Part shown: in pieces, positions 1 through 64,000 of the stretch
Numbering within the stretch: position 1 is the stretch's first letter
How the letters are laid out: every line of letters begins with the position of its first letter
Assembly: GCA_038891615.1 (NCBI GenBank)
Contig: JAWADY010000002.1
Coordinates: 64,994 to 128,993 of the forward strand
DNA length: 64,000 bases
Reading direction: 5' to 3'
From: Candidatus Woesearchaeota archaeon
Lineage (GTDB): Archaea > Nanobdellota > Nanobdellia > Woesearchaeales > ARS49
Position numbers and translations under genes: made by a program
The notes under the pieces: generated by a model
What the model was told of the DNA's origin: nothing
What the model saw: only the letters and a program-made list of their open reading frames with translations
Database searches by the model: none

Positions 1-2
1 CA

Positions 3-881
3 ATGTCAAAAAACGTCTTTGCGTTTAAGAAAGCACCGCCAGAATATCCCTACTCCCCATTCCCAAAACCGCCAATATTTCCTTCTGCACCAACATACGG
101 CTATTACGGTGATATAAGTATAGTGACTGAAAAAAGACTTTCTGCGGAGCTGAGCTCATACATAGAATCAAATATCCAAAGCTGCACTGATTGGTCAAGC
201 TTTGCACAGAAAGGGATTGATGTAAAAGTTGGTAAACCATCAGCGGATGTCCTTTTTGGAGACTCTGACACAACAGTCTCGCTTAGGTGGCGAATAGAGG
301 CAAAAAGCGGCCAGGCAGAAGCGGTCATAAACAAATTTGCAGCAAGCATTCCGGTTAGAATGAAGGTTGTACGTAACTATGCTCTCGAGATAGCCTCAAA
401 TGACACCCTTTACTATGACTATGAGCCTAGCAGTGCTCCAGCAGTCCAGGTTTTCAAAAGGGTTGATGGCAAAAGCGACATAATTCAAATCACAGATACG
501 CTTTCAAAAGTTGACACAAAACCGTTTATCTTCAGGTTTGCAAGAAAGAATAGGCCTCCTGTGCTTTTCGATTCTGATATTAAATTGCGATTTAATGAAA
601 TTTTTGCTTGCCCAGGCGATGTTATAAGTTTTGATGGCAAGACATTCAAAATAACTAAACAAAATGGTGACATTCGCTTTTCTTTTGCACCAAATGCAAC
701 AGATTTTGATGAAGATTCTAGTTTATCATTTAATGTTTCTGATAGAGGTGGTGAGCCCTTTCCTTTAAGCACAACTCAGCAAATGGCAAATATTGGTAAA
801 AGAGAACTAAGAATAGAAGTCAGTGATGGTCTTGAAAAAGATTGGTATGATGCAAGCCTGACTTTAAAAACAAAATGTTAA
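3..881 (+). CDS. 5'-truncated secreted/extracellular protein of unknown function; stop overlaps the start of the giant downstream gene (ATGTTAA)
   Basis: Open frame enters from the window edge, 292 aa, no TM in the visible part. The 7-nt overlap with the 875 ATG suggests translational coupling. No recognisable family. Confidence 0.45.
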   Translation: MSKNVFAFKKAPPEYPYSPFPKPPIFPSAPTYGYYGDISIVTEKRLSAELSSYIESNIQSCTDWSSFAQKGIDVKVGKPSADVLFGDSDTTVSLRWRIEAKSGQAEAVINKFAASIPVRMKVVRNYALEIASNDTLYYDYEPSSAPAVQVFKRVDGKSDIIQITDTLSKVDTKPFIFRFARKNRPPVLFDSDIKLRFNEIFACPGDVISFDGKTFKITKQNGDIRFSFAPNATDFDEDSSLSFNVSDRGGEPFPLSTTQQMANIGKRELRIEVSDGLEKDWYDASLTLKTKC

Positions 882-3800
882 GAAAAGAAGTTATTGGAAT
901 CTTTGTAGTGCTGTTCTTCGTAGTAATTGGAATCGCGGTCATTGCACAGGAAGAAAAAACAGGTTGTTGTTGTGATGAAAATGGAACTGCAATGGATTAC
1001 AGTCCTTTCCATACCCAAAATGAGTGCACTGATCCATTCACCATTCTTGTTCCACTTTCTTCAGAAAACATAAGCAAGTATACTCCTGACAACATCTCAA
1101 AAATATGTATAGACGCTTGTGGTGGTGCAGCCCCTAAGCCTTTACCATTGCCACTTGCTCCAAAAATAACTTTTTTTAAAGCAGAACCGTTGATGGGCCA
1201 AAAGAAATTTTTGCTCACCTGGGAGATAAATCAAACACCAAATGTCATCTATATAGACAGGTGCAAAGGAAATGACTGCACTAATTTTGGCAACATTGCA
1301 ACCTTTGCTGGAACCTCAAGGTCTTATGTCGATGATGATGCAAGCCTTGAGTGGCTAACAAATTACACCTACAGGTTGAGGATTGTCAATACAATTACAA
1401 GCCCACCACAAGAATCAAGCATGACAGCATCCTCAAGCCTTGGCGACATTGAGTGCTGGAATCGATTCGACAAAACTCCTTTCTGCATTTCAGAGTACTA
1501 CTATTGGAATGAGCCTATTCAGAGCTATCTCAAGAATTTTGGCTATTTTGGTTTCAGTTTCACTGATAATTTTGCAAGACAGGTGCGGACTGTTTTTGGA
1601 GTAACAAATCTTGACCACATAGGAAAGCTCGACTCAAGATGTCATGTGGTTGGCATAAACAGACTCAGTCAGTCTTCCTCAAGGTGCAAGAGCAACGAGA
1701 CTTGCCTTGTTGTGGATTCAAACACAATCTGCATAACCCCTTCACCTTGCGATACAAGCTTTAATGCAACCTCTGCTTCTTGTGAAAACACCCCTTCAGG
1801 TACTCCAAGCTATTGTTTCTCTGATAAGAGCCAAAGTGTTATTGAGCGCTGCTACAGTTGTGATAAAAGGATGAGCTGCTATGACTATCGTTCAAAAGAG
1901 GCCTGTGAGAGGGATGCATGCGGAATTGGAGATTGTATATGGAAGCCAACTTATGGAGCAATTGGAGTTGGAGTTTGCATCAATCCTTCTCAAAACAACT
2001 GTCTGCTTTGTGACAAGAAAACAGGAGACCTTCTTTCAGGCTTGGATTCAAAAAAATGGCCTAGTCTTTTGGCTTATAATGAGCTTTTTGACGCCTGCTC
2101 ACAGCTAAAGGCAGAAGCTCTTGGCAAATGCCTTGCCGTGACAGACCCTTCAACAGGAAAAACTTCTCCAAAGACTTGCGAACAAGCAACCTGCAGCGAT
2201 TATAAAACTCAGCAAGAATGTAATGCCGACACTTGTGGGTTGGGAATATGCAAATGGTTTGACTCACCCACCTTCCGCGGCTGTGCAAAGGATGCTGACA
2301 CCCCTCCTCAAGCCCCTGCAACAGATAGTGATGGTGATGGTATTCCTGATTGGTGGGAAATCAAGTATGGTTTGAATCCTAACAATCGTGATGATGCTGG
2401 TAGTGATTCTGATGGTGATGGCTTGAGCAATTTGGATGAATGGTTGCGTGGGACCCTTCCAAACAATCCTGATAGTGATGGTGATGGTGTCTCTGATCTT
2501 AATGATAATTGCCCTGGTACTCCTTCAAACACTTTTCAAGTTGATAGCAATGGGTGCCCTCTTCCTGTTAGTGATACCACTGATTCTGATGATGATGGTA
2601 TTCCTGATTGGTGGGAAAGAAAGTATGGTTTGAATCCTAACAATCCTGCTGATGCTGGTAGTGATTCTGATGGTGATGGCTTGAGCAATTTGGATGAATG
2701 GTTGCGTGGGACTCTTCCTAACAATCCTGATAGTGATGGTGATGGTGTTTCTGATCTTAATGATCAACATCCTGGTACTCCTTCAAACACTCAAGTTGAT
2801 AGCAATGGGCGCCCACCTCAAGGCAATGGCAAGCCGGATTGCATTGATCCAAACACAGGTGAAATAGATCCTGCGTGCGAAGCAGACAAGTGGTCACCTG
2901 AAACAGTCATTATCCCTGTGGGTGACAGAGGGGCTGTAAAATACCTATACATACAAATTACTGACCAGTTCAAAAGCACAGGTGAAAAATTAACTATTGC
3001 GCACTCTGGAACTGGAACAAAGGCAGAGTACTTTCCTAAAGGCTACAGCACTTTTCTTTGCGTTGGTAGCCTTTGCTCACCAAATGTTCGTGTGAACGCA
3101 ACTCCCTTGACTGTTGTAAATGGCTTCTTGACAATAAATGGTAAGCCTCTTGGACTGCAGCTTAAGGATGGTTCCAACATCTTAAGATTCTACTCACAAG
3201 ACCCTGCAAATAATAATGAACAAGTTAAGCAGCTAGAGGTGAATGCCTGCACAGGCTGTCAGGGACCTGCTCTCATTACTCCAATTGATATCGAAGGCGC
3301 AAGAATTGTAAATGGTGAGTATTATACAAAGCTAACACAGCCGCAAATAAAGCTATCCTTTGATGCAAAGGCAGAACTTGTTTTAAAGAGGCTTGTTTTT
3401 GGCAATTCTTTTACTGAGCTTAGCTCAAGCCCACAATCCGGCTTCAGCCAAAACTACACATTACTACCTCCTGAGCTAGCAGAAGCAAAGTATGTTCTGC
3501 AAATAAATGCTCGTGGAGAAAATGGAATCTCGAGCTCTAATACGCCTTACAGCTTCAATTTGACGATAGACAAAACCCCGCCACTCCTTTCATTCAATGT
3601 TGAACAAAACAGCATCTTAGAAAACCCAGACCAGTCTTTTGTGCTTAGCTTTAATGAGCCTGTCTTTGTTACTTCCATTTTTTTCGATGAAGAGCATGTT
3701 GCTCAAAATGGTCGCAAGTATGTTTTTACAAGAAATCTAACCTCTGAACTCAAGCAAGTGAATAGCAGCAAATATAACCTAACTGTTAATGGAATTCCTG

Positions 3801-6355
3801 ATGGGCATGTTGCGCTAAGAGTTACAGCAGAGGATTATGCCGGAAATACAATGGCTTCTGTGCTAAACTTTATTATTGACTCAACAGGCCCGGTCATTTC
3901 TCTGGCACAACCACTATTCGGAATTTCTGACAAGACACCATTTGACATTGTCGTTGAAACAGACCAGCCAGCTATCTGCAGATATTCAACAATTCAAAAT
4001 GTTGACACTGCGAGCATAAGCTATGATGCAATGGCAAAGTTCTACATACCTGAAAAACAAACCGCACAGCACATCATACAAGGCTTTGACGAGCTCACAG
4101 GAAAGCCAGAAAACACGCCCTGGAGGTTCTATGTTGTTTGCAAGGATGGCAAGCAACGCCAGTCTAACGAAACCTTCTGGCTGTCCGTTGATTCTGCTCC
4201 TCCAAAAATAACAGCTGCTTATGCAGAACCAAATCCAATCGTTGAGTACACAGACAGTGAGCTGCTAACAACACTGAAAGTCTCAACAGAACGCAGCTCC
4301 TTCTGCAGTTACAGCACAACAACCACGAGCTTTAGCCCTGAAAATGGTTTTGAAGGGACAGGCATAACTCCAAGGCAAGCGCACAATGCTGTGGTTAAAA
4401 TAACCACTTCTCCGACAACTTATAACATCGCTTGCATTTCACCAACCGATTATGGCAAAGCTGCGCCAAGAACAGCAACAGCAACAATAAAAATCACTGT
4501 TGACGTTGCAGCACCACTAACCATTTCCTGCAGCTATTGCCCTTCATTCTGGAATTCTACCACAAAAAACATATACCTGACCACAAACAAGCGCGCGCAA
4601 TGCTTCTGGACACTTGACAAGACAACCACTTCTTTTGGTACAGTTGGATATGAGCACAGCACCACTCTGAAAGTGCCATCTCTTGGCGAGAAAAAAGTGC
4701 TCTTTAGCTGCAATGCAGGCGCCCAAAGTGCAACCCTTGAGTATTCATTTCTTGTAGACAACAGCCCTCCTGTAATGCTCTATGTTAGTGATAACTCAAG
4801 CCTTAAAGAAGATACAGAGCATAGCTATTTCACAGATAGGTTAAGGGCAGCATGGCTCGGGCAGGATAATGAAAGTGGAATAACACGGTATTATTACTCT
4901 TTAATCGAAAAGGCAAACAACGCTGTTGTGATAAATTGTTCACCTGGCTCTCAACAAAACAATTGCCGATTCTCAACAGTACTTGATGGAAATTTCTTTG
5001 ACATTACGCAGGACCATAATGGAAAGTCGCTCAATTTAACAGACGGCTTTAGTTATTTCTTGAAGGTTTGGCCCCTAAATAGGGTTGGTCTTCTTGGAAA
5101 TCCAATGGACTCGGATGGAGTTGTAATAAACAAAAGCAAAAAGCCAGCTCACTGCAGCGATGGAATAACAAATGAAGGCGAATCAGGGCAGGACTGTGGT
5201 GGAGAGTGCGAGCCTTGTCCTGATGGTCAGCCTTGTAGGTCTGATTCGGACTGTCTCTCAAAAACCTGTATAGAAGGTTCGTGCAAGGCTCCGAGCTGTA
5301 CAGATTTAAGAAAGAATGGTAATGAAAGCTCAATCGATTGTGGTGGGAGCTGTCCAACAAAGTGCGAAGCTGGTAAAAGTTGTAACACTGACAGCGATTG
5401 CAAAACAGGACTAAGCTGTATATCTGGTGCATGCGCAGAACCAACAGCTTGCGAGAATGGTATACTTGATGGGCTTGAAACAGACATTGACTGCGGAAGG
5501 GTTTGTCCAACAAAATGCGCAGCTGGAAAGGGCTGTCTTGATAATAAAGATTGCGCTGATGGGCTATATTGTGTTAGTGGTGTTTGTTCTTCAACAACTC
5601 CAACCGCTGATTCTGATGGTGATGGTGTCACTAATGATCTTGACCAGTGCCCAAACACTCCGAAAGGTGAAAAAGTAGATAAAAACGGTTGTTCAGCAAG
5701 CCAGCGTGACACCGATGGAGATGGCATGAATGATGCTTGGGAGATACGCTATGGCTTTGATCCTGAGAATCCTGCTGATGCTTATACAGATGTCGATGCT
5801 GATGGCCTTAGTAATCTTGAGGAATTCAAGTTAGGAACTGATCCAAGAAACCCAGATACTGATGGTGATGGTTGGAGTGATGGGGCTGAGTTCAAGGCAG
5901 GAACAGACCCTCTAGACCCTGCCTCAAAGCCATCCGCCCCTATTGTGAGAGCTTTGCCATGGCTGTTGCTTGTTGCAATCCTTGCCATAGCCGGTTACGC
6001 AGCTTACAAGTACAGGAAGCAAATTGCTGCAATTTTTGTAAGGAAAAAGGTAATTCCTTTGCCAAAGCCGCCTGTGGTGTGGAGACCGCCACCAAGGCCT
6101 GTCCAAAGAGTTGTGCGTGTTCCAACAAGAGCAGAGTTAATCATTGAACAGCTTAGAAAGATTGCCCGAGCTACAAAGGCTGAAGAAGAGGAATACATTC
6201 CTGTAGAAGAGCTTGCCAGAAGGGCAGCTGCGCTAGAGCCAACAGAAGAAGTACTTAAGCATCTAAAGGCAGCAGTAAGAAAAAGCCCTGAGTTTGCAAG
6301 GGCTGCAGCTGCCCAGCCAAAGCTCAGAGCGATGCTCAAGAAAAAATCAAAATGA
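875..6355 (+). CDS. Giant (1826 aa) membrane-anchored surface protein/adhesin with thrombospondin type-3-like Ca-binding repeats (DxDxDG), Cys-rich modules, a C-terminal TM helix and a roughly 130-aa charged cytoplasmic tail
   Basis: N-terminal hydrophobic signal/anchor (IGIFVVLFFVVIGIAVIA). Repeated DSDGDG(I/L/V)xD...WE..YGLNPNN motifs. Four roughly 43-aa 6-Cys modules (CxDGxxNGxExxxDCGGxCxxCxxGxxCxxDxDC...C..GxC). TM ALPWLLLVAILAIAGYAAY near the C-terminus, followed by a Pro-rich then helical K/E-rich tail. Confidence 0.8.
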   Translation: MLRKEVIGIFVVLFFVVIGIAVIAQEEKTGCCCDENGTAMDYSPFHTQNECTDPFTILVPLSSENISKYTPDNISKICIDACGGAAPKPLPLPLAPKITFFKAEPLMGQKKFLLTWEINQTPNVIYIDRCKGNDCTNFGNIATFAGTSRSYVDDDASLEWLTNYTYRLRIVNTITSPPQESSMTASSSLGDIECWNRFDKTPFCISEYYYWNEPIQSYLKNFGYFGFSFTDNFARQVRTVFGVTNLDHIGKLDSRCHVVGINRLSQSSSRCKSNETCLVVDSNTICITPSPCDTSFNATSASCENTPSGTPSYCFSDKSQSVIERCYSCDKRMSCYDYRSKEACERDACGIGDCIWKPTYGAIGVGVCINPSQNNCLLCDKKTGDLLSGLDSKKWPSLLAYNELFDACSQLKAEALGKCLAVTDPSTGKTSPKTCEQATCSDYKTQQECNADTCGLGICKWFDSPTFRGCAKDADTPPQAPATDSDGDGIPDWWEIKYGLNPNNRDDAGSDSDGDGLSNLDEWLRGTLPNNPDSDGDGVSDLNDNCPGTPSNTFQVDSNGCPLPVSDTTDSDDDGIPDWWERKYGLNPNNPADAGSDSDGDGLSNLDEWLRGTLPNNPDSDGDGVSDLNDQHPGTPSNTQVDSNGRPPQGNGKPDCIDPNTGEIDPACEADKWSPETVIIPVGDRGAVKYLYIQITDQFKSTGEKLTIAHSGTGTKAEYFPKGYSTFLCVGSLCSPNVRVNATPLTVVNGFLTINGKPLGLQLKDGSNILRFYSQDPANNNEQVKQLEVNACTGCQGPALITPIDIEGARIVNGEYYTKLTQPQIKLSFDAKAELVLKRLVFGNSFTELSSSPQSGFSQNYTLLPPELAEAKYVLQINARGENGISSSNTPYSFNLTIDKTPPLLSFNVEQNSILENPDQSFVLSFNEPVFVTSIFFDEEHVAQNGRKYVFTRNLTSELKQVNSSKYNLTVNGIPDGHVALRVTAEDYAGNTMASVLNFIIDSTGPVISLAQPLFGISDKTPFDIVVETDQPAICRYSTIQNVDTASISYDAMAKFYIPEKQTAQHIIQGFDELTGKPENTPWRFYVVCKDGKQRQSNETFWLSVDSAPPKITAAYAEPNPIVEYTDSELLTTLKVSTERSSFCSYSTTTTSFSPENGFEGTGITPRQAHNAVVKITTSPTTYNIACISPTDYGKAAPRTATATIKITVDVAAPLTISCSYCPSFWNSTTKNIYLTTNKRAQCFWTLDKTTTSFGTVGYEHSTTLKVPSLGEKKVLFSCNAGAQSATLEYSFLVDNSPPVMLYVSDNSSLKEDTEHSYFTDRLRAAWLGQDNESGITRYYYSLIEKANNAVVINCSPGSQQNNCRFSTVLDGNFFDITQDHNGKSLNLTDGFSYFLKVWPLNRVGLLGNPMDSDGVVINKSKKPAHCSDGITNEGESGQDCGGECEPCPDGQPCRSDSDCLSKTCIEGSCKAPSCTDLRKNGNESSIDCGGSCPTKCEAGKSCNTDSDCKTGLSCISGACAEPTACENGILDGLETDIDCGRVCPTKCAAGKGCLDNKDCADGLYCVSGVCSSTTPTADSDGDGVTNDLDQCPNTPKGEKVDKNGCSASQRDTDGDGMNDAWEIRYGFDPENPADAYTDVDADGLSNLEEFKLGTDPRNPDTDGDGWSDGAEFKAGTDPLDPASKPSAPIVRALPWLLLVAILAIAGYAAYKYRKQIAAIFVRKKVIPLPKPPVVWRPPPRPVQRVVRVPTRAELIIEQLRKIARATKAEEEEYIPVEELARRAAALEPTEEVLKHLKAAVRKSPEFARAAAAQPKLRAMLKKKSK
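2324..2830 (+). repeat. Near-perfect tandem duplication (2 x 258 bp) inside the giant surface-protein gene, encoding two almost identical 86-aa TSP3-like units
   Basis: DNA units starting at about 2324 and about 2582 are nearly identical (gattctgatggtgatggcttgagcaatttggatgaatggttgcgtggga... in both). The protein units differ at only a few residues. Confidence 0.85.
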
Positions 6356-6852
6356 GACTTGGCCAAATAGTTGGGCAAATATTTCTTTTCTTGTTGGCAA
6401 CAATTGTTTTTGTTTTTATAGTTGTTTATGGCTATCGCGCAATAGGCAACCTTGTTGCAAAAGGTGAGCAAGCAGACCTAGTGCGATTCAACAGCGAGCT
6501 CAGTTCCGCAGTTAGTGCTATATCCCTTGACTATGGCAGCGTGCGTTGCCTAGAGCTCAGCCTTCCAAAAAGATATAGAACCTTTTGTTTTGTCGGGCAG
6601 GAGCCTGACATAGGCGCACTTTCCTTGGTCAGCCCATTAATTGCAAGTGCTGTCCAGTCAGGGATTAAGCAAAATGTTTTTTTAATCCCCCCTTCACCGC
6701 TTCAACTATATCTAGAAAAGGCAACGACAAAAGCAGAGGGAGGATTTTTTTGCATAAATACAAGCGGACCAACAAATCGCTTGCTACTCAGGCTTGAAGG
6801 TGGCGCAGGAGGAATTGCAGAGCTACAAAAATGGCAAGGAGCAAGCTGTTAA
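6352..6852 (+). CDS. Pilin-like protein with class III (type IV pilin-type) signal peptide
   Basis: N-terminus MRLG|QIVGQIFLFLLATIVFVFIVVYG: short basic segment, G at -1, Q at +1, then a roughly 20-aa hydrophobic helix. Lies directly downstream of the giant gene. Confidence 0.55.
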   Translation: MRLGQIVGQIFLFLLATIVFVFIVVYGYRAIGNLVAKGEQADLVRFNSELSSAVSAISLDYGSVRCLELSLPKRYRTFCFVGQEPDIGALSLVSPLIASAVQSGIKQNVFLIPPSPLQLYLEKATTKAEGGFFCINTSGPTNRLLLRLEGGAGGIAELQKWQGASC

Positions 6853-7820
6853 TTCCAAAGCACAGAAAAGGCCAGATAGAAGCGCCAGTAAGTTGGATAT
6901 TCATACTTATTGCAGGAGCTGTAATCCTTCTTTTTTTCTTTTCAACAACCATTAAGTTGCGTGACATTGCAAAACAAAAGCTTTCAATAACCCTTTTGTC
7001 AAACTTAGATGCACTCATCTCTAGCTCATCCGTTGCAAAAGGTACAAGCCAGCTGCTGCCGATTTATGACCAGCAACTTGTTTTTGAATGTACACAGGCT
7101 TGTCTTTGCGAGCTTTCAGTCCTTGGCGCAAAAAAGCCATTTAAAGACAGGCTGATTTTTGCTCAGCAAAAGGTTTTTGGAAGAAATGCGCTATTTTGGG
7201 CTCTTGACTGGAAGGAGCCATTCAGGATTGCTAATTTTCTTTACATAACAGACAGCTCAAGCAAATATTGGTTGGTTGGGGATTCGAGCAGCGAACCACT
7301 TAAGACAATAAAGTTCCTCCTTCCTAAGAATCTTAGTGCGGAGTTCGTAGACTCCACCCAAAACATCAAGCCAGGAAATTTCAAGAAAAGCAGGATTGTT
7401 CTTTTTGACAAAGCACTGGATGAAAGCCTTGCAGATAGTTTTCCCAAAGCATCTGAGCTAACATTACTTGTTGTCAACACCCAGAACAAAGAGCTTAAGT
7501 GGTACAAGAGAAAAGGTAGCAAGCTGGAAGTGCTGTCAAATGAAGGGGCGGATAACTACAAAAGCATTCCCCATCTTTTGGGAGCAATTTTTAGTGACGA
7601 GCCGCAGCTTTACGCCTGCCAACAAGCAGCTTCTGAGGACAGGAAAGCGGCCATAAAAGAAATCTATGTTGCACGTGTGCAAAAATTGATGCAAATTGTG
7701 CCAGAAGAACGTGGTTGCAGCGCGCTTTACGAAGAGACGTTCAAAAACATTAACGCTCCTGAGGCGCTTGAGGAGATTAATGAGGAATTGCTAAAAAAGA
7801 GTTGTCCAACAATATACTAA
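6831..7820 (+). CDS. Pilin-like protein with class III signal peptide (329 aa)
   Basis: N-terminus ...KHRKG|QIEAPVSWIFILIAGAVILLFFF. Overlaps the upstream gene by 22 nt. Confidence 0.55.
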   Translation: MARSKLLIPKHRKGQIEAPVSWIFILIAGAVILLFFFSTTIKLRDIAKQKLSITLLSNLDALISSSSVAKGTSQLLPIYDQQLVFECTQACLCELSVLGAKKPFKDRLIFAQQKVFGRNALFWALDWKEPFRIANFLYITDSSSKYWLVGDSSSEPLKTIKFLLPKNLSAEFVDSTQNIKPGNFKKSRIVLFDKALDESLADSFPKASELTLLVVNTQNKELKWYKRKGSKLEVLSNEGADNYKSIPHLLGAIFSDEPQLYACQQAASEDRKAAIKEIYVARVQKLMQIVPEERGCSALYEETFKNINAPEALEEINEELLKKSCPTIY

Positions 7821-7821
7821 A

Positions 7822-8352
7822 ATGGCAAACAATGCATCTCCAAGCAAAAAGGCTCAGATAAAGATGTTTGAGAATATCGCTGTCCTCGTGATATTCTTTT
7901 TTCTTCTGGCTTTTGGTACAAGCTTTTACTTTACACTTCAAAAAAGTTCCCTTCAGCGTGAAATGGAACGCATTGCGCAGCTTGGAAACATTCAGCAGGC
8001 GCTTAGGCTTACATTCTTACCAGAGCTTGACTGCTCATTTGCTGCTGTACAAACTGAAAATTGTTTTGACAGGCTTAAGTTTGATGCTCTTGCAGATCAG
8101 CTTAAACCAGGTAGCCAGCGATGGCTTGAGTACTCTGCAATCCTTGGTTTTACTAGTATAAAACTAAAGACTGTTTATTCCAGCCTCTCTCCCCCGCCTG
8201 AAGAGAAACTTCTGTACGAAAGAAAGCTGAACGCAACTGCAATTCGCACAGAGATTCCTGTCTTGATTTGTGAAAACGGTTGCGACCCGCTAAATCAAAG
8301 CTATTCCTTCGGCATCCTTGAGGTGACAAGCTATGTTAGAAGGGCAACCTGA
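7822..8352 (+). CDS. Pilin-like protein with class III signal peptide (176 aa)
   Basis: N-terminus ...SKKA|QIKMFENIAVLVIFFFLLAFG. Start lies 2 nt after the upstream stop. Confidence 0.55.
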   Translation: MANNASPSKKAQIKMFENIAVLVIFFFLLAFGTSFYFTLQKSSLQREMERIAQLGNIQQALRLTFLPELDCSFAAVQTENCFDRLKFDALADQLKPGSQRWLEYSAILGFTSIKLKTVYSSLSPPPEEKLLYERKLNATAIRTEIPVLICENGCDPLNQSYSFGILEVTSYVRRAT

Positions 8353-8854
8353 TGGCATTGCTGTGTTGAAGGGATTAAAGAGAGCAAAAGGCGGGCAAAT
8401 GGAAATAATTGGTCTAACAATCATCATTCTTCTTGTTATAATTGGGGTGCTTTTTGGAATACAGTTTGTGCTCAAGGCAAAGCCGCCCACAATTGGACGA
8501 GAGTTTAGGGAATCGCAGTACGCAGCCAACTTCCTAAGCACTCTTACAGGTACAACAAGCGCATGTAATGGTTTGAGCATCACACAACTTTTACAGAACT
8601 GCGTGACAAGGACAGGGATTGACTGTCCATCAGGAAAGGGTGCTTGTGAGGAGGTTGAGGCTCTTATAGAAACAATCCTTGATAAAACAATTGGCAAGTC
8701 GGGACAAAACAGAGCATACCAACTTATGGTAAAAGGCAGCAACATTGACATTACTAAGTCTAATCGGGGAGGATGTCCGGGCGAAAAAGAGGTTGCAGAA
8801 CACACACTTCCAACAAGAGCTGGAGTAGTTTCTATACGCCTCGAGTTGTGCTAA
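8333..8854 (+). CDS. Pilin-like protein with class III signal peptide (173 aa)
   Basis: GAGGTGA Shine-Dalgarno 8 nt upstream of the ATG. N-terminus ...KRAKGG|QMEIIGLTIIILLVIIGVLFG. C-terminal part has 4 Cys. Confidence 0.5.
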   Translation: MLEGQPDGIAVLKGLKRAKGGQMEIIGLTIIILLVIIGVLFGIQFVLKAKPPTIGREFRESQYAANFLSTLTGTTSACNGLSITQLLQNCVTRTGIDCPSGKGACEEVEALIETILDKTIGKSGQNRAYQLMVKGSNIDITKSNRGGCPGEKEVAEHTLPTRAGVVSIRLELC

Positions 8855-8856
8855 AA

Positions 8857-10827
8857 CTATTTGCTAAAAGGATTTCTCATTTGCTTTGCTACCCAGACTG
8901 GGCTAAAATCTTCATAATCATTATCAGTAAGCTGCTCGAGCTTATCCTTTTCAATGTTGTAAACAAAGATTTCGCAATCTCTGTCTTTTTGTTTCTGTCC
9001 AAAACGAAACCAAGGGCAAGCAGAAAAGGCAATGCCTTTTGAGTCTTGCGACCAAGCAATGTTGTCCTCATTTACAAAAAAATTGTTTGGAATGCTAACT
9101 TTTTTGATGCTTAGTTTTGGCCAATCCGCTATATTGACAATGGTTACAATACTGCTCCCCTTATACCTTATTGCAAAATGTTTCAAATCTGGAGAGTTAT
9201 ACATTGCTAATGCCTGGTCTGGAAGTTTTGTCACAAATTTTGGCTTGTCCACACCGTTCTTACAAGATTCTTTTCTTTTTTTCTGGCAAGAGGCTAAGTC
9301 ATAAAGGGTGGCTTTCTCGAGTGCTAGAAAGTAAAGAAGGTTTTGGCTTTCACCTTTTGGATGATAAGGACTGGCTGCGAGGCTAAAGAACAAGCCAGGC
9401 TTTGCAAAAGTCAGTGCAGTAACATAATATCCCTTTTTTTCAAAAATCTTAAGTTTGATTGGGCTTTCTGATCCAAAGATTTTATAAGCATATATCTTGC
9501 CCTTCTTCTCATTGTTGGCATAAACGAGCCAGTTAAAATCAAACCACTCAAAGGCTTCCCACTCTGATTTGTCGTCGTACCCTGTTGATAAATTCTTTAT
9601 TTTGTTCTCTTCCGTCTTTAAAAGGGGAGCGAGCCTGATAGTCTTCCAGGACTTTTCTGCAACGCATCCACATTGTGGTGAGATCTTTATTTTGTGATAA
9701 AAGGATAACCCAGAACTTTCAGCAACATCCCCAAGCTTTGGAAAGAAGTAATGTAGTTTGTTGTCTATCACCACACCAACAGTTTCTCCATCGCTGCTTT
9801 TTATTAGGTTTTTGGCTTCCTTTTTTTTAAACACAACCACATTATGCGTTTCCTTTAATGGTGACCGTGGATAAACAAAGTTTATTCCGAAGTTGTCATC
9901 TAATCGTGAAATAAAGTATATTTTCTCATCAGTGACCAATGAAGAAAGCCAGATGAAGAATGAGGCTGTTGTGACAAACGCCGACCCTAAAAACCATTTC
10001 CTGTTTTTGCGCCACCAAAGATACCTGCACGCCTTTTTAGCGCTCCATCTTTTCTTTAGATTTGTTTGAAGAAAGCCAGAAATAAGTTTGCGAAGTGGAG
10101 CTTTTTTAAGTCGTTCATATTCTCCAGAAATTATTTTTTCTCGCAACCTTTCACGCTCAGCATCCTCAAAAGGAAAGCTACCAGTTATAAGCTTGTACAG
10201 TGCAACGCCTGCCGCCCAACTATCACTTTGTTGCGATGGCATAAAGCCTTTTAGTAGTTCTGGCGCACGATAGAGCAAGCTACCATAGCAAGGGCCGTAG
10301 TGTAGCTCCTTGCTGTTCGATAGTCCGAAGTCAACAATTTTTATCTTTCCTTCAGAAAGAATGAGGTTTTCAAGGCTCAGGTCACCATGTGTAACACCTC
10401 TTGAGTGCAAAAAGTCAAGTCCTTTACAAATCTGTTCCGCGCATTCAATGAGTTGCTTTTCATCGAGTTTGCCTGCAACCTCGCTCAGCTTTCTGCCTTC
10501 CACATACTCTTCAACAATAAATGGCAGGCCAGTCTTTTCGTCTATGTTAACAAAGTAGATTTTAGCAATATGTTCATGGCCTTTGCCGCGCTCCTCACGC
10601 AACTTTGTAAGAATTTTTGCCTCGCGCTCAAATGTGCTTTCAATGCTTACATTCCTATAAGCTGGAAATGAGCGCGAATGTTTCAGAATTTTTAGTGCAA
10701 CTGTTATGCCTTGTTGAGTATCATAAGCCTTCCAAACTTCTTTAAAAGCGCCGCCACCAATCTTTTCAATGAGTCTAAACTTACCGTTATTAAAAAAAGC
10801 ATTATCCTTAAATTCTTCTTCAGCCAT
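8857..10827 (-). CDS. Eukaryotic-like Ser/Thr protein kinase fused to a TM helix and a C-terminal PD40/TolB-like beta-propeller domain
   Basis: Kinase subdomains G-x-G-x-x-F-x-V (GGGAFKEVW), VALK, HGDLSLENLIL, DFG, APE. Internal hydrophobic helix (FVTTASFFIWLSSLV). C-terminal WSQDSKGIAFSA-type PD40 repeats. Confidence 0.8.
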   Translation of the reverse strand: MAEEEFKDNAFFNNGKFRLIEKIGGGAFKEVWKAYDTQQGITVALKILKHSRSFPAYRNVSIESTFEREAKILTKLREERGKGHEHIAKIYFVNIDEKTGLPFIVEEYVEGRKLSEVAGKLDEKQLIECAEQICKGLDFLHSRGVTHGDLSLENLILSEGKIKIVDFGLSNSKELHYGPCYGSLLYRAPELLKGFMPSQQSDSWAAGVALYKLITGSFPFEDAERERLREKIISGEYERLKKAPLRKLISGFLQTNLKKRWSAKKACRYLWWRKNRKWFLGSAFVTTASFFIWLSSLVTDEKIYFISRLDDNFGINFVYPRSPLKETHNVVVFKKKEAKNLIKSSDGETVGVVIDNKLHYFFPKLGDVAESSGLSFYHKIKISPQCGCVAEKSWKTIRLAPLLKTEENKIKNLSTGYDDKSEWEAFEWFDFNWLVYANNEKKGKIYAYKIFGSESPIKLKIFEKKGYYVTALTFAKPGLFFSLAASPYHPKGESQNLLYFLALEKATLYDLASCQKKRKESCKNGVDKPKFVTKLPDQALAMYNSPDLKHFAIRYKGSSIVTIVNIADWPKLSIKKVSIPNNFFVNEDNIAWSQDSKGIAFSACPWFRFGQKQKDRDCEIFVYNIEKDKLEQLTDNDYEDFSPVWVAKQMRNPFSK

Positions 10828-10878
10828 CTCTTTTTTTTAAATTTATGCAAAAATTCTTTAAAAATTTTCCGAACAGCG

Positions 10879-11763
10879 TTATCTTGTTTTCTGGATAACA
10901 GATGGTAAAGCAAGCGCAGGAAGCTGTATGCTCAAGTCGACTATAGAAGCAAGGTGAATGTTTTTCCAGCCGTAACGACGTATTTCCTCAAAAATTCTCG
11001 AAGCTTCGGTTGCCGTTTCCTGTTTTGCATCGAAGACAAATCTGTAGCAAGCGTCAAAAAGCTTGGCAGCCTTTTCATATTGTTTTACAATCTCCTGTTC
11101 AGGAACCGCGCGCTGCTTGACTATCTCTGCAGCAAGATACTTGCACTCGTCACCAATTCTTTCCACACTCCAGACAATGACTGCCTTACGCATAGCCTCT
11201 AGGTGTTCTGATATGACATTTTTTGCAAGATACCTCATGCAGTAATGTGCAAGCCTATTCACATCAATATCGCGCTGCTCTAGATGTTCAAGAGCAGTGT
11301 AATCCCAATTTCGAATAGCTTCTACCGAATCCTCAAGCATTCCTTTTACAAGAAGAAACAACCTCCGATAAAGTGCTGGAAATTCATCTTTTATCTGACC
11401 AGCAACATCACGCAAAATGCAATAGTTGCTCCTTTGTTCAACAGTCTCAAAACCAATTAGCTCAATGAGGGCTTTTTTGACGCGCTGAGGAGTTTCTGCT
11501 TCGAAGTTTGTGATTTTTATTTCATCATAGCCATCCTCATAAAGCCTGACAATAAGCCTTGGCAAGAGGACTCCTGCCTCAGGCGCACTTATTTCTTTGC
11601 TTTTGAAGACCTTTTGAGTGCTTGTTGGAGAAAGCGAAATAAAACCTGGTTGTTCTGACATTTCAATCTCATCTCCTTTCTTTATTCCATACTTTCTTGC
11701 CCATTTCGCAGGAAGACTTACCACAAGCGTTTGCTTGGAAAGCTGAATGACCTTTCTTCTCAT
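10879..11763 (-). CDS. Archaeal-type PhoU-family regulator with N-terminal AbrB/SpoVT-like domain
   Basis: N-terminus VIQLSKQTLVVSLPAKWARKYGIKKGDEIE (AbrB swapped-hairpin signature). PhoU hallmark ERIGDECKYLAAEI plus a second helical repeat. Confidence 0.7.
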   Translation of the reverse strand: MRRKVIQLSKQTLVVSLPAKWARKYGIKKGDEIEMSEQPGFISLSPTSTQKVFKSKEISAPEAGVLLPRLIVRLYEDGYDEIKITNFEAETPQRVKKALIELIGFETVEQRSNYCILRDVAGQIKDEFPALYRRLFLLVKGMLEDSVEAIRNWDYTALEHLEQRDIDVNRLAHYCMRYLAKNVISEHLEAMRKAVIVWSVERIGDECKYLAAEIVKQRAVPEQEIVKQYEKAAKLFDACYRFVFDAKQETATEASRIFEEIRRYGWKNIHLASIVDLSIQLPALALPSVIQKTR

Positions 11764-11910
11764 AATCCTTTGAAATGGTGCTTTGTATATAAAGTTTTCT
11801 ATAGGTATATAATTAAATTTTTATTATATATTTTAAGATAACTTATATATTTTAAGCATAAAATATATACTTTTGTTAATGCACTCACCTAAAAAAAGGA
11901 GGTGAGAAAG
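11764..11910. promoter_or_regulatory. AT-rich divergent promoter region between the phoU-like and lrp-like genes, with several TATA-like elements and a 13-bp direct repeat tatatattttaag (11825-11837, 11844-11856)
   Basis: Extremely AT-rich 147-bp spacer. TATA-like tatataaag / aaaatatatac. GGAGGTGA Shine-Dalgarno at 11898-11905 ahead of ATG 11911. Confidence 0.45.
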
Positions 11911-12393
11911 ATGTCTGACTTTCAAAAAAAGGATTTGGTAATAATAGCCCATCTCAGGCAGAATGCGCGGATGAAGCTAACAGCAATGTCAAGAAAAACA
12001 GCACTCCCTGTCTCAACAATTTATGACAGGTTACAACTTCATGAAGGAAAGACAATCCTAAAGCATTCGTCTCTCATTGACTTTTCAAGACTTGGCTTTA
12101 GTGCAAGAGTGAATGTTCTCTTCAAACTTGGAAAAACTGATAAACAGGAATTTGTAGCATTCCTATCAAAACATCAGAATGTCAACAGCCTTTACAGGAT
12201 TAATAATGGTTTTGATTTCCTTGCAGAGTGCATTTTTAAGAACATACGAGAACTAGAAGACTTTTTCGAACAACTTGATGCAAGGTTTGACATAAAGCAT
12301 AAAGAGGTTTACCATGTTATTGACGAGCTAAAGCGTGAAGCCTTTTTATCAGACCCTCAATTGATTGAGCTTGCAGGAATTGAAGCAGCCTAA
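11911..12393 (+). CDS. Lrp/AsnC-family transcriptional regulator
   Basis: N-terminal HTH (KKDLVIIAHLRQNARMKLTAMSRKTALPVSTIYDRLQ) followed by a RAM/ACT-like C-terminal domain. About 160 aa, typical size. Shine-Dalgarno GGAGGTGA 5 nt upstream. Confidence 0.75.
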   Translation: MSDFQKKDLVIIAHLRQNARMKLTAMSRKTALPVSTIYDRLQLHEGKTILKHSSLIDFSRLGFSARVNVLFKLGKTDKQEFVAFLSKHQNVNSLYRINNGFDFLAECIFKNIRELEDFFEQLDARFDIKHKEVYHVIDELKREAFLSDPQLIELAGIEAA

Positions 12394-12493
12394 TCCGCCC
12401 TGAAAGGAAGCAAATGCGTAGTGAATTGCTTGCTCAAACTCAACACACAACAAAGCTTACAAAGCAAACATTTTACGATTTTCAGTAGCAAGC

Positions 12494-12501
12494 TTTAAAT
12501 A
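12494..12501 (+). promoter_or_regulatory. Candidate TATA box (tttaaata) for the pilin-like gene cluster, about 43 nt upstream of ATG 12544, with GAGGTG Shine-Dalgarno at 12533-12538
   Basis: Archaeal TATA-like octamer at an appropriate distance from a short leader carrying a Shine-Dalgarno site. Confidence 0.3.
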
Positions 12502-12543
12502 CTCTGTACTTACTTTTCTTGAAAAACAAAACGAGGTGTTGAG

Positions 12544-12798
12544 ATGTCAAAAGGTCAAGGCATTTCAATTAATGTTATCATAATAGCTGCGATTGCACTG
12601 CTTGTTCTTGTTGTTCTTTCTGTTATGTTCATAGGCAGGATAGGACTCTTTGGAGTTAAGAGTGTTTCTTGCACAGAACAGGGAGGAACATGTTCTGTTG
12701 ATGTCTGCCCAGCAGGGACAAGGGAGTACACACCTTGGAGGTGCCCTGATACTCCTGAGGGGGCAAAGCAGCGCTGCTGCGTGGCAATAGGGGTGTAA
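12544..12798 (+). CDS. Small Cys-rich pilin-like protein (84 aa), class III signal peptide
   Basis: MSKGQG|ISINVIIIAAIALLVLVVLSVMFIG. C-terminal 45 aa contain 7 Cys. Paralogous to the next two genes. Confidence 0.65.
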   Translation: MSKGQGISINVIIIAAIALLVLVVLSVMFIGRIGLFGVKSVSCTEQGGTCSVDVCPAGTREYTPWRCPDTPEGAKQRCCVAIGV

Positions 12799-12809
12799 GT
12801 GAATTTTCA

Positions 12810-13079
12810 ATGGCAAAAGCGCAAGGGCTGCCAATAAACACAATCATTATCGTTGCGCTAGCACTTGTTGTTCTTTTAGTCATTGCAGCCATTTTTACTG
12901 GTCGTATACAGCTTTTTGGAAGAGCGCTAAGCAACTGCCCAAAAGGAGAGGGGAAGTGGTGCACAGACAACCCTTCGGATTGCGCAGCTGGCAACGCAGC
13001 AGCAAGTCCGCTAAAAAATTGCAACGAAGATGCTGACCCTGAACCAGAAGGGAGCTATTGTTGCATACCATTGGCATGA
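12810..13079 (+). CDS. Small Cys-rich pilin-like protein (89 aa), paralog of 12544
   Basis: MAKAQG|LPINTIIIVALALVVLLVIAAIFTG. The N-terminal 30 aa are almost identical to the upstream gene. C-terminal Cys-rich segment. Confidence 0.65.
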   Translation: MAKAQGLPINTIIIVALALVVLLVIAAIFTGRIQLFGRALSNCPKGEGKWCTDNPSDCAAGNAAASPLKNCNEDADPEPEGSYCCIPLA

Positions 13080-13366
13080 GAATGGGCAAAATGAGCGGAA
13101 AAAAGGGTGCTGAAGCCATTTGGTACATAATCGCGCTTGTCATTGGGCTAATAGTTCTTGTTGTGCTGGTAGCATTATTTACAGGAAAGGTAAAGCTGTT
13201 TGGCAAGGCAGGAGAAGAAATCGAAAAAGGTGTTCGTGGAAATCTTTGTTTTGAGCAGGGTTTTTGTGAAGCGGGCACTGCTTGTCCTCCTGGTTCAACA
13301 GCAATCCCGCGCCCTGCTGCTGGCTGGACAGATTGCACAGGGATTTGTTGCAAGCAAGTTGGATAA
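13076..13366 (+). CDS. Small Cys-rich pilin-like protein (about 96 aa), paralog
   Basis: ATG overlaps the upstream TGA (cATGA). MRMGKMSGKKG|AEAIWYIIALVIGLIVLVVLVALFTG. C-terminal Cys-rich. Confidence 0.6.
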   Translation: MRMGKMSGKKGAEAIWYIIALVIGLIVLVVLVALFTGKVKLFGKAGEEIEKGVRGNLCFEQGFCEAGTACPPGSTAIPRPAAGWTDCTGICCKQVG

Positions 13367-13508
13367 AGTTTTTATACGCAAGAGCCACTTGATTTTTTAT
13401 GCACAAAAGAGGCGTTGAAAAAAGCACTTTGTTATACCTCATCCTAATCCTTATCTTTCTTGCGCTTGCAGCCTATATTCTTGTGAGAATTGCTGGGAGG
13501 ATTTTTGG

Positions 13509-14225
13509 ATGAGCCTGCTCATTGTCAGAAGGAAGGGAATAACAGAAACAGGATTAGTGGCAATAATCCTTGTCCTTGCCTCTGGCATTGTTCTTGGAGC
13601 TCTTGTCTATCAGTTTACTGTTAAGGGGAAGCAGGTTGGCTCTATCGAGCTTTGCAGACAGAATGTGCTAACTGCTAGCAAAGTTGTAGCGCTTGGCAAA
13701 GCAGATATTTGGCCAATCACCAACTGCTTTACAGAAGACCTTGGCAAACTTCCAGAAAAAGAAGAAGAAGCCATTACTCTGATTGCCGAGGGTATTAGGA
13801 AGTGCTGGTACATGTGGGGCGAAGGAAAGCTAACTCCATGGAGCTCTACATGGCTATCAAGAAACATCATGTGTCATGTTTGTACGATGTTTGAGCCAAG
13901 CGCAGAAGTGAGTATTGAAAAGCTTCATGGTTGGATGAGGACTCACAACATTCCTGGCAAAGAATTAACCTACTATGACTTTTTGAAAGAAGGCTACATC
14001 CCTTTCATCTATCCAGCACTTGAAGAAGAAGCCAAAGCCAAAAAAGTTGACCTCACAAAAGGAATGAAATGGGCTGTCTTTTATGCCTATGGAACGCGCG
14101 CGGATTGGCTAAGATTTCCCCTCATTGGTGGACTTGTGCTTGAAGAACCAAAACAAGGCGTTGCCTTCCTGCCGACAAATGAACTCGGAGGCATATGTAC
14201 ATATACTACGATAAAACTCAAATGA
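13509..14225 (+). CDS. Pilin-like protein (238 aa) with class III signal peptide and a Cys-containing globular domain
   Basis: MSLLIVRRKG|ITETGLVAIILVLASGIVLGALVY. Shares CW..WGEGKL...CHVC motifs with the next gene, so the two are paralogs. Confidence 0.6.
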   Translation: MSLLIVRRKGITETGLVAIILVLASGIVLGALVYQFTVKGKQVGSIELCRQNVLTASKVVALGKADIWPITNCFTEDLGKLPEKEEEAITLIAEGIRKCWYMWGEGKLTPWSSTWLSRNIMCHVCTMFEPSAEVSIEKLHGWMRTHNIPGKELTYYDFLKEGYIPFIYPALEEEAKAKKVDLTKGMKWAVFYAYGTRADWLRFPLIGGLVLEEPKQGVAFLPTNELGGICTYTTIKLK

Positions 14226-15145
14226 AAAGGGCGCAAGTAACAACACAGACACTCTTGGTAGTGCTCGTGCTTTTACTCGTAGCAGCTGTCATCTTTATTT
14301 CTTTTCAGACAAGACTCTTTGGCTTAGCAGAAGCCAAAAGTGCAAAGGATGTTTGCAAAACTTCTGTCTATGCCAATGCGCTGCTTGGAAGAAGTGTTGG
14401 AATCTTTTCTTCGGATATAAAATGTCCAACTCAGTATCTTCAGATAGACAATAGTGATGTTGCACATGCAAAGTTTGAGATTGCAAAAGCTCTGTCAGAT
14501 TGTTGGGAACAATTTGGAGAAGGCAGGCTTGAGCTTTTTTCTGGAGAAGGTGTTTTTTGTTCCGTATGTCATTTGATAACTTTTAAGCACAAAGAAAAAG
14601 CAATAAGCGGGCTTTTAGACTATCTTGCAACTAACAAAAAACCCCTTACTGACAAAAGCTATCTTGATTATCTAACAAGCTATCACACTTCAGGAAGCGA
14701 GGTTCTTAAGGCATATGCAGCTGAAAAGCTCCCGCCTGACATTCTTGACCCATCGCGAGGCAACACCTATGCAACAATCTTCTACTATGTCAAGGGTAAA
14801 GACCATGTGAAGGATGTTATTGAAAGAGCCCAAGCAGCAGCACCTGGCATTGGGCTTGAAGCACTTGGTATCGGATTGATAAAGGCAGGCAGTGCAACAG
14901 CTGGCTTGATTTCAGCAACCGGCATTGGTGCGCCTCTAGGTGTAGTTGTTGCAAAGGTCTCAACAATTGTCGGCGGAGTTTTGATTGTTGGCGGAGCAGG
15001 CTATGCCCTCCTCGCTGGTTGGTTCGGCGGAGTCCCTGTAGAATTCCTCTCACAAGTACGCCTCGAGCCTTACAACGAGCAAACGCTTAAAAACCTCGGA
15101 TGCCAAATCCTGCCTGCAGCTGAAAAAGCAGAGGTTGGAAGGTGA
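14222..15145 (+). CDS. Pilin-like protein (about 307 aa), paralog of 13509, with a C-terminal Gly/Ala-rich hydrophobic segment
   Basis: Start ATG overlaps the upstream stop (aATGA). MKRA|QVTTQTLLVVLVLLLVAAVIFISF. Motifs CWEQFGEGRL / CSVCHL match the upstream paralog. Confidence 0.6.
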   Translation: MKRAQVTTQTLLVVLVLLLVAAVIFISFQTRLFGLAEAKSAKDVCKTSVYANALLGRSVGIFSSDIKCPTQYLQIDNSDVAHAKFEIAKALSDCWEQFGEGRLELFSGEGVFCSVCHLITFKHKEKAISGLLDYLATNKKPLTDKSYLDYLTSYHTSGSEVLKAYAAEKLPPDILDPSRGNTYATIFYYVKGKDHVKDVIERAQAAAPGIGLEALGIGLIKAGSATAGLISATGIGAPLGVVVAKVSTIVGGVLIVGGAGYALLAGWFGGVPVEFLSQVRLEPYNEQTLKNLGCQILPAAEKAEVGR

Positions 15146-15279
15146 TGAAAAAAGGCATATCCCGCGAGGCATTTGTTTACATACTCTTGGCACTTATTGC
15201 AATCCTCATTGGAGTAATCTTGATAATTTTTTGGGGAGGCGGGGCAGAAAAGGTCCTTAAGTCTCTTGGTTTGGGATAG
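15145..15279 (+). CDS. Mini pilin-like protein (44 aa), essentially only a class III signal peptide plus TM helix
   Basis: Absent from the ORF track (<60 aa). TGATG overlap with the upstream stop. MKKG|ISREAFVYILLALIAILIGVILIIFWGGG. Confidence 0.4.
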   Translation: MKKGISREAFVYILLALIAILIGVILIIFWGGGAEKVLKSLGLG

Positions 15280-15284
15280 CTCAA

Positions 15285-15641
15285 ATGGACAAAAAAGCTG
15301 TTGCAATAGAAACAATAGTCATCCTTCTCCTTGCACTTGTTGCTCTCCTTTTCTTTACAGTCCTTGGAGGAAAGCAGCTTCAATTGGGCAAGAAAATAAG
15401 CTTTTTCATGCCGGGCTGCCCAAAGGGTGTTTTAATAACCACAGAATGTCCATGTGATGGCCAAAAGATAAGTTCAGGTTATTGCTGTGATTTTGGACCA
15501 AGCCAAAAGCCTTGCTTTTGCGTAGAGCGAAATGTTAATAAGTGCGAGGATTACAAAAAGCAAGAGGATTGTGTAAGCAATCCTTGCCAAGTTCAAACTG
15601 CTTGCACCTTTGAACAAGGTGTTTGCAAAAGGGCTGGTTAA
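15285..15641 (+). CDS. Pilin-like protein (118 aa) with an extremely Cys-rich C-terminal domain
   Basis: MDKKA|VAIETIVILLLALVALLFFTVLGG. 16 Cys in the last 80 aa (CPKG...CPCDG...YCCDFG...CFCVERN...). Confidence 0.6.
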   Translation: MDKKAVAIETIVILLLALVALLFFTVLGGKQLQLGKKISFFMPGCPKGVLITTECPCDGQKISSGYCCDFGPSQKPCFCVERNVNKCEDYKKQEDCVSNPCQVQTACTFEQGVCKRAG

Positions 15642-15645
15642 ATAA

Positions 15646-16071
15646 ATGGCAAAAAAAGGGGTAAGTGGAATACAGGTCGTCATAGCACTTTTGATTGGCA
15701 TCATAGTGCTCTATGTTGTTGTGGCTTTTATGCAAGCACAGTTCAAGAAGGCTGGAAAGAGTATCGAGGAAATAACTCCTTCCACAATCAGCTTTGCGCT
15801 GCAAGGCTGCAGGCTCCAAGCCGCACGAGGTTTTTCTGATGCAGATAAGGATGGATATCCCGACTTTTGTGATGTCTGCGAAGGCGGTGATGACGGAAAG
15901 CACAGCGATGCTGACTGGGTTCCAGATGATTGTGATGCGCATGAAAAAACAAAAGGGCTTCCTGCAAAGGAATGTGGTTGTGAAAAGCCAGAAATGGATT
16001 CTGAAGGCAGGCTGATAAAGAGCTGTGGGAGGCTTCTTTCAATCGAGCCATTTAAGTGCGCGAAAAAATGA
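15646..16071 (+). CDS. Pilin-like protein (141 aa) with Asp/Cys-rich (Ca-binding-like) C-terminal domain
   Basis: MAKKG|VSGIQVVIALLIGIIVLYVVVAF. C-terminus: DADKDGYPDFCDVCEGGDDGKHSDADWVPDDCD. Confidence 0.6.
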   Translation: MAKKGVSGIQVVIALLIGIIVLYVVVAFMQAQFKKAGKSIEEITPSTISFALQGCRLQAARGFSDADKDGYPDFCDVCEGGDDGKHSDADWVPDDCDAHEKTKGLPAKECGCEKPEMDSEGRLIKSCGRLLSIEPFKCAKK

Positions 16072-16088
16072 ATTTGGTAAAATGAAAA

Positions 16089-16949
16089 ATGAGCAAAAGG
16101 AAAGGCCAGGAAGAAGTTGGAAGGATGCTTTGGGAACTTGTTGCGCTGATACTGGCAGTAACTGTTATCATTGGAGGGATATTGTTTTTTGGAAGGGCAT
16201 TTGGATTTATTGGTGAGAGCAAAGAGGAACAGGACACAATCTCAAGCTTTTACAGCCTTGCAACAAAACTAAACGAACTGGCGCTGCTTTCAGAGTCATT
16301 CGTTCATGACAGGCTACCACTTTTTATTGGGGAAGGATTTGTAATTGTTGGCTTTGACAAAGCTGGAGATATTTCTGTCAATGGTTGCAGCGATGAAACA
16401 CATCTTGGAGTTCCAGCTACTGACCTCATCCCAAAGCCAGAGTTCTGTGGCGAGTTTGCTTGCATATGCCTCTATTCTGGCATTAGCGAAGAAGTCGGCG
16501 AGAAGCAGCCAATTTCTTGTGCCAAAATTTTCGCTGACAGATTGATTGGCTTGAGTAGTGCGTATCTTGAAAAAAACTATCCCTCTTTTGAGTCTTTTTG
16601 GAAAAACGCAATGGGCTCTCGTAGGGATAAGCCAGAACTACAAAGGTTCATGGTAACAGGGACAGAGCCTTTTAGCACTCTTCTCGAAAAAGACTATCCT
16701 CTTTTCCCAAGCTTTGAAAGCTACCCCTATACCTATTTTGTTCTTCATGGTGAGTGTGAAAACTGGTGGTTTGATGCCAACTTTGGCACACAAAGCCTCT
16801 ATCTTGAAAAAGTGAGGATAAAAGACAGGAACTATTTATTTATCACCGCAGACATCGAGGACTTTGTAAACAAAAGGGTTGCTGCAATAAAGGATTGGCT
16901 AGAGAAGCAAAAGAGTCAAGAGAAAGCCGAGGGAGGGCTGGTTGGTTGA
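16089..16949 (+). CDS. Pilin-like protein (286 aa)
   Basis: MSKRKG|QEEVGRMLWELVALILAVTVIIGGILFFG. Basic N-terminus, Q at +1, a single N-terminal hydrophobic helix. Confidence 0.55.
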   Translation: MSKRKGQEEVGRMLWELVALILAVTVIIGGILFFGRAFGFIGESKEEQDTISSFYSLATKLNELALLSESFVHDRLPLFIGEGFVIVGFDKAGDISVNGCSDETHLGVPATDLIPKPEFCGEFACICLYSGISEEVGEKQPISCAKIFADRLIGLSSAYLEKNYPSFESFWKNAMGSRRDKPELQRFMVTGTEPFSTLLEKDYPLFPSFESYPYTYFVLHGECENWWFDANFGTQSLYLEKVRIKDRNYLFITADIEDFVNKRVAAIKDWLEKQKSQEKAEGGLVG

Positions 16950-17784
16950 AATGGTTGTGATTGGCAAGCGAGCCGTTGTTCATCCAGTTGCTCTGACAAT
17001 TGCAGAGCTTATTTTAGCCGCAATTATTGTCCTTGCAATGTACAATTTTGCCTCAAGGGCAAGAGAGCCTGGAAGGCTTGAAAAAGAGTTTGTTGCAAAA
17101 GACCTTGGCTTGCTGCTTGACGCCGTTTCCGTTGGCCAAGGGAGTTACTATTTGGTTTACACATCACCAGCCCTTCATCAAGATTTCAAGATTTCTGCAG
17201 GCGCCCACGAGGTTGTTGTTGATGGCTCAAGGCAGCCCTACGCATCTGGGCGTATAGAAATAAAAGGAGATTCCTTTGGAACAGATAAACTTGTGATCTG
17301 GTCTGAAACTGGAATTCTTGGCACGCCTTCAGCAGTCAAAGGTCACCTGCTACAGCTTCCTTGCGAAAGCCCACTGTCTTTTTCAACTGATAGGCAGCTT
17401 GCGGTAGCTGCTGATGATGGTGCCAAACAACTTGTTGAAAGACTTTTTGTCAAGGACTTAGGGAAAAGGCTGTTGTCAAATGATGAGAAAGGCGCAAGTG
17501 CGCTATTAAAAATTTTCACAGGAACAAAAAATGGGACAGCGAAGGCATATTTTTGGAAGGATGATAAGTCAGCAAGGTCGCTTGCATGCGCCCTTTTGAA
17601 CAGCATTGTCGCTTTTGAAGGAACCAATTCAGCCCTTCTTCTTCCGCTTAATCCTGAGCTTGCACCAAAGCGTTTTGCAGAGCTTGAGAAACAAAAGCCA
17701 GCTGTCTTCCTCGAGCTAGGCCCAGACCTTATTTCAAGCCCTGAACTTGCTCAGGCACTTTATGGTGGTGTTCGAAGTGGCTGA
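16942..17784 (+). CDS. Pilin-like protein (280 aa)
   Basis: ...VIGKRA|VVHPVALTIAELILAAIIVLAMYNF. Overlaps the upstream gene by 8 nt. Confidence 0.5.
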   Translation: MVEMVVIGKRAVVHPVALTIAELILAAIIVLAMYNFASRAREPGRLEKEFVAKDLGLLLDAVSVGQGSYYLVYTSPALHQDFKISAGAHEVVVDGSRQPYASGRIEIKGDSFGTDKLVIWSETGILGTPSAVKGHLLQLPCESPLSFSTDRQLAVAADDGAKQLVERLFVKDLGKRLLSNDEKGASALLKIFTGTKNGTAKAYFWKDDKSARSLACALLNSIVAFEGTNSALLLPLNPELAPKRFAELEKQKPAVFLELGPDLISSPELAQALYGGVRSG

Positions 17785-18325
17785 AAGGCAACAAGCAAAC
17801 ATTTTTAGCAAAAAGGCTCAACTCCTTAGCCATCACACAAAATTTCTTTTCATAAGCCTTCCATTTGTTATTATCTCCGCTCTTGCGTTGTTTCTTCTCG
17901 CAAACAGGTTTCTTGAAATAAGAGTAAATACCTTTCCCCTCGAGGCAAACGCATTTGTTGAAAGCATACTCTACTCATCTGCTGGGCTGGCTTATGTTGA
18001 CAATGTAACCGGGATTACCTATTCTGGAATCATAGACATCACAAAACTTGAAGAAAAGGACATTGGAAAAAGGTTGTCTAAGGCTTTTAACTATGGTGAA
18101 GGGCAAAGTTACCTTGCAGCAAAGCTTCTGATTGGTGATAGGACAATTTTCTATAACAACGAACCAGAAGCACCTTGGTATGACCGCTGGAAACCAAAGG
18201 TTGGGCTCAAGGGTGCTGGCGGAGTGCAATCGGTTACTTTTGTTAAATATGTGCTCATCAAAAATGGAAGTATGTTAGAACCTGCAACCGTTTACATAGA
18301 GTTGCTCAAGCCTGGTGAGGGCTAA
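17747..18325 (+). CDS. Pilin-like protein (about 180-190 aa); start codon uncertain, possibly an internal GTG
   Basis: ...FSKKA|QLLSHHTKFLFISLPFVIISALALFLLAN. The single N-terminal hydrophobic helix follows a KKA|Q motif. No in-frame ATG after the upstream stop, so a non-ATG start is likely. Confidence 0.45.
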   Translation: MLRHFMVVFEVAERQQANIFSKKAQLLSHHTKFLFISLPFVIISALALFLLANRFLEIRVNTFPLEANAFVESILYSSAGLAYVDNVTGITYSGIIDITKLEEKDIGKRLSKAFNYGEGQSYLAAKLLIGDRTIFYNNEPEAPWYDRWKPKVGLKGAGGVQSVTFVKYVLIKNGSMLEPATVYIELLKPGEG

Positions 18326-18900
18326 TGGTAATAAATGGAAGAAAAGGCGTTGTTGGGGAGCTATTAGTTGCATTTCTCTCTTTTGCAGGCCTTGCTCTTA
18401 CAATCCTACTCTTCACTTTCATATTCTCTCCAGCAGACTTTCCTGGTCCTCAAACTTTGACCGTGCTTAATGAAGGAGAAACAGATGGCAAACTTAGACT
18501 GCTGACCATTCTTCGCTCACCAGTTGTTTTTGATGGGGAGAAAATAGATTTTGCAGACATGATTGCACTTTGGCAAGGAAAGCAAGAGCCGCTCGAAAGC
18601 ATTCTTCACTCAGAGCTTGAAAAGCTGCTTAATAACAAGCTAAGTTATGAGTTCGAGCATGCTGGTGTCAAATTTGTGCGCACTTATGCTTTTGCCATTT
18701 ATAGCATAAAAGACGATTTAAGTCGTGGCAAAGAACTAATGAAAGTAGAGGCAAGCGGCTATTCAGGAGGTAAAGAAATAGCCTCAACTCATGTTGCATT
18801 AAAGGATGGCAATGTGCTTGAGGTTGTGCTATTTTCAAGCGCGCAAAAAAAGCCATCCAAAACTCCTGTTTCGAGCGCTTCATCCATACCTATAAAATAA
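18325..18900 (+). CDS. Pilin-like protein (191 aa)
   Basis: MVINGRKG|VVGELLVAFLSFAGLALTILLFTFIF. Start overlaps the upstream stop. Confidence 0.5.
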   Translation: MVINGRKGVVGELLVAFLSFAGLALTILLFTFIFSPADFPGPQTLTVLNEGETDGKLRLLTILRSPVVFDGEKIDFADMIALWQGKQEPLESILHSELEKLLNNKLSYEFEHAGVKFVRTYAFAIYSIKDDLSRGKELMKVEASGYSGGKEIASTHVALKDGNVLEVVLFSSAQKKPSKTPVSSASSIPIK

Positions 18901-18901
18901 A

Positions 18902-19870
18902 ATGGTCAAATCAAACAAACGCGCAACAATCTTTTTTGAACCACTAATACTTTTGGGGTTAATCGTTGCTCTTAGCATCGCAGCTATTTCTGTTAGCCAA
19001 AAAAGGTCCTCTTTTGGAACAATTGGCAGACCAGCTGCTGACCTTCTTAATTACAATGACTTTGGTGAAGAACTTCTTTTTAAGGTTGAACAAGCAGCGA
19101 GGTTTGCAGTTCGCGATGCGCTTTATGAGTTGGGTGCAAATGGTTGGAGTGCTGAAGGTCCAAACTTAGGTTGTGATAGCCAGCCAATTGGCAAGCCTTT
19201 GCTTATCGAGAGCTTTCCTACACCACAGGAGATTGTTGAAGAACTAACAAAAATTTCTGATAGGAAGCTTAGGGCTTATTCGCTCAGGGCTTCGCAGCTC
19301 CTTGGTCTTGGGAGGTTGGGCTTCCACTTGCCAACAGGTATTGAATATGAGTGGTTTGTTGAGCACTCTGGTGGGCTGTTGAGAGTGAGTGGCATTGCTG
19401 ACAAGCCAGTTACCTTCTCATTTAGCTCATACGAGGTAGGTAAACCAACACTCTACGGCCAGCCGCTGCCACTGCCAACTGCTTCAGTTGTTTTTATTCC
19501 TCTTGAACGTCCAAAACAGCCAGAAGCCCTGCTCTTGCTTTATGGCAATTATTCGATAAGGCCGTCCTTCACAGTCTGGATAGATTACGACCTTTTCGGC
19601 GTCTATGAAAGAATAAAAGAAGGCGTTGAGCAACTCAAAACAATCATTCAGGAAAACAGGGCTCTTGGTTTTGAGGTGACAGACCTGGCGCTCAAAAACA
19701 AAGTCAAGGAGCTGAATTCTGCGCAGGGAGAGCTTGTTTGGCAAGTCCCTAAGAGGACAAGTGAAGATCCGGCTATCTACTCTTTTGTTATTTCTCATAA
19801 GAAGCAGCTTTTAGGATGCAGTCAGCCTATTCAAATAAGGTTTGCGATGAGAATTCCATTAGCTGCTTGA
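18902..19870 (+). CDS. Pilin-like protein (322 aa)
   Basis: MVKSNKRA|TIFFEPLILLGLIVALSIAAISV. Lies 1 nt after the upstream stop. Confidence 0.5.
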   Translation: MVKSNKRATIFFEPLILLGLIVALSIAAISVSQKRSSFGTIGRPAADLLNYNDFGEELLFKVEQAARFAVRDALYELGANGWSAEGPNLGCDSQPIGKPLLIESFPTPQEIVEELTKISDRKLRAYSLRASQLLGLGRLGFHLPTGIEYEWFVEHSGGLLRVSGIADKPVTFSFSSYEVGKPTLYGQPLPLPTASVVFIPLERPKQPEALLLLYGNYSIRPSFTVWIDYDLFGVYERIKEGVEQLKTIIQENRALGFEVTDLALKNKVKELNSAQGELVWQVPKRTSEDPAIYSFVISHKKQLLGCSQPIQIRFAMRIPLAA

Positions 19871-19947
19871 GGAAGAAGACTATTTGTCATTATTCTGAAT
19901 CACACAAATATTTATAAATTGCTTTCTGCTCGAGCAACTCATAAGGG

Positions 19948-21036
19948 GTGGTTGAACTGATAAGAATTCCTTATGCTGATATTGTTGAAAAGATAAAGTC
20001 AAAGACAGGCATGTCTGAAGAGGAGATAAGACACCTCGTTGAAGAGAAGCAAAGACAGCTTTCTGGCTTGATTTCAAAGGACGGAGCTGCGCACATCGTT
20101 GCAAACGAACTCGGGGTTAAGCTTTTTGAACATGGTAGCAGGTTGAAAATCAAAGAGCTATATCCAGAAATGCGAGCAATCGAGACTGTTGGCAAGGTTC
20201 TACAGGTTTTCCTGCCAAAGCAGTTTGTACGTGCGGATAACACTTTTGGAAACGTTGGAAGCTTTACGTTGGGCGATGAGACAGGCCACATAAGGGTTGT
20301 TTGTTGGGGAAAGAATGCTGAAGCAATGGCAGGGCTGAAGGTTGGGGATGTTGTTAGAATAATTTCTGGATATGTTCGCGAAAACAGAGGCCTAAGAGAG
20401 GTTCATCTTAATGACAATAGCTCACTCATTATTAATCCAGAAGGCATTGACATAACCGAGGTAAAACAACCCGCAGCCGCAATAAAAAAAGCAATTAAGG
20501 AACTTTCTGATGGGGATGAGAATATTGAAATAACAGGTACAGTTATACAGGTTTTTGATTTGAAGTTCTTTGAGTCGTGCCCTGATTGTGGTAAGAGGCT
20601 TAAGCAAGAAGGCTCTGAATGGTTTTGTAGGCTTCACAAGCGCGTGGAACCGACTTACTCTCCTGTTTTAAACTTGATCCTTGATGATGGAACAGATTCG
20701 ATACGCGTTGTTCTCTTCAGAAATCAGGTTGAAAGGCTTCTTGACAAAAGCACGCAAGATGTCCTCGCCTATAAGGGCTCTCCTGAAAGCTTTTCAGACT
20801 TCAAAACAGCTCTGCTTGGAGAAGTACTACGGCTCATCGGTCGGGTAAAACGCAATGAATTTTTTGACAGGCTTGAGTTCACTGCACAACGCGTTTTCAA
20901 AATTCAACCTGGTCAGGAAGAAGTAAAAGCCGAAGTGCAACCTGCTGAGACTGAAAGAACAGAGTTTAAGCCTGAAGAGCTTGAATTTACTAGTGCTGAG
21001 CACTGGTCACTGGACAACTCTGCGCAGAATATATAA
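19948..21036 (+). CDS. rpa: Replication protein A (archaeal ssDNA-binding protein) with OB fold and C4-type zinc ribbon
   Basis: N-terminal winged-helix-like region, OB-fold segment (GNVGSFTLGDETGHIRVVCWG), and Zn motif CPDCGKRL...CRLH typical of archaeal RPA. Confidence 0.75.
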   Translation: MVELIRIPYADIVEKIKSKTGMSEEEIRHLVEEKQRQLSGLISKDGAAHIVANELGVKLFEHGSRLKIKELYPEMRAIETVGKVLQVFLPKQFVRADNTFGNVGSFTLGDETGHIRVVCWGKNAEAMAGLKVGDVVRIISGYVRENRGLREVHLNDNSSLIINPEGIDITEVKQPAAAIKKAIKELSDGDENIEITGTVIQVFDLKFFESCPDCGKRLKQEGSEWFCRLHKRVEPTYSPVLNLILDDGTDSIRVVLFRNQVERLLDKSTQDVLAYKGSPESFSDFKTALLGEVLRLIGRVKRNEFFDRLEFTAQRVFKIQPGQEEVKAEVQPAETERTEFKPEELEFTSAEHWSLDNSAQNI

Positions 21037-21268
21037 GTTAAGCGATAAGTATTAAAGAATATGAAACAAACACTTGAAAGGTCAGCCCTGCTTTCGAGCA
21101 AGCTTTCGAATGACTCTCACTTAATGCTAAAAGATGTAAAAATGGTTAAAACAGAAGCAGAAAGGATGAAAAAAGCACGCCAATTTAGAAAGTTTTTCAA
21201 CTTTTCGTACAAAAGGCAAATAAAAACCACCTCTTGTAAAAGCAAAAAAGATTTGGAGGCGGTGAAAA

Positions 21269-21517
21269 ATGGAAAAGAAAATGCCTGAAAAGAAATTCAG
21301 GGCAGGCGCGGTTAGCGCAACGATATGGCTAAATGAAGGGTTAAGGGATGGGCAAATAGTCAACTACCCCACCGTGTGCTTTGAAAAGGTATACAAGGAC
21401 AAGTCTGGGCAGTGGAAATCGACAAATTCTTTAAACATGAGTGATATCCCCAAAGCAATAGTTGTGCTCTCAAAAGCTTTTGAGTTCCTTGCGCTCAAGT
21501 CAAAAGAAACTTCCTAA
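21269..21517 (+). CDS. Small protein (about 80 aa), possibly PC4/p15-like ssDNA-binding fold
   Basis: Pattern of beta-strands followed by a Gly-rich turn (KDKSGQWKSTNSL) and a C-terminal amphipathic helix (IPKAIVVLSKAFEFL) resembles PC4-family domains. Located between rpa and radA. Confidence 0.3.
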   Translation: MEKKMPEKKFRAGAVSATIWLNEGLRDGQIVNYPTVCFEKVYKDKSGQWKSTNSLNMSDIPKAIVVLSKAFEFLALKSKETS

Positions 21518-21538
21518 AAGCGATAAGGTGACCTCATA

Positions 21539-22525
21539 ATGCCTGGAAAGGAAGAAAGTGGAAAAAGAAAGATAACCTCTGTAGCGGACCTTCCAGGCAT
21601 AGGACCAGCAACGCTTGAAAAGCTTGAGGCTGCAGGCTTTAACGACTTGATGTCGGTTGCAGTTGCAACACCTGGCGAGCTTGTTGGAGCTGCAGAGATT
21701 TCAGAAGCAACTGCAAAGAAAATAATCTCAATTGCGCGAGCTAATCTTGAAATGGATTTTGCTTCAGGCGATGAACTTCTAAAGAGACGAGAAAATGTCA
21801 TGAGAATAACAACTGGCAGTAGCGCGCTTGACAAGCTTTTGGGCGGCGGGGTGGAGACTGCAGCCCTGACAGAAGCTTATGGGATGTATGGAAGCGGAAA
21901 AAGCCAGCTAGGCTTTGCGCTCGCAGTTAGATGTCAACTTCCGGTTGAAAAAGGTGGGCTTGGAGGATGTGCTGTTTTTATCGACACAGAAGGGACTTTC
22001 AGGCCAGAAAGGATATCTCAAATAGCCACCGCTCTTGGAATGTCTCCACAAGAAGTTCTAAAGAACATCAAAGTTGCACGAGCAATAAACGCAGACCATC
22101 AAATGCTTCTTGCTGAAAAAATTGAAGACTTGATAAAGAATCAAGGTTTGCCTGTCAAACTTGTTGTAATAGACAGTCTGACTGCTCATTTTAGGGCAGA
22201 ATTCGTTGGGCGAGGCACCCTTGCAGACAGGCAGCAGAAAATAAATAGGCACATGCACAGACTGCTGAGGCTCGCAGAACAGTACAATCTTGCGGTCTAT
22301 GTAACAAACCAGGTCATGTCAAAGCCTGATGTGTTCTTTGGAGACCCAACCGAAGCCATCGGTGGTAACATAGTTTTCCACAACAGCACCTACAGGCTCT
22401 ATCTAAGGAAAGGAAGAAAAGGCACACGTGTTGCAAAGATGGTTGATGCCCCAAACATTCCAGAATCAGAAGCCGTTTTCGTCATTGATGAGAGCGGTGT
22501 CCGTGACGCAAAAGGGCTTGATTGA
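21539..22525 (+). CDS. radA: DNA repair and recombination protein RadA
   Basis: N-terminal HhH (VADLPGIGPATLEKLEAAGF), Walker A GMYGSGKSQL, Walker B LVVIDSL, and the full RadA/Rad51 core. 328 aa. Confidence 0.9.
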   Translation: MPGKEESGKRKITSVADLPGIGPATLEKLEAAGFNDLMSVAVATPGELVGAAEISEATAKKIISIARANLEMDFASGDELLKRRENVMRITTGSSALDKLLGGGVETAALTEAYGMYGSGKSQLGFALAVRCQLPVEKGGLGGCAVFIDTEGTFRPERISQIATALGMSPQEVLKNIKVARAINADHQMLLAEKIEDLIKNQGLPVKLVVIDSLTAHFRAEFVGRGTLADRQQKINRHMHRLLRLAEQYNLAVYVTNQVMSKPDVFFGDPTEAIGGNIVFHNSTYRLYLRKGRKGTRVAKMVDAPNIPESEAVFVIDESGVRDAKGLD

Positions 22526-22754
22526 TTTTTGCTGGATAAAAAGGCATCGCAGCAATGCGACTTTGCGGCGAATTAAGATACAAAATGTTTGAGCTGGAAT
22601 TCAGAACTATGTTGCAAACCTTGAATAGGATTGAACATTTTGTGCACGGCAACGATAGGTTTAAATACGCCTAAGTCAAAGATTTTCAATGTTGTGTGTA
22701 GCTTATTCTACATGCAGCTCAATACAAAAATCGAAGAAAGGGTGAATAGATAAA

Positions 22755-23099
22755 ATGTACGGAAATTTTGGTGGGAGAGATTTCCGACCAAGAGGGGGCA
22801 TTGCTCCCATAAAGGTTGGAGAAGAGCTTGATGTAACCATCGAAGCTGTTGGAGAGAAAGGGGATGGCATAGCCAAAAAAAATGGCTTTGTCATCTTTGT
22901 GCCAAACACAAAGCAAGGCCAAAAAGTCCGCATACGAGTGACAAAAGTCCTTGCAAAGGTCGGTTTTGCAGAGGTCGTTGAAGCAGCCAAGGAAGCCCCT
23001 GCCCCAGCAGCTGAGCCAGCTGTTGAAGAGGTTGCTGAAGAAGCTCCTAGCTCTCCAGAAGACACTGAGACCTTTGGTGAAGAAGAGACAGAGGAATAG
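22755..23099 (+). CDS. TRAM-domain protein with acidic/Ala-Pro-rich C-terminal tail
   Basis: GEELDVTIEAVGEKGDGIAKKNGFVIFVPNTKQGQKVRIRVTKV matches the TRAM beta-barrel consensus. Low-complexity E/A/P tail. Confidence 0.65.
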   Translation: MYGNFGGRDFRPRGGIAPIKVGEELDVTIEAVGEKGDGIAKKNGFVIFVPNTKQGQKVRIRVTKVLAKVGFAEVVEAAKEAPAPAAEPAVEEVAEEAPSSPEDTETFGEEETEE

Positions 23100-23156
23100 T
23101 TACGTTTTGTTTTTTTTCGCAAATTTTTTATTATTCTTTTTATGCGGTCATGACTA

Positions 23157-23705
23157 ATGAGACTTTTTGTAGCAGTTGGTTTGCCGAAGGAGGTAAGTGA
23201 GCACTTGCACGAGCTCGCAGTGGCGCTTGCTTCTGAGCCTTCTGCTAAGGTTGCCCTTGCCGCTGGAAGCCATCTAACATTAAAATTTCTTGGAGAGCAA
23301 CCAGAAGAGAAGCTAGAAGAAATAAAGAGCCTGCTTTCTGAAATTAGTTTTGAGCCATTCGAGGGAGCGCTCAATGGTATTGGATGGTTTCCTGGAGGAA
23401 AAAGGATGCGTGTTATCTGGATTGGGATAAAACCAGAAGAAGCATTTTCTAAACTTCAACAAAAGGTGGAAAGCTCGCTTAAAAGCTTTGGCAAGGCAGA
23501 AGAAAGAGCCTTTTCTCCTCACATCACTTTGGCAAGAGTGAAGGCTATTTTTGACAAGGCTGCCTTTGCAAAAGCTGTTACAGAGCTCGGCAAGAGAGTG
23601 AAACAGCTTCGCTTTGTAGTTACCAGCTTTAGCCTTATGAAATCGACTCTAACCAAAAAAGGGGCTGTTTACGAGGAGTTGGCTAAATTTGTTGCAAAGG
23701 CTTGA
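23157..23705 (+). CDS. thpR: RNA 2',3'-cyclic phosphodiesterase / 2'-5' RNA ligase (LigT/ThpR, 2H phosphoesterase)
   Basis: Two H-x-T-x motifs (HLTLKFLG and HITLARV) at the expected spacing. About 180 aa. Confidence 0.7.
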   Translation: MRLFVAVGLPKEVSEHLHELAVALASEPSAKVALAAGSHLTLKFLGEQPEEKLEEIKSLLSEISFEPFEGALNGIGWFPGGKRMRVIWIGIKPEEAFSKLQQKVESSLKSFGKAEERAFSPHITLARVKAIFDKAAFAKAVTELGKRVKQLRFVVTSFSLMKSTLTKKGAVYEELAKFVAKA

Positions 23706-23814
23706 CAGAAATCTTTATAAAGGCTATTCAGTCGAATCTTGACAAAATAACCAACGCACAAAGCCTGCTTGGCTTTGCGCATCGGCTGTTGAGGTAGCCA
23801 AATTTGTTTATAAC

Positions 23815-24417
23815 ATGGCAGTCGAATCACAGTTTTTGGTCCCTCAAGAACTCTATCTTAAGTCCGGCATACACATAGGGACAAAGTTTAAGACTAGGTA
23901 TATGGCCCCCTTTATTTACAAGACAAGGCCTGACGGGCTTGCCGTGCTCAACCTGCAAAAAATAGACCAACGAATAGGTATTGCAGCAAACCTTCTCGCA
24001 CAATTTGCTCCAGAAGACATCGTTGTTGTTAGCAGGAGAGAGAATAGTTGGAAGGCTGTCAAGGCTTTTGGCAAGGTTGTTGGCTGCAGGGTGTTCGCTG
24101 GAAGATATCCCCCTGGAATAATTACAAATCCTAGGCTTGAAAGCTACATGGAGGCAAAGATTTTTCTTGTTACTGATGCCTGGCCTGATAGAAATGCAAT
24201 AAATGATGCTCTTTCGCTTGGTATCCCTGTAATTGCGCTCTGCGATACCAATAACACTGCAAACAACATCGACCTAGTCATTCCATGCAACAATAAGGGG
24301 AAGAAAAGTCTAGGTTTGCTTTTTTTCATACTAGCGAGGGAATATCTCCGAAGACGAGGTCTTCTTGGCAAGGACGAGGAGCCTAAATTTACCCTCGAAG
24401 ACTTTGTTGAGGAATAA
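23815..24417 (+). CDS. rps2: 30S ribosomal protein uS2
   Basis: N-terminal LVPQELYLKSGIHIGTKFKTRYMAPFIYKTRPDGLAVLNL matches the archaeal S2 signature (YL.AGVHIGT). About 200 aa. Confidence 0.8.
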   Translation: MAVESQFLVPQELYLKSGIHIGTKFKTRYMAPFIYKTRPDGLAVLNLQKIDQRIGIAANLLAQFAPEDIVVVSRRENSWKAVKAFGKVVGCRVFAGRYPPGIITNPRLESYMEAKIFLVTDAWPDRNAINDALSLGIPVIALCDTNNTANNIDLVIPCNNKGKKSLGLLFFILAREYLRRRGLLGKDEEPKFTLEDFVEE

Positions 24418-25162
24418 TTTTATCGACGGCAGCTTTTAGCCCTTCCGGCACAATCTCAAAAAGAAGTTCGCGTTCTCCAGCAATACTCCTGTGCTTGCGA
24501 AGGATTGCTTTTCTCAGTCCACCATGACCAATCTGAAGCTCAATAAGACACTTGCTGCCATACTTCAGAATGTCTCCTCCTACCATTGCCATCCTGCGGC
24601 CGCTGGCATGATTGCCATGCCACGCCAAAGGCTGTTCTAGCCTTTCCTCACGCTCAAATGTGCTATAAACCTGGTTTGTAAGAAGGACAGGGATTTTCTT
24701 CTTTCTCGCGATTTCAGTTAAGCCTGCAACCTGTAAGCCAAGCTCTCTATTAAAATTTCCACTACTGTTTCCTATCTTCCTTTCGAGCCTGTAGAGCATG
24801 GATATAGTATCGACAACAATCAATCCTATTTTCTGGTTTACCAGACTTTTCAGCCTTTCAATGCTTCTTTTTTGTTGTTGAAAGGTTGTTGGGTTTAGAA
24901 AAATTATTTTCTCTAAAATTGGCTTGTAGTTTTTGGCAAGCTGTTTCAGTCTTGCTACCGAGAAACCTCCTTCTGTATCAACAAATATTGTTTTTTTCCC
25001 ACGCTCTGCCGTTGCAATAGCAGCCAAAAGAGCGAGTGTTGTCTTTCCTGCCCCTGCAGGTCCATAAATTGTCGTAACAGCATCCTGCTCGTATCCACCT
25101 TCCAAAAAGGCATCAAGCAAAGAAGAGCCTGTCGGAACTCTCTGCTCGGTCAAGGTTACCAT
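24389..25162 (-). CDS. radB: RadB (RadA paralog, RecA-superfamily ATPase)
   Basis: VPTGSSLLDAFLEGGYEQDAVTTIYGPAGAGKTTLAL plus Walker B LIVVDTI. 257 aa and lacks the N-terminal HhH domain, as expected for RadB. Convergent 29-nt overlap with rps2. Confidence 0.75.
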   Translation of the reverse strand: MVTLTEQRVPTGSSLLDAFLEGGYEQDAVTTIYGPAGAGKTTLALLAAIATAERGKKTIFVDTEGGFSVARLKQLAKNYKPILEKIIFLNPTTFQQQKRSIERLKSLVNQKIGLIVVDTISMLYRLERKIGNSSGNFNRELGLQVAGLTEIARKKKIPVLLTNQVYSTFEREERLEQPLAWHGNHASGRRMAMVGGDILKYGSKCLIELQIGHGGLRKAILRKHRSIAGERELLFEIVPEGLKAAVDKIIPQQSLRG

Positions 25163-25299
25163 TTTGGATTAATTTTTTTTCAGATTTTATAACCTTTTTG
25201 TCTGTTCTGAGCGCATTCACAAAATTGAAACGAAACCATTGCCAAAGTCAGAGAAAAGTTTTTTAAGCCCTTTTCCGCACGCAACTAAAAAAGAGCACC

Positions 25300-26553
25300 A
25301 TGAACCCTATATTAAGTTTTTTTGTATGGACTGCTATATGTATTTCCCTTTACTTTTCAGTCTTTTGGCTACTTGTATTCATTGAGGGAGATGTTCAAAC
25401 AAGGCAGCGCACTACAAAGCTAAAGCGCTTTCCTTACATCTCCGTTGTAGTTCCTGCATTTAATGAGGAAACTCATATTACCGAAACCCTCCATTCCCTT
25501 CTCAATCTAGATTATCCAAAGAAAAGGCTTGAAATAATTGTAGTGGATGATGGGAGCACTGATCGCACAGCAGAGATGGTCCAAAGCATAGCCAGGAAAT
25601 TCAGCGACAGGAAGATAAAACTTATTCGCAAGGTAAATGGGGGAAAGGGAAGCGCGCTGAATGCAGGGCTCAAAAAGGCCAAAGGGGAGTTATTTGTCTG
25701 CATGGATGCGGATTCTATTGTGCTGCCTGACGCCCTCCGCAAAGCACTCATCCACTTTGAACCTGATGTGGCAGCAGTCCTGCCATTGCTGAAAGTGAAG
25801 AATCCAAAAGCTGTTGTTCAGAAAATGCAATGGTTTGAATACCTTATCAACATGTTTTACAAGAAGCTTCTTTCAAAGCTAAACTGCATTCATGTCGCAC
25901 CAGGCCCCTTCTCCGTCTACAGAACAGCCGTCCTTAAGGAGGTTGGCGGATTTGATGAGCACAATCTTACTGAAGACCTTGAGATGACCCTTCGTTTGCA
26001 ATCAAAGAACTATAGAATCGTTCAGCTTGATAACACCAGCGTGTACACAATCTCACCACATTCTTTTAAAGAGTTTTATAAACAGCGCAACAGATGGTAC
26101 AAAGGAACTCTTCTTAACCTTGCAAAATATAAACATATGATTTTTAACTCAAAGTATGGCGATTTCGGCCTATTTCAGCTTCCTTCTGTCCTGCTTACAG
26201 GGGTTGTTGCACTGATCCTTTTCTCCTCTTTTGTGTGGGACAAGCTAAAGCCTTCTTTCGATTTTCTGTACAGGCTCAAATTCGTTAACTTTGATTTTAT
26301 GACGCTACTCCGTGATTTTCATTTTGAAATAAAATTCTTAGATTTAGACATCCGATGGCTCTTCACTTTTGCGATTGTCATGACTCTCGCAATTTTCATC
26401 CTTATCAAGTCCCATCAGCTGACCAAGGAGCGCATTAAGCCAAAAAGCACCATCCCGCTTTTGATCTATCTTTTTGGTTACTATGCCCTGCTAACCATTG
26501 TTTGGATAACTGTTCTTTTTGAACTCGCAATTGGCAGAAGGCAGAGGTGGTAG
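25300..26553 (+). CDS. Family-2 processive glycosyltransferase (cellulose/chitin-synthase-like, QxxRW type), integral membrane
   Basis: VVVPAFNEE, DDGSTD, CMDADS and QRNRW motifs (the D, D, D, QxxRW signature). N- and C-terminal TM segments. Confidence 0.8.
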   Translation: MNPILSFFVWTAICISLYFSVFWLLVFIEGDVQTRQRTTKLKRFPYISVVVPAFNEETHITETLHSLLNLDYPKKRLEIIVVDDGSTDRTAEMVQSIARKFSDRKIKLIRKVNGGKGSALNAGLKKAKGELFVCMDADSIVLPDALRKALIHFEPDVAAVLPLLKVKNPKAVVQKMQWFEYLINMFYKKLLSKLNCIHVAPGPFSVYRTAVLKEVGGFDEHNLTEDLEMTLRLQSKNYRIVQLDNTSVYTISPHSFKEFYKQRNRWYKGTLLNLAKYKHMIFNSKYGDFGLFQLPSVLLTGVVALILFSSFVWDKLKPSFDFLYRLKFVNFDFMTLLRDFHFEIKFLDLDIRWLFTFAIVMTLAIFILIKSHQLTKERIKPKSTIPLLIYLFGYYALLTIVWITVLFELAIGRRQRW

Positions 26554-27249
26554 ATGGTTGAACGTACGATAAGCAAATCTAAATACATTCTTGCAGCTCT
26601 AATAACTGGCGTAATCTTTTTGCTTGGAATTGCCCTTGGCTTGGTTATTGAGGGCAAGAGGGTAACTTATGTTCAGGATTTTATGGATTCCCAACGAATT
26701 GAATTTACGAGCTCACAACTCCAATACAGCTATTTGAAGGAGCTAAACAGGAAGGATGATTGTCCTGCAATTTACGAGATATTTTATTCAAACCTGCGAA
26801 ACCTTGAGCGAACAGGAGCCCGCTTGGAAGGATACGCAGTCAACAGCAAAATAAATGACGAGGCTTTTAATCGCTTAAAGAGGGAGTACGTGCTTGAGGA
26901 ATTGCGATACTGGCTTCTTGCAAAACAAGCCAAAGAGTTGTGTGAAGACAAATTTATTACAATGCTGTATTTCTATTCGGATGATGAGCACTGTCCCCGC
27001 TGTGGCGACCAGGAATTCGTGCTGAACTATCTCAAAAAGGCTTTTGAACAGAAGCTACTTATTTTCTCACTTGATGAAAGGCTCAATGAGCCAATGATTT
27101 TGATTCTAAAAAAGCAATACAATCTAACAACTTTTCCAACCCTTATTGTTGAAGAAAAGAAATATGCTGGCTTCACTTCAAAGGATATCCTTCTTAAAGA
27201 GCTCTGCAGCAGACTTGATGCTCCACCTTGTGAGGCTTTAAGAAAGTAA
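26554..27249 (+). CDS. Membrane-anchored protein with C-terminal thioredoxin-like fold (CPRC active-site-like motif)
   Basis: N-terminal TM (ILAALITGVIFLLGIALGLVI). CPRC with a TFPTLIV (cis-Pro-like) segment about 44 aa downstream. Start overlaps the GT2 stop (GTAGATGG). Confidence 0.45.
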   Translation: MVERTISKSKYILAALITGVIFLLGIALGLVIEGKRVTYVQDFMDSQRIEFTSSQLQYSYLKELNRKDDCPAIYEIFYSNLRNLERTGARLEGYAVNSKINDEAFNRLKREYVLEELRYWLLAKQAKELCEDKFITMLYFYSDDEHCPRCGDQEFVLNYLKKAFEQKLLIFSLDERLNEPMILILKKQYNLTTFPTLIVEEKKYAGFTSKDILLKELCSRLDAPPCEALRK

Positions 27250-27255
27250 AATTTC

Positions 27256-27645
27256 CTAGCAAGGTTCGCTCATCTCTGTAAGTGGTATCCTTAAGAGCCT
27301 TTCAAGCCTTTTTGCTTCTGCCAGTTCTGGCAAAAGCTCTCCGTTCTCAAACTTGCGAAGCACTGATTCCCTCACAGCAATCCTTGATGCAAACTCCTTT
27401 TGGGTCAAGCCTGTCTTTTCCCTCGTAATCCTCAATTTTTCTCCAAAATCGCTTACAACCCGCTCTATCGCCTTTTTTTCTGCAGGAAAACTTTGAGGTT
27501 TTGCCTGACTCTTTTTGACGGCTTCAGTTGGCAAAACAGTCAAAACTTTTCCAAACCGGCTGCAGCTCTTGCAAAGCCAAAGCTCTGCACCTTCAACTAA
27601 ACACCTTGCAAAGCTTTTTGTCCGATTACATATTTCACAAAGCAT
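27256..27645 (-). CDS. mbf1: Archaeal multiprotein-bridging factor 1-type regulator (N-terminal Zn ribbon + C-terminal HTH_XRE)
   Basis: CEICN...CKSC zinc ribbon. HTH ITREKTGLTQKEFASRIAVRESVLRKFENG. Confidence 0.7.
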   Translation of the reverse strand: MLCEICNRTKSFARCLVEGAELWLCKSCSRFGKVLTVLPTEAVKKSQAKPQSFPAEKKAIERVVSDFGEKLRITREKTGLTQKEFASRIAVRESVLRKFENGELLPELAEAKRLERLLRIPLTEMSEPC

Positions 27646-27653
27646 AGGTTTAA

Positions 27654-28064
27654 CTACCCTTTCATCACCTTTACTACAAGCTTTCGCGCTCTTGGGCCAT
27701 CAAATTCACAAAGCCAGATTCTCTGCCATTCTCCAAGTGCAAGCCTTCCATCAAACACTGGTATTGCAAGCGAAGGGCCAATAAGACTTGCCTTTAGATG
27801 GGCCGTGGCGTTGTCATGAACCCTTCCATGTGCCCAACCCCCTTTCACCTTTTCAGGAGCAAACATTGAGAGCACTCTTAGAAAATCCTCCTTTATTCCT
27901 GGGTCTGCGCTTTCGTTTATCGCAAGGCAGGCTGTTGTGTGTTTTAGCCAAAGAAAAGCAACTCCAGAACTTGTGCCCAAGACGGTCTTTTCTATATCTT
28001 CAGTTATATCAACAATTTCTTCCTTTTTTGTTGTTTGAAAGCTTAACTCAATCATTCTCGACAT
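27654..28064 (-). CDS. YjbQ/UPF0047-family protein
   Basis: HTTACLAINESADPGIKEDF...HGRVHDNATAHLKASLIGPSLAIPV..G.LALGEWQRIWLCEFDGPRARK matches the YjbQ family consensus. Confidence 0.75.
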   Translation of the reverse strand: MSRMIELSFQTTKKEEIVDITEDIEKTVLGTSSGVAFLWLKHTTACLAINESADPGIKEDFLRVLSMFAPEKVKGGWAHGRVHDNATAHLKASLIGPSLAIPVFDGRLALGEWQRIWLCEFDGPRARKLVVKVMKG

Positions 28065-28133
28065 TTTAACATCTCAGCACTTTAAAAACTTTCTTCAGCA
28101 AGATTTAAAAATGTACCCACCTACTTAAAAAGA

Positions 28134-29213
28134 ATGGTTCAAAAAGAGGAGCTAAAAAAAATTATTTGTTCAGCGCTTTCTTCTGGAATATCTCGTAAGG
28201 AGCTTGAAAATTTTCTTGCAGAGTTCGGTTGGCCACAAGAGATGGTTCATGAATATATCAACATCGACTGCGACAACCTCCCAATAATTTATGTTCGTGG
28301 AGTATCAAAAAGCTTTGGGAAGCATCAGGTTCTGCAAGATGTTACTTTTCATATCAATAAAGGTGAAATACTTGGTATAATCGGCGCAAGTGGCGTCGGA
28401 AAGACAACCCTTCTTAACATCATTGTTGGTTTTGTTCAACCAGATTCTGGAGAGATTGTTTTAAATATTCCACATAAGCCTGGCTGGGGTGGTTCGCGTG
28501 ATGTCAAAAGGATGTTTGGGTTTGCAGCGCAAACCCCTAGCTTTTATCCACACCTAACTGCGCGCGAAAACATTGAACACTTTGCCGCGCTCTACGGCTT
28601 CACAAAAGCTGAGCGCAGGCTAAGGGCAGAATCACTGCTAAAGCTCGTAGGACTTTCAGATTTCGCAGAATTACTTGCTTCACAGTTGTCTGGTGGAATG
28701 CAAAAACGTCTTGATATAGCCTGCGCCCTTGTGCACAACCCTCCCATTCTAATACTAGATGAGCCTGTTGCTGACATTGATTTGCTTCTTAGGCAGCAAA
28801 TGTGGAACTTAATAAAAGCAATAAACAAGCGCGGCACAACGGTCATTATAGCTTCACACTTCCTTCTTGAGCTTGAAAGCTTGTGCACAAGAATTGCGCT
28901 CTTGCACAAAAAAAAGATTACACAAATTGGAAGTCCTCCAGAGCTCAGCTCGGCTCTTCTAAAAAAGCACAGGATGACCTTGGAGCTAGCCTCACGCAAC
29001 TATACCCAACTTTTTTCAGAACTTGCCCGCGACCCAAAGCTTAAGTGTCAGTTTTTTATTCAAGAAGGCAAAGCGGTGTTGTTGACAGAAAGTCCTGAAG
29101 AACTTCTACACGCGCTTGTGCACATACTTGAACGCTCAAAAGACACTCTGCTAGAGTTGAATATTTCAAAGCCAACATTAAAGGAGCTGTTTGAGGTAGT
29201 GGAAAAGGGATAA
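28134..29213 (+). CDS. ABC transporter ATP-binding protein with about 45-aa N-terminal extension
   Basis: Walker A GASGVGKTTLLN, signature LSGGMQKRLDIA, Walker B ILILDEP, H-loop ASH. Confidence 0.85.
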   Translation: MVQKEELKKIICSALSSGISRKELENFLAEFGWPQEMVHEYINIDCDNLPIIYVRGVSKSFGKHQVLQDVTFHINKGEILGIIGASGVGKTTLLNIIVGFVQPDSGEIVLNIPHKPGWGGSRDVKRMFGFAAQTPSFYPHLTARENIEHFAALYGFTKAERRLRAESLLKLVGLSDFAELLASQLSGGMQKRLDIACALVHNPPILILDEPVADIDLLLRQQMWNLIKAINKRGTTVIIASHFLLELESLCTRIALLHKKKITQIGSPPELSSALLKKHRMTLELASRNYTQLFSELARDPKLKCQFFIQEGKAVLLTESPEELLHALVHILERSKDTLLELNISKPTLKELFEVVEKG

Positions 29214-29217
29214 TGCG

Positions 29218-30954
29218 ATGAGCGCGCTAATTGAACTAATACGAAAGAATCTCCTTCTTCTTGTTAGGGCTAGGGCTTCAGCATCGATTGTTGTATTTGG
29301 GCCGATGCTAGTGATATTTGTGGCTGGGCTTGCATTCGACAATATCGGTACCTATAACGTGCGAGTCGGGGTCTATTCTGCACACTTTAACGAGCTCTCA
29401 GAGTCCTTTGTGCAAACGCTCTCAAAGAACAGCATGAAGATTTCGCGTTTTGATTCCGAAAACAGCTGTGTTGACGCAGTCAGAGGAGGAGCGCTTCATA
29501 CCTGTATCGTCTTTTCGCCAGATTTCACTCTTGGTAAAGATGCAGCAAATGAGCTTTCCTTTCATATAGATCCCTCTAAAATAAACCTTGTCTGGGTGAT
29601 TCTTGAATCCCTTTCCTCAGCTGTCGCTGAAAGGACAAGGGAGCTTTCACTTAATCTTACCTCTGTTGCAATCAGAGCTATTGAGATAACTGATAATGAA
29701 CTCTCTGGTAAAAAACCCGTTGTTATCCAGCTAGCAACTGAAAACGAAGAGGTTTCGCAAAAGGCATCAGAGATAAGAGAGCGTCTTGGCCGACTTGATC
29801 TCGGCATTAATAAGTCAGCATTTGGAATTGAGGTTATGTCAAAAAGGCAAGAAGACATTCAAAATCATCTAGAAGAACTCAAGGCAATCTCAAATGAACT
29901 CGTGGGCAGCGTCGCTGAAAGGTTGAACAGAGCCAAAGATCTCGTTGAAAGTAGCGAACTGAACTCCACGATAAAAGAGAACATAACCGAAGCTCTGGCA
30001 AGGGCAAGGAACAGCCTTTCTTCTTTTGTCTCAACAATAAATCTAACAATGAATGCAACAACCACAAGCTTTGCTGAAGTTAACGCTTCATTACAGAACC
30101 TTGTTTATCATGTTGAAACAACTGCCAACAAGCTTCAAGCAGTAGAAGAAACAAGAAATAGAGTCTTTGCAACTCTTGAAGCAGCAAAAGCAGAGCTGGA
30201 CAGTTCACTACTCGGAATTGCTTCTATTCAAAACTCCCTCAACAAAATTTCATCCATACTCTCAATGGTTCAAATTCGTGAACCAGAAAAGATTGTCCAA
30301 CCCATCACAACTGTAATAAAGCCAGTTGTTGCACAAAAGACTTATCTGAACTACATTTTCCCAATCCTTGTCATTCTTATTCTCATGTTCACCGCGCTTT
30401 TACTTGCTCCAACTTTGATACTCTTAGAGAAAAAATCAGCAGCCTTTTTTAGAAACTTCATGGCTCCAACTCCAGGTGTTGTACATCTTGGTTCAGTCTT
30501 TATAAGCTCTGGAATTATCCTTATCTTACAGCTTGCAGTACTCTTGGGAATCGCAGCCATAGGTTTCAAAGCTCAAATTACAACAAACATTGTCGCAACA
30601 GCAATAATCCTTTTCATTTTGCTCATCCTTTTTATAACTCTTGGAATGATTTTGGGATACCTTTTTAATTCAGAAGAAACGGCAATGCTAGCGGCTATTG
30701 CACTTGGTTCTGTTTTTCTCTTCCTGTCAGACATAATCATCCCCATAGAGACCATGCCACCGGCTATAGAAGGGATGGCAAAACTGAACCCCCTTATCCT
30801 TGGCGGCCTTGCTCTTCGAAGAGCTATCATTTTCGGTGCGACACTTCAAGAACTATGGAAGGAGGTTGCAATTTTAGGAGGATATATTCTTGTCGCAGGA
30901 CTTTTTGTTTTAGCAGCTTATTTATCAGGCAAGAGCAGGCAAAAAAATATTTAA
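29218..30954 (+). CDS. ABC-2/YhgE-Pip-like permease with large extracellular coiled-coil domain
   Basis: N-terminal TM, roughly 300-aa extracytoplasmic helical domain, then 5 C-terminal TM helices. Immediately downstream of the ABC ATPase. Confidence 0.6.
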   Translation: MSALIELIRKNLLLLVRARASASIVVFGPMLVIFVAGLAFDNIGTYNVRVGVYSAHFNELSESFVQTLSKNSMKISRFDSENSCVDAVRGGALHTCIVFSPDFTLGKDAANELSFHIDPSKINLVWVILESLSSAVAERTRELSLNLTSVAIRAIEITDNELSGKKPVVIQLATENEEVSQKASEIRERLGRLDLGINKSAFGIEVMSKRQEDIQNHLEELKAISNELVGSVAERLNRAKDLVESSELNSTIKENITEALARARNSLSSFVSTINLTMNATTTSFAEVNASLQNLVYHVETTANKLQAVEETRNRVFATLEAAKAELDSSLLGIASIQNSLNKISSILSMVQIREPEKIVQPITTVIKPVVAQKTYLNYIFPILVILILMFTALLLAPTLILLEKKSAAFFRNFMAPTPGVVHLGSVFISSGIILILQLAVLLGIAAIGFKAQITTNIVATAIILFILLILFITLGMILGYLFNSEETAMLAAIALGSVFLFLSDIIIPIETMPPAIEGMAKLNPLILGGLALRRAIIFGATLQELWKEVAILGGYILVAGLFVLAAYLSGKSRQKNI

Positions 30955-30976
30955 ATTGCCGCAATGAAAAAAGAGC

Positions 30977-32398
30977 ATGGTGCTTAAGCTCTATAACACC
31001 CTTTCAAGGCGGAAAGAGATTTTTAAGTCAATAAAACCAGGCAAGGTAGGCTTCTACACCTGTGGTCCAACGGTTTATGATTATCCTCATATTGGAAACT
31101 ATCGCGCCTTCATATTTGCAGATATCTTAAAGCGCTATCTGACCTACAAGGGATATGCAGTAAAGCATGTCATGAACATCACTGATGTTGATGACAAAAC
31201 CATAAGTCGTTCAAGGCAGGAAGGTGTAACACTAAAGCAACTGACAACCAAATACGCCAATGCCTTCTTTGAAGAACTTGCACTACTCAACATAAAGCCA
31301 GCAACTGTTTATCCACGTGCAACAGAGCACATTCCCGAAATGGTTGCAATGATAAAAGCTCTTATGGCAGCCGGACTTGCGTACACCGCATCTGATAACT
31401 GCATTTATTATTCGATATCAAAATTCAAGGACTACGGGAAGCTTGCTGGAATTCGAATGGAAAAACTCCGGCCCGGAGCTTCTGGCAGAGTGGTGAGGGA
31501 TGAGTATGAAAAGGAGCGCGTGGAGGATTTTGCGCTTTGGAAGGCATGGCGTCCTGAGGATGGTGATGTTTTCTGGGAAACTGAATTAGGAAAAGGAAGG
31601 CCTGGTTGGCATATCGAATGTTCGGCCATGTCAACAAAATACCTGGGTTGCCCATTTGACATACACTCTGGAGGCGTGGATCTCATCTTTCCACATCATC
31701 AGAATGAGATAGCACAAAGTGAAGGGGCTGGATGTAAAAAGTTTGTAAACTATTGGCTGCACAACGAATGGTTGCTTGTTGAAGGGAAAAAGATGTCAAA
31801 AAGTCTTGGCAATTTCTACACCCTCAGAGATTTGCTTGCAAAGGGTTATGACCCAAAGGCAATAAGATATATCCTTCTTGCCACACATTACAGACAAAAG
31901 TTAAATTTCACTTTCAAAGGCCTTGAGGCTGCTGAGAGGTCTCTTCAAAGGATATGGGATTTCGTGGCAAGGCTTGACAGCCAGCCTCTTTCTGTGAAGA
32001 AACCAGCAGCCATAGATGGCATTATTTCCAGGACAAAGGCAGCCTTTGAGGCAGCGATGGATGATGACCTCGATATATCAAAAGCACTGGCAGCAATCTA
32101 TGCTCTTATAACAAAGACAAACAAGCTCATCGATGACCAGAGGCTTGCAAGAGAGGACTGCCAAAAAATAAAAAAATTTTTGATAACAATTGACAGCATT
32201 CTTGGGATTCTTATACCGCCGCCACAGGACGAGCTTGCGCCAGAACTTAAAGCTCTCATTGAAAAGCGTGAGGCAGCAAGGGCGGCTGGAGACTGGGCAA
32301 AGGCTGATGCGATACGCCAGGAGCTAGCTCAAAAAGGAATTCTTCTAGAAGACACTCCACAAGGAGTGCGCTGGAAAAAGGTCAAAGCACTATCCTGA
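30977..32398 (+). CDS. cysS: Cysteinyl-tRNA synthetase
   Basis: CGPTVYDYPHIGN (HIGH region), KMSKSLGN, and Zn-binding Cys/His typical of CysRS. 473 aa. Confidence 0.9.
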   Translation: MVLKLYNTLSRRKEIFKSIKPGKVGFYTCGPTVYDYPHIGNYRAFIFADILKRYLTYKGYAVKHVMNITDVDDKTISRSRQEGVTLKQLTTKYANAFFEELALLNIKPATVYPRATEHIPEMVAMIKALMAAGLAYTASDNCIYYSISKFKDYGKLAGIRMEKLRPGASGRVVRDEYEKERVEDFALWKAWRPEDGDVFWETELGKGRPGWHIECSAMSTKYLGCPFDIHSGGVDLIFPHHQNEIAQSEGAGCKKFVNYWLHNEWLLVEGKKMSKSLGNFYTLRDLLAKGYDPKAIRYILLATHYRQKLNFTFKGLEAAERSLQRIWDFVARLDSQPLSVKKPAAIDGIISRTKAAFEAAMDDDLDISKALAAIYALITKTNKLIDDQRLAREDCQKIKKFLITIDSILGILIPPPQDELAPELKALIEKREAARAAGDWAKADAIRQELAQKGILLEDTPQGVRWKKVKALS

Positions 32399-34793
32399 GC
32401 TCTTTCCCAAACCTTATTTCTGTAATGTTGTGCGTCTGCTGGAGCTCTTTTTCAGCAGGAGCGAGGCTTTCCGGAAACACAGCCAATTTTACAGAACTTT
32501 TGAGACTTAAGCCTTTTTCCTTTTTTGCCTTCCATATCGCGCTGTTTACAGAAAGAAGATCTTTGGTCGCTAAAGCAGGTTTTGCAAGAATTTTGGCTTT
32601 TGGAAATTTTTCTGTATGTATCTCTTTTCCTGTCAGTCTCTCATAGATTGTGCTTGTTATCATTGGAATGACTGGTGCGAGGAGCTTGAGAAGCGTTTCA
32701 AGGCAGTGATTTAGTGTTTGGATTGCTCCTGCCTGCTCAGCAATGCTCCAGCTTTGATTACTATTATATGCACGACCTTTTACAAGCTCAAGGTAATTCG
32801 ACGCAAAAGTTTCCCATATGAAATGTCTGATGGCAATTACAGGTTGATGGAAATCGTAGTTTTGATAGCGCTCGTTTGCAAGCTTCACTAGCTCGTTAAG
32901 TTCAAACAAAATCCATTTATCTAACTCCCGCAACTTTGGTTTTTCTCTTTTGCTCTTAAGCTCTGGAAGCTCAAACATTGAAATAAATCTGGCAATATTC
33001 CAAAGTTTTGTCAGTGTTTTTCCAGCCGCTTCAATACGCTCAAAGTTACACCTGAAATCACCCTTTTCCAAGTTTCCTTCAACAGCAGCCCATAGTCTAA
33101 ATGGCTCTGCACCAAAACGGTCAAGTACCTCTTTAGGCTCTATGACATTTCCTGCAGACTTCGACATCTTCTTGCCGGACTCATCAACTACATGATAATT
33201 TATCCAGACATCTCTGAATATTGGTTTCCCAGTCAAGAGATAGCACTTTAGCAAAGTGTAATAAAGCCATGTGCGTACTATCTCTTTGCCTTGGGGCCTT
33301 AGTGAGCATGGTGCTGCTTTTTCAAAAAAATCTTGAGCTCTTGACCACTTTAGAATGTACAATGGGCTGTTTGAGCTGTCAAACCATGTATCTAAAACCC
33401 TTTCCTCTCCTTTGAAACTCTTGCCTTTGCACTTTGGGCAAGCGTCGATTGGTGGCCCCTCCTTCCATGGTTGATAATACCTTGGTCTTTTTTCAATCGG
33501 TGGAACAACTCTGTAACCACAGCCAGTGCATTGCCAAAGTGGAATTTCTGTTGCATAATATCTTCGACGTGATATCGGCCAATCAAGCGATACAGACTTA
33601 ATCCAATCTAAAAGAAGCTGTCTTGACTCTGGAGAAAAAAATCTCAGCGCATGAGCTATCTTTTCCATCCTCGATTTATACTCGACCTGTTTTAGGTAAA
33701 ACTCTTCCATTTCTATGAACTCAATAGGATCTTTCGAGCGCTCACAAACAGGGCTCCTGTGAAGGATCTTTCGTTGTTTCACAAGAAGCCCCTCACCTTT
33801 CAAACGCTCAATCATGGCCTTTCTCGCAACATCAACAGGGAGCCCAGCCAAAAACTGAGCGTGCTCATTCATCGTGCCATCCTTGTTTATTGCAATGACT
33901 GGCTTCAATCCCATCTCTCTAAAGAACCTGATGTCACTCAAATCTCCTGCTGAGCACATCATGACAAGGCCAGTCCCTTTTGTTGGGTCGGCAAGTGGAT
34001 GAGCCTTTATCGGAACCTCTTTATTAAAAATTGGAGTTATTGCTGTCTTGCCCTCAAGGTGGCTGTACCTCTTGTCTTCAGGATTATATATGACCATCGC
34101 ACAAGTGCATATTAATTCTGGCCTGGTTGTTCCAACAATAATTTTTTCTCCACTCTCCTTTACTGTAAAAACTATGTCGTTAAAATCAGTTTCTTTGAGC
34201 TCGTACTCTATTTCAGCATCTGCAAGAGTTGTTTGACAACCAGGACACCAGTTGCTTATCCTTTTGTCCTCATAAATAAGCCCTTTGTTCCACAGCCTAA
34301 TGAATGTCTCCTGTGTCAAAGCCCTATAGTCTGGACTGTCGGTTGAATATGCATCACCAATCTTGTCGCCTTCATTCCAGGAATTAAAGCTTATACCGCA
34401 TCTCAAAAAATAGTTGATGGATGCCGTTGATGCCTTTTCAAGAATTTTTTTGCAAAGCTCGAGTGCTTTTCCCCTTGGAATTGAGTTGAGTTTCACCTTG
34501 AATTCCTTTTCAGCAGCCATTTCAATAGGCAAACCATTCTTGTCAAGGCCAAGCGGGAAAAGTACGGCATCCCCTACCATTCTATGGTAGCGTGCGAACA
34601 TATCCATCAAGACATAAGTAGTTAGTTGGCCGATATGAATAGGGGTATTAACATATGGAGGTGGAGTGTCTATGCTGAAAACCTTTTGTCCCCTTTTTTT
34701 CTTGAAAGCATAAATTCCAGAATCCTTCCACTTATTGTACCTATCAGCTTCAAGTGCCTTGCTCCAAGCTGTTTCTTTTAGCTTAGTCGCCAT
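32382..34793 (-). CDS. valS: Class Ia aminoacyl-tRNA synthetase, most likely valyl-tRNA synthetase (LeuRS/IleRS not excluded)
   Basis: PPPYVNTPIHIGQ (HIGH-like), GKKMSKSAGNVIEP (KMSKS), DWPISRRRYYATEIPLW (class Ia DW.ISRQ motif), two Cys knuckles. 803 aa is short for this family. Confidence 0.55.
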   Translation of the reverse strand: MATKLKETAWSKALEADRYNKWKDSGIYAFKKKRGQKVFSIDTPPPYVNTPIHIGQLTTYVLMDMFARYHRMVGDAVLFPLGLDKNGLPIEMAAEKEFKVKLNSIPRGKALELCKKILEKASTASINYFLRCGISFNSWNEGDKIGDAYSTDSPDYRALTQETFIRLWNKGLIYEDKRISNWCPGCQTTLADAEIEYELKETDFNDIVFTVKESGEKIIVGTTRPELICTCAMVIYNPEDKRYSHLEGKTAITPIFNKEVPIKAHPLADPTKGTGLVMMCSAGDLSDIRFFREMGLKPVIAINKDGTMNEHAQFLAGLPVDVARKAMIERLKGEGLLVKQRKILHRSPVCERSKDPIEFIEMEEFYLKQVEYKSRMEKIAHALRFFSPESRQLLLDWIKSVSLDWPISRRRYYATEIPLWQCTGCGYRVVPPIEKRPRYYQPWKEGPPIDACPKCKGKSFKGEERVLDTWFDSSNSPLYILKWSRAQDFFEKAAPCSLRPQGKEIVRTWLYYTLLKCYLLTGKPIFRDVWINYHVVDESGKKMSKSAGNVIEPKEVLDRFGAEPFRLWAAVEGNLEKGDFRCNFERIEAAGKTLTKLWNIARFISMFELPELKSKREKPKLRELDKWILFELNELVKLANERYQNYDFHQPVIAIRHFIWETFASNYLELVKGRAYNSNQSWSIAEQAGAIQTLNHCLETLLKLLAPVIPMITSTIYERLTGKEIHTEKFPKAKILAKPALATKDLLSVNSAIWKAKKEKGLSLKSSVKLAVFPESLAPAEKELQQTHNITEIRFGKELRIVL

Positions 34794-35192
34794 TCAAAAC
34801 ACCAAAGACATTCCTTTTATACTCTTTTCAATTTCATAATAGCTAAGGCGCCCAAGCTTTGCACTCCTTGCCCTCTCACAAATGCTGGAAAAGAACCGCG
34901 TCATCTTTTCTTCAAGTTCCTCAATGTCGTTGCTTGTTCGTACGACAACAGTCCCTGCAAGAGGGCCTTCATCTTCCACAAAGCTAATTCCAGAATCAGC
35001 CTTTTTAGCCTTATTTCTTATTTCCGAAATGACCTCTTTTGTTAGGATGGCAGGCTCGATGATTTTACATCTTTTGACAAATGCCTTTTCCTTGCCTGCC
35101 GAATTGACGATGACCCTGAAACTTACCTCTTCAGTCCTTGGATCAAACTGCTCAACCTCAATTTTTTTGTAGCTTATATCGACGAACTGCAT
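34794..35192 (-). CDS. Hypothetical protein (132 aa), start/stop-coupled upstream of the class Ia aaRS
   Basis: ORF with consistent coding appearance. No recognisable motif. Confidence 0.35.
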   Translation of the reverse strand: MQFVDISYKKIEVEQFDPRTEEVSFRVIVNSAGKEKAFVKRCKIIEPAILTKEVISEIRNKAKKADSGISFVEDEGPLAGTVVVRTSNDIEELEEKMTRFFSSICERARSAKLGRLSYYEIEKSIKGMSLVF

Positions 35193-35398
35193 GAGATGGC
35201 ATTTTGGATTTTATTTTATAAGTCTTTCGCAAAAGGTTGTCATGAAGCAGGCTCAGCTTTGGACTTCAAAAGCTATTTTTCATTTACTTTAAGCCCCTTT
35301 TTGCATTTTCTCTGACAAAAATATCTGTATGATTGCGCTTAAGTTTTCAAAATTTGAATTCCGCGAGCGTTAGTTTAATAAATTCACAGCCCTAGAAT

Positions 35399-36628
35399 GT
35401 GCAAATGGCATTATTGATTGAGAGATACGCTCCTCAAAGCCTTGCACAGATACCGCAGCCAGGGATTTCAGTTTTGCGCAACTGTGTAAAAAAACAGCTT
35501 GAAGGCAAGCTCAGTGGCAAGGCAGTTTTTATTTACGGGCCAACCGGTTGTGGAAAAACAACTGCTGTCAAATGTCTTGCAAGAGAGCTTGGACTTGAGC
35601 TTTTTGAACTAAATGCCTCTGATTTCAGGTCTTCAAAAGACCTAGAAGTGACGCTGATGCCAGCAGTTAGTCAATCGAGTCTTTGGGCTGCCAGCCGGTT
35701 GATACTTCTTGATGAGCTTGATGGCCTTGACCCCTCAGAAGATGGAGGCGCGGTTGGCACAATTTTAGCAGCGATAAAGCTTTCAAAACATCCAATTGTG
35801 CTTGTTGCAAACGAGCCGTGGACAGCTCAGCTGGCTCCGCTCCGCGAAAAGGCAATTCTCATCGAGTTTCAAAAAATACCAATTAAAATTATTTTCAACA
35901 CCCTCAAGAACATTTGTCAGAAAGAAGGAACGGCTTATGATATGCAGGCACTTGCATTGCTTGCCCAAAAGTCATCGGGGGATCTTAGGTCAGCACTCGT
36001 GGATCTTGAGCTTTTGTTGCCTAGAGGCGTGGCGCTAAAAGATGTTCAAGAGCTTGCATCAAGAGATGCATCCAAACAAATGAGCGAAGCCCTTTTTACA
36101 ATCTTTAAGCAGACAGACCCAAATGCGGTTGTTGGTGCTTTTGACAAGACAGGCGAGGAACTAACTACTTCAATGCTTTGGCTGGATGAAAATCTTCCTC
36201 GAGAGTACCTTAATCCAGCAGACCTTGCGCGGGCTTATGAAGCCCTAAGCAGAGCAGATGTTCATCTTGGAAGGATAAGACGCTCCCAACATTGGAGGCT
36301 GCTTAACTATGCAGGCATCATGATGACCTCAGGCGTTGCTGTTGCCAAGTCAAGTGTCAATGCTTACGCGAACAGATACACAAAAACAAAAAGGCTTTTC
36401 AGGCATTGGCAACTCAACAGGCAAAATAGTATTGCAAAATCAATAGCCAGCAAGTTTTCTGCTTTAAGCCATCTGTCAACAAGAAGAGCATTTCAGACAT
36501 TGCCTTTTTTGAAAAGGCTGCTTTCTAGTGCTTTTGGGGATGCTGTCGCAAAAGATGTTGGTTTAACAGATGAAGAGGTTGGCTGGCTTTTAGGAAAGGC
36601 AAAGGCAAACGGGCTGTACTTACAGTAG
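35399..36628 (+). CDS. rfcL: Replication factor C large subunit
   Basis: IERYAPQSL (W/EKYRP-like), Walker A YGPTGCGKTT, ELNASD, no SRC arginine finger. 409 aa. Confidence 0.65.
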   Translation: MQMALLIERYAPQSLAQIPQPGISVLRNCVKKQLEGKLSGKAVFIYGPTGCGKTTAVKCLARELGLELFELNASDFRSSKDLEVTLMPAVSQSSLWAASRLILLDELDGLDPSEDGGAVGTILAAIKLSKHPIVLVANEPWTAQLAPLREKAILIEFQKIPIKIIFNTLKNICQKEGTAYDMQALALLAQKSSGDLRSALVDLELLLPRGVALKDVQELASRDASKQMSEALFTIFKQTDPNAVVGAFDKTGEELTTSMLWLDENLPREYLNPADLARAYEALSRADVHLGRIRRSQHWRLLNYAGIMMTSGVAVAKSSVNAYANRYTKTKRLFRHWQLNRQNSIAKSIASKFSALSHLSTRRAFQTLPFLKRLLSSAFGDAVAKDVGLTDEEVGWLLGKAKANGLYLQ

Positions 36629-36667
36629 CGTTAGTTATTTAAAGCACACCAAGCTTTTGCACATAAA

Positions 36668-38152
36668 ATGAAATACGAGGATGTCATCAATCTTGCACTT
36701 AGAAGGGGAATCTTTTTCCTCTCTTCAGAGATTTATGCAAACGCACCAGCAGGCTTTTATGATTATGGTCCTTATGGTGCTGCAATAAAGCGAAAAATCA
36801 TTGAGCTCTGGCGTAAGCAATTCGTTCAGAAAGAAGAGATGCTCGAGATTGATGGTTCTGTGCTAATGCCCGAAGAAGTTTTTATCTCTTCGGGCCATCT
36901 AAGAAGTTTTGCAGACCCTATAACAAAATGCACTAAGTGCAGTTCAACTTTCAGAGCGGATACTCTTTTAGAAGAAGAGGGCAAGCTAAAGCTAAAAGAA
37001 GGGGCAAGCGTTGAAGAGCTGACAGCCGCGCTAAAAAAGCTTGGTCTTCTCTGTAAGAAGTGTAAAGGTCAGTTGTCAGATGTCTTTCGTTCAAGTCTCA
37101 TGGTCAAGGCAGAAGTTGGAATAGCAAAAAAGTCTCCACTTTATCTTCGGCCAGAAACATGTCAAAGCATTTTTTGCGACTGGGCCAGGCTGCTAAAAAC
37201 AATGAGGATTTCACTTCCAAAAGGGATTGCACAAACAGGCAGAGCTTTCAGAAACGAGATTTCACCAAGGCAGACTCTTCTTAGACAGGTAGAATTTTCT
37301 CAGATGGAAGCAGAGATTTTCTTTGACCCAGAAAAGATAAACGAATTTGGACGTTTTGAGGAGCTTGAAAACTACGAGTTGCGTCTCTTACGCATTGGCA
37401 AGAAGACTGTTGAGAATGTCTCTTGTCGAGATGCTGTTAACAAGGGGCTTGTTTCAGGAAAGCTCATAGCATATTTCCTTGCAAGGCTTCAACAGCTGTA
37501 TACAAGCTTTGGCTTGCCACTCCATTCAATGCGCTTTCGTGAGATTGACAAAGATGAAAGACCTTTTTATTCTAAAGAGACTTGGGATTTTGAGGTTGAA
37601 ACTTCTCTTGGGTGGCTCGAGCTCGTTGCGAACAATTACCGAACGGACTACGACCTCAAAGGTCATGCAGCCGGTTCTGGTAAAGATCTCAGCTTTGTTG
37701 ACGAGAAAGGAAGAAAGTTCATTCCGCATATTTGGGAGGTTTCAGCAGGGCTTGACAGAACCTTTTATGCAATACTTGAACACGCGTACAAAAAAGAAGG
37801 CGAAAGGACACTTCTCACTCTAGCTCCAAAGATTGCTCCGCTTCACGCAGCAGTCTTTCCTCTTCTCTCAAACAAGCCAGAGCTAATAACAAAGGCTCAA
37901 ACGGTTTATAGGAAACTTCTTGAAAGCGGCTTTGAGGTTGTTTACGATGAGACAGGAAGCATAGGCAAAAGGTACGCAAGGATGGATGAAATCGGCTGTC
38001 CCGTCTGCATAACGATTGACTTTGAAAGCCTTACAGCAGAAGATGTGACAATTCGCGATCGCGATACTACAAAGCAAAAACGCATAAAGATTGCCAATCT
38101 TCCAAATGCGCTCGCGAGCATTACCTCAGGAACACCATTTGAAAAGATTTAA
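36668..38152 (+). CDS. glyS: Glycyl-tRNA synthetase (archaeal/eukaryotic alpha2 type)
   Basis: N-terminus LALRRGIFFLSSEIYANAPAGFYDYGPYGAAIKRKI is the characteristic GlyRS start. Class II motifs present. 494 aa. Confidence 0.9.
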   Translation: MKYEDVINLALRRGIFFLSSEIYANAPAGFYDYGPYGAAIKRKIIELWRKQFVQKEEMLEIDGSVLMPEEVFISSGHLRSFADPITKCTKCSSTFRADTLLEEEGKLKLKEGASVEELTAALKKLGLLCKKCKGQLSDVFRSSLMVKAEVGIAKKSPLYLRPETCQSIFCDWARLLKTMRISLPKGIAQTGRAFRNEISPRQTLLRQVEFSQMEAEIFFDPEKINEFGRFEELENYELRLLRIGKKTVENVSCRDAVNKGLVSGKLIAYFLARLQQLYTSFGLPLHSMRFREIDKDERPFYSKETWDFEVETSLGWLELVANNYRTDYDLKGHAAGSGKDLSFVDEKGRKFIPHIWEVSAGLDRTFYAILEHAYKKEGERTLLTLAPKIAPLHAAVFPLLSNKPELITKAQTVYRKLLESGFEVVYDETGSIGKRYARMDEIGCPVCITIDFESLTAEDVTIRDRDTTKQKRIKIANLPNALASITSGTPFEKI

Positions 38153-38165
38153 AAGGTCAGCGCTC

Positions 38166-38181
38166 TCGACTTTTTTTCGCC
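38166..38181 (+). terminator. T-rich tract (gactttttttcgcc) downstream of glyS, candidate archaeal terminator
   Basis: Run of 7 T immediately after the stop codon. Confidence 0.3.
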
Positions 38182-38190
38182 GGGGTTAAA

Positions 38191-38264
38191 GGGGCAGTAA
38201 CTCAGCCCGGGAGAGTGCACGGCTGAAGACCGTGGTGTCGCCGGTTCAAATCCGGCCTGCCCCA
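38191..38264 (+). tRNA. tRNA-Phe (anticodon GAA)
   Basis: Cloverleaf: acceptor GGGGCAG/CTGCCCC, D-arm ACTC..GAGT, anticodon stem CACGG/CCGTG with loop CTGAAGA, T-arm GCCGG-TTCAAAT-CCGGC, discriminator A. No encoded CCA. Confidence 0.85.
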
Positions 38265-40454
38265 TTAGCCAAATCTAAGGGTTGCTGCCATTATTCTTAG
38301 GGCAATAAAGTTGAAAAGCAGAATCACAAATAGTGCAACGATGGTGTAAAGTGCTGTGCTTCTTATAAGATTCCTTCCAAGCACATAACGCTCGCCAAGC
38401 TTGTCAGCGCCGTTTTCTATGCCGTTTGCAAGGATAGTGAGTATTGCAATAATTTCAACAACATAGATGCCAACAACGAGCTGGAAATAATAAGTCGGTA
38501 TACCATCGCCAAGCAAGCTTGCAATTGAACTAAGCTTTTCTCCAACATCAGGAGTCTGGAGCTTTGAGAATTGGTGTGACAATGCGCCAATGATTGTTGT
38601 TATCATTGATGTTATCCCAATAACTATCCCTGCGATGGTGGGTGCAAGGAAGTTTATTTGTGATTTCATGTCTGCAATTATGTCAGCCATAAGGTCCTTT
38701 AGACGCTCATTAACCCTGTGTATCTCTTTTATGTACCTAGAGACATTCATGAGTGCTTGAGCAGCTATCTTTGGACCTTTCTTTATGCTTTCAACAAGCA
38801 CCTTCATTGAACTTTCCACTACTGCGCTCGGGAAGTATGTTAGTGCACCAATCCGTGGATGAAATATTGCGTCTCTCAATCCAAGTCCAAGCTTTCTTAT
38901 GTTCGTGGAGATGACGGCAAAGAAATTTCCTGAAACAGTTTCTCCCATAACCTCCGCAACGTTACCAACTGCCATTTCGGCAGGAATTCCATCACCAAGT
39001 CTATTTCCAAGTTGGAAAAGGGCAGATGCAAACTCTTCTTCAAGCCTTTTTGTTCGTTCTCTTATTTTTATCACATTGCTGCTTCTCATCCTAAAGTATA
39101 TGCCAAACCCTAACCCAAGCGCAAGTGGGAAAAGAAGAGATATGACAGAAGCACCAAGCCCATAAGGTCCGAGCTTTTTACCTACCAACCTTATCGAATC
39201 CCTGTATTCGAGAAGGCAGATAAGTCTTTTACATGTTGTTGTTTCTGTTTCAGCACCAAAACCCATATCAAATTCTGGTGAAAAGGCGTGAATAAGTAGC
39301 GGTGACATTGCGCCGATGAAGAGAACGCCTGCTATAACTACTGCTACAATTGCGGGATTAATTGTAAGTTCTGTTCTTCCAATCTTCAAAATAATGTTTT
39401 TGTACCTTTTCAGCTCTGGATTTATTTCTGAGATGTCGACATCTCCATATCCAGTTGGCCTTGTTGAAAGAATGTTTGTGCCCAGATGATAAACTCCAAG
39501 TGGCAGCAGTATGTTGTACAGAATGGCAACGTGATACCACTTTACTCCTTCGATAAAGCTTACAAGGAGAGGGAGTATAACAAGTCCAAGAACTGGAAGG
39601 ATTATTCCTAACATATGAAGGGTTGTTATTGGGCTCTTAAGATTATGGGCATAGTGCAGCATCTTTTCATAAGTCTCCTCAAGAATAACATCGAGGCTTT
39701 TGTCAAGGAGAGCCAGTCTTGCCTCTTCAGTAGGCTCGTAAAGCGAACCTTCAATAAGATGGAATGCTTCTACAAACTCTCTGTTCCAGTTTTTCCAGCC
39801 TTCAAGATAAACATCAAGGCTTTCCTTTACTGTATCATAAATTCCTGATTCTACATTCCACAAGACTTTCTTAAGGTCTAGAGAAAGAGGAGGCGCAAGG
39901 TGTTCTGAAGCAAATTGCAATGCAAGCTCGAGGTTCGAGGTATGCCGCATGTAGGTAACAACATAGAAAATGCATAGCACCATCTGATTTGATGCACGCA
40001 TTCTCCAGGTATTCGCAATTGTATATGGAAGATTTCCGAGAAGTGGAAAAAGCAGTATGCCAACAATAGTGCTCAGCATCGCGAAGAAGAACGAACCAAG
40101 AAGTATTGATATTAAAATTCCAAAAAGCATAACTGCAAGCGGTGCAACCGTTGAAAAGGCAACAGCCTCTTCAGGCCTTATTTCAAGGTGTGCAGTCTCG
40201 ATAGCCTCTTTTAGCTTCTCAAGCCTTTCTGTTTTGAGCCTAAGTCTTATCAGCTTTCCAGAGAACCTGCAGAGCTTTTCATAAAATGTCAGAGGTCTGG
40301 GAAACATTTCCTCCTTAAATTCCCTATACTCTCTTGTGATTATCCTTCTTGGAATTTGAGGAGGGCTCTGACCTAACTCCTGCTCAAGTCTTTCTTTGTA
40401 TTTTTGAACGAGAGACTTAACTTCTTCTTTTGCTCCTGGAGAGAGGTTGTTCAC
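38265..40454 (-). CDS. Polytopic membrane protein of the FlaJ/TadC/PilC type (type IV filament assembly platform), oversized at 729 aa
   Basis: Multiple TM helix pairs separated by cytoplasmic helical domains. Immediately downstream of the FlaI/PilB-like ATPase on the same strand. Confidence 0.6.
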   Translation of the reverse strand: MNNLSPGAKEEVKSLVQKYKERLEQELGQSPPQIPRRIITREYREFKEEMFPRPLTFYEKLCRFSGKLIRLRLKTERLEKLKEAIETAHLEIRPEEAVAFSTVAPLAVMLFGILISILLGSFFFAMLSTIVGILLFPLLGNLPYTIANTWRMRASNQMVLCIFYVVTYMRHTSNLELALQFASEHLAPPLSLDLKKVLWNVESGIYDTVKESLDVYLEGWKNWNREFVEAFHLIEGSLYEPTEEARLALLDKSLDVILEETYEKMLHYAHNLKSPITTLHMLGIILPVLGLVILPLLVSFIEGVKWYHVAILYNILLPLGVYHLGTNILSTRPTGYGDVDISEINPELKRYKNIILKIGRTELTINPAIVAVVIAGVLFIGAMSPLLIHAFSPEFDMGFGAETETTTCKRLICLLEYRDSIRLVGKKLGPYGLGASVISLLFPLALGLGFGIYFRMRSSNVIKIRERTKRLEEEFASALFQLGNRLGDGIPAEMAVGNVAEVMGETVSGNFFAVISTNIRKLGLGLRDAIFHPRIGALTYFPSAVVESSMKVLVESIKKGPKIAAQALMNVSRYIKEIHRVNERLKDLMADIIADMKSQINFLAPTIAGIVIGITSMITTIIGALSHQFSKLQTPDVGEKLSSIASLLGDGIPTYYFQLVVGIYVVEIIAILTILANGIENGADKLGERYVLGRNLIRSTALYTIVALFVILLFNFIALRIMAATLRFG

Positions 40455-40482
40455 TAGTCCACCTCTTTTTGCAATTTAGCCC

Positions 40483-42780
40483 TTATCCAATCGCGAATTC
40501 CTTTTTAATACTCCTCTTGAGCCACTCATTCCATTCGAAAAATATTCTTTCTGTATCAAGCCTTCCAACTTCCTCAAGTATCTTATCCGAGATGTTGTGG
40601 AAGGCATCATTTGCAGTTATAACAAACTTTGCCTCAAGAATGTCTGGTCTTTTGAGAGCTCTGGCTGTCTCAACCAGCGTTTCTTTGATTCTTGCTCTTA
40701 AGTTTATGTTCTCCCACACTGCATCCCAGTTGCCAGCCCATTCTTTTACATTTGAAGCAATTGCCTTTAGCACATCGCTGTCGCCAGCAAGAAGGTCTTG
40801 TGTTGGCTGCAGCGTGTCTGTGCGCACATCGTATCTCATCAAATCAACGAAACCTTTCTCTGCAAGAGGGTCTTCTTCCCAAAACTTTCTTACTTCTGTG
40901 ATTTGGGTTATCCTTCTCCACCTATGCAGGCCATCTGGACTTCTTATCGGATTTGCCACAACAATGAGATCTGTCGCCTTAAAGGATGTTCTTGGAACAC
41001 CAAGGTCATTAACAACTCTATCAAAGACACCGTACGGGCTGTCGCCGTGAATCGTTCCAGCAACGACATTTGCGAGGGCACCAACTCTCATTGCTTCGTA
41101 GAGCGCGCGAGCCTCAACAGACCTTACTTCTCCTATGATAAGGCTGCTGTCTCCCAGCCTAAGTGTTGTACGCAAGCCTTCTTCTGCAGGCACTTCTGTT
41201 GTTCCACGGGTCAATGCGCTGGCTACCTTCATAGATTGAATGTTGTAGCCAAGCTCGCGCAGAGAGCTAACTGGTAACTCAAGTGTATCTTCTATGGTCA
41301 ATACTCTTATCCTGCGCATTATCTCTGTCATAAGCGATGCCAGAAAAGATGTTTTTCCTGCAGATCTTGTACCTGCGATTAGCATTGTTCGCGCGCCATC
41401 GATGCAAAAGCTCAGAATGCCTGCGCCAAGAGGGCTAATCATTCTGTTTTCTATGAAAAGTGGAAGAGTCCATGGCTTGTCGCGATGCCTCCTGAAGCTA
41501 TACGCAATACCTGTTGGGTTCAATGGAGCTGTTATTGCCGCAATCCTTGCACGCGCTCTTGGTATAATAAGTTCTGTATCAAGAATTGGATTTGCCTCAT
41601 CAAAAGGCCTATTCGAGAGAAGTCTCAGCTTTGAGGCCCAGCTTTCAGCCTCGCTTGCTGTTGGCACAATGTTTGTCATGCAGTCAGCATAATCAGCCTG
41701 TACAACAAATATTGGAATCCTGCCCATGGGACTGTTAACCGAGATATCCTGTATTTTTTCATCCTGAAGAAGAACTTCAACAAGTCCAAAGCCAACTGTG
41801 TACCTCACTAGGATGTTTGCAAGCTCCTGCAGTTCTTTTTCTCGAAGTTTCAGGCCGCGATACTCCGCAAGTTCCTCAAGAAGGTCAGAACCAATCCGCT
41901 CAAAAACCTGCCTCATACGCTCCGGGTCTACGAACTCTGAGCGTTTTGGCTTGTGTTCTACGATAATATTTCTCGCAGAATCAAGGAGCTCATACTTCTC
42001 CTCACTAAGCTTGAATTCTGGAGGAATAATATGATAAAGGTATTGTACCGTGTTCGGTAGGGAAAAGATGTTGACTTCTGTTCCATTTACAATGTAGCTC
42101 TCAAGCAGCTCTGCATCCGGCGGAAAGCTTGACATTAGTTTGGTAAACATAAAGTCTGGCTTTATTGTCGGCGAAAATATTCTTCTATAAATGTCCCTCT
42201 CGCCAACCTTGTATCCTGCTAATTGCTCTTTTGCAAGCTTGATGAGTGTTGTTTGTTGGAGTAAGCCAAGTGCGTCCTCCACTGCCTTAAGATAGCGCTG
42301 CAGGCACCTCTGGCCTTCGGGAGAGGCATGCTTAAGATATTCTCTTTCTCGTCTTGCAATGCGCTCCAGCTCAACATAAGCTCCCACAGGATCGCTTTTT
42401 AGCATTGTATGTAGGATTGACTGCAGCTCTGTGTATCTCCTTGTTAACCATTTCAAGCACGTCATATCAGATAAGAAGCCATACGCCAATCTTCTGCGTA
42501 GCAGCTCCTTGTACGCAATTGCTATCTCATTAAGTATTGCTGTTTGAGTGCCATCATATTCATAATCGCGCTTTTGCACAAAAACAATTCTTGTAACTGT
42601 GCCAACCTCTGCAAGAATGTCAATTGTCATTGACATTGTTTTTGGAGAATCTTCAATTGAGGGAAAAAATGTGCAGGCCTCTGCATCTATTCTAAGAATT
42701 ATCTCCTCACCTTCTCTTATAATCTCGTAGCTGAAACAACCTCTATCAGGCATGTGAAGTCCTCCCACCTCTTTGAGCAA
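40483..42780 (-). CDS. Type II/IV secretion-family ATPase (archaeal FlaI/PilB-like) with about 250-aa N-terminal extension
   Basis: Walker A GTRSAGKTSFL. Asp and His boxes of the GspE/VirB11 family (VLTIEDT...; GTIHGDSP). 765 aa. Confidence 0.8.
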   Translation of the reverse strand: MLKEVGGLHMPDRGCFSYEIIREGEEIILRIDAEACTFFPSIEDSPKTMSMTIDILAEVGTVTRIVFVQKRDYEYDGTQTAILNEIAIAYKELLRRRLAYGFLSDMTCLKWLTRRYTELQSILHTMLKSDPVGAYVELERIARREREYLKHASPEGQRCLQRYLKAVEDALGLLQQTTLIKLAKEQLAGYKVGERDIYRRIFSPTIKPDFMFTKLMSSFPPDAELLESYIVNGTEVNIFSLPNTVQYLYHIIPPEFKLSEEKYELLDSARNIIVEHKPKRSEFVDPERMRQVFERIGSDLLEELAEYRGLKLREKELQELANILVRYTVGFGLVEVLLQDEKIQDISVNSPMGRIPIFVVQADYADCMTNIVPTASEAESWASKLRLLSNRPFDEANPILDTELIIPRARARIAAITAPLNPTGIAYSFRRHRDKPWTLPLFIENRMISPLGAGILSFCIDGARTMLIAGTRSAGKTSFLASLMTEIMRRIRVLTIEDTLELPVSSLRELGYNIQSMKVASALTRGTTEVPAEEGLRTTLRLGDSSLIIGEVRSVEARALYEAMRVGALANVVAGTIHGDSPYGVFDRVVNDLGVPRTSFKATDLIVVANPIRSPDGLHRWRRITQITEVRKFWEEDPLAEKGFVDLMRYDVRTDTLQPTQDLLAGDSDVLKAIASNVKEWAGNWDAVWENINLRARIKETLVETARALKRPDILEAKFVITANDAFHNISDKILEEVGRLDTERIFFEWNEWLKRSIKKEFAIG

Positions 42781-42867
42781 AGGTTTTTAGCACTTTGACA
42801 TGGTTACACAATTTATTATCCTGCTAAGCAAAACCTTATTAAAGCAAATTTATAAGCTTTTGCAAAA

Positions 42868-43368
42868 ATGCCTGAAGAACTGCTGCCGCCGATAGGAACT
42901 AATATCGCGCCTGAACCCGCAAGCCAAGCTACAGAGCCATCCCAACAGCCAAAGCGCCTTTTCAAGTCAAAAATGCCAGAAACGACAGAGCTTTCATCGC
43001 TGCGTGAGGAACTTCTATCACTCAGCACCCGTCTAAGAGTGTCCGAAGAGCGCTATGTTGACTTTCGAAGAAAGCTTCAACTTCTAGAGCAAAACCTTCT
43101 TTCAAACCACAAACGGGTAATGGAAGAAATAAAGCTCCTGCTCTCAGAAACAACAGAGCTAAAAAAGAAGATTGATGAGATTGAAAACAAACTCCTTCTT
43201 ATTGTAAAGGAATTACAACTCACAGCAAAAAGAGAAGATGTGGAAGTAATGAAAAAGTATTTTGAACTTTGGAGCCCAGTTAGTTTTGCAACAATTTCTC
43301 AGGTTGAGAAAATGATTGCAGAAGCGCTACAGGAACGGCAAGGAGATGCCGAAGAAGAAAAGACATGA
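42868..43368 (+). CDS. Coiled-coil protein, divergent from the FlaI-like ATPase
   Basis: Heptad-rich sequence (LREELLSLSTRLRVSEERYVDFRRKLQLLEQNLL...). No TM. Confidence 0.45.
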   Translation: MPEELLPPIGTNIAPEPASQATEPSQQPKRLFKSKMPETTELSSLREELLSLSTRLRVSEERYVDFRRKLQLLEQNLLSNHKRVMEEIKLLLSETTELKKKIDEIENKLLLIVKELQLTAKREDVEVMKKYFELWSPVSFATISQVEKMIAEALQERQGDAEEEKT

Positions 43369-43470
43369 TGACTTGCCCTAGAGCAGCTTCTCACTCCAAT
43401 CTTCAAACCAGAAACCTTTATAAAAGCCACATTCCAAATTCGTTCAAGAGCAAGCTTAAAAGAGGAAAAG

Positions 43471-44184
43471 ATGCCTTTGTTCGGCCTTTTTGGTAAAAAA
43501 AAGGAAACCCCTCCTTCGCCTTTTGAAGGGCTTAAGCAAGAGCTTGCACCTCCCCTTGTTCAACGAGTCATTTCGCTTCAGCAACAAGGCCTTTCAAACA
43601 GCCAAATCATCGAGGCTCTCCAAAGAGAGGGCTTTGCTCTTGACAAAATTGTGGAAGCATTGAATCAAGCCGCTGCACCTCCGCCTGCTGGGCCCATTCC
43701 TACGGAGATGCCACAAGCCCCTCCACCAACTCCACCGTCAGAGCTTCCTCAAGCTCCTCAACCAGTGCCTGCACCGCCTGCAATGTATCCTGCTGAATAT
43801 CCTGAATATACCTATCCAGCTTACCCAGCCTATCCTGCTGAAGAAATACTTTCCCGAGAGAATGTTGAGGCAATTGCTGAGTCGATAGTTGAGGAGCGTT
43901 GGAAGGAGGCTACAAAAGAGCTTACAAAGTTGAGTGAATGGAAGGAAGCTTCAACAAGAAGACTTGACAAGCTTGAGCAGTCTCTTACGGACCTTAAAGC
44001 TGACATTGATAACCTTCACAAAGCACTCGTTGCAAAAATAAGCGAATACGACAAGAGTCTCATTGATGTTGGCGTAGAACTTAAGGCGATGGAAAAGGTT
44101 TTTCAGAAAGTGCTTCCAAGCCTAACAGAATCTGTTTCAGAACTATCACGAATTACGCAGCGGGTAAAAAAGGCAAAGAAGTAA
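43471..44184 (+). CDS. Protein with small N-terminal helical (HTH-like) domain, Pro-rich linker (PAYPAYPA) and C-terminal coiled coil
   Basis: GLSNSQIIEALQREGF segment. Roughly 60-aa P/A-rich low-complexity linker. C-terminal heptads. Confidence 0.45.
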   Translation: MPLFGLFGKKKETPPSPFEGLKQELAPPLVQRVISLQQQGLSNSQIIEALQREGFALDKIVEALNQAAAPPPAGPIPTEMPQAPPPTPPSELPQAPQPVPAPPAMYPAEYPEYTYPAYPAYPAEEILSRENVEAIAESIVEERWKEATKELTKLSEWKEASTRRLDKLEQSLTDLKADIDNLHKALVAKISEYDKSLIDVGVELKAMEKVFQKVLPSLTESVSELSRITQRVKKAKK

Positions 44185-44312
44185 CTTCATAGTGCATTTC
44201 GTTGGGCACTTTTGCGCCCAAATCATTGCAGCTTATCTAAATTTTTATGAGATTTTAATTTTTAAAGGCGAGAACAGTTATATTTTTAAACAGCCTCCAT
44301 CTCTTTTGTTGA

Positions 44313-45506
44313 ATGCTAATTGGTCTTGTTGGTAAGCCTTCTGCTGGCAAAAGCACTTTCTTTAAGGCACTAACTCTCGCGGAAGTTGCCATTGCACCGT
44401 ATCCTTTCACCACGATAAAACCAAATGAGGGCGTTGGTTTTGTTCGAGTTGATTGTGTTGAAAAGGAATTTGGGGTTGCCTGCAATCCTCGCGAGGGTTA
44501 TTGTAGCAATGGCATTCGTTTTGTTCCAATCAAATTGATGGATGTTGCCGGGCTTGTGCCAGGCGCGCATCTTGGGAAAGGACTTGGGCTTCAATTTCTT
44601 GACGACCTTAGGCAGGCAGAATGCCTTATACATATTGTTGATGCTTCTGGAAGCACGAATGAAAAAGGCGAGGTTGTTGCTCCAGGGAGCTACGACCCTT
44701 CATATGACATAAAATTTCTTGAGCATGAGCTTGACATGTGGTTTCTTGAAATCATAAAGCGTGGTTGGGAAAAGGTTGCCAAGCTATCTCAACAGACAAA
44801 AAAAGAAGTTTCTACAATTCTTGCAAGACAACTCTCTGGTTTGAATGTGAGTGAAGAGCTTGTCAGGGAACTTATATCAAAACTTGGTCTAGACCCTCTT
44901 TCTCCCATGTCCTGGAGCGAAGAAGTTCTTCACAGCCTTGCTATTGATCTTCGTAAAAGGACAAAACCCCTACTCATCGCAGCAAACAAGGCAGACATTC
45001 CTGAATCTGAAAAGAATATAAAGAGGATGGTTGAGCTCTTTCCAGATAAGGAAGTGGTTCCATGCTCTGCAGAAGCAGAGCTCGCGCTCAAAGAAGCAGC
45101 AAAGGCAGGTTTAATAAAATACTTGCCAGGCAGCAGTGATTTTGAAGTTGTTGGAAAGCTTAACGATAAACAGGCCGCTGCACTTGAATTTATTAGACAG
45201 AATGTGCTTAAAAAGTACGGAAGTACGGGTGTACAACAAACTCTTGATGATGCTGTATTCAAACTTCTTGGTTACATTGCAGTATTTCCTGGTGGTGTAA
45301 ACAAACTTGCAGACCAATTTGGGCGTGTTCTTCCGGATTGTTTTCTCATGCCAAAAAACAGCACAGCACTTGACTTTGCATTCAGAATTCATACAGATCT
45401 TGGAAAGGCGTTTGTAAGAGCAGTTGATGTGCGCTCGAAAAAAACAATTGGTAAAGACTATTTGCTAAAGCACAGGGATGTCATTGAGATTGTTGCAAAG
45501 GCATAG
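44313..45506 (+). CDS. ychF: Obg-family GTPase YchF/OLA1-like with C-terminal TGS domain
   Basis: G1 GLVGKPSAGKSTFF, switch I FTT, G3 DVAG, C-terminal FAFRIHTDLGKAFVRAV (TGS-like). Confidence 0.75.
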   Translation: MLIGLVGKPSAGKSTFFKALTLAEVAIAPYPFTTIKPNEGVGFVRVDCVEKEFGVACNPREGYCSNGIRFVPIKLMDVAGLVPGAHLGKGLGLQFLDDLRQAECLIHIVDASGSTNEKGEVVAPGSYDPSYDIKFLEHELDMWFLEIIKRGWEKVAKLSQQTKKEVSTILARQLSGLNVSEELVRELISKLGLDPLSPMSWSEEVLHSLAIDLRKRTKPLLIAANKADIPESEKNIKRMVELFPDKEVVPCSAEAELALKEAAKAGLIKYLPGSSDFEVVGKLNDKQAAALEFIRQNVLKKYGSTGVQQTLDDAVFKLLGYIAVFPGGVNKLADQFGRVLPDCFLMPKNSTALDFAFRIHTDLGKAFVRAVDVRSKKTIGKDYLLKHRDVIEIVAKA

Positions 45507-45550
45507 TTGCAAAACTTTCAGCCCCTTCAAAACGCATTTGTCAGACCCAT

Positions 45551-46705
45551 CTAAACTTTGAAAAGCCTTTCATGCAGCTTGCTAAAAGCTTTTAATCGCT
45601 CAAGAAATCGGTGCCATGCGCGCCTAGGAATACGCGCTCCCGCTGCCGGGATGTGGCCTCCAGCTGCTGCTTGAGCAATCCCTCGCACAGCCCGGTCAAG
45701 GAGTGCATTAACCTTTACTTTTTTGTCACTCCTTCTTCCGCTGACATCCCACCAGCCATCAGCACGCCGATAAACGATGAGCGTACGGTGAGGGTGCCTA
45801 AAGGCTGCTATTGTGCTAAGCGTAGAAGAGATTTTGAGTGGTGAACTTGCATCATAAAAAACTATTTCTCCAGGAGGAGTATTTCTCACAGCAATGTCAA
45901 ACCTTTTTAAGTGGCCCTTCAACTCATCATTCATTTTCTTTGTAATGAGTTTGAATGCGTTTATAATCTCCAAAGGGCTCTTTGCATCATAGACAACCTT
46001 CCAACATTTTTTTACACCATCTTTGCTGTACTTTATTGCTGATTGGATTGCATTGGCCGCCTTTCCAAAAGCACTCCTCCACACATCCTTTCCAATCCTA
46101 AGTCTTTTTTTGGCCGCAGCCTTTTGAACAAAGCCCTTCCAACAATTATAACCTGCATCCGCAACAATTCCTATTGCTGCAATCCAATCAAACGAAGAAA
46201 TGTCAGCAACGGTCATTCCAAAATCGTATGCAAGTTTTGAGCTGCAATAGCTCGCAGCCTCTTTTGTTGAGAAAAGCTGCGGTTTTATCAAAAGACCATT
46301 TTTAATTGTTTTTGAGTACAAAGGGTGATGGTCAAGGATAAGAAGCCTTGCAAAACTTGAGATGCTTTTTACGATATTCTTTAGTTGATCAAGCGCAAGG
46401 TCTGTTGTTATAACCATGCTAATCCTTGCTCTTTTTAGTTTTGAAATTGTTGCTTTGTTTGGTCTTCGTTCAGGTTCTGAAATAACAAGTTCTGGTGACC
46501 TTCCCCTCACCGCTTCAATGAGTTTCGAAATGATTACTGCAGAGCACAGCCCATCAGGGTCTGCATCATGAATTATTGCAACCCTTCTTCCTCGTGTTGA
46601 AGCAAGGAATCTTACAAAGCTACTCTCCAGCCTTTCACGAACCTTTTCAAGCGATTTATGCTTTCTTGTCATATCCTCTCTTGCGTTTGAACGCAAATAT
46701 GCCAA
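45551..46705 (-). CDS. DHH/DHHA1-family phosphoesterase (RecJ-like / nanoRNase-like)
   Basis: IHDADPDG (motifs I-II), LDHH (motif III), and C-terminal GGH-type DHHA1 motif (AAGGHIPAAG). Confidence 0.7.
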   Translation of the reverse strand: MAYLRSNAREDMTRKHKSLEKVRERLESSFVRFLASTRGRRVAIIHDADPDGLCSAVIISKLIEAVRGRSPELVISEPERRPNKATISKLKRARISMVITTDLALDQLKNIVKSISSFARLLILDHHPLYSKTIKNGLLIKPQLFSTKEAASYCSSKLAYDFGMTVADISSFDWIAAIGIVADAGYNCWKGFVQKAAAKKRLRIGKDVWRSAFGKAANAIQSAIKYSKDGVKKCWKVVYDAKSPLEIINAFKLITKKMNDELKGHLKRFDIAVRNTPPGEIVFYDASSPLKISSTLSTIAAFRHPHRTLIVYRRADGWWDVSGRRSDKKVKVNALLDRAVRGIAQAAAGGHIPAAGARIPRRAWHRFLERLKAFSKLHERLFKV

Positions 46706-46736
46706 AATGACAGCTTGTCAACTCTTGGCAGTGCTT

Positions 46737-47123
46737 TCAAGAATCACTGCCTTTTTTTCTCATACGCTCAAAAGTCGCAGCGATATCAATTATGTACTTC
46801 CCATCAGCAACTTTAAATATCAATGGCTCATTTTTAAAAAGCCTTACGAGGTCTAGTTCGTACTTTCCTGGCTTCAGAACATTAATGCTCTCCAAGTCAA
46901 GCACAACTGGTTTTTCTGGCTCTTCAAGTCCTATAATTTTGAAGATGTCAGATTCGATTTCTTTCTTTTCCTTTTCTGAAAGAGGGCTCGCTGGCCCTTC
47001 TGGTTGCTTCAGCTTTTCTTTCTTTATGAAAAAGAAAAGCTTCCCACCACAGGAACAACCCTTTAGTATCGCAGAAGAGCCATCATCGTAGAACGTATTG
47101 CACCGTACGCATTGGTGTGGCAT
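46737..47123 (-). CDS. Zn-ribbon protein (CxxC...CxCGG), third member of a conserved archaeal GTPase-associated trio
   Basis: MPHQCVRCNTFYDDGSSAILKGCSCGGKLFFF N-terminal zinc ribbon. Confidence 0.5.
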   Translation of the reverse strand: MPHQCVRCNTFYDDGSSAILKGCSCGGKLFFFIKKEKLKQPEGPASPLSEKEKKEIESDIFKIIGLEEPEKPVVLDLESINVLKPGKYELDLVRLFKNEPLIFKVADGKYIIDIAATFERMRKKGSDS

Positions 47124-47126
47124 TTG

Positions 47127-47507
47127 CTATCTTTTTTTCCTCTTTTCTTGTGTAAAAAGTTCAATTTTGTGAGGGTCTTTCTTTATCTTCTTGACTATGC
47201 TGGCTGGCCCGATTATGGTCATTCCCTGCCTGTTTCCCAAAAGAAAGCTAAGGACGTTTTCGCGGAATTTCTTAATTCCTGAGAAGTTGCCTTGTTGAGG
47301 ATTTATAACTGCAAGCTCTATCCCTTTGAAATCCTTATTTATCTCTTCCATTGTTGCTTTTATAAGTTCAGCCTCTTCGTCCTTCGATAATCTCCCCTGA
47401 AAAAGAACTATCTTGTCTTCTTTTGCGACATTTAACAACTTTCTTATTCTTCCAACAGAGCTAAGCTGTTCAAGCTCACTATATGGAATGAATTGCAGGG
47501 TCACCAT
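47127..47507 (-). CDS. Conserved hypothetical protein (126 aa) between the small GTPase and the Zn-ribbon protein
   Basis: Tightly packed (1-3 nt spacers) with both neighbours on the same strand. No motif recognised. Confidence 0.45.
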   Translation of the reverse strand: MVTLQFIPYSELEQLSSVGRIRKLLNVAKEDKIVLFQGRLSKDEEAELIKATMEEINKDFKGIELAVINPQQGNFSGIKKFRENVLSFLLGNRQGMTIIGPASIVKKIKKDPHKIELFTQEKRKKR

Positions 47508-47508
47508 C

Positions 47509-48147
47509 TTATTTTCTCAGAAGCTCGTATAATTTTTCATAAAACTCGTTAATGTTCTTGCCATATTTTGCAGATATGCCAATAACATCGTATTGAGGAA
47601 AGGCTGTCTGAACCCTTTTCAGCTTGGCACGCTTGAGGTCTATCTTGTTTGCAGCGATTAGCACAGGTATTTTTCGAGCAGCAAGGTTCCCAACTATTGT
47701 TATGTTAACTTGTGAATAAGGGTCCTGAGTTGCATCTAATACGAGTACAACCCCGTCAACATCATCCAGCCACTTTATTGCTTCTATCACTCCTTTTGTT
47801 GCTTCGCGCGCCCTGCGCTTCGCTTTTGATTCAGGCAGCCCACTTTTGATGAAATCCTCATAATCTATTCTTGTTGCAATCCCTGGCGTATCAACAAGAC
47901 TAAATTGCAGTTCCTTGCCCTTCTTTAGTTTTATTACAATTCGCTCTTTTACATTGACCTCTCTTGTTTCGTGCGGAACTGGACTGACCTTTCCCATTTC
48001 TTTGCCAATCCAGTCCAAGCATATCTTGTTCGCAAGAGTTGTTTTCCCTGAATTTGGAGGACCATAAAGGCCAAGTTTAAGGGACTGTCTTCTTTTGAAA
48101 AGCTCGCCAAAAAGACCTCCGAAAACGCTCTTCAACAGCTTTAACAT
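47509..48147 (-). CDS. Small GTP-binding protein (Era/EngB-like fold)
   Basis: G1 GPPNSGKTT, G3 DTPG, G4 NKID, G5 SAK. 212 aa. Confidence 0.7.
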   Translation of the reverse strand: MLKLLKSVFGGLFGELFKRRQSLKLGLYGPPNSGKTTLANKICLDWIGKEMGKVSPVPHETREVNVKERIVIKLKKGKELQFSLVDTPGIATRIDYEDFIKSGLPESKAKRRAREATKGVIEAIKWLDDVDGVVLVLDATQDPYSQVNITIVGNLAARKIPVLIAANKIDLKRAKLKRVQTAFPQYDVIGISAKYGKNINEFYEKLYELLRK

Positions 48148-48243
48148 CTCTGCACCGCTTTTGCAATAAACAAAATAGGTTTTTATTTAAAACTTTCTAA
48201 AGAGAAAAATAAAAACTCAAGGCAAGAGAAGAAGTCAAATGCT

Positions 48244-48477
48244 TTAGCGACCCCGCGCCATCTTTGCCCTTGAGATATCTCCCTTTTTGTCAATGAAATA
48301 AAGATAACCTGGCTCTTTTTTGACTCCAACTTTCGCGACAAGCTCAGGCTTTCCTCCACGCCCCTTCCTGCCCCGTGCCATCTTGACCCTACTGACATTT
48401 CCCTTTTTGTCAACAAAATAAAGATATCCTTCTGCTTTTTTGACACCAACTTTTGCAACCTTTTCAGCCATTTTCAA
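48244..48477 (-). CDS. Small K/R-rich protein (77 aa) made of two near-identical roughly 37-aa repeats
   Basis: Protein repeats VAKVGVKKAEGYLYFVDKKGNVSRVKMARGR / VAKVGVKKEPGYLYFIDKKGDISRAKMARGR. The underlying DNA is a tandem roughly 111-bp duplication. Confidence 0.5.
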   Translation of the reverse strand: MKMAEKVAKVGVKKAEGYLYFVDKKGNVSRVKMARGRKGRGGKPELVAKVGVKKEPGYLYFIDKKGDISRAKMARGR

Positions 48478-48562
48478 CCCCCTTTAATTTTCTTTTCAAA
48501 TCGACGATAAAAGCGTCTTTGAAGCAAGAAACAGTTCTAGTTTATAAAGTTTGCGTCTTTCT

Positions 48563-48787
48563 TCATCCCTTACTTTTGCGTGCTTTCATTCGTGGTTTTA
48601 GGTGGGCTATTTTGTGCCTCTCTTTTCCAAGGTACCATACAGGTCTCAAAAGCTTCTGAAGTTTTGCAGCAGTTTCGAGAGATTCTGTATACTCTCTAAA
48701 TATTTTCTTTCTACTATGTGGTATAAGTGGTTCTATCTTTTTTGCTTCTGCAAGTGCCAACTCAACGATAGACCTCTTTTTTGCCAT
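48563..48787 (-). CDS. Small basic protein (74 aa), possibly ribosome/RNA-associated; unassigned
   Basis: Lys/Arg-rich, no Cys. Plausible coding frame, no family recognised. Confidence 0.3.
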   Translation of the reverse strand: MAKKRSIVELALAEAKKIEPLIPHSRKKIFREYTESLETAAKLQKLLRPVWYLGKERHKIAHLKPRMKARKSKG

Positions 48788-48875
48788 TTCCTCAAATCTT
48801 AGCCTTGTATCTTTTGTATAAAAATGCTTCGGCGAAAGGCATTTATATCCTCCAGCCGTTCTTGAGGTGGGGAAA

Positions 48876-50066
48876 ATGAAATTTGCACATCTTGCAGACT
48901 GTCATATCGGTGGATGGCGTGAGCCTGTTCTCCGTGAACTGAACAACAGAGCATTTTCAGAAGCTGTTGCGCGATGCCTTGCAGAAAAGGTCGACTTTGT
49001 ACTCATAGCAGGAGACCTTTTTAACACCTCACTGCCTGCACTTGATAGTCTTAGGAGCGCTGTTGCTGGCCTTCGCGAACTGAAGGAAGCTGGAATTCCA
49101 GTTTATGCAGTTCCTGGTAGCCATGACTATAGCCCAAGTGGCAGGACGATTGTTGATGTGCTTGAGAGTGCAGGGTTGCTTGTCAATGTTGTAAACGAAG
49201 AAGCAAATTTTGTCGTAGATAAAAAGACTGGAGCAAAGCTCATAGGACTTCCTGGTTGGAAGGGTGGGCTTGACCAATCACTCTTCTCTTCAATTGACAA
49301 AAGTGCACTTGAGGCTGAAAAAGGTTTCAAGATCTTCCTATTCCACACGACGGTGAAGGAGCTGATAACAAAAGATTTTGAAATGATTCCATCTGTGCCA
49401 GCTTCAGCTTTTCCAGAAGGGTTTGACTATTATGCAGGTGGTCACATTCACATTGTCAGCAGGCACAGGTTTGGGAAGGGGTTTATGGTCTATCCAGGGC
49501 CGCTCTTTCCGAACAACTTTTCAGAGCTTGAGAAGCTGGGAGCGGGAGGATTTTTCGTATATGAAGATGGCAAGCTTGAGCATGTAAGACTCGAGCTCTG
49601 TCCTGTTCGGCCTTTAGTCTTGGATTGCAATCACAAACGGCCAGCTGAGATTTGCCAGGAGATTGCACACAGGATAGACCAGCTTGAGCTTAAAGGGGCC
49701 TTGCTGCTTGTCAGGCTTTATGGAAGCCTGGCTGGGAAATCTACAGAGATTCCTTTTAACGAGTTGTTTGCACGCGCATACGAGAAGGGTGCACTCTTTG
49801 TTCTCAAGAATTCTCATCAGCTCATAAACGAAGAACTTGCAAAGACCGAAACTGTTTCGGGAACTGTTGAGGAAATAGAACAGAGTGTGATTGAAAGCTT
49901 TTCAGGAAAAGGCCCTTTTACAAAGGAAAAAGAACGCCAGCTTCTTGCCGCCATTATGCAGGTGCTTTCTGCTGAAAAAGCCGAGGGTGAAACTACTGTT
50001 GATTTTGAGACAAGACTGAAAAAAGCCGTTGCAGGGGTCTTAGGCATAACACAGGAGGCACACTAA
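48876..50066 (+). CDS. mre11: Mre11/SbcD-family metallophosphoesterase
   Basis: GAGGTGG Shine-Dalgarno then MKFAHLADCHIGGW (motif I). DFVLIAGDLFN (II), GSHDY (III), GGHIH (IV/V). No rad50 adjacent. Confidence 0.6.
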   Translation: MKFAHLADCHIGGWREPVLRELNNRAFSEAVARCLAEKVDFVLIAGDLFNTSLPALDSLRSAVAGLRELKEAGIPVYAVPGSHDYSPSGRTIVDVLESAGLLVNVVNEEANFVVDKKTGAKLIGLPGWKGGLDQSLFSSIDKSALEAEKGFKIFLFHTTVKELITKDFEMIPSVPASAFPEGFDYYAGGHIHIVSRHRFGKGFMVYPGPLFPNNFSELEKLGAGGFFVYEDGKLEHVRLELCPVRPLVLDCNHKRPAEICQEIAHRIDQLELKGALLLVRLYGSLAGKSTEIPFNELFARAYEKGALFVLKNSHQLINEELAKTETVSGTVEEIEQSVIESFSGKGPFTKEKERQLLAAIMQVLSAEKAEGETTVDFETRLKKAVAGVLGITQEAH

Positions 50067-50074
50067 GAAAATTT

Positions 50075-51385
50075 CTATGGGCTTTTTCTAAGCATTGTTC
50101 GTGGAAAGGGTATTGCATCTTTTATGTTGTCAAGTCCACAAATCCACGATATGACGCGCTCGATGCCCATCCCAAATCCAGAATGTGGAACAGAGCCATA
50201 GCGTCTTGTGTCAAAATACCATTCGTAATGTTCTGGATGTTCGCCGCTCTTTTTTAGCGCTTCTTTCATTGCATTGATGTCAAGGTCTCGTTGCGAGCCT
50301 CCAATTATCTCGCCGTACCCTTCAGGCGCGAGCATGTCAAAACAGAGTGCCGTCTTAGGATCTCTTGGGTCTGCTGGCTTATAAAATGCCATTATCTCCT
50401 TTGGATAGTTCGTTACGATGAGAGGCCTGTCAAAATGCTTCATTATTTTGTTCTCTTCAATTGTCCTCAAGTCCTTGCCCCACTGCACTACCAATCCTTC
50501 TTTTTTCTTCAAAAGCTCAAGGACTTGTGTATATGTAAGCCTAGGAAAAGGTGTTTTTACCTTTTTGAGCTTCGACAGTTCTTGCCCAAGCTGTGTTAGT
50601 TCTGAGCTGTTTTCCTTTAACACAGCCTTTACAACGTGCTCAACGAGCTCTTCGGCTTGTTTAATAGCTCCGTCCAAGTCCTGCCACGCTGTTTCGACCT
50701 CTGCCATCCAGAACTCTGCAAGGTGTCTCGAGGTTTTGCTCCGTTCTGCTCTAAAGCATGGACTAATTGTGAATATCTTTTCAAGTCCAAAAATTCCTGC
50801 CTCTGCATAAAGCTGCCAACTTTGAGTAAGGTATGCAATGTCGTCAAAGTATTTTAGCTGGAAAAGGGTTGCTCCCCCTTCGCAAGCAACTGGGGTTATT
50901 ATAGGTGGAGACCATTCGTAGTAGCCTCGCTCATAGAAATAATCTCGTACCGCCTTGAGGATGGTTGAGCGAATCTTAAGGATGTTTGTTAGCTTTCTAC
51001 TTCTTAACCAAAGATGCCTCACATCGAGGAGAAACTCCTGACTAAGATCCTTTGCTATTGGGAATCTCTCTGCAATATGAACAATTTTCAGGTCTGAAAC
51101 TTTTAGCTCGTATCCTGTTGGAGCCCTTTCATCTTTTACAAGCTCGCCCTCAACAATAAGCGAGCTTTCCATTGTTACCTTTTCCGCATTACTGAATAAC
51201 TCCTTTGGCACATTTTCTTTCTTGACAACACATTGTATGATGTTGGAGCTATCTCTTAAAACAATAAACACTTTGTCCGCAAACTTCCTTTCGCGATAGC
51301 ACCAGCCTCTAAGCCTAACCTTTCCTTTACCTTTTTCAAGTGCTTCTTGTATCGAAATAATGCCGTCTTTTTCAGCTACTGCCAT
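50075..51385 (-). CDS. asnS: Asparaginyl-tRNA synthetase (class IIb)
   Basis: Motif 2 FRAERSKTSRHLAEFWMAEVE (the EFWM form is typical of AsnRS). Motif 3 GFGMGIERVI. 436 aa. Confidence 0.75.
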   Translation of the reverse strand: MAVAEKDGIISIQEALEKGKGKVRLRGWCYRERKFADKVFIVLRDSSNIIQCVVKKENVPKELFSNAEKVTMESSLIVEGELVKDERAPTGYELKVSDLKIVHIAERFPIAKDLSQEFLLDVRHLWLRSRKLTNILKIRSTILKAVRDYFYERGYYEWSPPIITPVACEGGATLFQLKYFDDIAYLTQSWQLYAEAGIFGLEKIFTISPCFRAERSKTSRHLAEFWMAEVETAWQDLDGAIKQAEELVEHVVKAVLKENSSELTQLGQELSKLKKVKTPFPRLTYTQVLELLKKKEGLVVQWGKDLRTIEENKIMKHFDRPLIVTNYPKEIMAFYKPADPRDPKTALCFDMLAPEGYGEIIGGSQRDLDINAMKEALKKSGEHPEHYEWYFDTRRYGSVPHSGFGMGIERVISWICGLDNIKDAIPFPRTMLRKSP

Positions 51386-51431
51386 TTTTCCTTTAAATTA
51401 AAGAACTCTTTTAAAGTTTTCCAGTCGTTCG

Positions 51432-52739
51432 TCAGGGCACAACTCGTTCTGGGTCCCTTGGAAATAGCACTCCTTCTCGGATGTTTCCAAGCCCAAGTAT
51501 GTTTTTTACAAGTCTGTCAATGCCAAGCCCGAAACCGCCATGTGGAGGCATGCCATAGCGGAATGCTTCTAGATAAAATGCAAAATCCTTCGGGTCTAGC
51601 CCTTTACCTTTCATCTGCTCAACAAGCTGGATGTAGCGATGTTCGCGTTGCCCTCCTGAAGCAAGCTCCTCTCCACCATACTCGAAGTCAAAGCTCCGTG
51701 ACAGTCCATTCTCTGCCATTATGTAGAAAGGTTTTATCTTGAATGGAAACTTTGTGATAAAGTACGCCTTTGTGCCGTACCTTTTTTTCACAAGTTCTCC
51801 CAAAAGCTTTTCGTCTTCTGCCCCTATGTCCTCGTCTTCTTTTATCTTTGAGCCAGCTTCCTTGAGCATGTCCAAGGCTTCGCTGTACCTTATCCTTGGA
51901 AATGGAAGCTGAGGAGGCTCCAAGTGAATATCAAAAAGGCCCAGCTCACGCGCGAATTCAGATTTTATTTTTCCAATAACAAAAACAAACAACCTTTCAA
52001 GAAGTCTTAGCACATCCTCTTCATCTTTTATGAATGCCATTTCGAGGTCAAAATGCGTGAACTCTGTGAGATGTCTCGTTGTATGCGATTTTTCTGCCCT
52101 AAAGCTTGGCCCTATCTCAAAGACCTTGTCAAAGCCCGAAGCAAGCACAGCCTGTTTGTACAGCTGCTGGCTTTGACTCAGAAAAACTTTTTTGCCATAG
52201 TAATTTACTTGGAAAAGGGTTGCTCCTCCCTCTGCCCCTGCACTTATGAGTTTTGGCGTTTGTATTTCAATAAAACCCTCTGAGTTAAGGAAAGCGCGGA
52301 TTGCAGCATTTAGTCCTGAACGTATTTTAAAAATTGCCAGGTTTTTTCGGTTTCTTAGATCAAGTAGTCTGTTGTCAAGCCTTTTGTCAAGGCCAGTAGG
52401 AATCTTCCCGGAGAAGTCGATTGGAAGCACTGGTTCGCTTTTACTTATTACCTCAAACTTTTCAAGAACAAGCTCTTTTTCTCCAGATTTGAGCTTTGAC
52501 TCAGCCATTTTCCCCTCTGCAACGATTACAGATTCCTTTGGGATCTTTTCAAGCTCAGACATTTTTTCAAAATCTGGAAGAGCTGTTAGCTGAATCTCCC
52601 CTTCCCTATCACGGAGCCTGACAAAAGCAATCTTTCCAATGCGTTTTATGTCAGCCGCCCACCCTGCTACTACAACTCGTGTTCCAGCAGCCTTTTTCAG
52701 CGCCTCGCTTGAATAAATCCTTCTTGCTAGATCTATCAT
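51432..52739 (-). CDS. aspS: Aspartyl-tRNA synthetase (archaeal type, class IIb)
   Basis: FRAEKSHTTRHLTEFTHFDLEMAF (AspRS motif 2 form), GGFGLGIDRLV, N-terminal OB anticodon-binding domain. 435 aa. Confidence 0.85.
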   Translation of the reverse strand: MIDLARRIYSSEALKKAAGTRVVVAGWAADIKRIGKIAFVRLRDREGEIQLTALPDFEKMSELEKIPKESVIVAEGKMAESKLKSGEKELVLEKFEVISKSEPVLPIDFSGKIPTGLDKRLDNRLLDLRNRKNLAIFKIRSGLNAAIRAFLNSEGFIEIQTPKLISAGAEGGATLFQVNYYGKKVFLSQSQQLYKQAVLASGFDKVFEIGPSFRAEKSHTTRHLTEFTHFDLEMAFIKDEEDVLRLLERLFVFVIGKIKSEFARELGLFDIHLEPPQLPFPRIRYSEALDMLKEAGSKIKEDEDIGAEDEKLLGELVKKRYGTKAYFITKFPFKIKPFYIMAENGLSRSFDFEYGGEELASGGQREHRYIQLVEQMKGKGLDPKDFAFYLEAFRYGMPPHGGFGLGIDRLVKNILGLGNIREGVLFPRDPERVVP

Positions 52740-53374
52740 TTTTTCCGTCCTCTGCTTCTGCCTTTGAGCCTGAGCTTCAATGCAAGGTCTTCAAGTTTTT
52801 CCAGCCCATATTTCAGGCTATCAAACTTTTTTCTTAAAGGTTGGTTTCTAAAATCAAATAGGGTCAGTTGTTCATGAATCCCTTCAACAAATGCCTTTAT
52901 CTCAAGCGCAGACCTTTCATTGCCTTTTATCACAGAATTTATGGCTTTTCGCACAAGCTCGCCCACCATATCACAAAGTCCTAGAAGATATATATCTATG
53001 TCAACGCCAAGTTCTTTGGGAGAGAAAAGTCGCTTCTCACTCGCCCAGCCATAGTAGCAGGAAGCCTCAACATACTCTTCCAGAGCCTCTGCATAAGCAC
53101 CAATCATTGCAAGATGTTTGTCACCCTTTACAAGGCTTTCTGCCTCTTTTATTCTGCTTTTTGCAACCCTTAGTGCAGCTGCTGCCGAAGCGAGGTCTTC
53201 TCTATGAAGTGCATAAATTGCCTTTTTGCTTTCCTTTAGAATATCTCTTGATTTCTTTATAAGCTCTTCGCGGGCATAATCAAAAGCCTCTAGCTTCTGC
53301 CTCATGAGCTCAAAAGTCTTTTTGTCAATCATTACTGTAGTTTGTGAGCGCAGCCCTTTTAAATCTATTGCCAC
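52736..53374 (-). CDS. Helical protein, possibly translin-family (COG2178-like)
   Basis: About 210 aa, all-helical, acidic/aromatic patch YAEALEEYVEASCYYGW. Weak assignment. Confidence 0.3.
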   Translation of the reverse strand: MAIDLKGLRSQTTVMIDKKTFELMRQKLEAFDYAREELIKKSRDILKESKKAIYALHREDLASAAAALRVAKSRIKEAESLVKGDKHLAMIGAYAEALEEYVEASCYYGWASEKRLFSPKELGVDIDIYLLGLCDMVGELVRKAINSVIKGNERSALEIKAFVEGIHEQLTLFDFRNQPLRKKFDSLKYGLEKLEDLALKLRLKGRSRGRKK

Positions 53375-53451
53375 GCACTGCTCTGAAACAAAGAAAAGGT
53401 TTATATACTCTCATTCTTCAAAAAAGCAAAAAAGAGAGGTTAAAAAACCTG

Positions 53452-54003
53452 ATGGCCGCGACTGTTCTTGGAAATGTCATTGAGTTTTTTAATAGAATAG
53501 GAATTTACGATGTCGTGCTACCCTTTCTTCTCGTTTTCACAATTGTTTTTGCAATCTTTGAGAGAACAAAGGTTCTTGGAACAGAAAAGATTGATGGGGA
53601 AGTTGTTACAAAAAAGAACCTTAATGCAATGGCTGCCTTTGTAATTGCATTTTTTGTAGTAGCTTCAGGCCAGGTTGTGGAGACAATCACAAAGGTTTCT
53701 GCAAACATGGTTGTTCTTCTCTTTCTTGTGATATTCTTCCTAATGCTTGTTGGCACACTTTACAAAGAAGGAGAATTTGTTGAAAAGGGACTTGAAGGCT
53801 GGCCAAGAAATGTCTTTATTATAGTTCTTACCCTTGGAATCATTCTTGTTTTCCTAGACGGAATAAAAGCAGCTGACGGTCGGAGTTGGTTACAGGTTGC
53901 AACAGATTACCTTCAGCTGAACTGGTCCTCACCTGCTGTTGCCTCAGTAGTGCTCATCCTTCTCGTCATATTCATAATAAACTGGCTAACAAAGGGTAAG
54001 TAG
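53452..54003 (+). CDS. Membrane protein, paralog A of a tandem triplet (unknown family)
   Basis: 4 predicted TM. Shares motif [IVT][YF]D[VA].{2}PF[LV].[VI]F[TV] with the next two genes. Confidence 0.6.
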   Translation: MAATVLGNVIEFFNRIGIYDVVLPFLLVFTIVFAIFERTKVLGTEKIDGEVVTKKNLNAMAAFVIAFFVVASGQVVETITKVSANMVVLLFLVIFFLMLVGTLYKEGEFVEKGLEGWPRNVFIIVLTLGIILVFLDGIKAADGRSWLQVATDYLQLNWSSPAVASVVLILLVIFIINWLTKGK

Positions 54004-54006
54004 GTG

Positions 54007-54579
54007 ATGCAAATGATTTTTCGGCTTCAATTTGGGCCTTATGGCATAGGTTTTAGGGACCTTTTTTATAGACTGCAGGTTTTGGGCGTGTTTGATGTTC
54101 TGATACCTTTTGTTCTAATCTTCACCATTCTTTATGCAGTCCTTCAGAAAGTAGGAGTGTTCAAAGAGAAGAAGTTCAATATTCTCATCTCGCTTGCAAT
54201 AGCTCTTCTCGTAGTTGTCCCTCATGTTGTTGGAGGCTATCCTGCTGGCTTTGATGTAGTTGAAATCATAAACCGCTCGCTCCCGCAAATAGCCTTCCTC
54301 CTCATAGCTTTTGTTCTTTTTCTCATAATGGTTGGGCTTGTCTGGAAGCCACAGAAGGGAACGGAACTTGTGTTTCAAGGGGCTCTTGTTCCAATCATTG
54401 TTGCGCTTATTCTCTTTTTCATCTTTAGCAGTGCGATTTATCAGCAAGCCATTCCGAACTGGCTTTGGTGGATTCTTGATCCAACCTTGCAGATGTTCGT
54501 TGTGATTTTGCTGATATTCGGGCTTGTTGTGTGGTTTGTGACAAGCGGAGCAAAGGAAGAAAAAGAGGGAAAAGATTAA
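54007..54579 (+). CDS. Membrane protein, paralog B of the tandem triplet
   Basis: LGVFDVLIPFVLIFTILYAVLQKVG aligns with A/C. 4 TM. Acidic C-terminal tail. Confidence 0.6.
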   Translation: MQMIFRLQFGPYGIGFRDLFYRLQVLGVFDVLIPFVLIFTILYAVLQKVGVFKEKKFNILISLAIALLVVVPHVVGGYPAGFDVVEIINRSLPQIAFLLIAFVLFLIMVGLVWKPQKGTELVFQGALVPIIVALILFFIFSSAIYQQAIPNWLWWILDPTLQMFVVILLIFGLVVWFVTSGAKEEKEGKD

Positions 54580-54594
54580 AAGAGCTAGTGAAAT

Positions 54595-55158
54595 ATGGCA
54601 ACCCTGCTTGACCTAGGCCTTGTGAGAACTTTTGACGCCCTGTTTCCTTTCCTTTTTGTCTTTGTTGTTGTTTATGGCGTCCTAAGCTACACAAAACTTC
54701 TTGGCGAGAACAAAAGTGTACATGCAATAATTGCATTTATACTTGCCATAGCCGCCCTATTCTCCCGCATTGCTCTAAAGACAATAACCCTCATGGCCCC
54801 ATGGTTCGTTATTCTTTTTGTTTTCGCGATATTTGCAATAATGACTTATCAGCTCTTTGGTGTTAAAGAGGAAGAGATATCTGGACTTTGGAAAAAGTGG
54901 ACAGCTGGTGGTAGCACCATCTTCTATTGGTTATTGGCACTCATACTTATGATAGGACTTGGCTCGTTGTTCACTGTCCTGCGCGAAGAAAGGGCACCAC
55001 CTTTTTTCATCCAAAATGCCACTGTTACTCCAGGCATTCCAGAAGCCCGGATTAGCTTTTGGTCAACAGTATTCCATCCAAAAGTTCTTGGAGCCGCACT
55101 TCTTTTCTTGATAGCATTGTTCGCCATAAAGAGCCTCACAGAGCTTCCAAAGAAATAA
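54595..55158 (+). CDS. Membrane protein, paralog C of the tandem triplet
   Basis: VRTFDALFPFLFVFVVVYGVLSYTKLLG aligns with A/B. 4 TM. Confidence 0.6.
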   Translation: MATLLDLGLVRTFDALFPFLFVFVVVYGVLSYTKLLGENKSVHAIIAFILAIAALFSRIALKTITLMAPWFVILFVFAIFAIMTYQLFGVKEEEISGLWKKWTAGGSTIFYWLLALILMIGLGSLFTVLREERAPPFFIQNATVTPGIPEARISFWSTVFHPKVLGAALLFLIALFAIKSLTELPKK

Positions 55159-55173
55159 CCTTAAATTGTGAAA

Positions 55174-55779
55174 ATGGTAGAAATAATAGATCGGTATTCT
55201 CGTTTTGGCAAAAATCTCTTAAAAATCACAAGTTTTGTATTGGGCTACAAGGATGTTTTTTCTTTAGAAAAACTAATCACTCTTATTCACGAGTGGCTCG
55301 TTGAGGAAGGCTATGCAACACGGGATGATGAGAAGTTTGGTGAGGTGTTTTATTTGCAAAAGGACAACCCTGTTGCAGGCAATGAGTACTGGATTCGTTG
55401 GAGGCTTGAGAAAACCCCCTTTCAAACAAAGCTTTGGAAATATCTTCTTGATATCGATATACACGTTCTTGGATTAAAAAAAGTTGAGCTTGTTGCCGGA
55501 GGGAAAAAGCTTGAAGCAGATAAGGGAAAGGTTGAGATTGCTGCAGACTTTGGCTTACTTCTTGACCCACAAAATTTGCTTGAGGCTCCGGTTATTAAAC
55601 CATTTAAAATGCTTGTGCTAAAGGGCTTTCTTAAGGCGCAGTTTTCAAAGCACAAAGAAGCAGTCTTCACTGATGCTCAAAGGCTTCAAGATATGTTAAA
55701 ATCCTATCTCCGTCTTGAGACCTACTTGACTGAAAAAGGGCTTCCGGAATTCCTTGGCAAAAGGCCGGAGGCAAGATAA
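55174..55779 (+). CDS. Soluble protein, paralog D of a second tandem triplet (unknown family)
   Basis: EWLVEEGY ... GKVEIAADFGLLLD aligns with E (GWLLSERY...GKILIETKGTLELD) and F (STIAELGY...GKISIVLDGILETD). Confidence 0.55.
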   Translation: MVEIIDRYSRFGKNLLKITSFVLGYKDVFSLEKLITLIHEWLVEEGYATRDDEKFGEVFYLQKDNPVAGNEYWIRWRLEKTPFQTKLWKYLLDIDIHVLGLKKVELVAGGKKLEADKGKVEIAADFGLLLDPQNLLEAPVIKPFKMLVLKGFLKAQFSKHKEAVFTDAQRLQDMLKSYLRLETYLTEKGLPEFLGKRPEAR

Positions 55780-56280
55780 ATGGTAGTGAAGATAGACATA
55801 CCAGTTTCAATTATACGCTATGCTGGGCTTTTTCAAAAGGAAAAACTGCTTAGAACAGTTCGTGGCTGGCTTCTTTCAGAGCGCTATCTCTTTAGTGAGC
55901 CAAAGCATAAGTACAGCAGCTCTCCAACTGGTGCAACATTAGAGGTGCGGTTTGAAGGCGATAGAAAGGTAACAAGCTATGTGCGCTTCAAAATTGTTGT
56001 AGATATTCTGATTAATGAAATGAAGGATGTACAAGTTGTCAAGGATGGCATTCAAACAGTCCTTCAAGAAGGAAAAATACTTATCGAAACAAAGGGCACT
56101 TTGGAATTGGATTGGCAAAATCGTTTTGGAGGTTCAAAATTTCTTCAGGGCTTACACGACTTTTATCTAAAGTACATAATAAAGAAAAAAATTGATGAAG
56201 TATGGTGGGGAGCTCTTTATTCCAAAATATTTAAATTGAACTCAGTCATTAGAGAAGCAATAGGCTTTGAAACAGTCTGA
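55780..56280 (+). CDS. Soluble protein, paralog E
   Basis: Alignment with D and F as given above. Start lies 1 nt after the D stop. Confidence 0.55.
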   Translation: MVVKIDIPVSIIRYAGLFQKEKLLRTVRGWLLSERYLFSEPKHKYSSSPTGATLEVRFEGDRKVTSYVRFKIVVDILINEMKDVQVVKDGIQTVLQEGKILIETKGTLELDWQNRFGGSKFLQGLHDFYLKYIIKKKIDEVWWGALYSKIFKLNSVIREAIGFETV

Positions 56281-56290
56281 GGTCGCTCTG

Positions 56291-56806
56291 ATGCCAGAAC
56301 GCGAGACAATTGTTGACAAAGAACGGTTAGAGTATGAAGGACCATTTGAGCTTTCTGCTTTTTATCAGCTTCTCCAGAGCACAATTGCTGAGCTTGGTTA
56401 TGGCGTAAGGGAAAGAAAGCATTCCGAAGCGGTTTCGAAGGAAGGAAAGCTAATCTATCTTGAGCTAGAGTGTAGAAAGGTGCTATCAGAGGACTATGCT
56501 AGAGCTCTTATTCTGCTAAATGTTCAGCTTATAAATGTCAAAGACATCGTTGTTGAGGGCAAAAAATATCAGACAGGAAAGATTAGCATTGTTCTTGATG
56601 GCATCCTTGAAACAGACTATGAAGGAAGATGGGAGGAAAAGCCGCTTCTTCTCTTTCTCAGGACTCTTTATGACAAATTTATTTTTAAAACAATAACTGG
56701 TGGATACGATAGAATAATCCGAGAAGATGCAAATAGGCTGAAAGACATTGTCAGTGCATTCTTTAACATTTCTGCCTTTAGGGTGCCTCAACGTGCCTCT
56801 GCCTAA
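56291..56806 (+). CDS. Soluble protein, paralog F
   Basis: Alignment with D and E. The first in-frame ATG follows the E stop; the track's 56267 start is a TTG. Confidence 0.5.
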   Translation: MPERETIVDKERLEYEGPFELSAFYQLLQSTIAELGYGVRERKHSEAVSKEGKLIYLELECRKVLSEDYARALILLNVQLINVKDIVVEGKKYQTGKISIVLDGILETDYEGRWEEKPLLLFLRTLYDKFIFKTITGGYDRIIREDANRLKDIVSAFFNISAFRVPQRASA

Positions 56807-56875
56807 ACTCTTGGAAATGTTTTTAAACAGTTGTTTTAGAAAGCTATTCTGAGATAGAGCTGCCTAAAAGCTGAC

Positions 56876-56959
56876 GCCTCCGTAGCTCAGTAGTGGAGCG
56901 ACTGCCTTGTATCTGTGCAAGAAAGCAGTAGGTCAGGGGTGCGAATCCCCTCGGAGGCT
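56876..56959 (+). tRNA. tRNA-Thr (anticodon UGU) with a 12-nt intron after position 37
   Basis: Acceptor GCCTCCG/CGGAGGC, D-arm GCTC-AGTAGTG-GAGC, anticodon stem ACTGC/GCAGT with loop CTTGTA[TCTGTGCAAGAA]A, T-arm AGGGG-TGCGAAT-CCCCT. 84 nt against 72 without the intron. Confidence 0.55.
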
Positions 56960-57058
56960 TCATTCTTATTTAACCAGCCGCAGGAAAACTTCATATTCTC
57001 TTTAAGCTTTGCTAAGCTTTCAAAATGTTTATATAACAAAAGAGGTGCTCAATATTTT

Positions 57059-57712
57059 ATGGAAACAAGCAAATGCGGCAGGTTTATTGTTCTTGATGGC
57101 ATTGATGGTTCTGGAAAGAGCATGCAAGCAAAGGCACTCGCTTGTTACCTTTTTGACAAATCAAAAGAGTACAATGTCCTTCTCACGCGCGAGCCTTTTA
57201 ATTCAGACTATTGTGCTGAAATTCGTAGGCTACTCAAGGAAGGAAAAACTCCTTATGAAAACGCCGAGAAGCTCACAGAACTTTTTGTTGCTGACAGAAA
57301 ACTTCATGCTGGCCTGATAGCAAAGTGCCTTTCTGCAGGCGTTCATGTTGTGTCGGACAGGTATAAGTATTCAACCTTTGCGTACCAACAAGCGCAAGGC
57401 TTAAACCTAGACCGCCTGATTGAAATGCACGCTTCTTTGCTTGTTCCTGACATTGCAATAATTATTGATATTCCTGCCAAAGTTGCACTCGAGCGCATCA
57501 AGGACAGCCCTAAAAGGTCATATTACGAGGTTTTTGAAGCTCTTTCCTTTCAAGAGGTCCTACGGCAGAACTTTCTATCACTTCGCAAGAGCTTACCAAA
57601 TGAGCGGATTGTGATTATTGATGGAAACAAGCCTGCAGTTGAGGTCTTTGAATCGATAAGGAAGGAAGTGGACAAGCTGTATGGCTCTTGTGGTCAAAAG
57701 AAACTTTTATAA
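57059..57712 (+). CDS. tmk: Thymidylate kinase
   Basis: FIVLDGIDGSGKS P-loop, DRY motif (SDRYKYS), lid region. Start chosen at the ATG downstream of the tRNA; the track ORF 56915 would overlap the tRNA. Confidence 0.75.
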   Translation: METSKCGRFIVLDGIDGSGKSMQAKALACYLFDKSKEYNVLLTREPFNSDYCAEIRRLLKEGKTPYENAEKLTELFVADRKLHAGLIAKCLSAGVHVVSDRYKYSTFAYQQAQGLNLDRLIEMHASLLVPDIAIIIDIPAKVALERIKDSPKRSYYEVFEALSFQEVLRQNFLSLRKSLPNERIVIIDGNKPAVEVFESIRKEVDKLYGSCGQKKLL

Positions 57713-57791
57713 AAAAGCTATTGCTTCGTTGCTTAAAAGAGGAAAATACTTTTGTTTGTCAAAAAGAACTACTGATGCGAACAGTGTCTGA

Positions 57792-58286
57792 TTGGTTGAG
57801 GTGATTGTGATGGAAATAAAAGAAGCCTATGAACGCTTGCGAAAACGTTATCCTGAACTCCCTCCATTCCAACAGCTTGATTTTGAATTTGAGCTTTCAA
57901 CGATTGAAAAGGAGAGATTTGAAGAGCCTTTCATTCTTAGGCTTATCTGCAGTAGGATAAGCGAAAAAGTAAGCCCGCTGAAGGATTTTTTTGATCAGCT
58001 CCTTCAGCCAGAAGCTACATCCTTTAGCAGCATCTACGAATCACGCTGTTTCACAGAAGCTGAGAAACATGAAATTCTCGATGTCTACAAAAAATATATG
58101 CTTTTTGTCAGAGCACTTGATGAAGCCCTTCTTATGCTCGATGATAAAAAATATGTGGAAGTCGTTAAACTCTCCTTGTCAGAGTGGCCTGATGTGAGAA
58201 AAGCAGTCCTACCTTTTCTGAAGAAGCTTCGTGAATGCTGGAAGACGCCGTTTGAAAAGAAAAGAATTCTTGAATATCTTGGTTAA
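57792..58286 (+). CDS. Hypothetical protein (about 160 aa)
   Basis: Coding-like composition, no family recognised. Confidence 0.35.
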   Translation: MVEVIVMEIKEAYERLRKRYPELPPFQQLDFEFELSTIEKERFEEPFILRLICSRISEKVSPLKDFFDQLLQPEATSFSSIYESRCFTEAEKHEILDVYKKYMLFVRALDEALLMLDDKKYVEVVKLSLSEWPDVRKAVLPFLKKLRECWKTPFEKKRILEYLG

Positions 58287-58294
58287 ACTTGCGC

Positions 58295-58930
58295 ATGAAA
58301 ATAATCTTGTTCGGTCCACAAGGCTCTGGAAAAGGAACGCAGGGCAGACTCCTTAGTCAAGCTTTTGGTATTCCACATATTGATGTTGGAGAGCTTTTGC
58401 GCAAGGAACTTGAAAAGGGAACAGAGCTTGGCATGCGGGCAAAGAAAGTTCTTGAGCATGGAGGCTTTGTAGAGGATGGTGAGATTTTCAAACTTGTGAA
58501 GTCAAAGCTGTTAAGCAGCGAGTCCGAAAAAGGGTGGATTCTTGATGGTTTTCCAAGGACGCTAGAACAGGCAGACTTTCTTGAACAGGTTGCAAAACCT
58601 GATATTGCTATACTTTTGAAGATTCCTGACCGTATTGCAATCAAAAGACTTTCCAGCAGAAGACAATGCCCAAAGTGCGGAAGGGTATACGGCTTAGATA
58701 TTCCCCCAAAAAAGCGAGGGAGGTGTGATGAGTGCGGGGAAAGACTTCTTAGGCGCAAGGATGACAGTCCTGCAGCAATAAGAAAGCGGCTTAGACTTTA
58801 TCACAAAGTTACAGAACCAATACTTAGGCGTTACAAGAAGCAAAGGCTTGTTTACGAAGTTGATGCCTCAGGGGCTATTGAAGAAGTTTTTAAGGAGCTT
58901 TGTTCTGTTGTTAGAGAGTTCTCTGAGTAA
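58295..58930 (+). CDS. adk: Adenylate kinase (long form with Zn-binding lid)
   Basis: IILFGPQGSGKGTQ P-loop, lid CPKCGRVYG...CDECG, NMP-binding region. Confidence 0.85.
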   Translation: MKIILFGPQGSGKGTQGRLLSQAFGIPHIDVGELLRKELEKGTELGMRAKKVLEHGGFVEDGEIFKLVKSKLLSSESEKGWILDGFPRTLEQADFLEQVAKPDIAILLKIPDRIAIKRLSSRRQCPKCGRVYGLDIPPKKRGRCDECGERLLRRKDDSPAAIRKRLRLYHKVTEPILRRYKKQRLVYEVDASGAIEEVFKELCSVVREFSE

Positions 58931-59895
58931 CGATAAAATTTATTATTAAAGAGTTGCCTAATAAACTCTGTTGCGTAGCTTCCTTTTGGAAGGTCAAAAT
59001 TTAGCTGTAACTTCTTTTTGCCAGGATTAAGCTCGTCTGGTTTTGGCCCTTGAACCACAAGCCCCTGCGCTTCTATCCAAACTTTCCGTGTGCTTCCTTC
59101 ACAGCTTAGCTCTGGGAATTGCTTGATTATAAAATCCTTTGTTGTCAGACTCTCCCTTTTCAAAATGTTCTTTACAAGTGGCTCTTCTGAAGTATCAAAG
59201 CCAATTATTGGAAGTACGGCTTCAGGTTCAATGTCTTGTGCCTGCCTTAAATATTCTTTTGCCATCTCATTCCACAGCCAGCTTTGGTAGCTTGCCACAA
59301 AAAACTTTAACAGCTTTAGATGCACTTGCTTGAGAGCACCAATTGGATCAGAAGGAACTTCTTTTAACCGCTGCTTAACAGCAGGGTATTTTTTAGCAGC
59401 AAGTTCAGCAGCCTTTGCCCATTCTTGATGTAGAATTGCCCTACCTATTTCGAGTCCGTCGCCCCTAAACCTTTGCTCCCCGAAAAAGTTCACAAAGTAC
59501 TTTTTTATCTCCGGCATAGAATCAATGCCGCGCACAACAATTTCAAACCGATTTCCAACATTGCTTCCAAGCGAGATTGGTTTTTTTCCCCGACCAAGAA
59601 AGGTTAGCTCGATGCCCTGGCCTAATAATCTGGCTCCAACTTTTTCCAATCTTTCTTTTCCTATTCCTTTAACAGAACAAATCTGCTCTGTGATTGCTCT
59701 TTTATCTTTATTTCCAGCCCATCCAAACATGCGAAGCCGAAGCCCTAGCTTTTCAGCAATCACCTGCAACGCCTTGAGGGTTGTCCAATTCCTCTTTTTC
59801 AACACAAAGTATGCAAATTTACCATCCTTTTTTGGCTTAAGGTTCATAAGTTCTTTTACTACAAAGTCCTCTGGAATTTGCTTTAATTTGAACAT
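58852..59895 (-). CDS. truD: tRNA pseudouridine synthase TruD/Pus7-like
   Basis: N-terminal KQIPEDFVVKE and catalytic GNKDKRAITEQ (GxKDxxA). 347 aa. Confidence 0.65.
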   Translation of the reverse strand: MFKLKQIPEDFVVKELMNLKPKKDGKFAYFVLKKRNWTTLKALQVIAEKLGLRLRMFGWAGNKDKRAITEQICSVKGIGKERLEKVGARLLGQGIELTFLGRGKKPISLGSNVGNRFEIVVRGIDSMPEIKKYFVNFFGEQRFRGDGLEIGRAILHQEWAKAAELAAKKYPAVKQRLKEVPSDPIGALKQVHLKLLKFFVASYQSWLWNEMAKEYLRQAQDIEPEAVLPIIGFDTSEEPLVKNILKRESLTTKDFIIKQFPELSCEGSTRKVWIEAQGLVVQGPKPDELNPGKKKLQLNFDLPKGSYATEFIRQLFNNKFYRYSENSLTTEQSSLKTSSIAPEASTS

Positions 59896-59927
59896 GATGC
59901 TCCCTCTCGAATGTAATTAAAGGCAAA

Positions 59928-60032
59928 CGCGCCCGGGAGGATTTGAACCCCCGATCTCCAGGTTAGGAACCTGTCGCTCTATTTGTCCGAGCAGAAAAGT
60001 GCTTTCTGCCCACCAGACTGAGCTACGGGCGC
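59928..60032 (-). tRNA. tRNA-Arg (anticodon CCU) with a roughly 31-nt non-canonical intron in the D-loop
   Basis: Reverse complement: GCGCCCG-TA-GCTC-AGTCTGGT[GGGCAGAAAGCACTTTTCTGCTCGGACAAAT]A-GAGC-G-ACAGG-TTCCTAA-CCTGG-AGATC-GGGGG-TTCAAAT-CCTCC-CGGGCGC-G. All arms pair. The insert folds as hairpin GCAGAAAG/CTTTTCTGC. Confidence 0.65.
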
Positions 60033-60112
60033 ATTGAAAGGAAAGCTCTTTTAGTGTTTTTAAATATTCTCACCAGCTGTCAGTGCCTTCTTAGCCCTTG
60101 CCAAATAGCTGC

Positions 60113-61969
60113 TCAAGATGAGCTGCCAAGCATTCTTTTCAAAAGCTCTGCAATCTTTTGGCCAGGTGCCTTTCCTCGAAGCTTTGACATAGCAATGCCC
60201 ATTACAGCATTGAAACCAAGTCCTGCCTTTTCAGCAACAAGCGCCTTTAGTTCCTTTTCCAATTCCTTTTCAGAAAGCTGCCTAAACTGGCCAAGCACTT
60301 CTTTAACAGGCTTTGCGGTTGCAAGGATTGGCAAAATGGCTTCTTTTGAAATCTCGCCCTTCTCAAGCGCAGAGAAAATGCTTTCAAAATCCTCTTCGCT
60401 AAGCCAAATCTCAAGATTGAACTCTGCTTTAACCTTCTTTTCAACCGTCATGAGCAGCTCAGCTATGTATGCTGGCTTGAGGGTTTTGAACTTATTAACA
60501 AACCTTTCAAAAATGTCTATACGGTCACTTTTTGCAACTAACTCAGCAAGGTCTTTTGAAAGTCCGAGCTTTCTATACCTTGCAATCTTTTGTTCAATGA
60601 GCTCCGGAAGGGCTATGCCGGAAAGCATCTCTTTTGTAATTGTGATAGGAGGAATGTCTGTTTCTGGATACATTCGCGCAGCCCCTGGCATAGGTCTAAG
60701 GTAGCTTGTGCTTCCATCAGCATTTGCTTTTCTAACTTCTTTCGGAACCCCTTCAAAAGCCTCAAGCGCACGTTGTCTTACAGCCTCCAGCGCAGAGAAC
60801 GCCTGTTGCCTATGACCTGCTACGACAATCACAAAGCCATCTCCTTTCCCGCATCCAAGAGCTTTTGCAACCTTTGCCTTTTCCTCACTGCTTATACCAT
60901 ATCCAGGCAATTCGTCCGAATGCAGTATTCCTCCAACCCCTGCTGCAACAGCAGCCCTTTCTGAAAGTTCTGTTCCAAAACGCCTGCCAGGTTGAAGCTC
61001 CTTGCCAAAAATTCCTTCAAACAATGGCAACTTAAGTGCAAAAGCGCTTCCATTGCTTTGAATTGTTGACTGAATGAGCTTTGATTTTGTGCCTTCCAAC
61101 AATGCTCTGACATCGACAGGTACGACCTTTTTGATTGCCTCTGCCTTTGCGCCCCTTAACTTAAGTTCATCCTTAATAGCAAGCAGACCAAGTTGGCGTC
61201 TTACTTCGTTCTCAACAAGCACAGGTATCATCCCAAGTTCCTGGCATCCTTTTATCTCTATTCTCTCACCACCAGTTATGGAAACATTTACATCCTGCCT
61301 TATTGTCCCAATCCCGCGCTTTACACTTCCTGTGCTCCTAAGTAGCAGCCCTAGTTTCTCAGCAGCCTCTTTTGCCTGTTCTGGACTTTTTATGTCAGCT
61401 GCGGTTCCTATCTCAATCAAAGGGATGCCGAGCCTGTCAAGCCTATAAATGATATGCTTGTGACCTCTTTCCTCTTTTATTATCCTCGCAGAATCCTCTT
61501 CTAAGCAAATTGTTTTTATTCCAATCCTTCCTTGGCTTGTTTCAATCTCGCCATCGAGTCCAACAAGAGCTGTTCTTTGGAAGCCTGTCGTGTTTGAGCC
61601 GTCAATAACAATCTTTCTCATCACCCTAACTTGGTCAACAGGTCTTGCCTTTAAAAGAAGGCTTACTTGCAGTGCAGTTCTAAGAGCAGTTTCATTAAAG
61701 CTTTCCGGAGGGCTCTCATCAAGTTCAACCAGGCAACTGACATCTCTATGCACTTCGTAGATAAAGCTTAACCCTTTCATTTGCTCAGCAAGTGCCGCGA
61801 GGTCAACTTCTCCAACCTCTCCTGGCAGGGCCCTAAGCTTTCGCAAAATTGTGAAGTCAGGGCTGCTTTCTTTAATTATTGTAGGGCATTTACAAAACAG
61901 TTTTTTGCCTTCGAGCTGTTGATGGACCTCAAGCCCTACCCTAAGACCAAGCTTTGAATAGTCTGCCAT
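60113..61969 (-). CDS. gatE: Glutamyl-tRNA(Gln) amidotransferase subunit E
   Basis: N-terminus MADYSKLGLRVGLEVHQQL (GatB/E family start). 618 aa with insertion domain characteristic of archaeal GatE. GatD is encoded nearby. Confidence 0.85.
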   Translation of the reverse strand: MADYSKLGLRVGLEVHQQLEGKKLFCKCPTIIKESSPDFTILRKLRALPGEVGEVDLAALAEQMKGLSFIYEVHRDVSCLVELDESPPESFNETALRTALQVSLLLKARPVDQVRVMRKIVIDGSNTTGFQRTALVGLDGEIETSQGRIGIKTICLEEDSARIIKEERGHKHIIYRLDRLGIPLIEIGTAADIKSPEQAKEAAEKLGLLLRSTGSVKRGIGTIRQDVNVSITGGERIEIKGCQELGMIPVLVENEVRRQLGLLAIKDELKLRGAKAEAIKKVVPVDVRALLEGTKSKLIQSTIQSNGSAFALKLPLFEGIFGKELQPGRRFGTELSERAAVAAGVGGILHSDELPGYGISSEEKAKVAKALGCGKGDGFVIVVAGHRQQAFSALEAVRQRALEAFEGVPKEVRKANADGSTSYLRPMPGAARMYPETDIPPITITKEMLSGIALPELIEQKIARYRKLGLSKDLAELVAKSDRIDIFERFVNKFKTLKPAYIAELLMTVEKKVKAEFNLEIWLSEEDFESIFSALEKGEISKEAILPILATAKPVKEVLGQFRQLSEKELEKELKALVAEKAGLGFNAVMGIAMSKLRGKAPGQKIAELLKRMLGSSS

Positions 61970-62085
61970 ATTAGCTAACCTTCAAACAGGGCGCTCATTC
62001 ACTTCTTGAAATTCCTTGGCTATAAAAAGCTGATGCCGCAAGCTTTTTAAGCACAGCATTTTTAGCTATTAAAAAGAGGGAAATA

Positions 62086-62475
62086 ATGGTTTTTATTTCG
62101 TCGTTTGGTGTGGCAGAGGCGCTTTGGCTAGCGTTTATGGCTCTTATTGGAACTCTGCTTCTTATGCTGACTGCAAAGGTGTTTAAGCTCAACGCGAGCT
62201 TTGAGCAGGCACTCCCTGTTTCTATTCTCTCATTTGCTATTGTTTGGGTTGCAGCACTTCTTTTTTCACAACTTGACTTACTTGGTGTTGTGCTAAGCTG
62301 GTTTACAAGTGTAGTAAGTAGCATATTACTGGTCAAGTGGAGATACAAGCTTGGCTTAGGCTGGTCTGCCGCAGTATGGCTTGTTTGGGCAATGCTAAGT
62401 TTTGTTGTTGGATTTGCGCTCGGACTTATAGCACCAATTTTCTTTCCAAAATCTTTCTTAGTGCAGCCACTTTAA
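62086..62475 (+). CDS. Hypothetical membrane protein (129 aa, 4 TM)
   Basis: Continuous hydrophobic helices. No family assigned. Confidence 0.4.
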   Translation: MVFISSFGVAEALWLAFMALIGTLLLMLTAKVFKLNASFEQALPVSILSFAIVWVAALLFSQLDLLGVVLSWFTSVVSSILLVKWRYKLGLGWSAAVWLVWAMLSFVVGFALGLIAPIFFPKSFLVQPL

Positions 62476-62822
62476 TCCTTATTCCTGCTGATAAGAGCGA
62501 TGAGTGAAGCAACAATCGTTAGCCCCAGAATCGATTCAAGAAAAGTTTTCACAACTTCTGTACTGCCATATTTGCTGTACAATATATAAGCCGCTCCAAA
62601 CCCAACAAAAAGGGGTATTGGGAGGTATTTACGAGTCAGCTTCTCAAAATATCCTCTCTTCAATCTCGCCTTGTATTGCTGAAGCTTGATTTTCTCAGCA
62701 AGCTTTGGATTCTTTTCAAGAGCTTTTTTTATTGCTGCTTCCCACTCTTGACTCATTTCGTTTTTGGAAAAAAGCAACAAATATAAAATTTTTGTGGATG
62801 TTTTTTGTCTCAACGCTTCCAA
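62472..62822 (-). CDS. Hypothetical membrane protein (116 aa, 2 C-terminal TM)
   Basis: Amphipathic basic N-terminus, then two TM helices. Confidence 0.4.
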   Translation of the reverse strand: MEALRQKTSTKILYLLLFSKNEMSQEWEAAIKKALEKNPKLAEKIKLQQYKARLKRGYFEKLTRKYLPIPLFVGFGAAYILYSKYGSTEVVKTFLESILGLTIVASLIALISRNKD

Positions 62823-63043
62823 ACAACAGCTCCCCTTTTATGGACCTCCTTCACCCTGTGCAAAGGTATTTCAGCTTCTTTGCCTTCACGCTCAATCACA
62901 ACAAAATTTCCCTCAATGCGCTTGATTGAAGTATATGGAAGCTCAACAAGCCTGCCAAGGTCGATGAAGCAAAAAGAGTACTCCTCAGGCCTTTCCTTTG
63001 GGTCCCACTTGATTTTATTAAAAAGTTCTTTTATTGTTTTCAT
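62810..63043 (-). CDS. Small conserved protein (77 aa), possibly RNA-binding/DUF504-like
   Basis: Compact beta-rich sequence (YSFCFIDLGRLVELPYTSIKRIEGNFVVIEREGKEAEIPLHRV). Start overlaps the upstream gene. Confidence 0.35.
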   Translation of the reverse strand: MKTIKELFNKIKWDPKERPEEYSFCFIDLGRLVELPYTSIKRIEGNFVVIEREGKEAEIPLHRVKEVHKRGAVVWKR

Positions 63044-63083
63044 GAGTGCTTATCTTAGCAAAATCACATAGGTGCAACGCTTT

Positions 63084-64000
63084 CTAATCTATTTTTTCAA
63101 GCCTTTCTGAGACTTCCCCAACAATGCTTTTTTGAAAAAGCTCTTCTATCATATCCTTTGGATAGTTTGAGAGCAACCATGCAAGCTTAACAAAAGCAGT
63201 CTCTGGGCTCATATCTGTGTGATTACCAATAACCCCGAGCTTCTGGAGTCTTCGTCCTGTTGAATAGACATCAAGGTCTATTCTACCATAAATTGTTTGA
63301 GAAGCCATTGCCACAACAGTACCAGAGCTCACAAGCCTTGAAATTGCCTCTGCAATCTTTGAGTGTTCTTTCGTTGCAACATCGCTCTCATTTATTGGTG
63401 CATGGCCAAGACCCGTGCCTTCAATGACAAGTCCATCATAGCCCTTGAAGGCAAGAAACTCCTCAGCAGACATGTTTGGATGAACTTTCAGCAGCCCAAC
63501 TTTTACAGCCTCGTTTATATATGTTAGCTTTGGTTCACGCTTTGACCTTCTCTCATAGTCTTCTCTCAAAAATTCAATTTTTCGTGATGAAAAATCTACC
63601 TTTGCCCACGGAATTGTTCCAATTGCCTTAAAGGCATCCCTTCTGCTTGAGTGCATCTTTCTACATTTAGTTGCTGGAAGCACAATACAACTTTTGTCTT
63701 CAATGCTTTCGTGCATGCAGACAACCACGCCTGCGAAATCCGCTCTTGCAGCAAAAAGGCAGGCAGAGAGAAGGTTTAGTGCTGCATCAGTAGATGGTCT
63801 ATCAGAGCTTCTTTGGCTGCCAACTAGAACAACAGGAATTGGTAAGTTCTGAAGCATGAATGAAAGCGCTGCAGAAGTGTAGTGCAGTGTGTCAGTGCCA
63901 TGGGTTATCACTATTCCCCGTGCACCAGCCTTTATTTCTTTTACAATTTCCTGAGCAAGAATGTTCCAGTGATGAAAACGCATGTCCTCTGAAAAGATGT
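63084..64000 (-). CDS. gatD: Glutamyl-tRNA(Gln) amidotransferase subunit D (asparaginase-like), N-terminus beyond window edge
   Basis: VITHGTDTL threonine-type asparaginase motif, HGTDTLHYTSAALSF. The visible 299 aa start inside the asparaginase domain, so the gene probably extends upstream past position 64000. Confidence 0.8.
   Translation of the reverse strand, partial: IFSEDMRFHHWNILAQEIVKEIKAGARGIVITHGTDTLHYTSAALSFMLQNLPIPVVLVGSQRSSDRPSTDAALNLLSACLFAARADFAGVVVCMHESIEDKSCIVLPATKCRKMHSSRRDAFKAIGTIPWAKVDFSSRKIEFLREDYERRSKREPKLTYINEAVKVGLLKVHPNMSAEEFLAFKGYDGLVIEGTGLGHAPINESDVATKEHSKIAEAISRLVSSGTVVAMASQTIYGRIDLDVYSTGRRLQKLGVIGNHTDMSPETAFVKLAWLLSNYPKDMIEELFQKSIVGEVSERLEKID

Follow-up and report, generated by a model that had tools for sequence, protein, structure and literature searches.

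The gene at positions 875-6355 (+ strand; 1826 amino acids plus stop codon) of the analyzed 64,000-nt stretch of DNA (the window) is this genome's copy of a conserved family without a name, whose giant type-I membrane proteins are widespread in Woesearchaeota yet undescribed. Woesearchaeota, the Nanoarchaeota of GTDB, are a DPANN lineage of tiny symbiotic archaea and, to our knowledge, a group without a cultured member. Translation bore out the reading frame of the original prediction, as well as its domain order and type-I topology: an N-terminal signal, an ectodomain, one transmembrane (TM) helix, and a cytoplasmic tail. The full layout from N- to C-terminus is signal, GCCC motif, FN3 domain, Cys-rich head, Ig-like rod, 8-Cys modules, TSP3 repeats, TM helix, and charged tail. 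In our reading, to which we assign a probability of roughly 50%, this giant protein serves a pilin-assisted attachment apparatus as its membrane-anchored adhesin or stalk.

The existence of the family is supported by several lines of evidence. Full-length homologues share about 30% identity and the same domain order with the giant protein, and their e-values (1e-196 to 1e-111) are far beyond chance; the same layout was found in more than 100 clusters after clustering at 50% identity, with modal counts of three Cys modules and three TSP3 units in the full-length members. A query with the N-terminal 483 aa retrieved 209 representatives at E <= 1e-10, and among the 150 matches listed, many align over the whole N-terminus and belong to proteins of about 1500-2700 aa. 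Furthermore, a family-specific DNA motif occurs in 97 different species-representative assemblies, with one match in each. The titles of these assemblies read Woesearchaeota, Nanoarchaeota, Nanoarchaeia, a bare "archaeon", or TPA placeholder names, and every title naming a DPANN lineage names Woesearchaeota or Nanoarchaeota. The architecture had been called unusual for an archaeon, which is too strong, because at least 97 species-representative genomes carry a family for which it is standard. In addition, other archaea have been noted to carry TSP3 genes, which were read as adhesion genes (PMC6461757), and the SPEARE proteins discussed below provide a precedent (PMC6642349).

The N-terminal part of the protein is rich in cysteines. 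It begins with a Sec-type, not class III, signal peptide (positions 875-949, + strand; aa 1-25, hydrophobic at aa 5-25), for which cleavage after A-V-I-A is probable judging from the sequence. The CCC motif that had been noticed behind this hydrophobic segment is indeed present (C31-C32-C33) and forms part of a G-C-C-C motif (positions 962-973, + strand; aa 30-33) found in 51 of the 57 full-length members; across the family, C33 is invariant and G30, C31, and C32 are nearly so. Next comes an FN3 domain (positions 1157-1444, + strand; aa 95-190) of a subtype with the signature RC.G..C..F, and then the family-defining head (positions 1445-2323, + strand; aa 191-483), which contains 26 Cys and the core motif C[YF]xCxxxMxCYDY[KR][ST]xxxC at aa 326-344. 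The Cys framework of the N-terminal ~480 aa comprises 33 invariant columns in an alignment of 14 sequences and 39 in one of 11 sequences. No fold match was found for the head domain.

A rod of Ig-like beta-sandwich domains (positions 2840-5119, + strand; aa 656-1415), with a Big_13 match, makes up the middle of the protein. The rod probably holds about seven such domains, and the boundary motifs [IV]D..xPP recur in it at a spacing of ~100 aa. It is followed by three tandem modules with eight Cys each (positions 5153-5587, + strand; aa 1427-1470, 1475-1520, and 1526-1571), not by four 6-Cys modules as had been proposed; the consensus string given with that proposal itself holds eight Cs. The module consensus is CxDGxxNGxETDVDCGGxCxxCxxGxxCxxxxDCxSxxCxxxxC with the Cys spacing C-13-C-3-C-2/3-C-5-C-5-C-4/5-C-4-C, and each module spans 44-46 aa from its first to its last Cys; the pitch of 51 aa counts in the linker that leads to the following module. 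The suggested likeness to LDL-receptor-A or EGF-like folds was not supported by any Pfam, NCBIfam, or PDB match, and these searches yielded neither a curated family nor a solved relative for the module. LDL-receptor class A (PF00057) was rejected, as it gave no match even at E <= 10 and has six rather than eight Cys; what the two kinds of protein have in common is small disulfide-rich modules and type-I topology, whereas the acidic cage signature of LDL-A is missing from the modules of the giant protein. An EGF-like domain was rejected as well, with no Pfam EGF match and no relatives in the PDB profile search. The matches obtained (EB, Dickkopf_N, and knottin-like folds) were all sub-threshold and confined to the module's C-terminal half. 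Elsewhere, tandem arrays of the module are frequent, and Myxococcota bacteria are among their carriers: a profile search retrieved 680 proteins at E <= 1e-3, the best of which align over the entire triple module. The "DVDCGG" repeat proteins of Myxococcota (Polyangia) and metagenomes show an identical module consensus and cysteine spacing, but they are short (up to 280 aa) and consist almost wholly of repeat, some being fused to plastocyanin or F5/8-type-C domains, whereas in the giant archaeal protein the three modules form a spacer.

The multiple DxDxDGxxD units of thrombospondin type 3 that had been reported were recovered by regular expression as ten units at aa 484-650 and 1579-1680, and the linker IPDWWE.KYGLNPNN was confirmed in two occurrences. 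Pfam TSP3_bac (PF18884) matches seven stretches with 74 bits against a cut-off of 25 (E = 8e-21). The units, the Cys-pair variant DQCPNTP...NGC among them, also resemble the eukaryotic type 3 repeats of thrombospondin/COMP, with a weak match to Pfam TSP_3 (PF02412) just under its cut-off (24.1 vs 25 bits). The first group of repeats lies in an insertion specific to the lineage, in which a 258-nt cassette is duplicated in tandem (positions 2321-2836, + strand; 92% nucleotide identity); each copy of the cassette encodes three units (aa 484-655 together), and the Cys pair is lost in the second. The four membrane-proximal units (positions 5609-5929, + strand; aa 1579-1685) are conserved in the family and modelled by AlphaFold with a pLDDT of 97. 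Superposition of the AlphaFold model matched the TSP3 loops to the Bap B domain, which binds calcium; the acidic loops are predicted to bind Ca2+. TSP3 repeats are known from bacterial proteins such as CglD and MtsD of Myxococcus and from OmpA-type anchors with TSP3 linkers. The giant protein has the same DxDxDGxxDxxE calcium-binding loops as bacterial TSP3_bac surface proteins and partially matches the MtsD, CglD, and PA1041 models; however, all NCBIfam matches cover the TSP3 stretches only and stay far under the cut-offs (60 bits vs 800 for MtsD), so what they have in common is the repeat and not membership in a protein family.

At the C-terminus, a single hydrophobic helix takes the place of a PGF-CTERM signal, as originally predicted. 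Its core spans positions 5951-6007 (+ strand; aa 1693-1711) within an AlphaFold helix of aa 1689-1721, and the positive-inside stretch KYRKQ...RKK agrees with the type-I topology. The NCBIfam PGF-CTERM model had no match and the protein contains no PGF motif; with 115 residues instead of a short basic stub following the TM helix, a substrate of archaeosortase A was ruled out. The cytoplasmic tail (positions 6008-6352, + strand) is about 115 aa long (aa 1712-1826) rather than 130 aa, while its description as Pro-rich and then helical and K/E-rich holds. It consists of a basic juxtamembrane stretch, a Pro-rich linker (aa 1728-1743) with the segment PLPKPPVVWRPPPRPV (aa 1729-1743), and a helical K/E/R-rich part free of Cys, Asp, Asn, and Gly; its segments include the helix ELIIEQLRKIARA (aa 1754-1766), the acidic-aromatic EEEEYIPVEEL (aa 1770-1780), and VLKHLKAAVRK (aa 1793-1803). 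The whole tail has only three Ser/Thr, and Pfam detected no known domain in it, nor was a known signalling domain found; the homologue search returned no stand-alone tail homologue. A C-terminal TM helix with a charged tail of 64-344 aa is kept in 57 of 58 full-length relatives, and the tails contain 36 occurrences of a short helical motif, compared with 2.5 +/- 1.6 in shuffled tails (~14-fold) and a single one in 93,000 residues of ectodomain. This conservation and enrichment make it plausible, from the sequences, that the tail links the surface protein to an intracellular partner, although it may instead be a purely passive spacer or stop-transfer segment.

The giant gene belongs to a conserved operon, and dozens of loci show the collinear gene order [Cys-rich ~945 aa][~400][giant][~166][~329][~176][~173]. 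The other operon products are a Cys-rich protein that is secreted and five proteins whose signal peptides are type-IV-prepilin-like (class III), and in the window the genes are tightly packed, mostly with overlapping start and stop codons. The upstream gene is represented by its 3' part (292 codons; positions 3-881, + strand; ~395 aa in the source contig), and its stop at 881 overlaps the start of the giant gene at 875; its orthologues begin with the prepilin-like signal K-S|Q-[VI]-T-[ML]-L-M-I-V-G-L. Downstream, on the same strand, lie the genes for pilin-like proteins of 166 aa (positions 6352-6852, the start overlapping the stop of the giant gene in ATGA; signal [KR]-[GAS]|Q-I-[IY]-G-Q-[VI]-F), 329 aa (positions 6831-7820; [KR]-[GA]|[FVI]-E-x-Q-F-[HN]-W-[IL]-F), and 176 aa (positions 7822-8352; [KR]-[GAS]|Q-[IV]-[KQ]-M-F-E-T). 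The last operon gene encodes a pilin-like protein of up to 173 aa (positions 8333-8854, + strand; [KR]-[GAS]|Q-M-E-I-x-G-L), and its true start is probably downstream of 8333. In all orthologue sets, the five neighbours conserve a short basic leader ending in [KR]-[GAS] followed by a ~20-aa hydrophobic helix. None of them matched curated pilin HMMs above the cut-off, the best being BasB (E = 0.032) and UpsA (E = 0.042); the match to bindosome BasB is a faint one at the N-terminus of the 176-aa protein.

Since the giant genes are always encoded beside those for pilus-like proteins, the family is a good candidate for cell attachment, and we infer adhesion, disulfide formation, signal cleavage, and complex formation by its members. 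In the attachment apparatus that we favor, Ca2+ and disulfides would stiffen the stalk, thereby holding the head tens of nanometres from the membrane; a prepilin peptidase would process the pilin-like proteins, which would build a short pseudopilus, or a minor-pilin-like complex, next to the stalk or surrounding it, an arrangement resembling the bindosome and the minor-pilin/PilY1 systems. The tail motifs would dock a cytoplasmic partner or the inner membrane face and so anchor or regulate the structure, and in a host-dependent DPANN cell the target would likely be the surface of another cell. In keeping with this reading, the window also contains a T2SSE/PilB-type ATPase and a second cluster of pilin-like ORFs. 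Pilus-like structures have been proposed for DPANN-host contact (PMC6642349; PMC9938205).

It is unlikely, in our estimation, that the giant protein is instead the main envelope (S-layer or stalk) lattice or spacer protein, anchored by its TM helix as other archaeal envelope proteins are and functionally separate from its pilin-like neighbours. A conserved, apparently single-copy (one motif match per genome in 97 genomes), Ig-rich protein that is anchored in the membrane at its C-terminus and has calcium-binding repeats and a long array of Ig-like domains could equally be an envelope component. However, the tight, conserved operon with the pilin-like genes argues for a joint function, and a lattice protein would not be expected to keep a conserved 64-344-aa tail bearing specific motifs. 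Pfam and NCBIfam searches of the giant protein also gave no S-layer family match, and N-glycosylation sequons are not enriched (21 observed vs 18 +/- 3.9 expected), although such enrichment is not a defining feature of S-layer proteins.

As in the minor-pilin/PilY1 operons of bacterial type IV pili and the Sulfolobus bindosome assembly (Bas) system, the genes for a large non-pilin surface protein and for several proteins bearing prepilin-type signals stand together. By analogy with the bindosome, the pilin-like neighbours may serve to organize a complex at the surface instead of forming a long pilus; no homology to PilY1, minor pilins, or Bas proteins was detected above any threshold in the operon proteins. 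The flanking of a large non-pilin protein by four to five pilin-like genes, its calcium-binding motifs, and the PilB-type ATPase in the window would suit a PilY1-like adhesin that is proteolytically freed from its anchor and sits at the tip of a type-IV-like filament whose assembly the minor-pilin-like neighbours prime. We regard this as quite improbable: the C-terminal beta-propeller domain of PilY1/PilC (PF05567) has no match, the segment ahead of the TM helix showed no conserved cleavage motif, and the conserved helix and cytoplasmic tail, which PilY1 does not have, point to permanent membrane anchoring. With its C-terminal TM helix, the giant protein cannot occupy a pilus tip as PilY1 does.

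The tail also bears on whether the protein is a signalling receptor, in which the ectodomain would sense contact or a ligand and pass this through the tail to effectors such as an adjacent kinase. The Pro-rich linker and conserved short motifs would serve such a role, and a Pkinase gene for a eukaryotic-type Ser/Thr kinase (E = 6e-43) lies at positions 8857-10827, convergent to the operon end. Nevertheless, the two related loci with full annotation have no kinase call in the equivalent place, and a tail so poor in Ser/Thr and in signalling domains makes a receptor highly improbable. Returning to the attachment apparatus, an extended form of it, which we consider speculative and rather doubtful, is that the seven-gene operon encodes an unrecognised lineage-wide host-contact organelle, consisting of a giant TM adhesin, a five-component pseudopilus, and motifs coupling contact to a cytoplasmic partner. 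If true, this organelle would represent a prokaryotic counterpart to the outside-in linkage provided by integrins or cadherins.

Among archaeal proteins, the SPEARE proteins of Nanohaloarchaeota, which have been proposed to mediate host interaction, resemble the giant protein in being giant and mostly extracytoplasmic, with adhesion-type domains, a near-C-terminal TM helix, and a cytoplasmic C-terminus (PMC6642349). They differ in size (3,000-8,500 aa) and in possessing laminin-G, serine-protease, and toxin-like domains as well as a cytoplasmic type III restriction-enzyme-like domain (PMC6642349). Membership in this group was rejected: no such Pfam domains were found in the ectodomain or tail, there is no sequence relationship, and the topology alone is shared. 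In contrast to SPEARE, the Woesearchaeota family combines a domain-free tail with an ectodomain of FN3, Cys-rich head, Ig-like rod, 8-Cys, and TSP3 parts.

The giant gene (875..6355, +), the longest ORF in its part of the window, encodes a protein of 1826 aa, in which a residue-level scan counted 78 cysteines and ten DxDxDG units (six in aa 484-650 and four in aa 1579-1680). A hydrophobic N-terminal segment (aa 5-25) is followed by G30-C31-C32-C33, and a single C-terminal hydrophobic helix has its core at aa 1693-1711. Pfam assigned the thrombospondin-type-3 (TSP3) repeats to TSP3_bac (E = 8e-21, 74 bits versus a cut-off of 25, 7 stretches) and gave a weak Big_13 Ig-like match; NCBIfam returned only partial, TSP3-driven matches far under the family cut-offs and no match to PGF-CTERM. 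These results bear out the original prediction as to the ORF, the TSP3 repeats, the CCC motif after the hydrophobic segment and the absence of PGF-CTERM. A lipobox at the conserved Gly-Cys (aa 30-31) was considered and rejected, because its -3/-2 positions are not lipobox-like and one subfamily has a second GCCC deep in the mature protein. Since basic residues beside a TM helix fit the cytoplasmic side (the positive-inside rule), the KYRKQ...RKK stretch immediately after the helix fits a cytoplasmic tail, and the predicted type I topology is supported. In the central 760 aa, '[IV]D..xPP' boundary motifs recur about every 100 aa (aa 898, 1001, 1105, 1209 and 1294), a spacing that fits a putative series of about seven Ig-like domains. 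An AlphaFold2 model of aa 1415-1826 (mean pLDDT 82.8) showed three compact cysteine mini-domains (pLDDT mostly 85-95), four very confident TSP3 units (pLDDT about 97), an unbroken helix over aa 1689-1721, disorder in the Pro-rich stretch and four helices at pLDDT 70-80.

The cysteine modules exist as predicted, but they number three rather than four (aa 1427-1470, 1475-1520 and 1526-1571) and carry eight cysteines each rather than six, with the spacing C-13-C-3-C-2/3-C-5-C-5-C-4/5-C-4-C. Their proposed likeness to LDL-receptor-A/EGF-like folds found no support: Pfam and NCBIfam gave no significant match, nor did PDB sequence searches with the triple module, the whole giant protein or a single-module profile, and the weak signals were confined to the C-terminal half of the module, GxxCxxDxDCxSxxCxxGxC. 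To this half belong sub-significant matches to the EB module (E = 0.0045), Dickkopf_N and LEAP2; Foldseek returned Dkk4 and inhibitor-cystine-knot peptides at E >= 0.2. A triple-module profile retrieved 680 proteins at E <= 1e-3. Short tandem arrays of metagenomic origin make up most of them; carriers with a name are Polyangia/Myxococcota bacteria, and some of these proteins are fused to plastocyanin or F5/8-type-C domains. The cysteine spacing is nearly constant over 321 extracted modules. The 8-Cys module is a widespread, uncurated extracellular repeat, and its position in the giant protein suggests a rigid spacer.

The architecture had been called unusual for an archaeon, a view that did not survive the family searches. 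A full-length search found eleven proteins (E = 1e-196 to 1e-111, about 30% identity over 45-65% of the query), two of them named Candidatus Woesearchaeota; matches beyond these eleven shared TSP3 alone. Together with two distant proteins, each lacking individual elements, the eleven follow one overall order: signal, GCC(C), FN3, Cys-rich head, Ig-like rod, usually two or three 8-Cys modules, TSP3, TM helix and a K/E-rich tail of 109-344 aa. A HMMER search with aa 1-483 against 1.84 billion representatives gave 525 proteins at E <= 1e-3, of which 209 reach E <= 1e-10 and 87 reach E <= 1e-30. Among the 150 matches listed, many align across the whole N-terminus, with lengths of about 1500-2700 aa; the multi-stretch matches are bacterial proteins that repeat the same FN3 subtype in tandem and have neither the core motif nor the tail motif of the family. 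The core motif of the head (C[YF]xCxxxMxCYDY[KR][ST]xxxC) was also back-translated by hand into a degenerate DNA pattern and scanned against species-representative genomes. It matched 97 stretches in 97 different assemblies, one per assembly, so that the same architecture forms a family in at least 97 species-level genomes. The assemblies are titled Woesearchaeota, Nanoarchaeota or Nanoarchaeia archaeon, or plain 'archaeon', except that about a third (among the related loci L010-L097) are third-party assemblies titled 'uncultured Methanosarcinales archaeon'; as these carry the same Woesearchaeota-type operon, the label looks like a placeholder or misassignment. An identical copy of the giant protein is present in NCBI assembly GCA_038896475.1, the fetched related loci include no nucleotide-level relative of the window, and the rest of the 64-kb window contains no paralogue of the giant gene. 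The remaining window genes are archaeal (RadA, RPA, RFC, GatE and TruD). Two relatives carry a large extra Cys-rich insertion before the 8-Cys modules, one (P0007, 216 Cys) with about 20 'CD..NKKWC' units and the other (P0009) with 'CGDGxxxxGExCDG' units, which marks the stalk as a hotspot for module gain. In the searchable literature on DPANN/Woesearchaeota surface proteins, pilins or adhesion we came across no account of this family, and its head, Cys module, tail and operon partners have no curated model.

The cytoplasmic tail is Pro-rich and K/E-rich as predicted, but spans about 115 aa after the TM core rather than 130. Cys, Asp, Asn and Gly are absent from it and Lys, Glu and Pro abundant; as a whole, it has no domain match in Pfam. 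No tail homologues were found in a search that apparently returns only proteins of length similar to the query, so this result excludes only short stand-alone homologues. A C-terminal TM helix plus tail occurs in 57 of 58 full-length family members; tail length ranges from 64 to 344 aa (median 151), and the tails are about 43% charged. Across these tails the helical motif phi-x-x-[LIM]-[KR]-x-[ILVFM]-[STAKR]-[charged/polar] was counted 36 times, against 2.5 +/- 1.6 (maximum 8) expected from 200 composition-matched shuffles and one occurrence in 93,000 ectodomain residues; relatives have, for example, DVFAKLKKISK, and the giant protein of the window has IIEQLRKIA. A second element, acidic-[WYF]-[ILM]-[PS]-[LVF] (EEEYIPVEE in the window; DKEWISLEK and DRDWIPLKE in relatives), and a Pro-rich juxtamembrane linker are each common to about half of the members. 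Such tail motifs (in the window protein, ELIIEQLRKIARA, EEEYIPVEEL and VLKHLKAAVRK) bear the hallmarks of short linear interaction motifs, which supports in principle the earlier idea that the tail could link to intracellular partners. Overall, the original prediction was largely right in observation and partly right in interpretation.

The giant gene lies in a tightly packed operon: the upstream gene's stop (881) overlaps its start (875), its own stop and the following start share an ATGA at 6352, and the next three junctions downstream show an overlap or a single-base gap. Neither Pfam nor NCBIfam assigns any of its operon neighbours to a family. The same order is seen in two related loci with full annotation: genes for a secreted Cys-rich protein (about 945 aa) and a protein of roughly 400 aa come first, next the giant gene, and then genes for proteins of about 160, 335, 160-170 and 155-166 aa; in one of them (L002) the Cys-rich secreted protein is split over two genes (583 and 368 aa). 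By tblastn, this order is collinear and co-oriented in dozens of 8-kb loci. A MazE/PhoU-domain protein and an AsnC/Lrp regulator (10879-12393) come after the operon, as in L002, so synteny is conserved beyond the operon.

A short basic leader followed by a hydrophobic helix is the archaeal class III (type IV prepilin) signal pattern. Orthologues of the roughly 400-aa protein and the four downstream proteins have such a leader, ending in [KR]-[GAS] and followed by Q (or F/V), often with Glu within the next few residues and then a hydrophobic helix of about 20 aa. No pilin-like neighbour reaches membership in curated pilin HMMs, which gave only faint N-terminal BasB and UpsA matches. Six consecutive ORFs at 13509-19870 (+) form a second cluster with prepilin-like leaders (RRKG/ITETGLVAIIL, KRA/QVTTQTLLVV, KRKG/QEEVGRMLWELVAL, GKRA/VVHPVALTIAEL, GRKG/VVGELLVAFL and NKRA/TIFFEPLILLGL); the four of the six that were scanned had no Pfam match. 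A T2SSE/PilB-type ATPase of 765 aa (40483-42780, -; PF00437, E = 1.5e-12) adjoins a 729-aa ORF without family match (the pair at 38265-42780, -), and the two may act as motor and platform in the assembly of the pilin-like proteins. In the related locus L001, three tandem small pilins (KKGQSISINTIIIAA...) at 18772-19672 end in GCCCVQKP, VCCCVS and ICCCTT, the same unusual CCC as in the G-C-C-C after the signal peptide of the giant protein; this motif may be a sign that components are linked by disulfides or bind a metal between them.

The results establish the architecture and topology, the family and its spread over the lineage, the operon, the prepilin-like signals and the enrichment of the tail motif. 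We infer that the giant protein would be a membrane-anchored adhesin or stalk working with the pilin-like complex as a surface attachment apparatus, in which calcium and disulfides would stiffen the stalk and the tail would bind a partner in the cytoplasm. A role in the envelope or S-layer is a less likely alternative, disfavoured by the conserved tail, the operon and the lack of sequon enrichment in the giant protein. A pilus-tip adhesin that is released is a rival account. So is a signalling receptor linked to the adjacent eukaryotic-type Ser/Thr protein kinase (656 aa, 8857-10827, -; Pkinase, E = 6e-43), which is convergent with the operon end; against this reading, both related loci that were examined lack a called kinase at the equivalent position.

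For the attachment apparatus, the building principles (modular calcium-binding adhesins, giant TM-anchored DPANN proteins and pilin-like surface systems) are all precedented. The closest precedents are bacterial TSP3 surface proteins, minor-pilin/PilY1 or bindosome-type systems, and the SPEARE proteins of Nanohaloarchaeota. The last are giant TM-anchored DPANN proteins with the same topology, but their domains differ and their cytoplasmic part is enzymatic (PMC6642349). The main interest is the conserved operon and family rather than the window's gene alone. Woesearchaeota rank among the DPANN archaea with the widest distribution; to our knowledge, none is cultured. Recurring once per genome, with adhesion-type and calcium-binding modules and a tie to pilin-like proteins, the giant gene and its operon provide a concrete, testable candidate for attachment machinery. 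They could be targeted in cryo-ET labelling, in metaproteomics and in the enrichment of cells by antibody or lectin-type methods, and four uncurated sequence families merit models: the head at the N-terminus, the 8-Cys module, the motifs of the tail and the set of five pilin-like proteins.

The window's otherwise ordinary family member has a sole peculiarity, a recent cassette duplication. It has ten TSP3 units versus three in most relatives, and ten or more occur in only 4 of 57 members. The six extra units stem from a 258-nt cassette in tandem (2321-2578 and 2579-2836, 92% nucleotide identity), located between head and rod, a site that a short 'KNADG...DC...CEKDYFPP' linker occupies in relatives; the Cys pair has been lost from the second copy. 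Tandem Repeats Finder reported nothing in the giant gene, and the duplication was seen only by a separate repeat search.

Elsewhere in the window, 50075-52739 (-) encodes, side by side, two paralogous class II tRNA synthetases of the Asp/Asn/Lys type (436 and 435 aa). Rfam detected an 84-nt tRNA at 56876-56959 (+; 57.7 bits), missed by ARAGORN, which overlaps the start of an ORF listed at 56915 and may hold an archaeal intron.

Follow-up and report, generated by a model that had tools for sequence, protein, structure and literature searches.

A stretch of 64,000 nucleotides from a Woesearchaeota genome, referred to below as the window, carries two long head-to-tail repeats inside the gene for a giant surface protein. 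The question raised by this locus is whether the repeats are the product of a very recent event in an array that is still changing or an older and settled feature of the protein. Our analysis suggests that a module of 86 codons, containing three TSP3-type calcium-binding repeats, was probably duplicated in tandem and in frame, and that the duplication is moderately old and fixed. It is ordinary repeat evolution within a surface protein, and the repeat belongs to a known type.

The host gene (875-6355; like all the features located below, on the plus strand unless stated otherwise) encodes a protein of 1826 aa which, on the basis of the list of open reading frames, the translation, Pfam matches and homologues, is a giant surface protein with a type-I membrane anchor. 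An N-terminal signal or hydrophobic segment (890-946) is followed by a GCCC motif, a Cys-rich head and an array of Ig-like domains. Further along the protein are present three Cys-rich DxDCGG repeats (about 5177-5590), a C-terminal TSP3 stalk (5609-5932) and, directly after the stalk, the transmembrane anchor (5951-6007) with a charged cytoplasmic tail behind it. The stalk consists of four repeats, namely c3 (which has a Cys pair), c1, c2 and c4. Pfam matches in the protein are to TSP3_bac, Big_13 and TSP_3, and the TSP3_bac score for the whole protein is 74 bits. The exact protein is also present in assembly GCA_038896715.1 (contig JAWACO010000001.1) and is labelled by NCBI as a hypothetical protein of Candidatus Woesearchaeota archaeon. 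Surface architecture together with the pilin-like operon makes it plausible that this protein acts as an adhesin.

The protein is a member of a family of giant Woesearchaeota surface proteins (P0001-P0011 and about 60 further representatives), with which it shares both architecture and operon. Full-length homologues retrieved by the whole-protein search are about 30% identical to it, those which are named being Woesearchaeota. No relative above 33% identity was found in this search, in which an unrelated peptide of 57 aa stands for the 90% cluster of the query itself and so conceals it. When the 380-aa N-terminal region was searched exhaustively with HMMER, 518 proteins were obtained at E <= 0.001, and dozens of these matches are collinear, running in a single stretch over query residues ~1-355; scanning of genome contigs and metagenome contigs with this region gave no relatives. 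N-terminal features present family-wide are the signal peptide, the GCCC motif, the Cys-rich head and a junction of the form CxKNADG..DC..CExDyFPP, and those of the C-terminal part are the Ig-like array, three DxDCGG repeats, the TSP3 stalk, the transmembrane anchor and the charged tail. The C-terminal TSP3 stalk is common to most family members and is, in the host protein, ancestral. The number of TSP3 motifs in this stalk is usually 2-4 and reaches 10-11 in P0004 and P0243; the arrays within the family's C-terminal stalk are, to judge from such comparisons, evolutionarily labile.

The P0008 (L003) and P0009 (L004) loci have the same gene order as the one here, with two or three genes upstream of the giant gene and four small ones after it, and this conserved order identifies the comparators as true orthologues. 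Each of the four small genes encodes a product whose N-terminus combines a short run of basic residues, K-[GA]-Q and a hydrophobic helix, by eye a class III pilin-like signal peptide. Pkinase and PhoU/MazE genes located downstream on the opposite strand are also present in the P0008 locus. A literature search for TSP3 repeats in DPANN archaea, and likewise for the MAG accession, returned nothing.

The repeat search detected a direct repeat of two copies, 2321-2533 and 2579-2791, at a spacing of 258 nt and with 92% ungapped identity; mean column identity is 93% for the wider repeat region (MAFFT). When the repeat is divided in frame, unit A (2321-2578) is 258 nt or 86 codons in length and contains three TSP3-type repeats followed by the linker PLPVSDTT. 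Unit B (2579-2833) is 255 nt or 85 codons in length, also in frame, and contains the same three repeats with a TTT codon deleted in the third (a3). The preliminary description, made from the letters of the window alone, had reported a tandem duplication of 2 x 258 bp within the gene. Two head-to-tail copies are indeed present, with coordinates that agree to within 3 nt, but their sizes are 258 and 255 nt. The same description regarded the units as almost identical, which they are not: codon alignment gives 28 substitutions in 255 aligned nt and one codon deletion, that is 89% identity, and 72 of 85 residues (85%) are identical between the two units in protein, with 13 amino-acid substitutions and one deletion, at a dS of 0.12-0.21. 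A core of 171 nt (2333-2503 of unit A) is 95% identical to unit B. The longest exact run common to the two units is 63 nt, and further runs of 29, 26, 25 and 21 nt are present. Random in-frame pairs of 255 nt drawn from the host gene have a mean identity of 26.4% (SD 3.0, maximum 38.8%, n=13,931), and since the identity of units A and B lies far above these values, the repeat is real and beyond chance. The contrast drawn earlier with the other TSP3 units of the gene is confirmed by our comparison, those at 5609-5932 being 60-73% identical in DNA and 50% in protein. The in-frame A/B duplication in this large surface-exposed protein is indeed younger than the remaining TSP3 repeats of the gene.

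Three DxDxDGxxDxxE motifs are present in each unit, and all six are intact across units A and B. In unit A, repeat a1 occupies 2324-2404 (DSDGDGIPDWWEIKYG.., with the motif stretch DSDGDGIPDWWEIKYGLNPNN..), repeat a2 occupies 2405-2470 (DSDGDGLSNLDEWLRG.., with the motif stretch DSDGDGLSNLDEWLRGTLPNNP) and repeat a3, which carries the Cys pair, occupies 2471-2557 (DSDGDGVSDLNDNCPGTPSNTFQVDSNGC). Bacterial TSP3 repeats bind Ca2+ and serve as extracellular spacers. Scored separately with the TSP3_bac profile (PF18884), units A and B reach 40.0 and 33.7 bits, respectively, at a Pfam cut-off of 25. With the eukaryotic TSP_3 profile (PF02412) unit A reaches 24.2 bits against a cut-off of 25, by way of its Cys-containing a3, and unit B has no match to this profile because both of its cysteines are gone; the C-terminal block scores 28.7 bits with it, which is above the cut-off of 25. 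A PDB sequence search found no relative, and the AF2 single-sequence model of residues 465-673 has a pLDDT of 47 and is uninformative. ORFs antisense to the repeat (2525-2770, minus strand, 81 aa) are taken as by-products of the GAT-rich coding strand.

The closest known likeness of the units is to the bacterial TSP3 repeat (PF18884) of proteins such as Myxococcus CglD, MtsD and TraB and of the Amuc_1099 type, with which they share the 22-residue DxDxDGxxDxxE motif at scores above the cut-off for both units. However, the host here is an archaeal type-I membrane protein whose domain set is otherwise unrelated to these bacterial proteins. NCBIfam matches to MtsD, Amuc_1099, PA1041, CglD and TraB are confined to the TSP3 repeats, and none of the equivalog models of bacterial TSP3 proteins reaches its cut-off as a match to the whole protein. 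The Amuc_1099 score of 59.6 against a threshold of 50 is a sum of four short repeat matches, the best of which spans 106-152 of the 321 profile positions. Type 3 repeats of eukaryotic thrombospondin and COMP (PF02412) resemble a3 of unit A and c3 of the stalk in having DxDxDGxxDxxDxCP...C with the Cys pair, but unit A falls just below the cut-off and in unit B both cysteines have been replaced.

What distinguishes the protein from the rest of its family is the presence of a TSP3 block at the junction of head and stalk, which occurs here alone among the members sampled. The left half of an ancestral loop (CAKDAD, 2282-2299) can be recognized on the N-terminal side from the family alignment and a survey of 63 representatives taken from the HMMER search, the family reading being C-x-K-[ND]-A-D-G-[ND]-..-D-C. 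It is followed by a Pro-rich lead-in, TPPQAPAT (2300-2323), which is part of the insertion. The right half of the loop, together with the conserved motif GNGKPDC...CEADKWSP (2822-2899), aligns with ..DC....CE.D.F.P of all homologues. The stretch in between, about 174 aa from TPPQAPAT to ..NGRPPQ, has no counterpart in the alignment of 11 homologues, where KNADGx joins xxDC directly. The distance from C.K[ND]AD to CE.D.F.P is 11-32 aa in the 63 family representatives as against 192 aa with six motifs here, and the motif survey found no inserted TSP3 array at this loop in any of the 63, same-operon orthologues included. A strict TSP3 motif is present inside the ancestral loop in five family members (e.g. 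KDADDDGIPDC), so that the insertion site is an ancestral single calcium-loop-like element. On these comparisons, the TSP3 block is evidently a lineage-specific insertion in a single DxDxDG-like loop, at the boundary between the Cys-rich head and the Ig-like array.

The junctions of the block provide a possible hint as to how it was doubled. The tail of unit B, RPPQ-GNGKPDC, is continuous with the right-hand part of the ancestral loop, and in a three-way junction alignment the lead-in of unit A, DAD-TPPQ, which starts ACC CCT CCT CAA G, resembles the end of unit B (CGC CCA CCT CAA G). In this phase the array has the form r-X-r-X'-r, where r is a short Pro-codon repeat. Such an arrangement is classically left behind when short direct repeats give rise to a duplication through slippage or unequal recombination. 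The bracketing is suggestive of a trace of the duplication mechanism, and the 10-nt repeat could also have arisen by chance in Pro-rich codons.

Taken as a series of events, a single TSP3 module would first have arrived at the ancestral loop, possibly through ectopic recombination between the GAT-rich TSP3-coding motif of the loop and a TSP3 block elsewhere, for example the protein's own C-terminal stalk. A single duplication of the module would then have followed, in which the Pro-codon repeats CC[T/A]CCTCAAG that now bracket the array served as the sites of unequal recombination or of replication slippage. The copies have since diverged, apparently mostly under purifying selection on the calcium-binding repeats, with change concentrated in the linker and the two cysteines. 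The search for a donor with unit A gave only short generic TSP3 fragments, with <=73% identity over part of the unit. The protein's own C-terminal block is 50% identical to the internal block at the amino-acid level, and TSP3 blocks of unrelated proteins are 51-57% identical to it (BLAST against retrieved proteins); the C-terminal block is no closer than these foreign blocks, and no donor of the module was found. No sister species with a single-copy module was found by the searches with the whole protein, unit A and the N-terminal region, so that the order of insertion before duplication is one that we infer and do not observe.

Comparison of the two units codon by codon reveals where they have diverged. 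Between codons 0-61, 11 nt differ, affecting five synonymous and four non-synonymous codons. In codons 62-63, 5 of the 6 nt are changed (AAT TGC -> CAA CAT), converting Asn-Cys into Gln-His. Codons 64-77 have zero differences apart from the deleted codon, and in codons 78-85 another 12 nt are changed, the first of these being in the second Cys (TGC -> CGC) and the rest in the linker. Over the last eight codons, which mark the junction, identity between the units is only about 50%. In repeat a2, by contrast, the two proteins agree at every residue (100%). Both cysteines of a3 are lost from unit B, by TGC->CAT at 2768-2770 and TGC->CGC at 2810-2812, so that the C-x15-C pair is gone as a whole, as would be expected from an abandoned disulfide. 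The dS between the units (Nei-Gojobori and LWL85) is 0.12-0.13 over codons 0-61 and reaches 0.20-0.21 when the whole unit is taken, and dN/dS is 0.34-0.49.

One reading of this pattern is that the duplication is much older than its dS, intragenic gene conversion having homogenised the first three quarters of the units while their ends escaped. The uneven spread of the differences, with 17 of them in codons 62-63 and 78-85 taken together, and the perfect conservation of a2 in protein would be in keeping with such a history. However, nearly all changes in the divergent patches are non-synonymous, and these patches fall on the linker or junction and on the Cys codons, as would suit a local relaxation or selection and not a difference in age. 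The sites are too few to reveal conversion tracts, and no outgroup with the module was found. We therefore regard gene conversion as an unlikely explanation in comparison with a single duplication followed by ordinary divergence of the copies.

Sampling of related genomes places the duplication well before the present population. The exact 1826-aa protein is encoded on 5 contigs of NCBI MAGs, under at least 4 NCBI protein accessions, and a sixth MAG encodes a variant of the same length (1826 aa); two units are present in all six full-length copies. A partial third protein variant has its differences outside the repeat. Alignment of MAG GCA_038890175.1 with the window gives 1 difference in 9355 nt, a T>G change at 2612 which replaces Trp by Gly inside unit B. 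The dS of 0.12-0.21 between units A and B exceeds this divergence of 1 change in 9355 nt between sampled genomes by a factor of about 1000, which makes the duplication older than the diversity sampled by some three orders of magnitude.

These results bear on the view, put forward in the preliminary description, that the duplication is very recent and the array still expanding or contracting, so that an adhesin exposed to diversifying selection would vary in size or phase. Several observations could be cited in its favour. The shared exact runs of 63 nt and less suffice in principle for homologous recombination, TSP3 counts differ among family members, and the sole SNP between the two MAGs over 9.4 kb falls in unit B. 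Against it stand the 28 substitutions and the indel, with a dS that speaks against a very recent origin, and the six assemblies, in all of which the unit is present twice and the protein is of equal length. The comparison with related MAGs that had been proposed thus reveals no difference in copy number among these assemblies, nor any expansion or contraction. Because the six MAGs appear to represent one near-clonal population, the lack of copy-number variants is in itself weak evidence, and rare alleles with another number of units may exist. Diversifying selection finds no support in the dN/dS of below 0.5. Phase variation in the sense of on/off switching also fails, since the units of 258 and 255 nt are multiples of 3 and no simple-sequence tract is present; the periodicities that TRF detects are trivial ones of 6-12 nt, rich in GAT and confined to the TSP3 motifs. 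If a unit of such length were gained or lost, the protein would be resized and not switched on or off. On balance, ongoing variation of this kind is improbable; the TSP3 block does not act as a switch, and in the population sampled it shows no current variation.

Comparison with known size-variable surface proteins, such as streptococcal alpha C/Rib, staphylococcal SasG/Aap and Candida Als, leads to the same assessment. The likeness consists in in-frame, head-to-tail repeats, where recombination between units would alter the length without breaking the frame. In these proteins the array is made up of numerous copies with nearly 100% identity, and its copy number varies between strains. In contrast, two copies of 89% identity are present here, constant across six assemblies. 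Identity between units of >95-100%, which is characteristic of copy-number-variable adhesins, is not reached by the units as a whole, and 95% is found only in the 171-nt core.

A more elaborate scenario would have the module of the protein's own C-terminal stalk move ectopically into the single Ca2+ loop and create there a new calcium-dependent hinge between head and stalk, in an attachment protein of a pilus operon in what is probably an episymbiotic archaeon; the array would tune the reach of the head to host cells, and natural populations would continue to contain rare alleles that differ in copy number. We consider this scenario as a whole very doubtful.

An artefact of assembly, in which one unit was falsely doubled by the assembler, had also been raised as a concern, and repeats of such length are of a kind that can mislead short-read assemblers. 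However, a false copy would be identical, and here 28 sites and one codon distinguish the two units, which remain in frame, show coherent changes at the protein level and have no exact run longer than 63 nt in common. The same structure is moreover found on 5 contigs and in one further MAG, and given this divergence of the copies and the agreement of independent assemblies, we reject an artefact as highly improbable. Diversity-generating retroelements are common in DPANN archaea, and two similar repeats of ~250 nt in a surface-protein gene of a DPANN-type archaeon bear a superficial resemblance to the template/variable pair of such an element, but this candidate has a negligible chance of being correct and is ruled out by a mismatch spectrum that is not adenine-specific (A at 6/28 mismatches in unit A and 9/28 in unit B, all substitution types being present), both copies being direct tandem in-frame coding sequence and no reverse transcriptase being found among the subset of window ORFs scanned.

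From what is known of the repeat family, the block of ~170 residues with six predicted Ca2+ sites could form a calcium-stiffened spacer or hinge, and this would lengthen the reach of the N-terminal head. The import of the finding beyond annotation is small: a calcium-binding spacer module was gained, and apparently then doubled, in one lineage of a widely conserved but uncharacterised Woesearchaeota surface protein, and the impression of a hypervariable locus is corrected. A more promising lead is the family of giant proteins itself, encoded in a conserved operon with type-IV-pilin-like genes, which makes a sensible candidate for a role in cell-cell attachment of DPANN archaea. Elsewhere in the window, 60113-61969 encodes a GatE-type protein (GatB_N with a GAD domain inside); GatE is archaeal, and this product fits an archaeal host.

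The two tandem TSP3 modules inserted in the giant surface-protein gene, unit A (2321-2578) and unit B (2579-2833), differ at two adjacent codons, AATTGC at positions 2507-2512 and CAACAT at positions 2765-2770, where 5 of 6 nucleotides are changed; the 14 codons located 3' of this difference are identical between the units. This multi-nucleotide change abolishes the first Cys of the C-x15-C pair in unit B. The sole nucleotide difference between the two MAGs (the genome of the window and GCA_038890175.1) over 9355 aligned nt is also located within unit B, at position 2612, where T>G replaces Trp by Gly and yields six consecutive G. This difference may reflect either genuine variation or an error of the consensus sequence in the repeat. 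Analysis of the whole inserted block also reveals a short direct repeat at both of its ends (ACC CCT CCT CAA at 2300-2311 and CGC CCA CCT CAA at 2810-2821), which may be an incomplete third unit, the footprint of microhomology or a chance match.

Towards the C-terminal, the giant protein carries three consecutive Cys-rich repeats of ~43 aa each (~5177-5590, + strand), recognized by translation and family comparison, with the pattern x-DCGG-x-C-..-C-x-DSDC-..-C. They are situated N-terminal to the C-terminal TSP3 stalk and are conserved in nearly all members of the family; a Pfam scan of the protein returned no match over them. In 90%-identity clustering of the protein database, the 1826-aa protein (875-6352 of the window) is placed in a cluster of 22 members, the representative of which is an unrelated 57-aa peptide (MVKRGSITVFLALTL...). 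Because of this representative, the protein and its near-identical relatives were missed by the homologue search on the clustered database.

The giant gene is part of an operon of tightly packed, overlapping genes (3-8854, + strand), the layout of which is kept in distant Woesearchaeota; the comparison covered the loci L001 (1-10980), L003 (993-12645) and L004 (1954-14465). Two or three genes precede the giant gene and four small genes follow it, encoding in the window products of 166, 329, 176 and 173 aa. Pfam and NCBIfam scans of these four products gave no matches. Their N-termini, in which a basic stretch and K-[GA]-Q are followed by a hydrophobic helix of ~20 aa, resemble archaeal type-IV-pilin-like (class III) signal peptides.

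Similar N-termini, with motifs including RRKG, KRAQ, KKGV and RKGQ, are present in a second run of ~9 small ORFs (13509-19870, + strand). On the opposite strand (38265-42780), a T2SSE-family ATPase of 765 aa (40483-42780) adjoins a 729-aa protein without a match in the Pfam scan. Judged from sequence, the second run, the ATPase and the 729-aa protein together suggest a type-IV-pilus-like apparatus. One pilin-like ORF of the run (15646-16071, + strand) contains a single TSP3-like motif, DADKDGYPDFCD (15838-15873), the only one that the motif search found outside the giant gene in the window.

Among the translation-related genes, a tRNA of 84 nt (56876-56959, + strand) is found by Rfam (57.7 bits) but is absent from the ARAGORN output; possibly, this is an archaeal tRNA with an intron. 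The GTG start listed for the ORF at 56915-57712 overlaps with it. Two adjacent paralogous genes on the minus strand encode class II aminoacyl-tRNA synthetases of the Asp/Asn/Lys type (50075-51385, 436 aa; 51432-52739, 435 aa), and the same genome has a gene for a GatE-like protein (60113-61969).

Follow-up and report, generated by a model that had tools for sequence, protein, structure and literature searches.

A cluster of four pilin-like genes, hereafter A-D, lies directly downstream of the gene for a giant surface protein in a MAG of Candidatus Woesearchaeota, a DPANN archaeon, and the arrangement recurs in genomes throughout the lineage. Judged from their sequences, A, B, C and D are four distinct families, each with a conserved class III (prepilin-type) signal, and in our best reading the locus is a new variant, specific to this lineage, of the type IV pilus loci of archaea. 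In the explanation that we favour, and in which we place about as much trust as doubt, B, C and D would be core minor pilins, A a giant-specific adaptor and the giant a protein anchored in the membrane near the pilus base. Woesearchaeales are abundant, uncultured DPANN archaea with small genomes, thought to depend on other cells, and we know of no account of how they attach to their partner cells; the giant together with the pilin-like proteins is a good candidate for the cell-attachment apparatus of the lineage. A literature search found no prior description of this Woesearchaeota module. The genes form part of a conserved 15-25 kb surface-structure supercluster, present in about 150 species-level genomes with its genes all annotated "hypothetical", and they can be targeted by metaproteomics, by cryo-ET and by heterologous cleavage tests.

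Four consecutive pilin-like genes

The window, that is, the whole stretch of 64,000 nucleotides analysed, begins with the following genes (a slash marks the predicted cleavage site):

3-881, forward strand: fifth pilin-like protein ("E" family), C-terminal 292 aa; the full gene is L001:2864-4051, 395 aa
875-6355, forward strand: giant surface protein, 1826 aa; Sec-type signal with cleavage at about VIA/QEE
6352-6852, forward strand: pilin-like protein A, 166 aa; MRLG/QIVGQIF...; Cys79 and Cys134 invariant (alignment; 25 homologs)
6831-7820, forward strand: pilin-like protein B, 329 aa; ...HRKG/QIEAPVSWIFILIAGAVILLFFF, the signal reading ...HRKG/QIE
7822-8352, forward strand: pilin-like protein C, 176 aa; ...SKKA/QIKMFENIAVLVIFFFLL, the signal reading ...SKKA/QIKMFE (alignment; 79 loci)
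8333-8854, forward strand: pilin-like protein D, 173 aa; ...AKGG/QMEIIGLTIIILLVIIGVLFG, the signal reading ...AKGG/QMEIIG (alignment)

As an earlier note on this DNA had described, the four ORFs are consecutive and start with MRLG/Q, RKG/Q, KKA/Q and KGG/Q followed by a hydrophobic helix. The first does begin just before the stop of the giant gene, the ATG of A (6352-6354) and the TGA of the giant (6353-6355) forming a 4-nt ATGA overlap. The overlaps of 2-22 nt that had been given for the ORFs are present between A and B (22 nt) and between C and D (20 nt); between B, whose last position is 7820, and C, which begins at 7822, there is a gap of 1 nt instead. A Shine-Dalgarno-like GAGGTGA is located 7 nt 5' of the ATG of D (8333). 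A-D are real genes: they have orthologs in 59-86 further loci, most of the HMM E-values lying between 1e-20 and 1e-120, and AF2 models A and B with high confidence. Orthologs of D were recovered by synteny and local HMM; a word-index homolog search with D returned D itself as the sole match. B, with 52 homologs, was seen in 147 species-level genomes, and in the alignment its helix W[IV][FY][IV]LIAGAVIL.FF is nearly invariant and four Cys residues are invariant.

Class III signals

All four families have the conserved class III signal [KR][KR][GAS]/Q followed by about 20 hydrophobic residues. The motif is present in 69/70 orthologs of A, 85/86 of B, 77/79 of C and 69/74 of D, and the residue at -1 is G, A or S throughout (69-85 orthologs per family). 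Orthologs of C have both Q+1 and E+6 in 77 of 77 cases, those of D have Q+1, E+3 and G+6 in 68 of 69 each, and those of A follow [KR][KR][AGS]/Q..GQ.F.F. The Glu accordingly lies at +6 in C, at +3 in D and at +2/+3 in B; A has none. In the window, the signals of B and C are canonical and those of A (MRLG/Q, Leu at -2) and D (KGG/Q, Gly at -2) are atypical. Taken as families, the sequences of A-D agree with a FlaFind-type pattern, in which a short positive n-region ends in [KR]-[GA(S)] before the putative cleavage site, and the ~20 hydrophobic residues after that site start a long N-terminal helix, as seen in the AF2 models of A and B.

As a chance test, a loose class III regex was run on the 137 window ORFs of at least 80 aa. 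It matched 23 of them, and 16 of the 23 lie in two blocks (4 in A-D and 12 at 12544-19870), so that the clustering of signals is not due to chance; the other seven are shadow ORFs, ordinary membrane proteins or sequences whose motif stands well away from the N-terminus. No Peptidase_A24 (prepilin peptidase) turned up in those window proteins that were scanned.

Family searches and predicted structures

Searches of Pfam and NCBIfam with A-D gave no significant match, PDB sequence profile searches with all four families gave only TM-helix noise, and PF04021 (DUF361/Class_IIIsignal) was not matched by any of them at E<=1. None of A-D qualifies as a member of the Bas families (BasABC): the hit of C to NF053670 (BasB) has an E-value of 0.032 and 14.2 bits against a cutoff of 230, and covers the N-terminal helix alone. 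According to hhalign, similarity between the families is confined to the N-terminal segment, as in pilins, which counts for the pilin reading. Paralogy of A, C and D was considered and rejected, as hhalign found no similarity past the signal segment. The alignments of A-D also contain conserved Cys pairs, which fit with extracellular heads.

The AF2 model of A (pLDDT 94.8) consists of a helix at 2-59 (58 residues) and a beta-containing head of six strands and two helices; that of B (pLDDT 92.2) has a helix at 20-68 (49 residues), followed by a larger head with beta-rich, alpha/beta and helical parts. Of the pilin fold for which the earlier note had suggested looking, the two models show a long N-terminal helix with a head; the heads of A and B have no significant structural similarity to solved pilins. 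Together with the fifth protein, A-D would add five new pilin-like families to the type IV filament superfamily, with heads (A and B modelled) unmatched by solved structures.

The giant surface protein

The giant matches TSP3_bac (TSP3 calcium-binding repeats, 8.1e-21) and Big_13 (Ig-like, 1.7e-6) in Pfam, and has a Cys-rich N-region and CGGxC Cys-rich modules. Near the C-terminus, a TM helix at ~1688-1712 precedes a Lys/Glu/Pro-rich cytoplasmic tail of ~115-120 aa. The giant proteins of 51/51 other loci are its orthologs. They have conserved cores corresponding to residues 100-480 and 900-1680, and have in common the signal, the C-terminal TM and the cytoplasmic tail (118-256 aa). The motif F.[KRQ]L[KREQ] occurs in 35 of 51 tails and is absent from the 16 ectodomains listed. 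Pfam and NCBIfam revealed no domain of the PilY1, DUF2341 or beta-propeller kind, the only matches being TSP3, Big_13 and repeat-driven NCBIfam models. One of the latter, "Amuc_1099 pilus-like system" (59.6 bits, cutoff 50), is driven by the TSP3 repeats and does not constitute evidence for a pilus. A class III signal on the giant was dismissed, since its N-terminus has an SPase I-like A-x-A and any putative class III site would have Lys at -1, and so was a sortase-type C-terminal signal, because tails of 118-256 aa far exceed those of sorting signals.

Conservation of the arrangement

The comparison with related genomes that the earlier note had called for shows that the giant and A-B-C-D recur together. 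A-B-C-D are colinear in 59 of 83 unique related loci, most of the others being cut by contig ends, and an orthologous protein of at least 1000 aa is encoded directly 5' in 55 of the 64 testable loci. The exact ATGA overlap between giant and A is found in 29 loci. A is present with the giant in 54/54 loci and without it in 0/9. Nine loci have neither A nor the giant; the six of them that are not cut after B or C keep B-C-D, and in five of these six a small pilin gene is located ~100 nt 3' of D. The small pilins of giant-less loci are 80-130 aa long. In five loci (L048; probably also L063, L026, L040 and L092) A seems to be missing, B coming straight after the giant gene. The trio B-C-D, invariant and tied to small pilins, is set apart from an accessory pair composed of A and the giant TM surface protein. 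At the sequence level, translational coupling of giant and A is suggested, because A is found only where the giant occurs and often overlaps its stop codon.

Neighbouring genes

The fifth pilin-like protein, whose gene adjoins the 5' side of the giant gene, starts before the window with MVGIKISKKG/QLTVAIILGLGIL, also given as MVGIKISKKG/QLTVAIILGLGILIVVAF. In 35 loci an ortholog of this protein is encoded directly 5' of the giant, and these orthologs conserve the motif ...[KRN][AG]/Q[IL]T. Neither Pfam nor NCBIfam gave a match for the fifth protein. Further genes of relevance are:

10879-11763, reverse strand: AbrB/SpoVT-PhoU regulator (Pfam PhoU 9.7e-8, MazE/AbrB 4.1e-7)
11902-12393, forward strand: AsnC/Lrp-type regulator (PF01037), directly 5' of the small pilin genes
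12544-13366, forward strand: three candidate major pilins of 84, 89 and 91 aa; MSKG/QGISINVIIIAAIALLVLVVL, MAKA/QGLPINTIIIVALALVVLLVI and ...GKKG/AEAIWYIIALVIGLIVLVVL
13509-19870, forward strand: first block, nine class III-like signal proteins of 238, 316, 118, 141, 286, 280, 192, 191 and 322 aa
38265-40454, reverse strand: polytopic membrane protein, candidate FlaJ/TadC-like platform, 729 aa, eight TM-like segments
40483-42780, reverse strand: Type II/IV secretion-family ATPase, candidate pilus assembly motor, 765 aa (T2SSE PF00437, 1.5e-12)

The AbrB/SpoVT-PhoU regulator lies between the A-D module and the small-pilin block and keeps its position and strand in 24 other loci; the position of the AsnC/Lrp-type regulator is conserved in 25. 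The three small pilins produced nothing significant in Pfam/NCBIfam; in 54-55 loci homologs of them are encoded 2-10 kb 3' of B, in the same orientation. The small pilins, the A-D orthologs and the fifth family, encoded upstream of the giant, have the +1 Gln in common. Of the nine proteins in the first block, seven (including 16942-17784) were compared with Pfam and NCBIfam and had no significant match. We considered whether the A-D block is a duplicate of the first block and whether B is a paralog of its 280-aa protein, and rejected both; all-vs-all BLAST gave N-terminal similarity only, and hhalign assigned the latter pair a probability of 0.3%. A secretion-family ATPase and a putative platform are thus both encoded in the window; the 729-aa protein, which had no Pfam match, is a candidate platform because it adjoins the ATPase. 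Within 10 kb of the module, ATPase and platform genes were found in none of the 80+ loci.

Proposed function and alternatives

Each of A-D is probably inserted in the membrane with its head outside, and a prepilin peptidase of the EppA/PibD type would cut it on the C-terminal side of [KR][KR][GAS], the processed protein then beginning with Gln (+1) and being held by its hydrophobic N-terminal helix. B-C-D, the invariant core, are most likely minor pilins of an initiation or tip complex, which would start a thin filament made of the small (84-91 aa) pilins encoded 3', with assembly presumably driven by the secretion-family ATPase and the adjoining membrane protein ~30 kb away. What speaks for such a part in a filament is that small pilin genes lie close by. 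A is most likely a pilin-like adaptor between the giant and the pilin complex, a role in which the fifth family, encoded upstream, may also act. The giant itself would be a type I membrane-anchored envelope protein rich in Ca-binding repeats and Ig domains (an adhesin or S-layer-like protein), probably situated at or beside the pilus base rather than carried as cargo at the fibre tip. If the link between A and the giant is physical, A would be the first pilin-like protein reserved for a giant adhesin that spans the membrane.

The earlier note had pictured an adhesin coupled to minor-pilin-like proteins on a pilus-like fibre. The linkage of the genes is conserved; display at the tip is unlikely, given the Sec-type signal of the giant, its TM helix at the C-terminus and the 118-256 aa of tail in the cytoplasm. 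A PilY1-like arrangement, in which the pilus is primed by four minor pilins that bear the 1826-aa protein at the tip, would match the layout of four minor-pilin-like genes beside one large non-pilin surface protein, and the large B (329 aa) recalls minor pilins of the GspK/PilX type. PMC5979040 provides a bacterial precedent, FimU-PilVWX carrying PilY1 in Pseudomonas, and archaeal PilY-like adhesins have been proposed (PMC4858521; preprint 10.64898/2026.04.22.720090). However, the 50 upstream giants counted have a C-terminal TM and a 118-256-aa cytoplasmic tail, in which a motif recurs, moving the giant onto a growing fibre would pull this tail through the membrane, and the giant has none of the PilY1, DUF2341 or beta-propeller domains searched for, so that we consider this arrangement quite improbable.

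A membrane-retained pseudopilus or anchor would avoid a long filament altogether: the four (or five) pilin-like proteins might form a short stub embedded in the membrane, or a scaffold in the periplasm, by which the giant is positioned, stabilised or erected. FlaF/FlaG and BasABC, which like A-D are pilin-like with an N-terminal hydrophobic helix, remain at the envelope, where FlaF/FlaG attach the archaellum, a type IV filament machine, to the S-layer and BasABC organise large surface proteins, the bindosome of Sulfolobus. By this analogy such an anchor is conceivable, though we would not expect it. We hold a similarly low expectation for a more far-reaching idea, that A-D, the fifth protein and the giant are a new display apparatus derived from type IV filaments, in which pilin-like subunits bundle or dock on the TM giant adhesin and its tail, with the F.KL+ motif, couples host contact to the pilus motor or to signalling; it would be a host-attachment organelle of Woesearchaeales mechanistically unlike tip-adhesin pili, archaella and the bindosome. 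Finally, A-D might be no pilins at all, their signals serving as uncleaved anchors; they would then be ordinary type II membrane proteins that assist the giant as chaperones or in its glycosylation or folding. A-D have no similarity to pilins at the family level or, for the heads of A and B, at the fold level, the n-region of A in the window genome is just MRL, and the window proteins scanned include no peptidase. Yet a plain anchor would not require that, across ~70 genomes, -1 be invariably small, +1 invariably Gln and the Glu/Gly positions fixed, the motif is common to A-D and the adjacent 84-91-aa pilin-type proteins, and B-C-D occur without the giant gene too; we regard a non-pilin role as very unlikely.

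Comparison with known systems

The preferred reading, with B-C-D as minor pilins and A as adaptor, has its closest counterpart in the Epd pili of Methanococcus maripaludis, which comprise the DUF361 minor pilins EpdA-C and MMP1283 and the major pilin MMP1685 (PMC3875500). EppA-processed pilins of Methanococcus have Gln at +1 and a Glu close by, with a major pilin of 74 aa (PMC3875500), and the motif of A-D and the small pilins bears this signature. In both systems, several minor pilins have short basic signals ending in Gly/Ala, a +1 Gln and a Glu near the N-terminus, the major pilin is very small (74 aa in Epd, 84-91 aa here), and the pilin genes are apart from those for ATPase and platform, with large adhesin-like proteins in the locus (PMC3875500; 10.64898/2026.04.22.720090). 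Unlike Epd, A-D do not match DUF361, and the Glu is at +3 (D), +6 (C), +2/+3 (B) or missing (A) instead of +5. The heads of A-D come from unrelated families. Their large partner is a type I membrane protein anchored at its C-terminus, and the lineage is DPANN.

With FimU-PilVWX-PilY1 and GspH-I-J-K of T2SS, the module shares four different pilin-like genes, one of them markedly larger, and a large non-pilin surface protein; only the N-terminal helix is common to the four proteins, and the N-terminal Glu is found in three and missing in one. In contrast to bacterial minor pilins, A-D display no detected sequence or fold similarity to these proteins, have the archaeal signal type and belong to a system that lacks an outer membrane and secretin. 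Unlike PilY1, the giant has no beta-propeller and is membrane-anchored with a cytoplasmic tail, and does not correspond to the large partner of a PilY1 module; the clustering of four minor-pilin-like genes with a large-protein gene (59/83 and 55/64 loci) is an analogy of layout only.

The T4P loci of Thermoproteales (clade 4G) and halobacteria described by Makarova et al. 2016 (PMC4858521) likewise encode several fast-evolving Cys-rich putative minor pilins with a large C-terminal-TM protein, read as S-layer-like (PMC4858521). They differ from the present locus in protein families and phylum, and here the ATPase and platform are outside the locus. A further difference is that the giant is orthologous across the order, its stop often overlapping the start of one specific pilin-like gene.

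The four ORFs and their class III-like signals

The four consecutive ORFs that the earlier note had described directly downstream of a giant surface-protein gene are all present, each with a short N-terminal signal followed by about 20 hydrophobic residues:

ORF A: 6352-6852, + strand, 166 aa, N-terminal signal MRLG|Q
ORF B: 6831-7820, + strand, 329 aa, N-terminal signal RKG|Q
ORF C: 7822-8352, + strand, 176 aa, N-terminal signal KKA|Q
ORF D: 8333-8854, + strand, 173 aa, N-terminal signal KGG|Q

The start of A indeed overlaps the stop of the giant gene (875-6355, + strand, 1826 aa), in the form ATGA. Mutual overlap of the four ORFs, also proposed in that note, holds for A/B (22 nt) and C/D (20 nt), but B and C are separated by a 1-nt gap. 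Of the 137 window ORFs that are 80 aa or longer, 23 match a loose class III pattern; since 16 of these 23 lie inside the two pilin-like blocks, the clustering of the signals is not due to chance. The possibility that the second block (A-D) is a duplicate of the first (13509-19870, + strand) was rejected by sequence comparison of the blocks.

Searches of Pfam, NCBIfam and PDB sequences gave no match for A, B, C or D. Homologs of B (n=52) and A (n=25) in the protein collection all belong to Woesearchaeota or Nanoarchaeota, and relatives of B were found in 147 species-level genomes. Local HMMs for the four families, run over more than 80 fetched loci, yielded the following N-terminal patterns:

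N-terminal patterns of families A-D and conservation of key positions
Family A: [KR][KR][AGS]|Q..GQ.F; G/A/S at -1 in 69/69
Family B: [KR][KR][GA]|Q.E..F.W.F.LIAGAVIL; G/A at -1 in 84/85
Family C: [KR][KR][AGS]|Q[IVM][KQ]MxE[TS]; Q+1 in 77/77, E+6 in 77/77
Family D: [KR][KR][GSA]|QMEIxGL; Q+1, E+3 and G+6 each in 68/69

The +1 Gln is also present in a fifth family, encoded just before the giant gene, and in the small pilins downstream (84, 89 and 91 aa; 12544-13366, + strand). A basic leader of few residues, in combination with a small amino acid at -1, Gln at +1 and a Glu close by, is the signature of EppA-processed pilins of Methanococcus (PMC3875500).

According to hhalign, the N-terminal segment alone is common to the four families, and each has invariant cysteines in its head. 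In the AlphaFold2 model of A (pLDDT 94.8) an unbroken helix (residues 2-59) is followed by a compact head in which six strands combine with two short helices, and in that of B (pLDDT 92.2) a disordered leader and a helix (residues 20-68) precede a larger head with beta-rich, alpha/beta and helical parts. Thus, of the pilin alpha-beta fold that had been anticipated, the N-terminal helix followed by a head is reproduced in A and B, but Foldseek matched the heads of these models to no solved pilin. The common N-terminal segment, the Cys-bearing heads and the helix-head models of A and B together represent the 'lollipop' architecture of pilins. From signal and predicted helix, and not from homology of the head fold, we conclude that A-D are putative class III signal-bearing proteins of pilin architecture that constitute new families.

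Synteny and partition of the block

Comparison with related genomes bore out the conservation of the block: of 83 unique loci, 59 have A-B-C-D side by side in this order, and the remainder are mostly truncated contigs. The upstream DNA was sufficient to test for the giant gene in 64 loci; in 55 of them the block is closely preceded, on the same strand, by a gene for a protein of 1000 aa or more (maximum 3124 aa). Both A and the giant occur in 54 loci, A without the giant in none, and nine loci have neither; in at least one locus, probably five, the giant is followed directly by B, without A. Six of the nine loci devoid of A and the giant retain B-C-D, and the other three end after B or C. Of the six, five have a small pilin gene (KG|QGLSLN...) that follows D at a distance of about 100 nt, and in 54-55 loci homologs of the 84/89-aa pilins are encoded on the strand of B, 2-10 kb downstream of it. 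Therefore, B-C-D go with the filament genes and A goes with the giant.

The giant protein

All 51 other giants align to the window protein. They begin with SPase I-type signals and have two conserved cores, a Cys-rich one (residues 100-480) and one with Ig-like domains, CGGxC modules and TSP3 repeats (residues 900-1680). A C-terminal TM helix and, behind it, a tail of 118-256 aa are present in 50 upstream giants; an exact ATGA overlap with A occurs in 29, starts and overlaps in related loci being partly approximate because each ORF was called from the first start codon that follows a stop. The tails are rich in Lys, Glu and Leu, and in 35 of 51 orthologs carry a recurrent F.[KRQ]L[KREQ] motif, which was not found in the 16 giant ectodomains inspected; this sequence pattern suggests a conserved cytoplasmic binding motif. 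The tail of the window protein (5940-6355, residues about 1690-1826) contains 18% Lys.

The window giant also matches the NCBIfam 'Amuc_1099 family pilus-like system protein' (59.6 bits, cutoff 50). The match comes from four stretches of TSP3-type repeats, the best at residues 488-534, and membership in this family is likely a repeat-driven false one. In some genomes the giant is represented by two consecutive ORFs (orthologous regions L010:123-9447, also L035; L067; L048), in one case a 2054-aa ORF lacking a TM helix and, after it, a 1051-aa ORF that includes both the TM helix and the tail; this may reflect gene split or assembly frameshift.

Neighbouring genes

The gene of the fifth family, of which window ORF 3-881 is the tail, encodes 395 aa beginning ...SKKG|QLTVAIILGLGIL. 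Farther upstream are genes for a 343-aa protein with a Sec signal, a secreted 734-aa protein, a pilin-like 143-aa protein and a 510-aa protein with a lipoprotein-like N-terminus, and beyond these, housekeeping genes. The 510-aa and 734-aa proteins (L093:3375-4907 and L093:5531-7735 in a fetched locus) have in common Ig-like repeats and a nearly identical Cys-rich C-terminal domain of about 190 aa (...CCGGDDAGEYYNDPYY...CCPENECWDGTRCV...); the 143-aa gene (KKRG|AKIS) lies between them.

Genes for AbrB/SpoVT-PhoU (- strand) and AsnC/Lrp (+ strand) proteins (10879-12393) separate the giant/A-D module from the small pilins. Their position and orientation are kept in 24-25 related loci, which makes them candidate regulators of the pilin operon. 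Convergent with D, with stop codons 2 nt apart, is the gene of a 656-aa Ser/Thr protein kinase (8857-10827, - strand; Pkinase, 6.3e-43), in which the kinase domain is followed by a hydrophobic segment and a C-terminal region of about 350 aa without a Pfam match. The kinase occupies this position in just three other loci and is thus probably a lineage-specific insertion.

Proposed function and alternatives

The best-supported model combines peptidase-processed pilins, a B-C-D tip complex and a link through A to the giant. A putative prepilin peptidase, for which no Peptidase_A24 match was seen among the window proteins scanned, would process all five pilin-like proteins, and B-C-D would form the minor-pilin initiation/tip complex of a thin filament built from the small pilins. 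Assembly would be powered by the T2SSE-family ATPase (40483-42780), with the adjoining 729-aa polytopic protein as the presumed platform. A, whose start often overlaps the stop of the giant gene, would tie the pilin complex to the giant envelope protein.

Display of the giant on a pilus fibre, as the earlier note had it, fits poorly with these data: the C-terminal TM helix anchors the protein and leaves a sizeable cytoplasmic tail, so that a classical tip adhesin is unlikely. More likely, the giant serves as an adhesin or S-layer-like element at the base of the pilus or next to it, an interpretation also given to large C-terminal-TM proteins of other archaeal type IV pilus loci (PMC4858521; preprint 10.64898/2026.04.22.720090). 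PilY1-like display at the tip once the ectodomain is released is a rival explanation, as is a pseudopilus or anchor retained in the membrane, similar to FlaF/FlaG or the bindosome. That the N-termini of A-D are uncleaved signal anchors is the least likely alternative, because the -1 and +1 positions are invariant and common to bona fide small pilin-type genes.

In archaea, type IV pilus loci that combine large surface proteins with several fast-evolving minor pilins are known already. What is new is the five unannotated families confined to Woesearchaeales/Nanoarchaeia, the giant type I membrane protein, which is orthologous across the order and whose stop codon in many cases overlaps the start of one particular pilin-like gene, and the clean split between a core trio (B-C-D) and a giant-specific partner (A). 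No account of this Woesearchaeota module turned up in literature searches; it may bear on host attachment of DPANN archaea.

Other observations

The gene neighbourhood is typical of archaea, with RadA, RPA, RFC, archaeal-type aminoacyl-tRNA synthetases and the AbrB-PhoU regulator. Many TPA MAG records with the module (loci L013, L015, L017, L019 and others) are titled 'uncultured Methanosarcinales archaeon', and a 2-kb contig with the module (L080) is titled 'uncultured Rhodobacter sp.'; these titles suggest placeholder or erroneous taxonomic labels, or contaminated bins.

Elsewhere in the window, two class II aminoacyl-tRNA synthetase paralogs (436 and 435 aa; 50075-52739, - strand), both with tRNA-synt_2 and OB anticodon-binding domains, lie side by side and are presumably an AspRS/AsnRS-type pair. 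Of six consecutive ORFs without Pfam match (53344-56806, + strand), the first three (219, 191 and 187 aa) appear to encode small polytopic membrane proteins that are paralogs, and the next three (203, 166 and 179 aa) encode soluble proteins. An 84-nt tRNA (56876-56959, + strand; Rfam, 57.7 bits), missed by ARAGORN and possibly intron-containing, overlaps the GTG listed as the start (56915) of a thymidylate kinase ORF; the Pfam match of this ORF starts no earlier than residue 60, which suggests that the true start is probably farther downstream.
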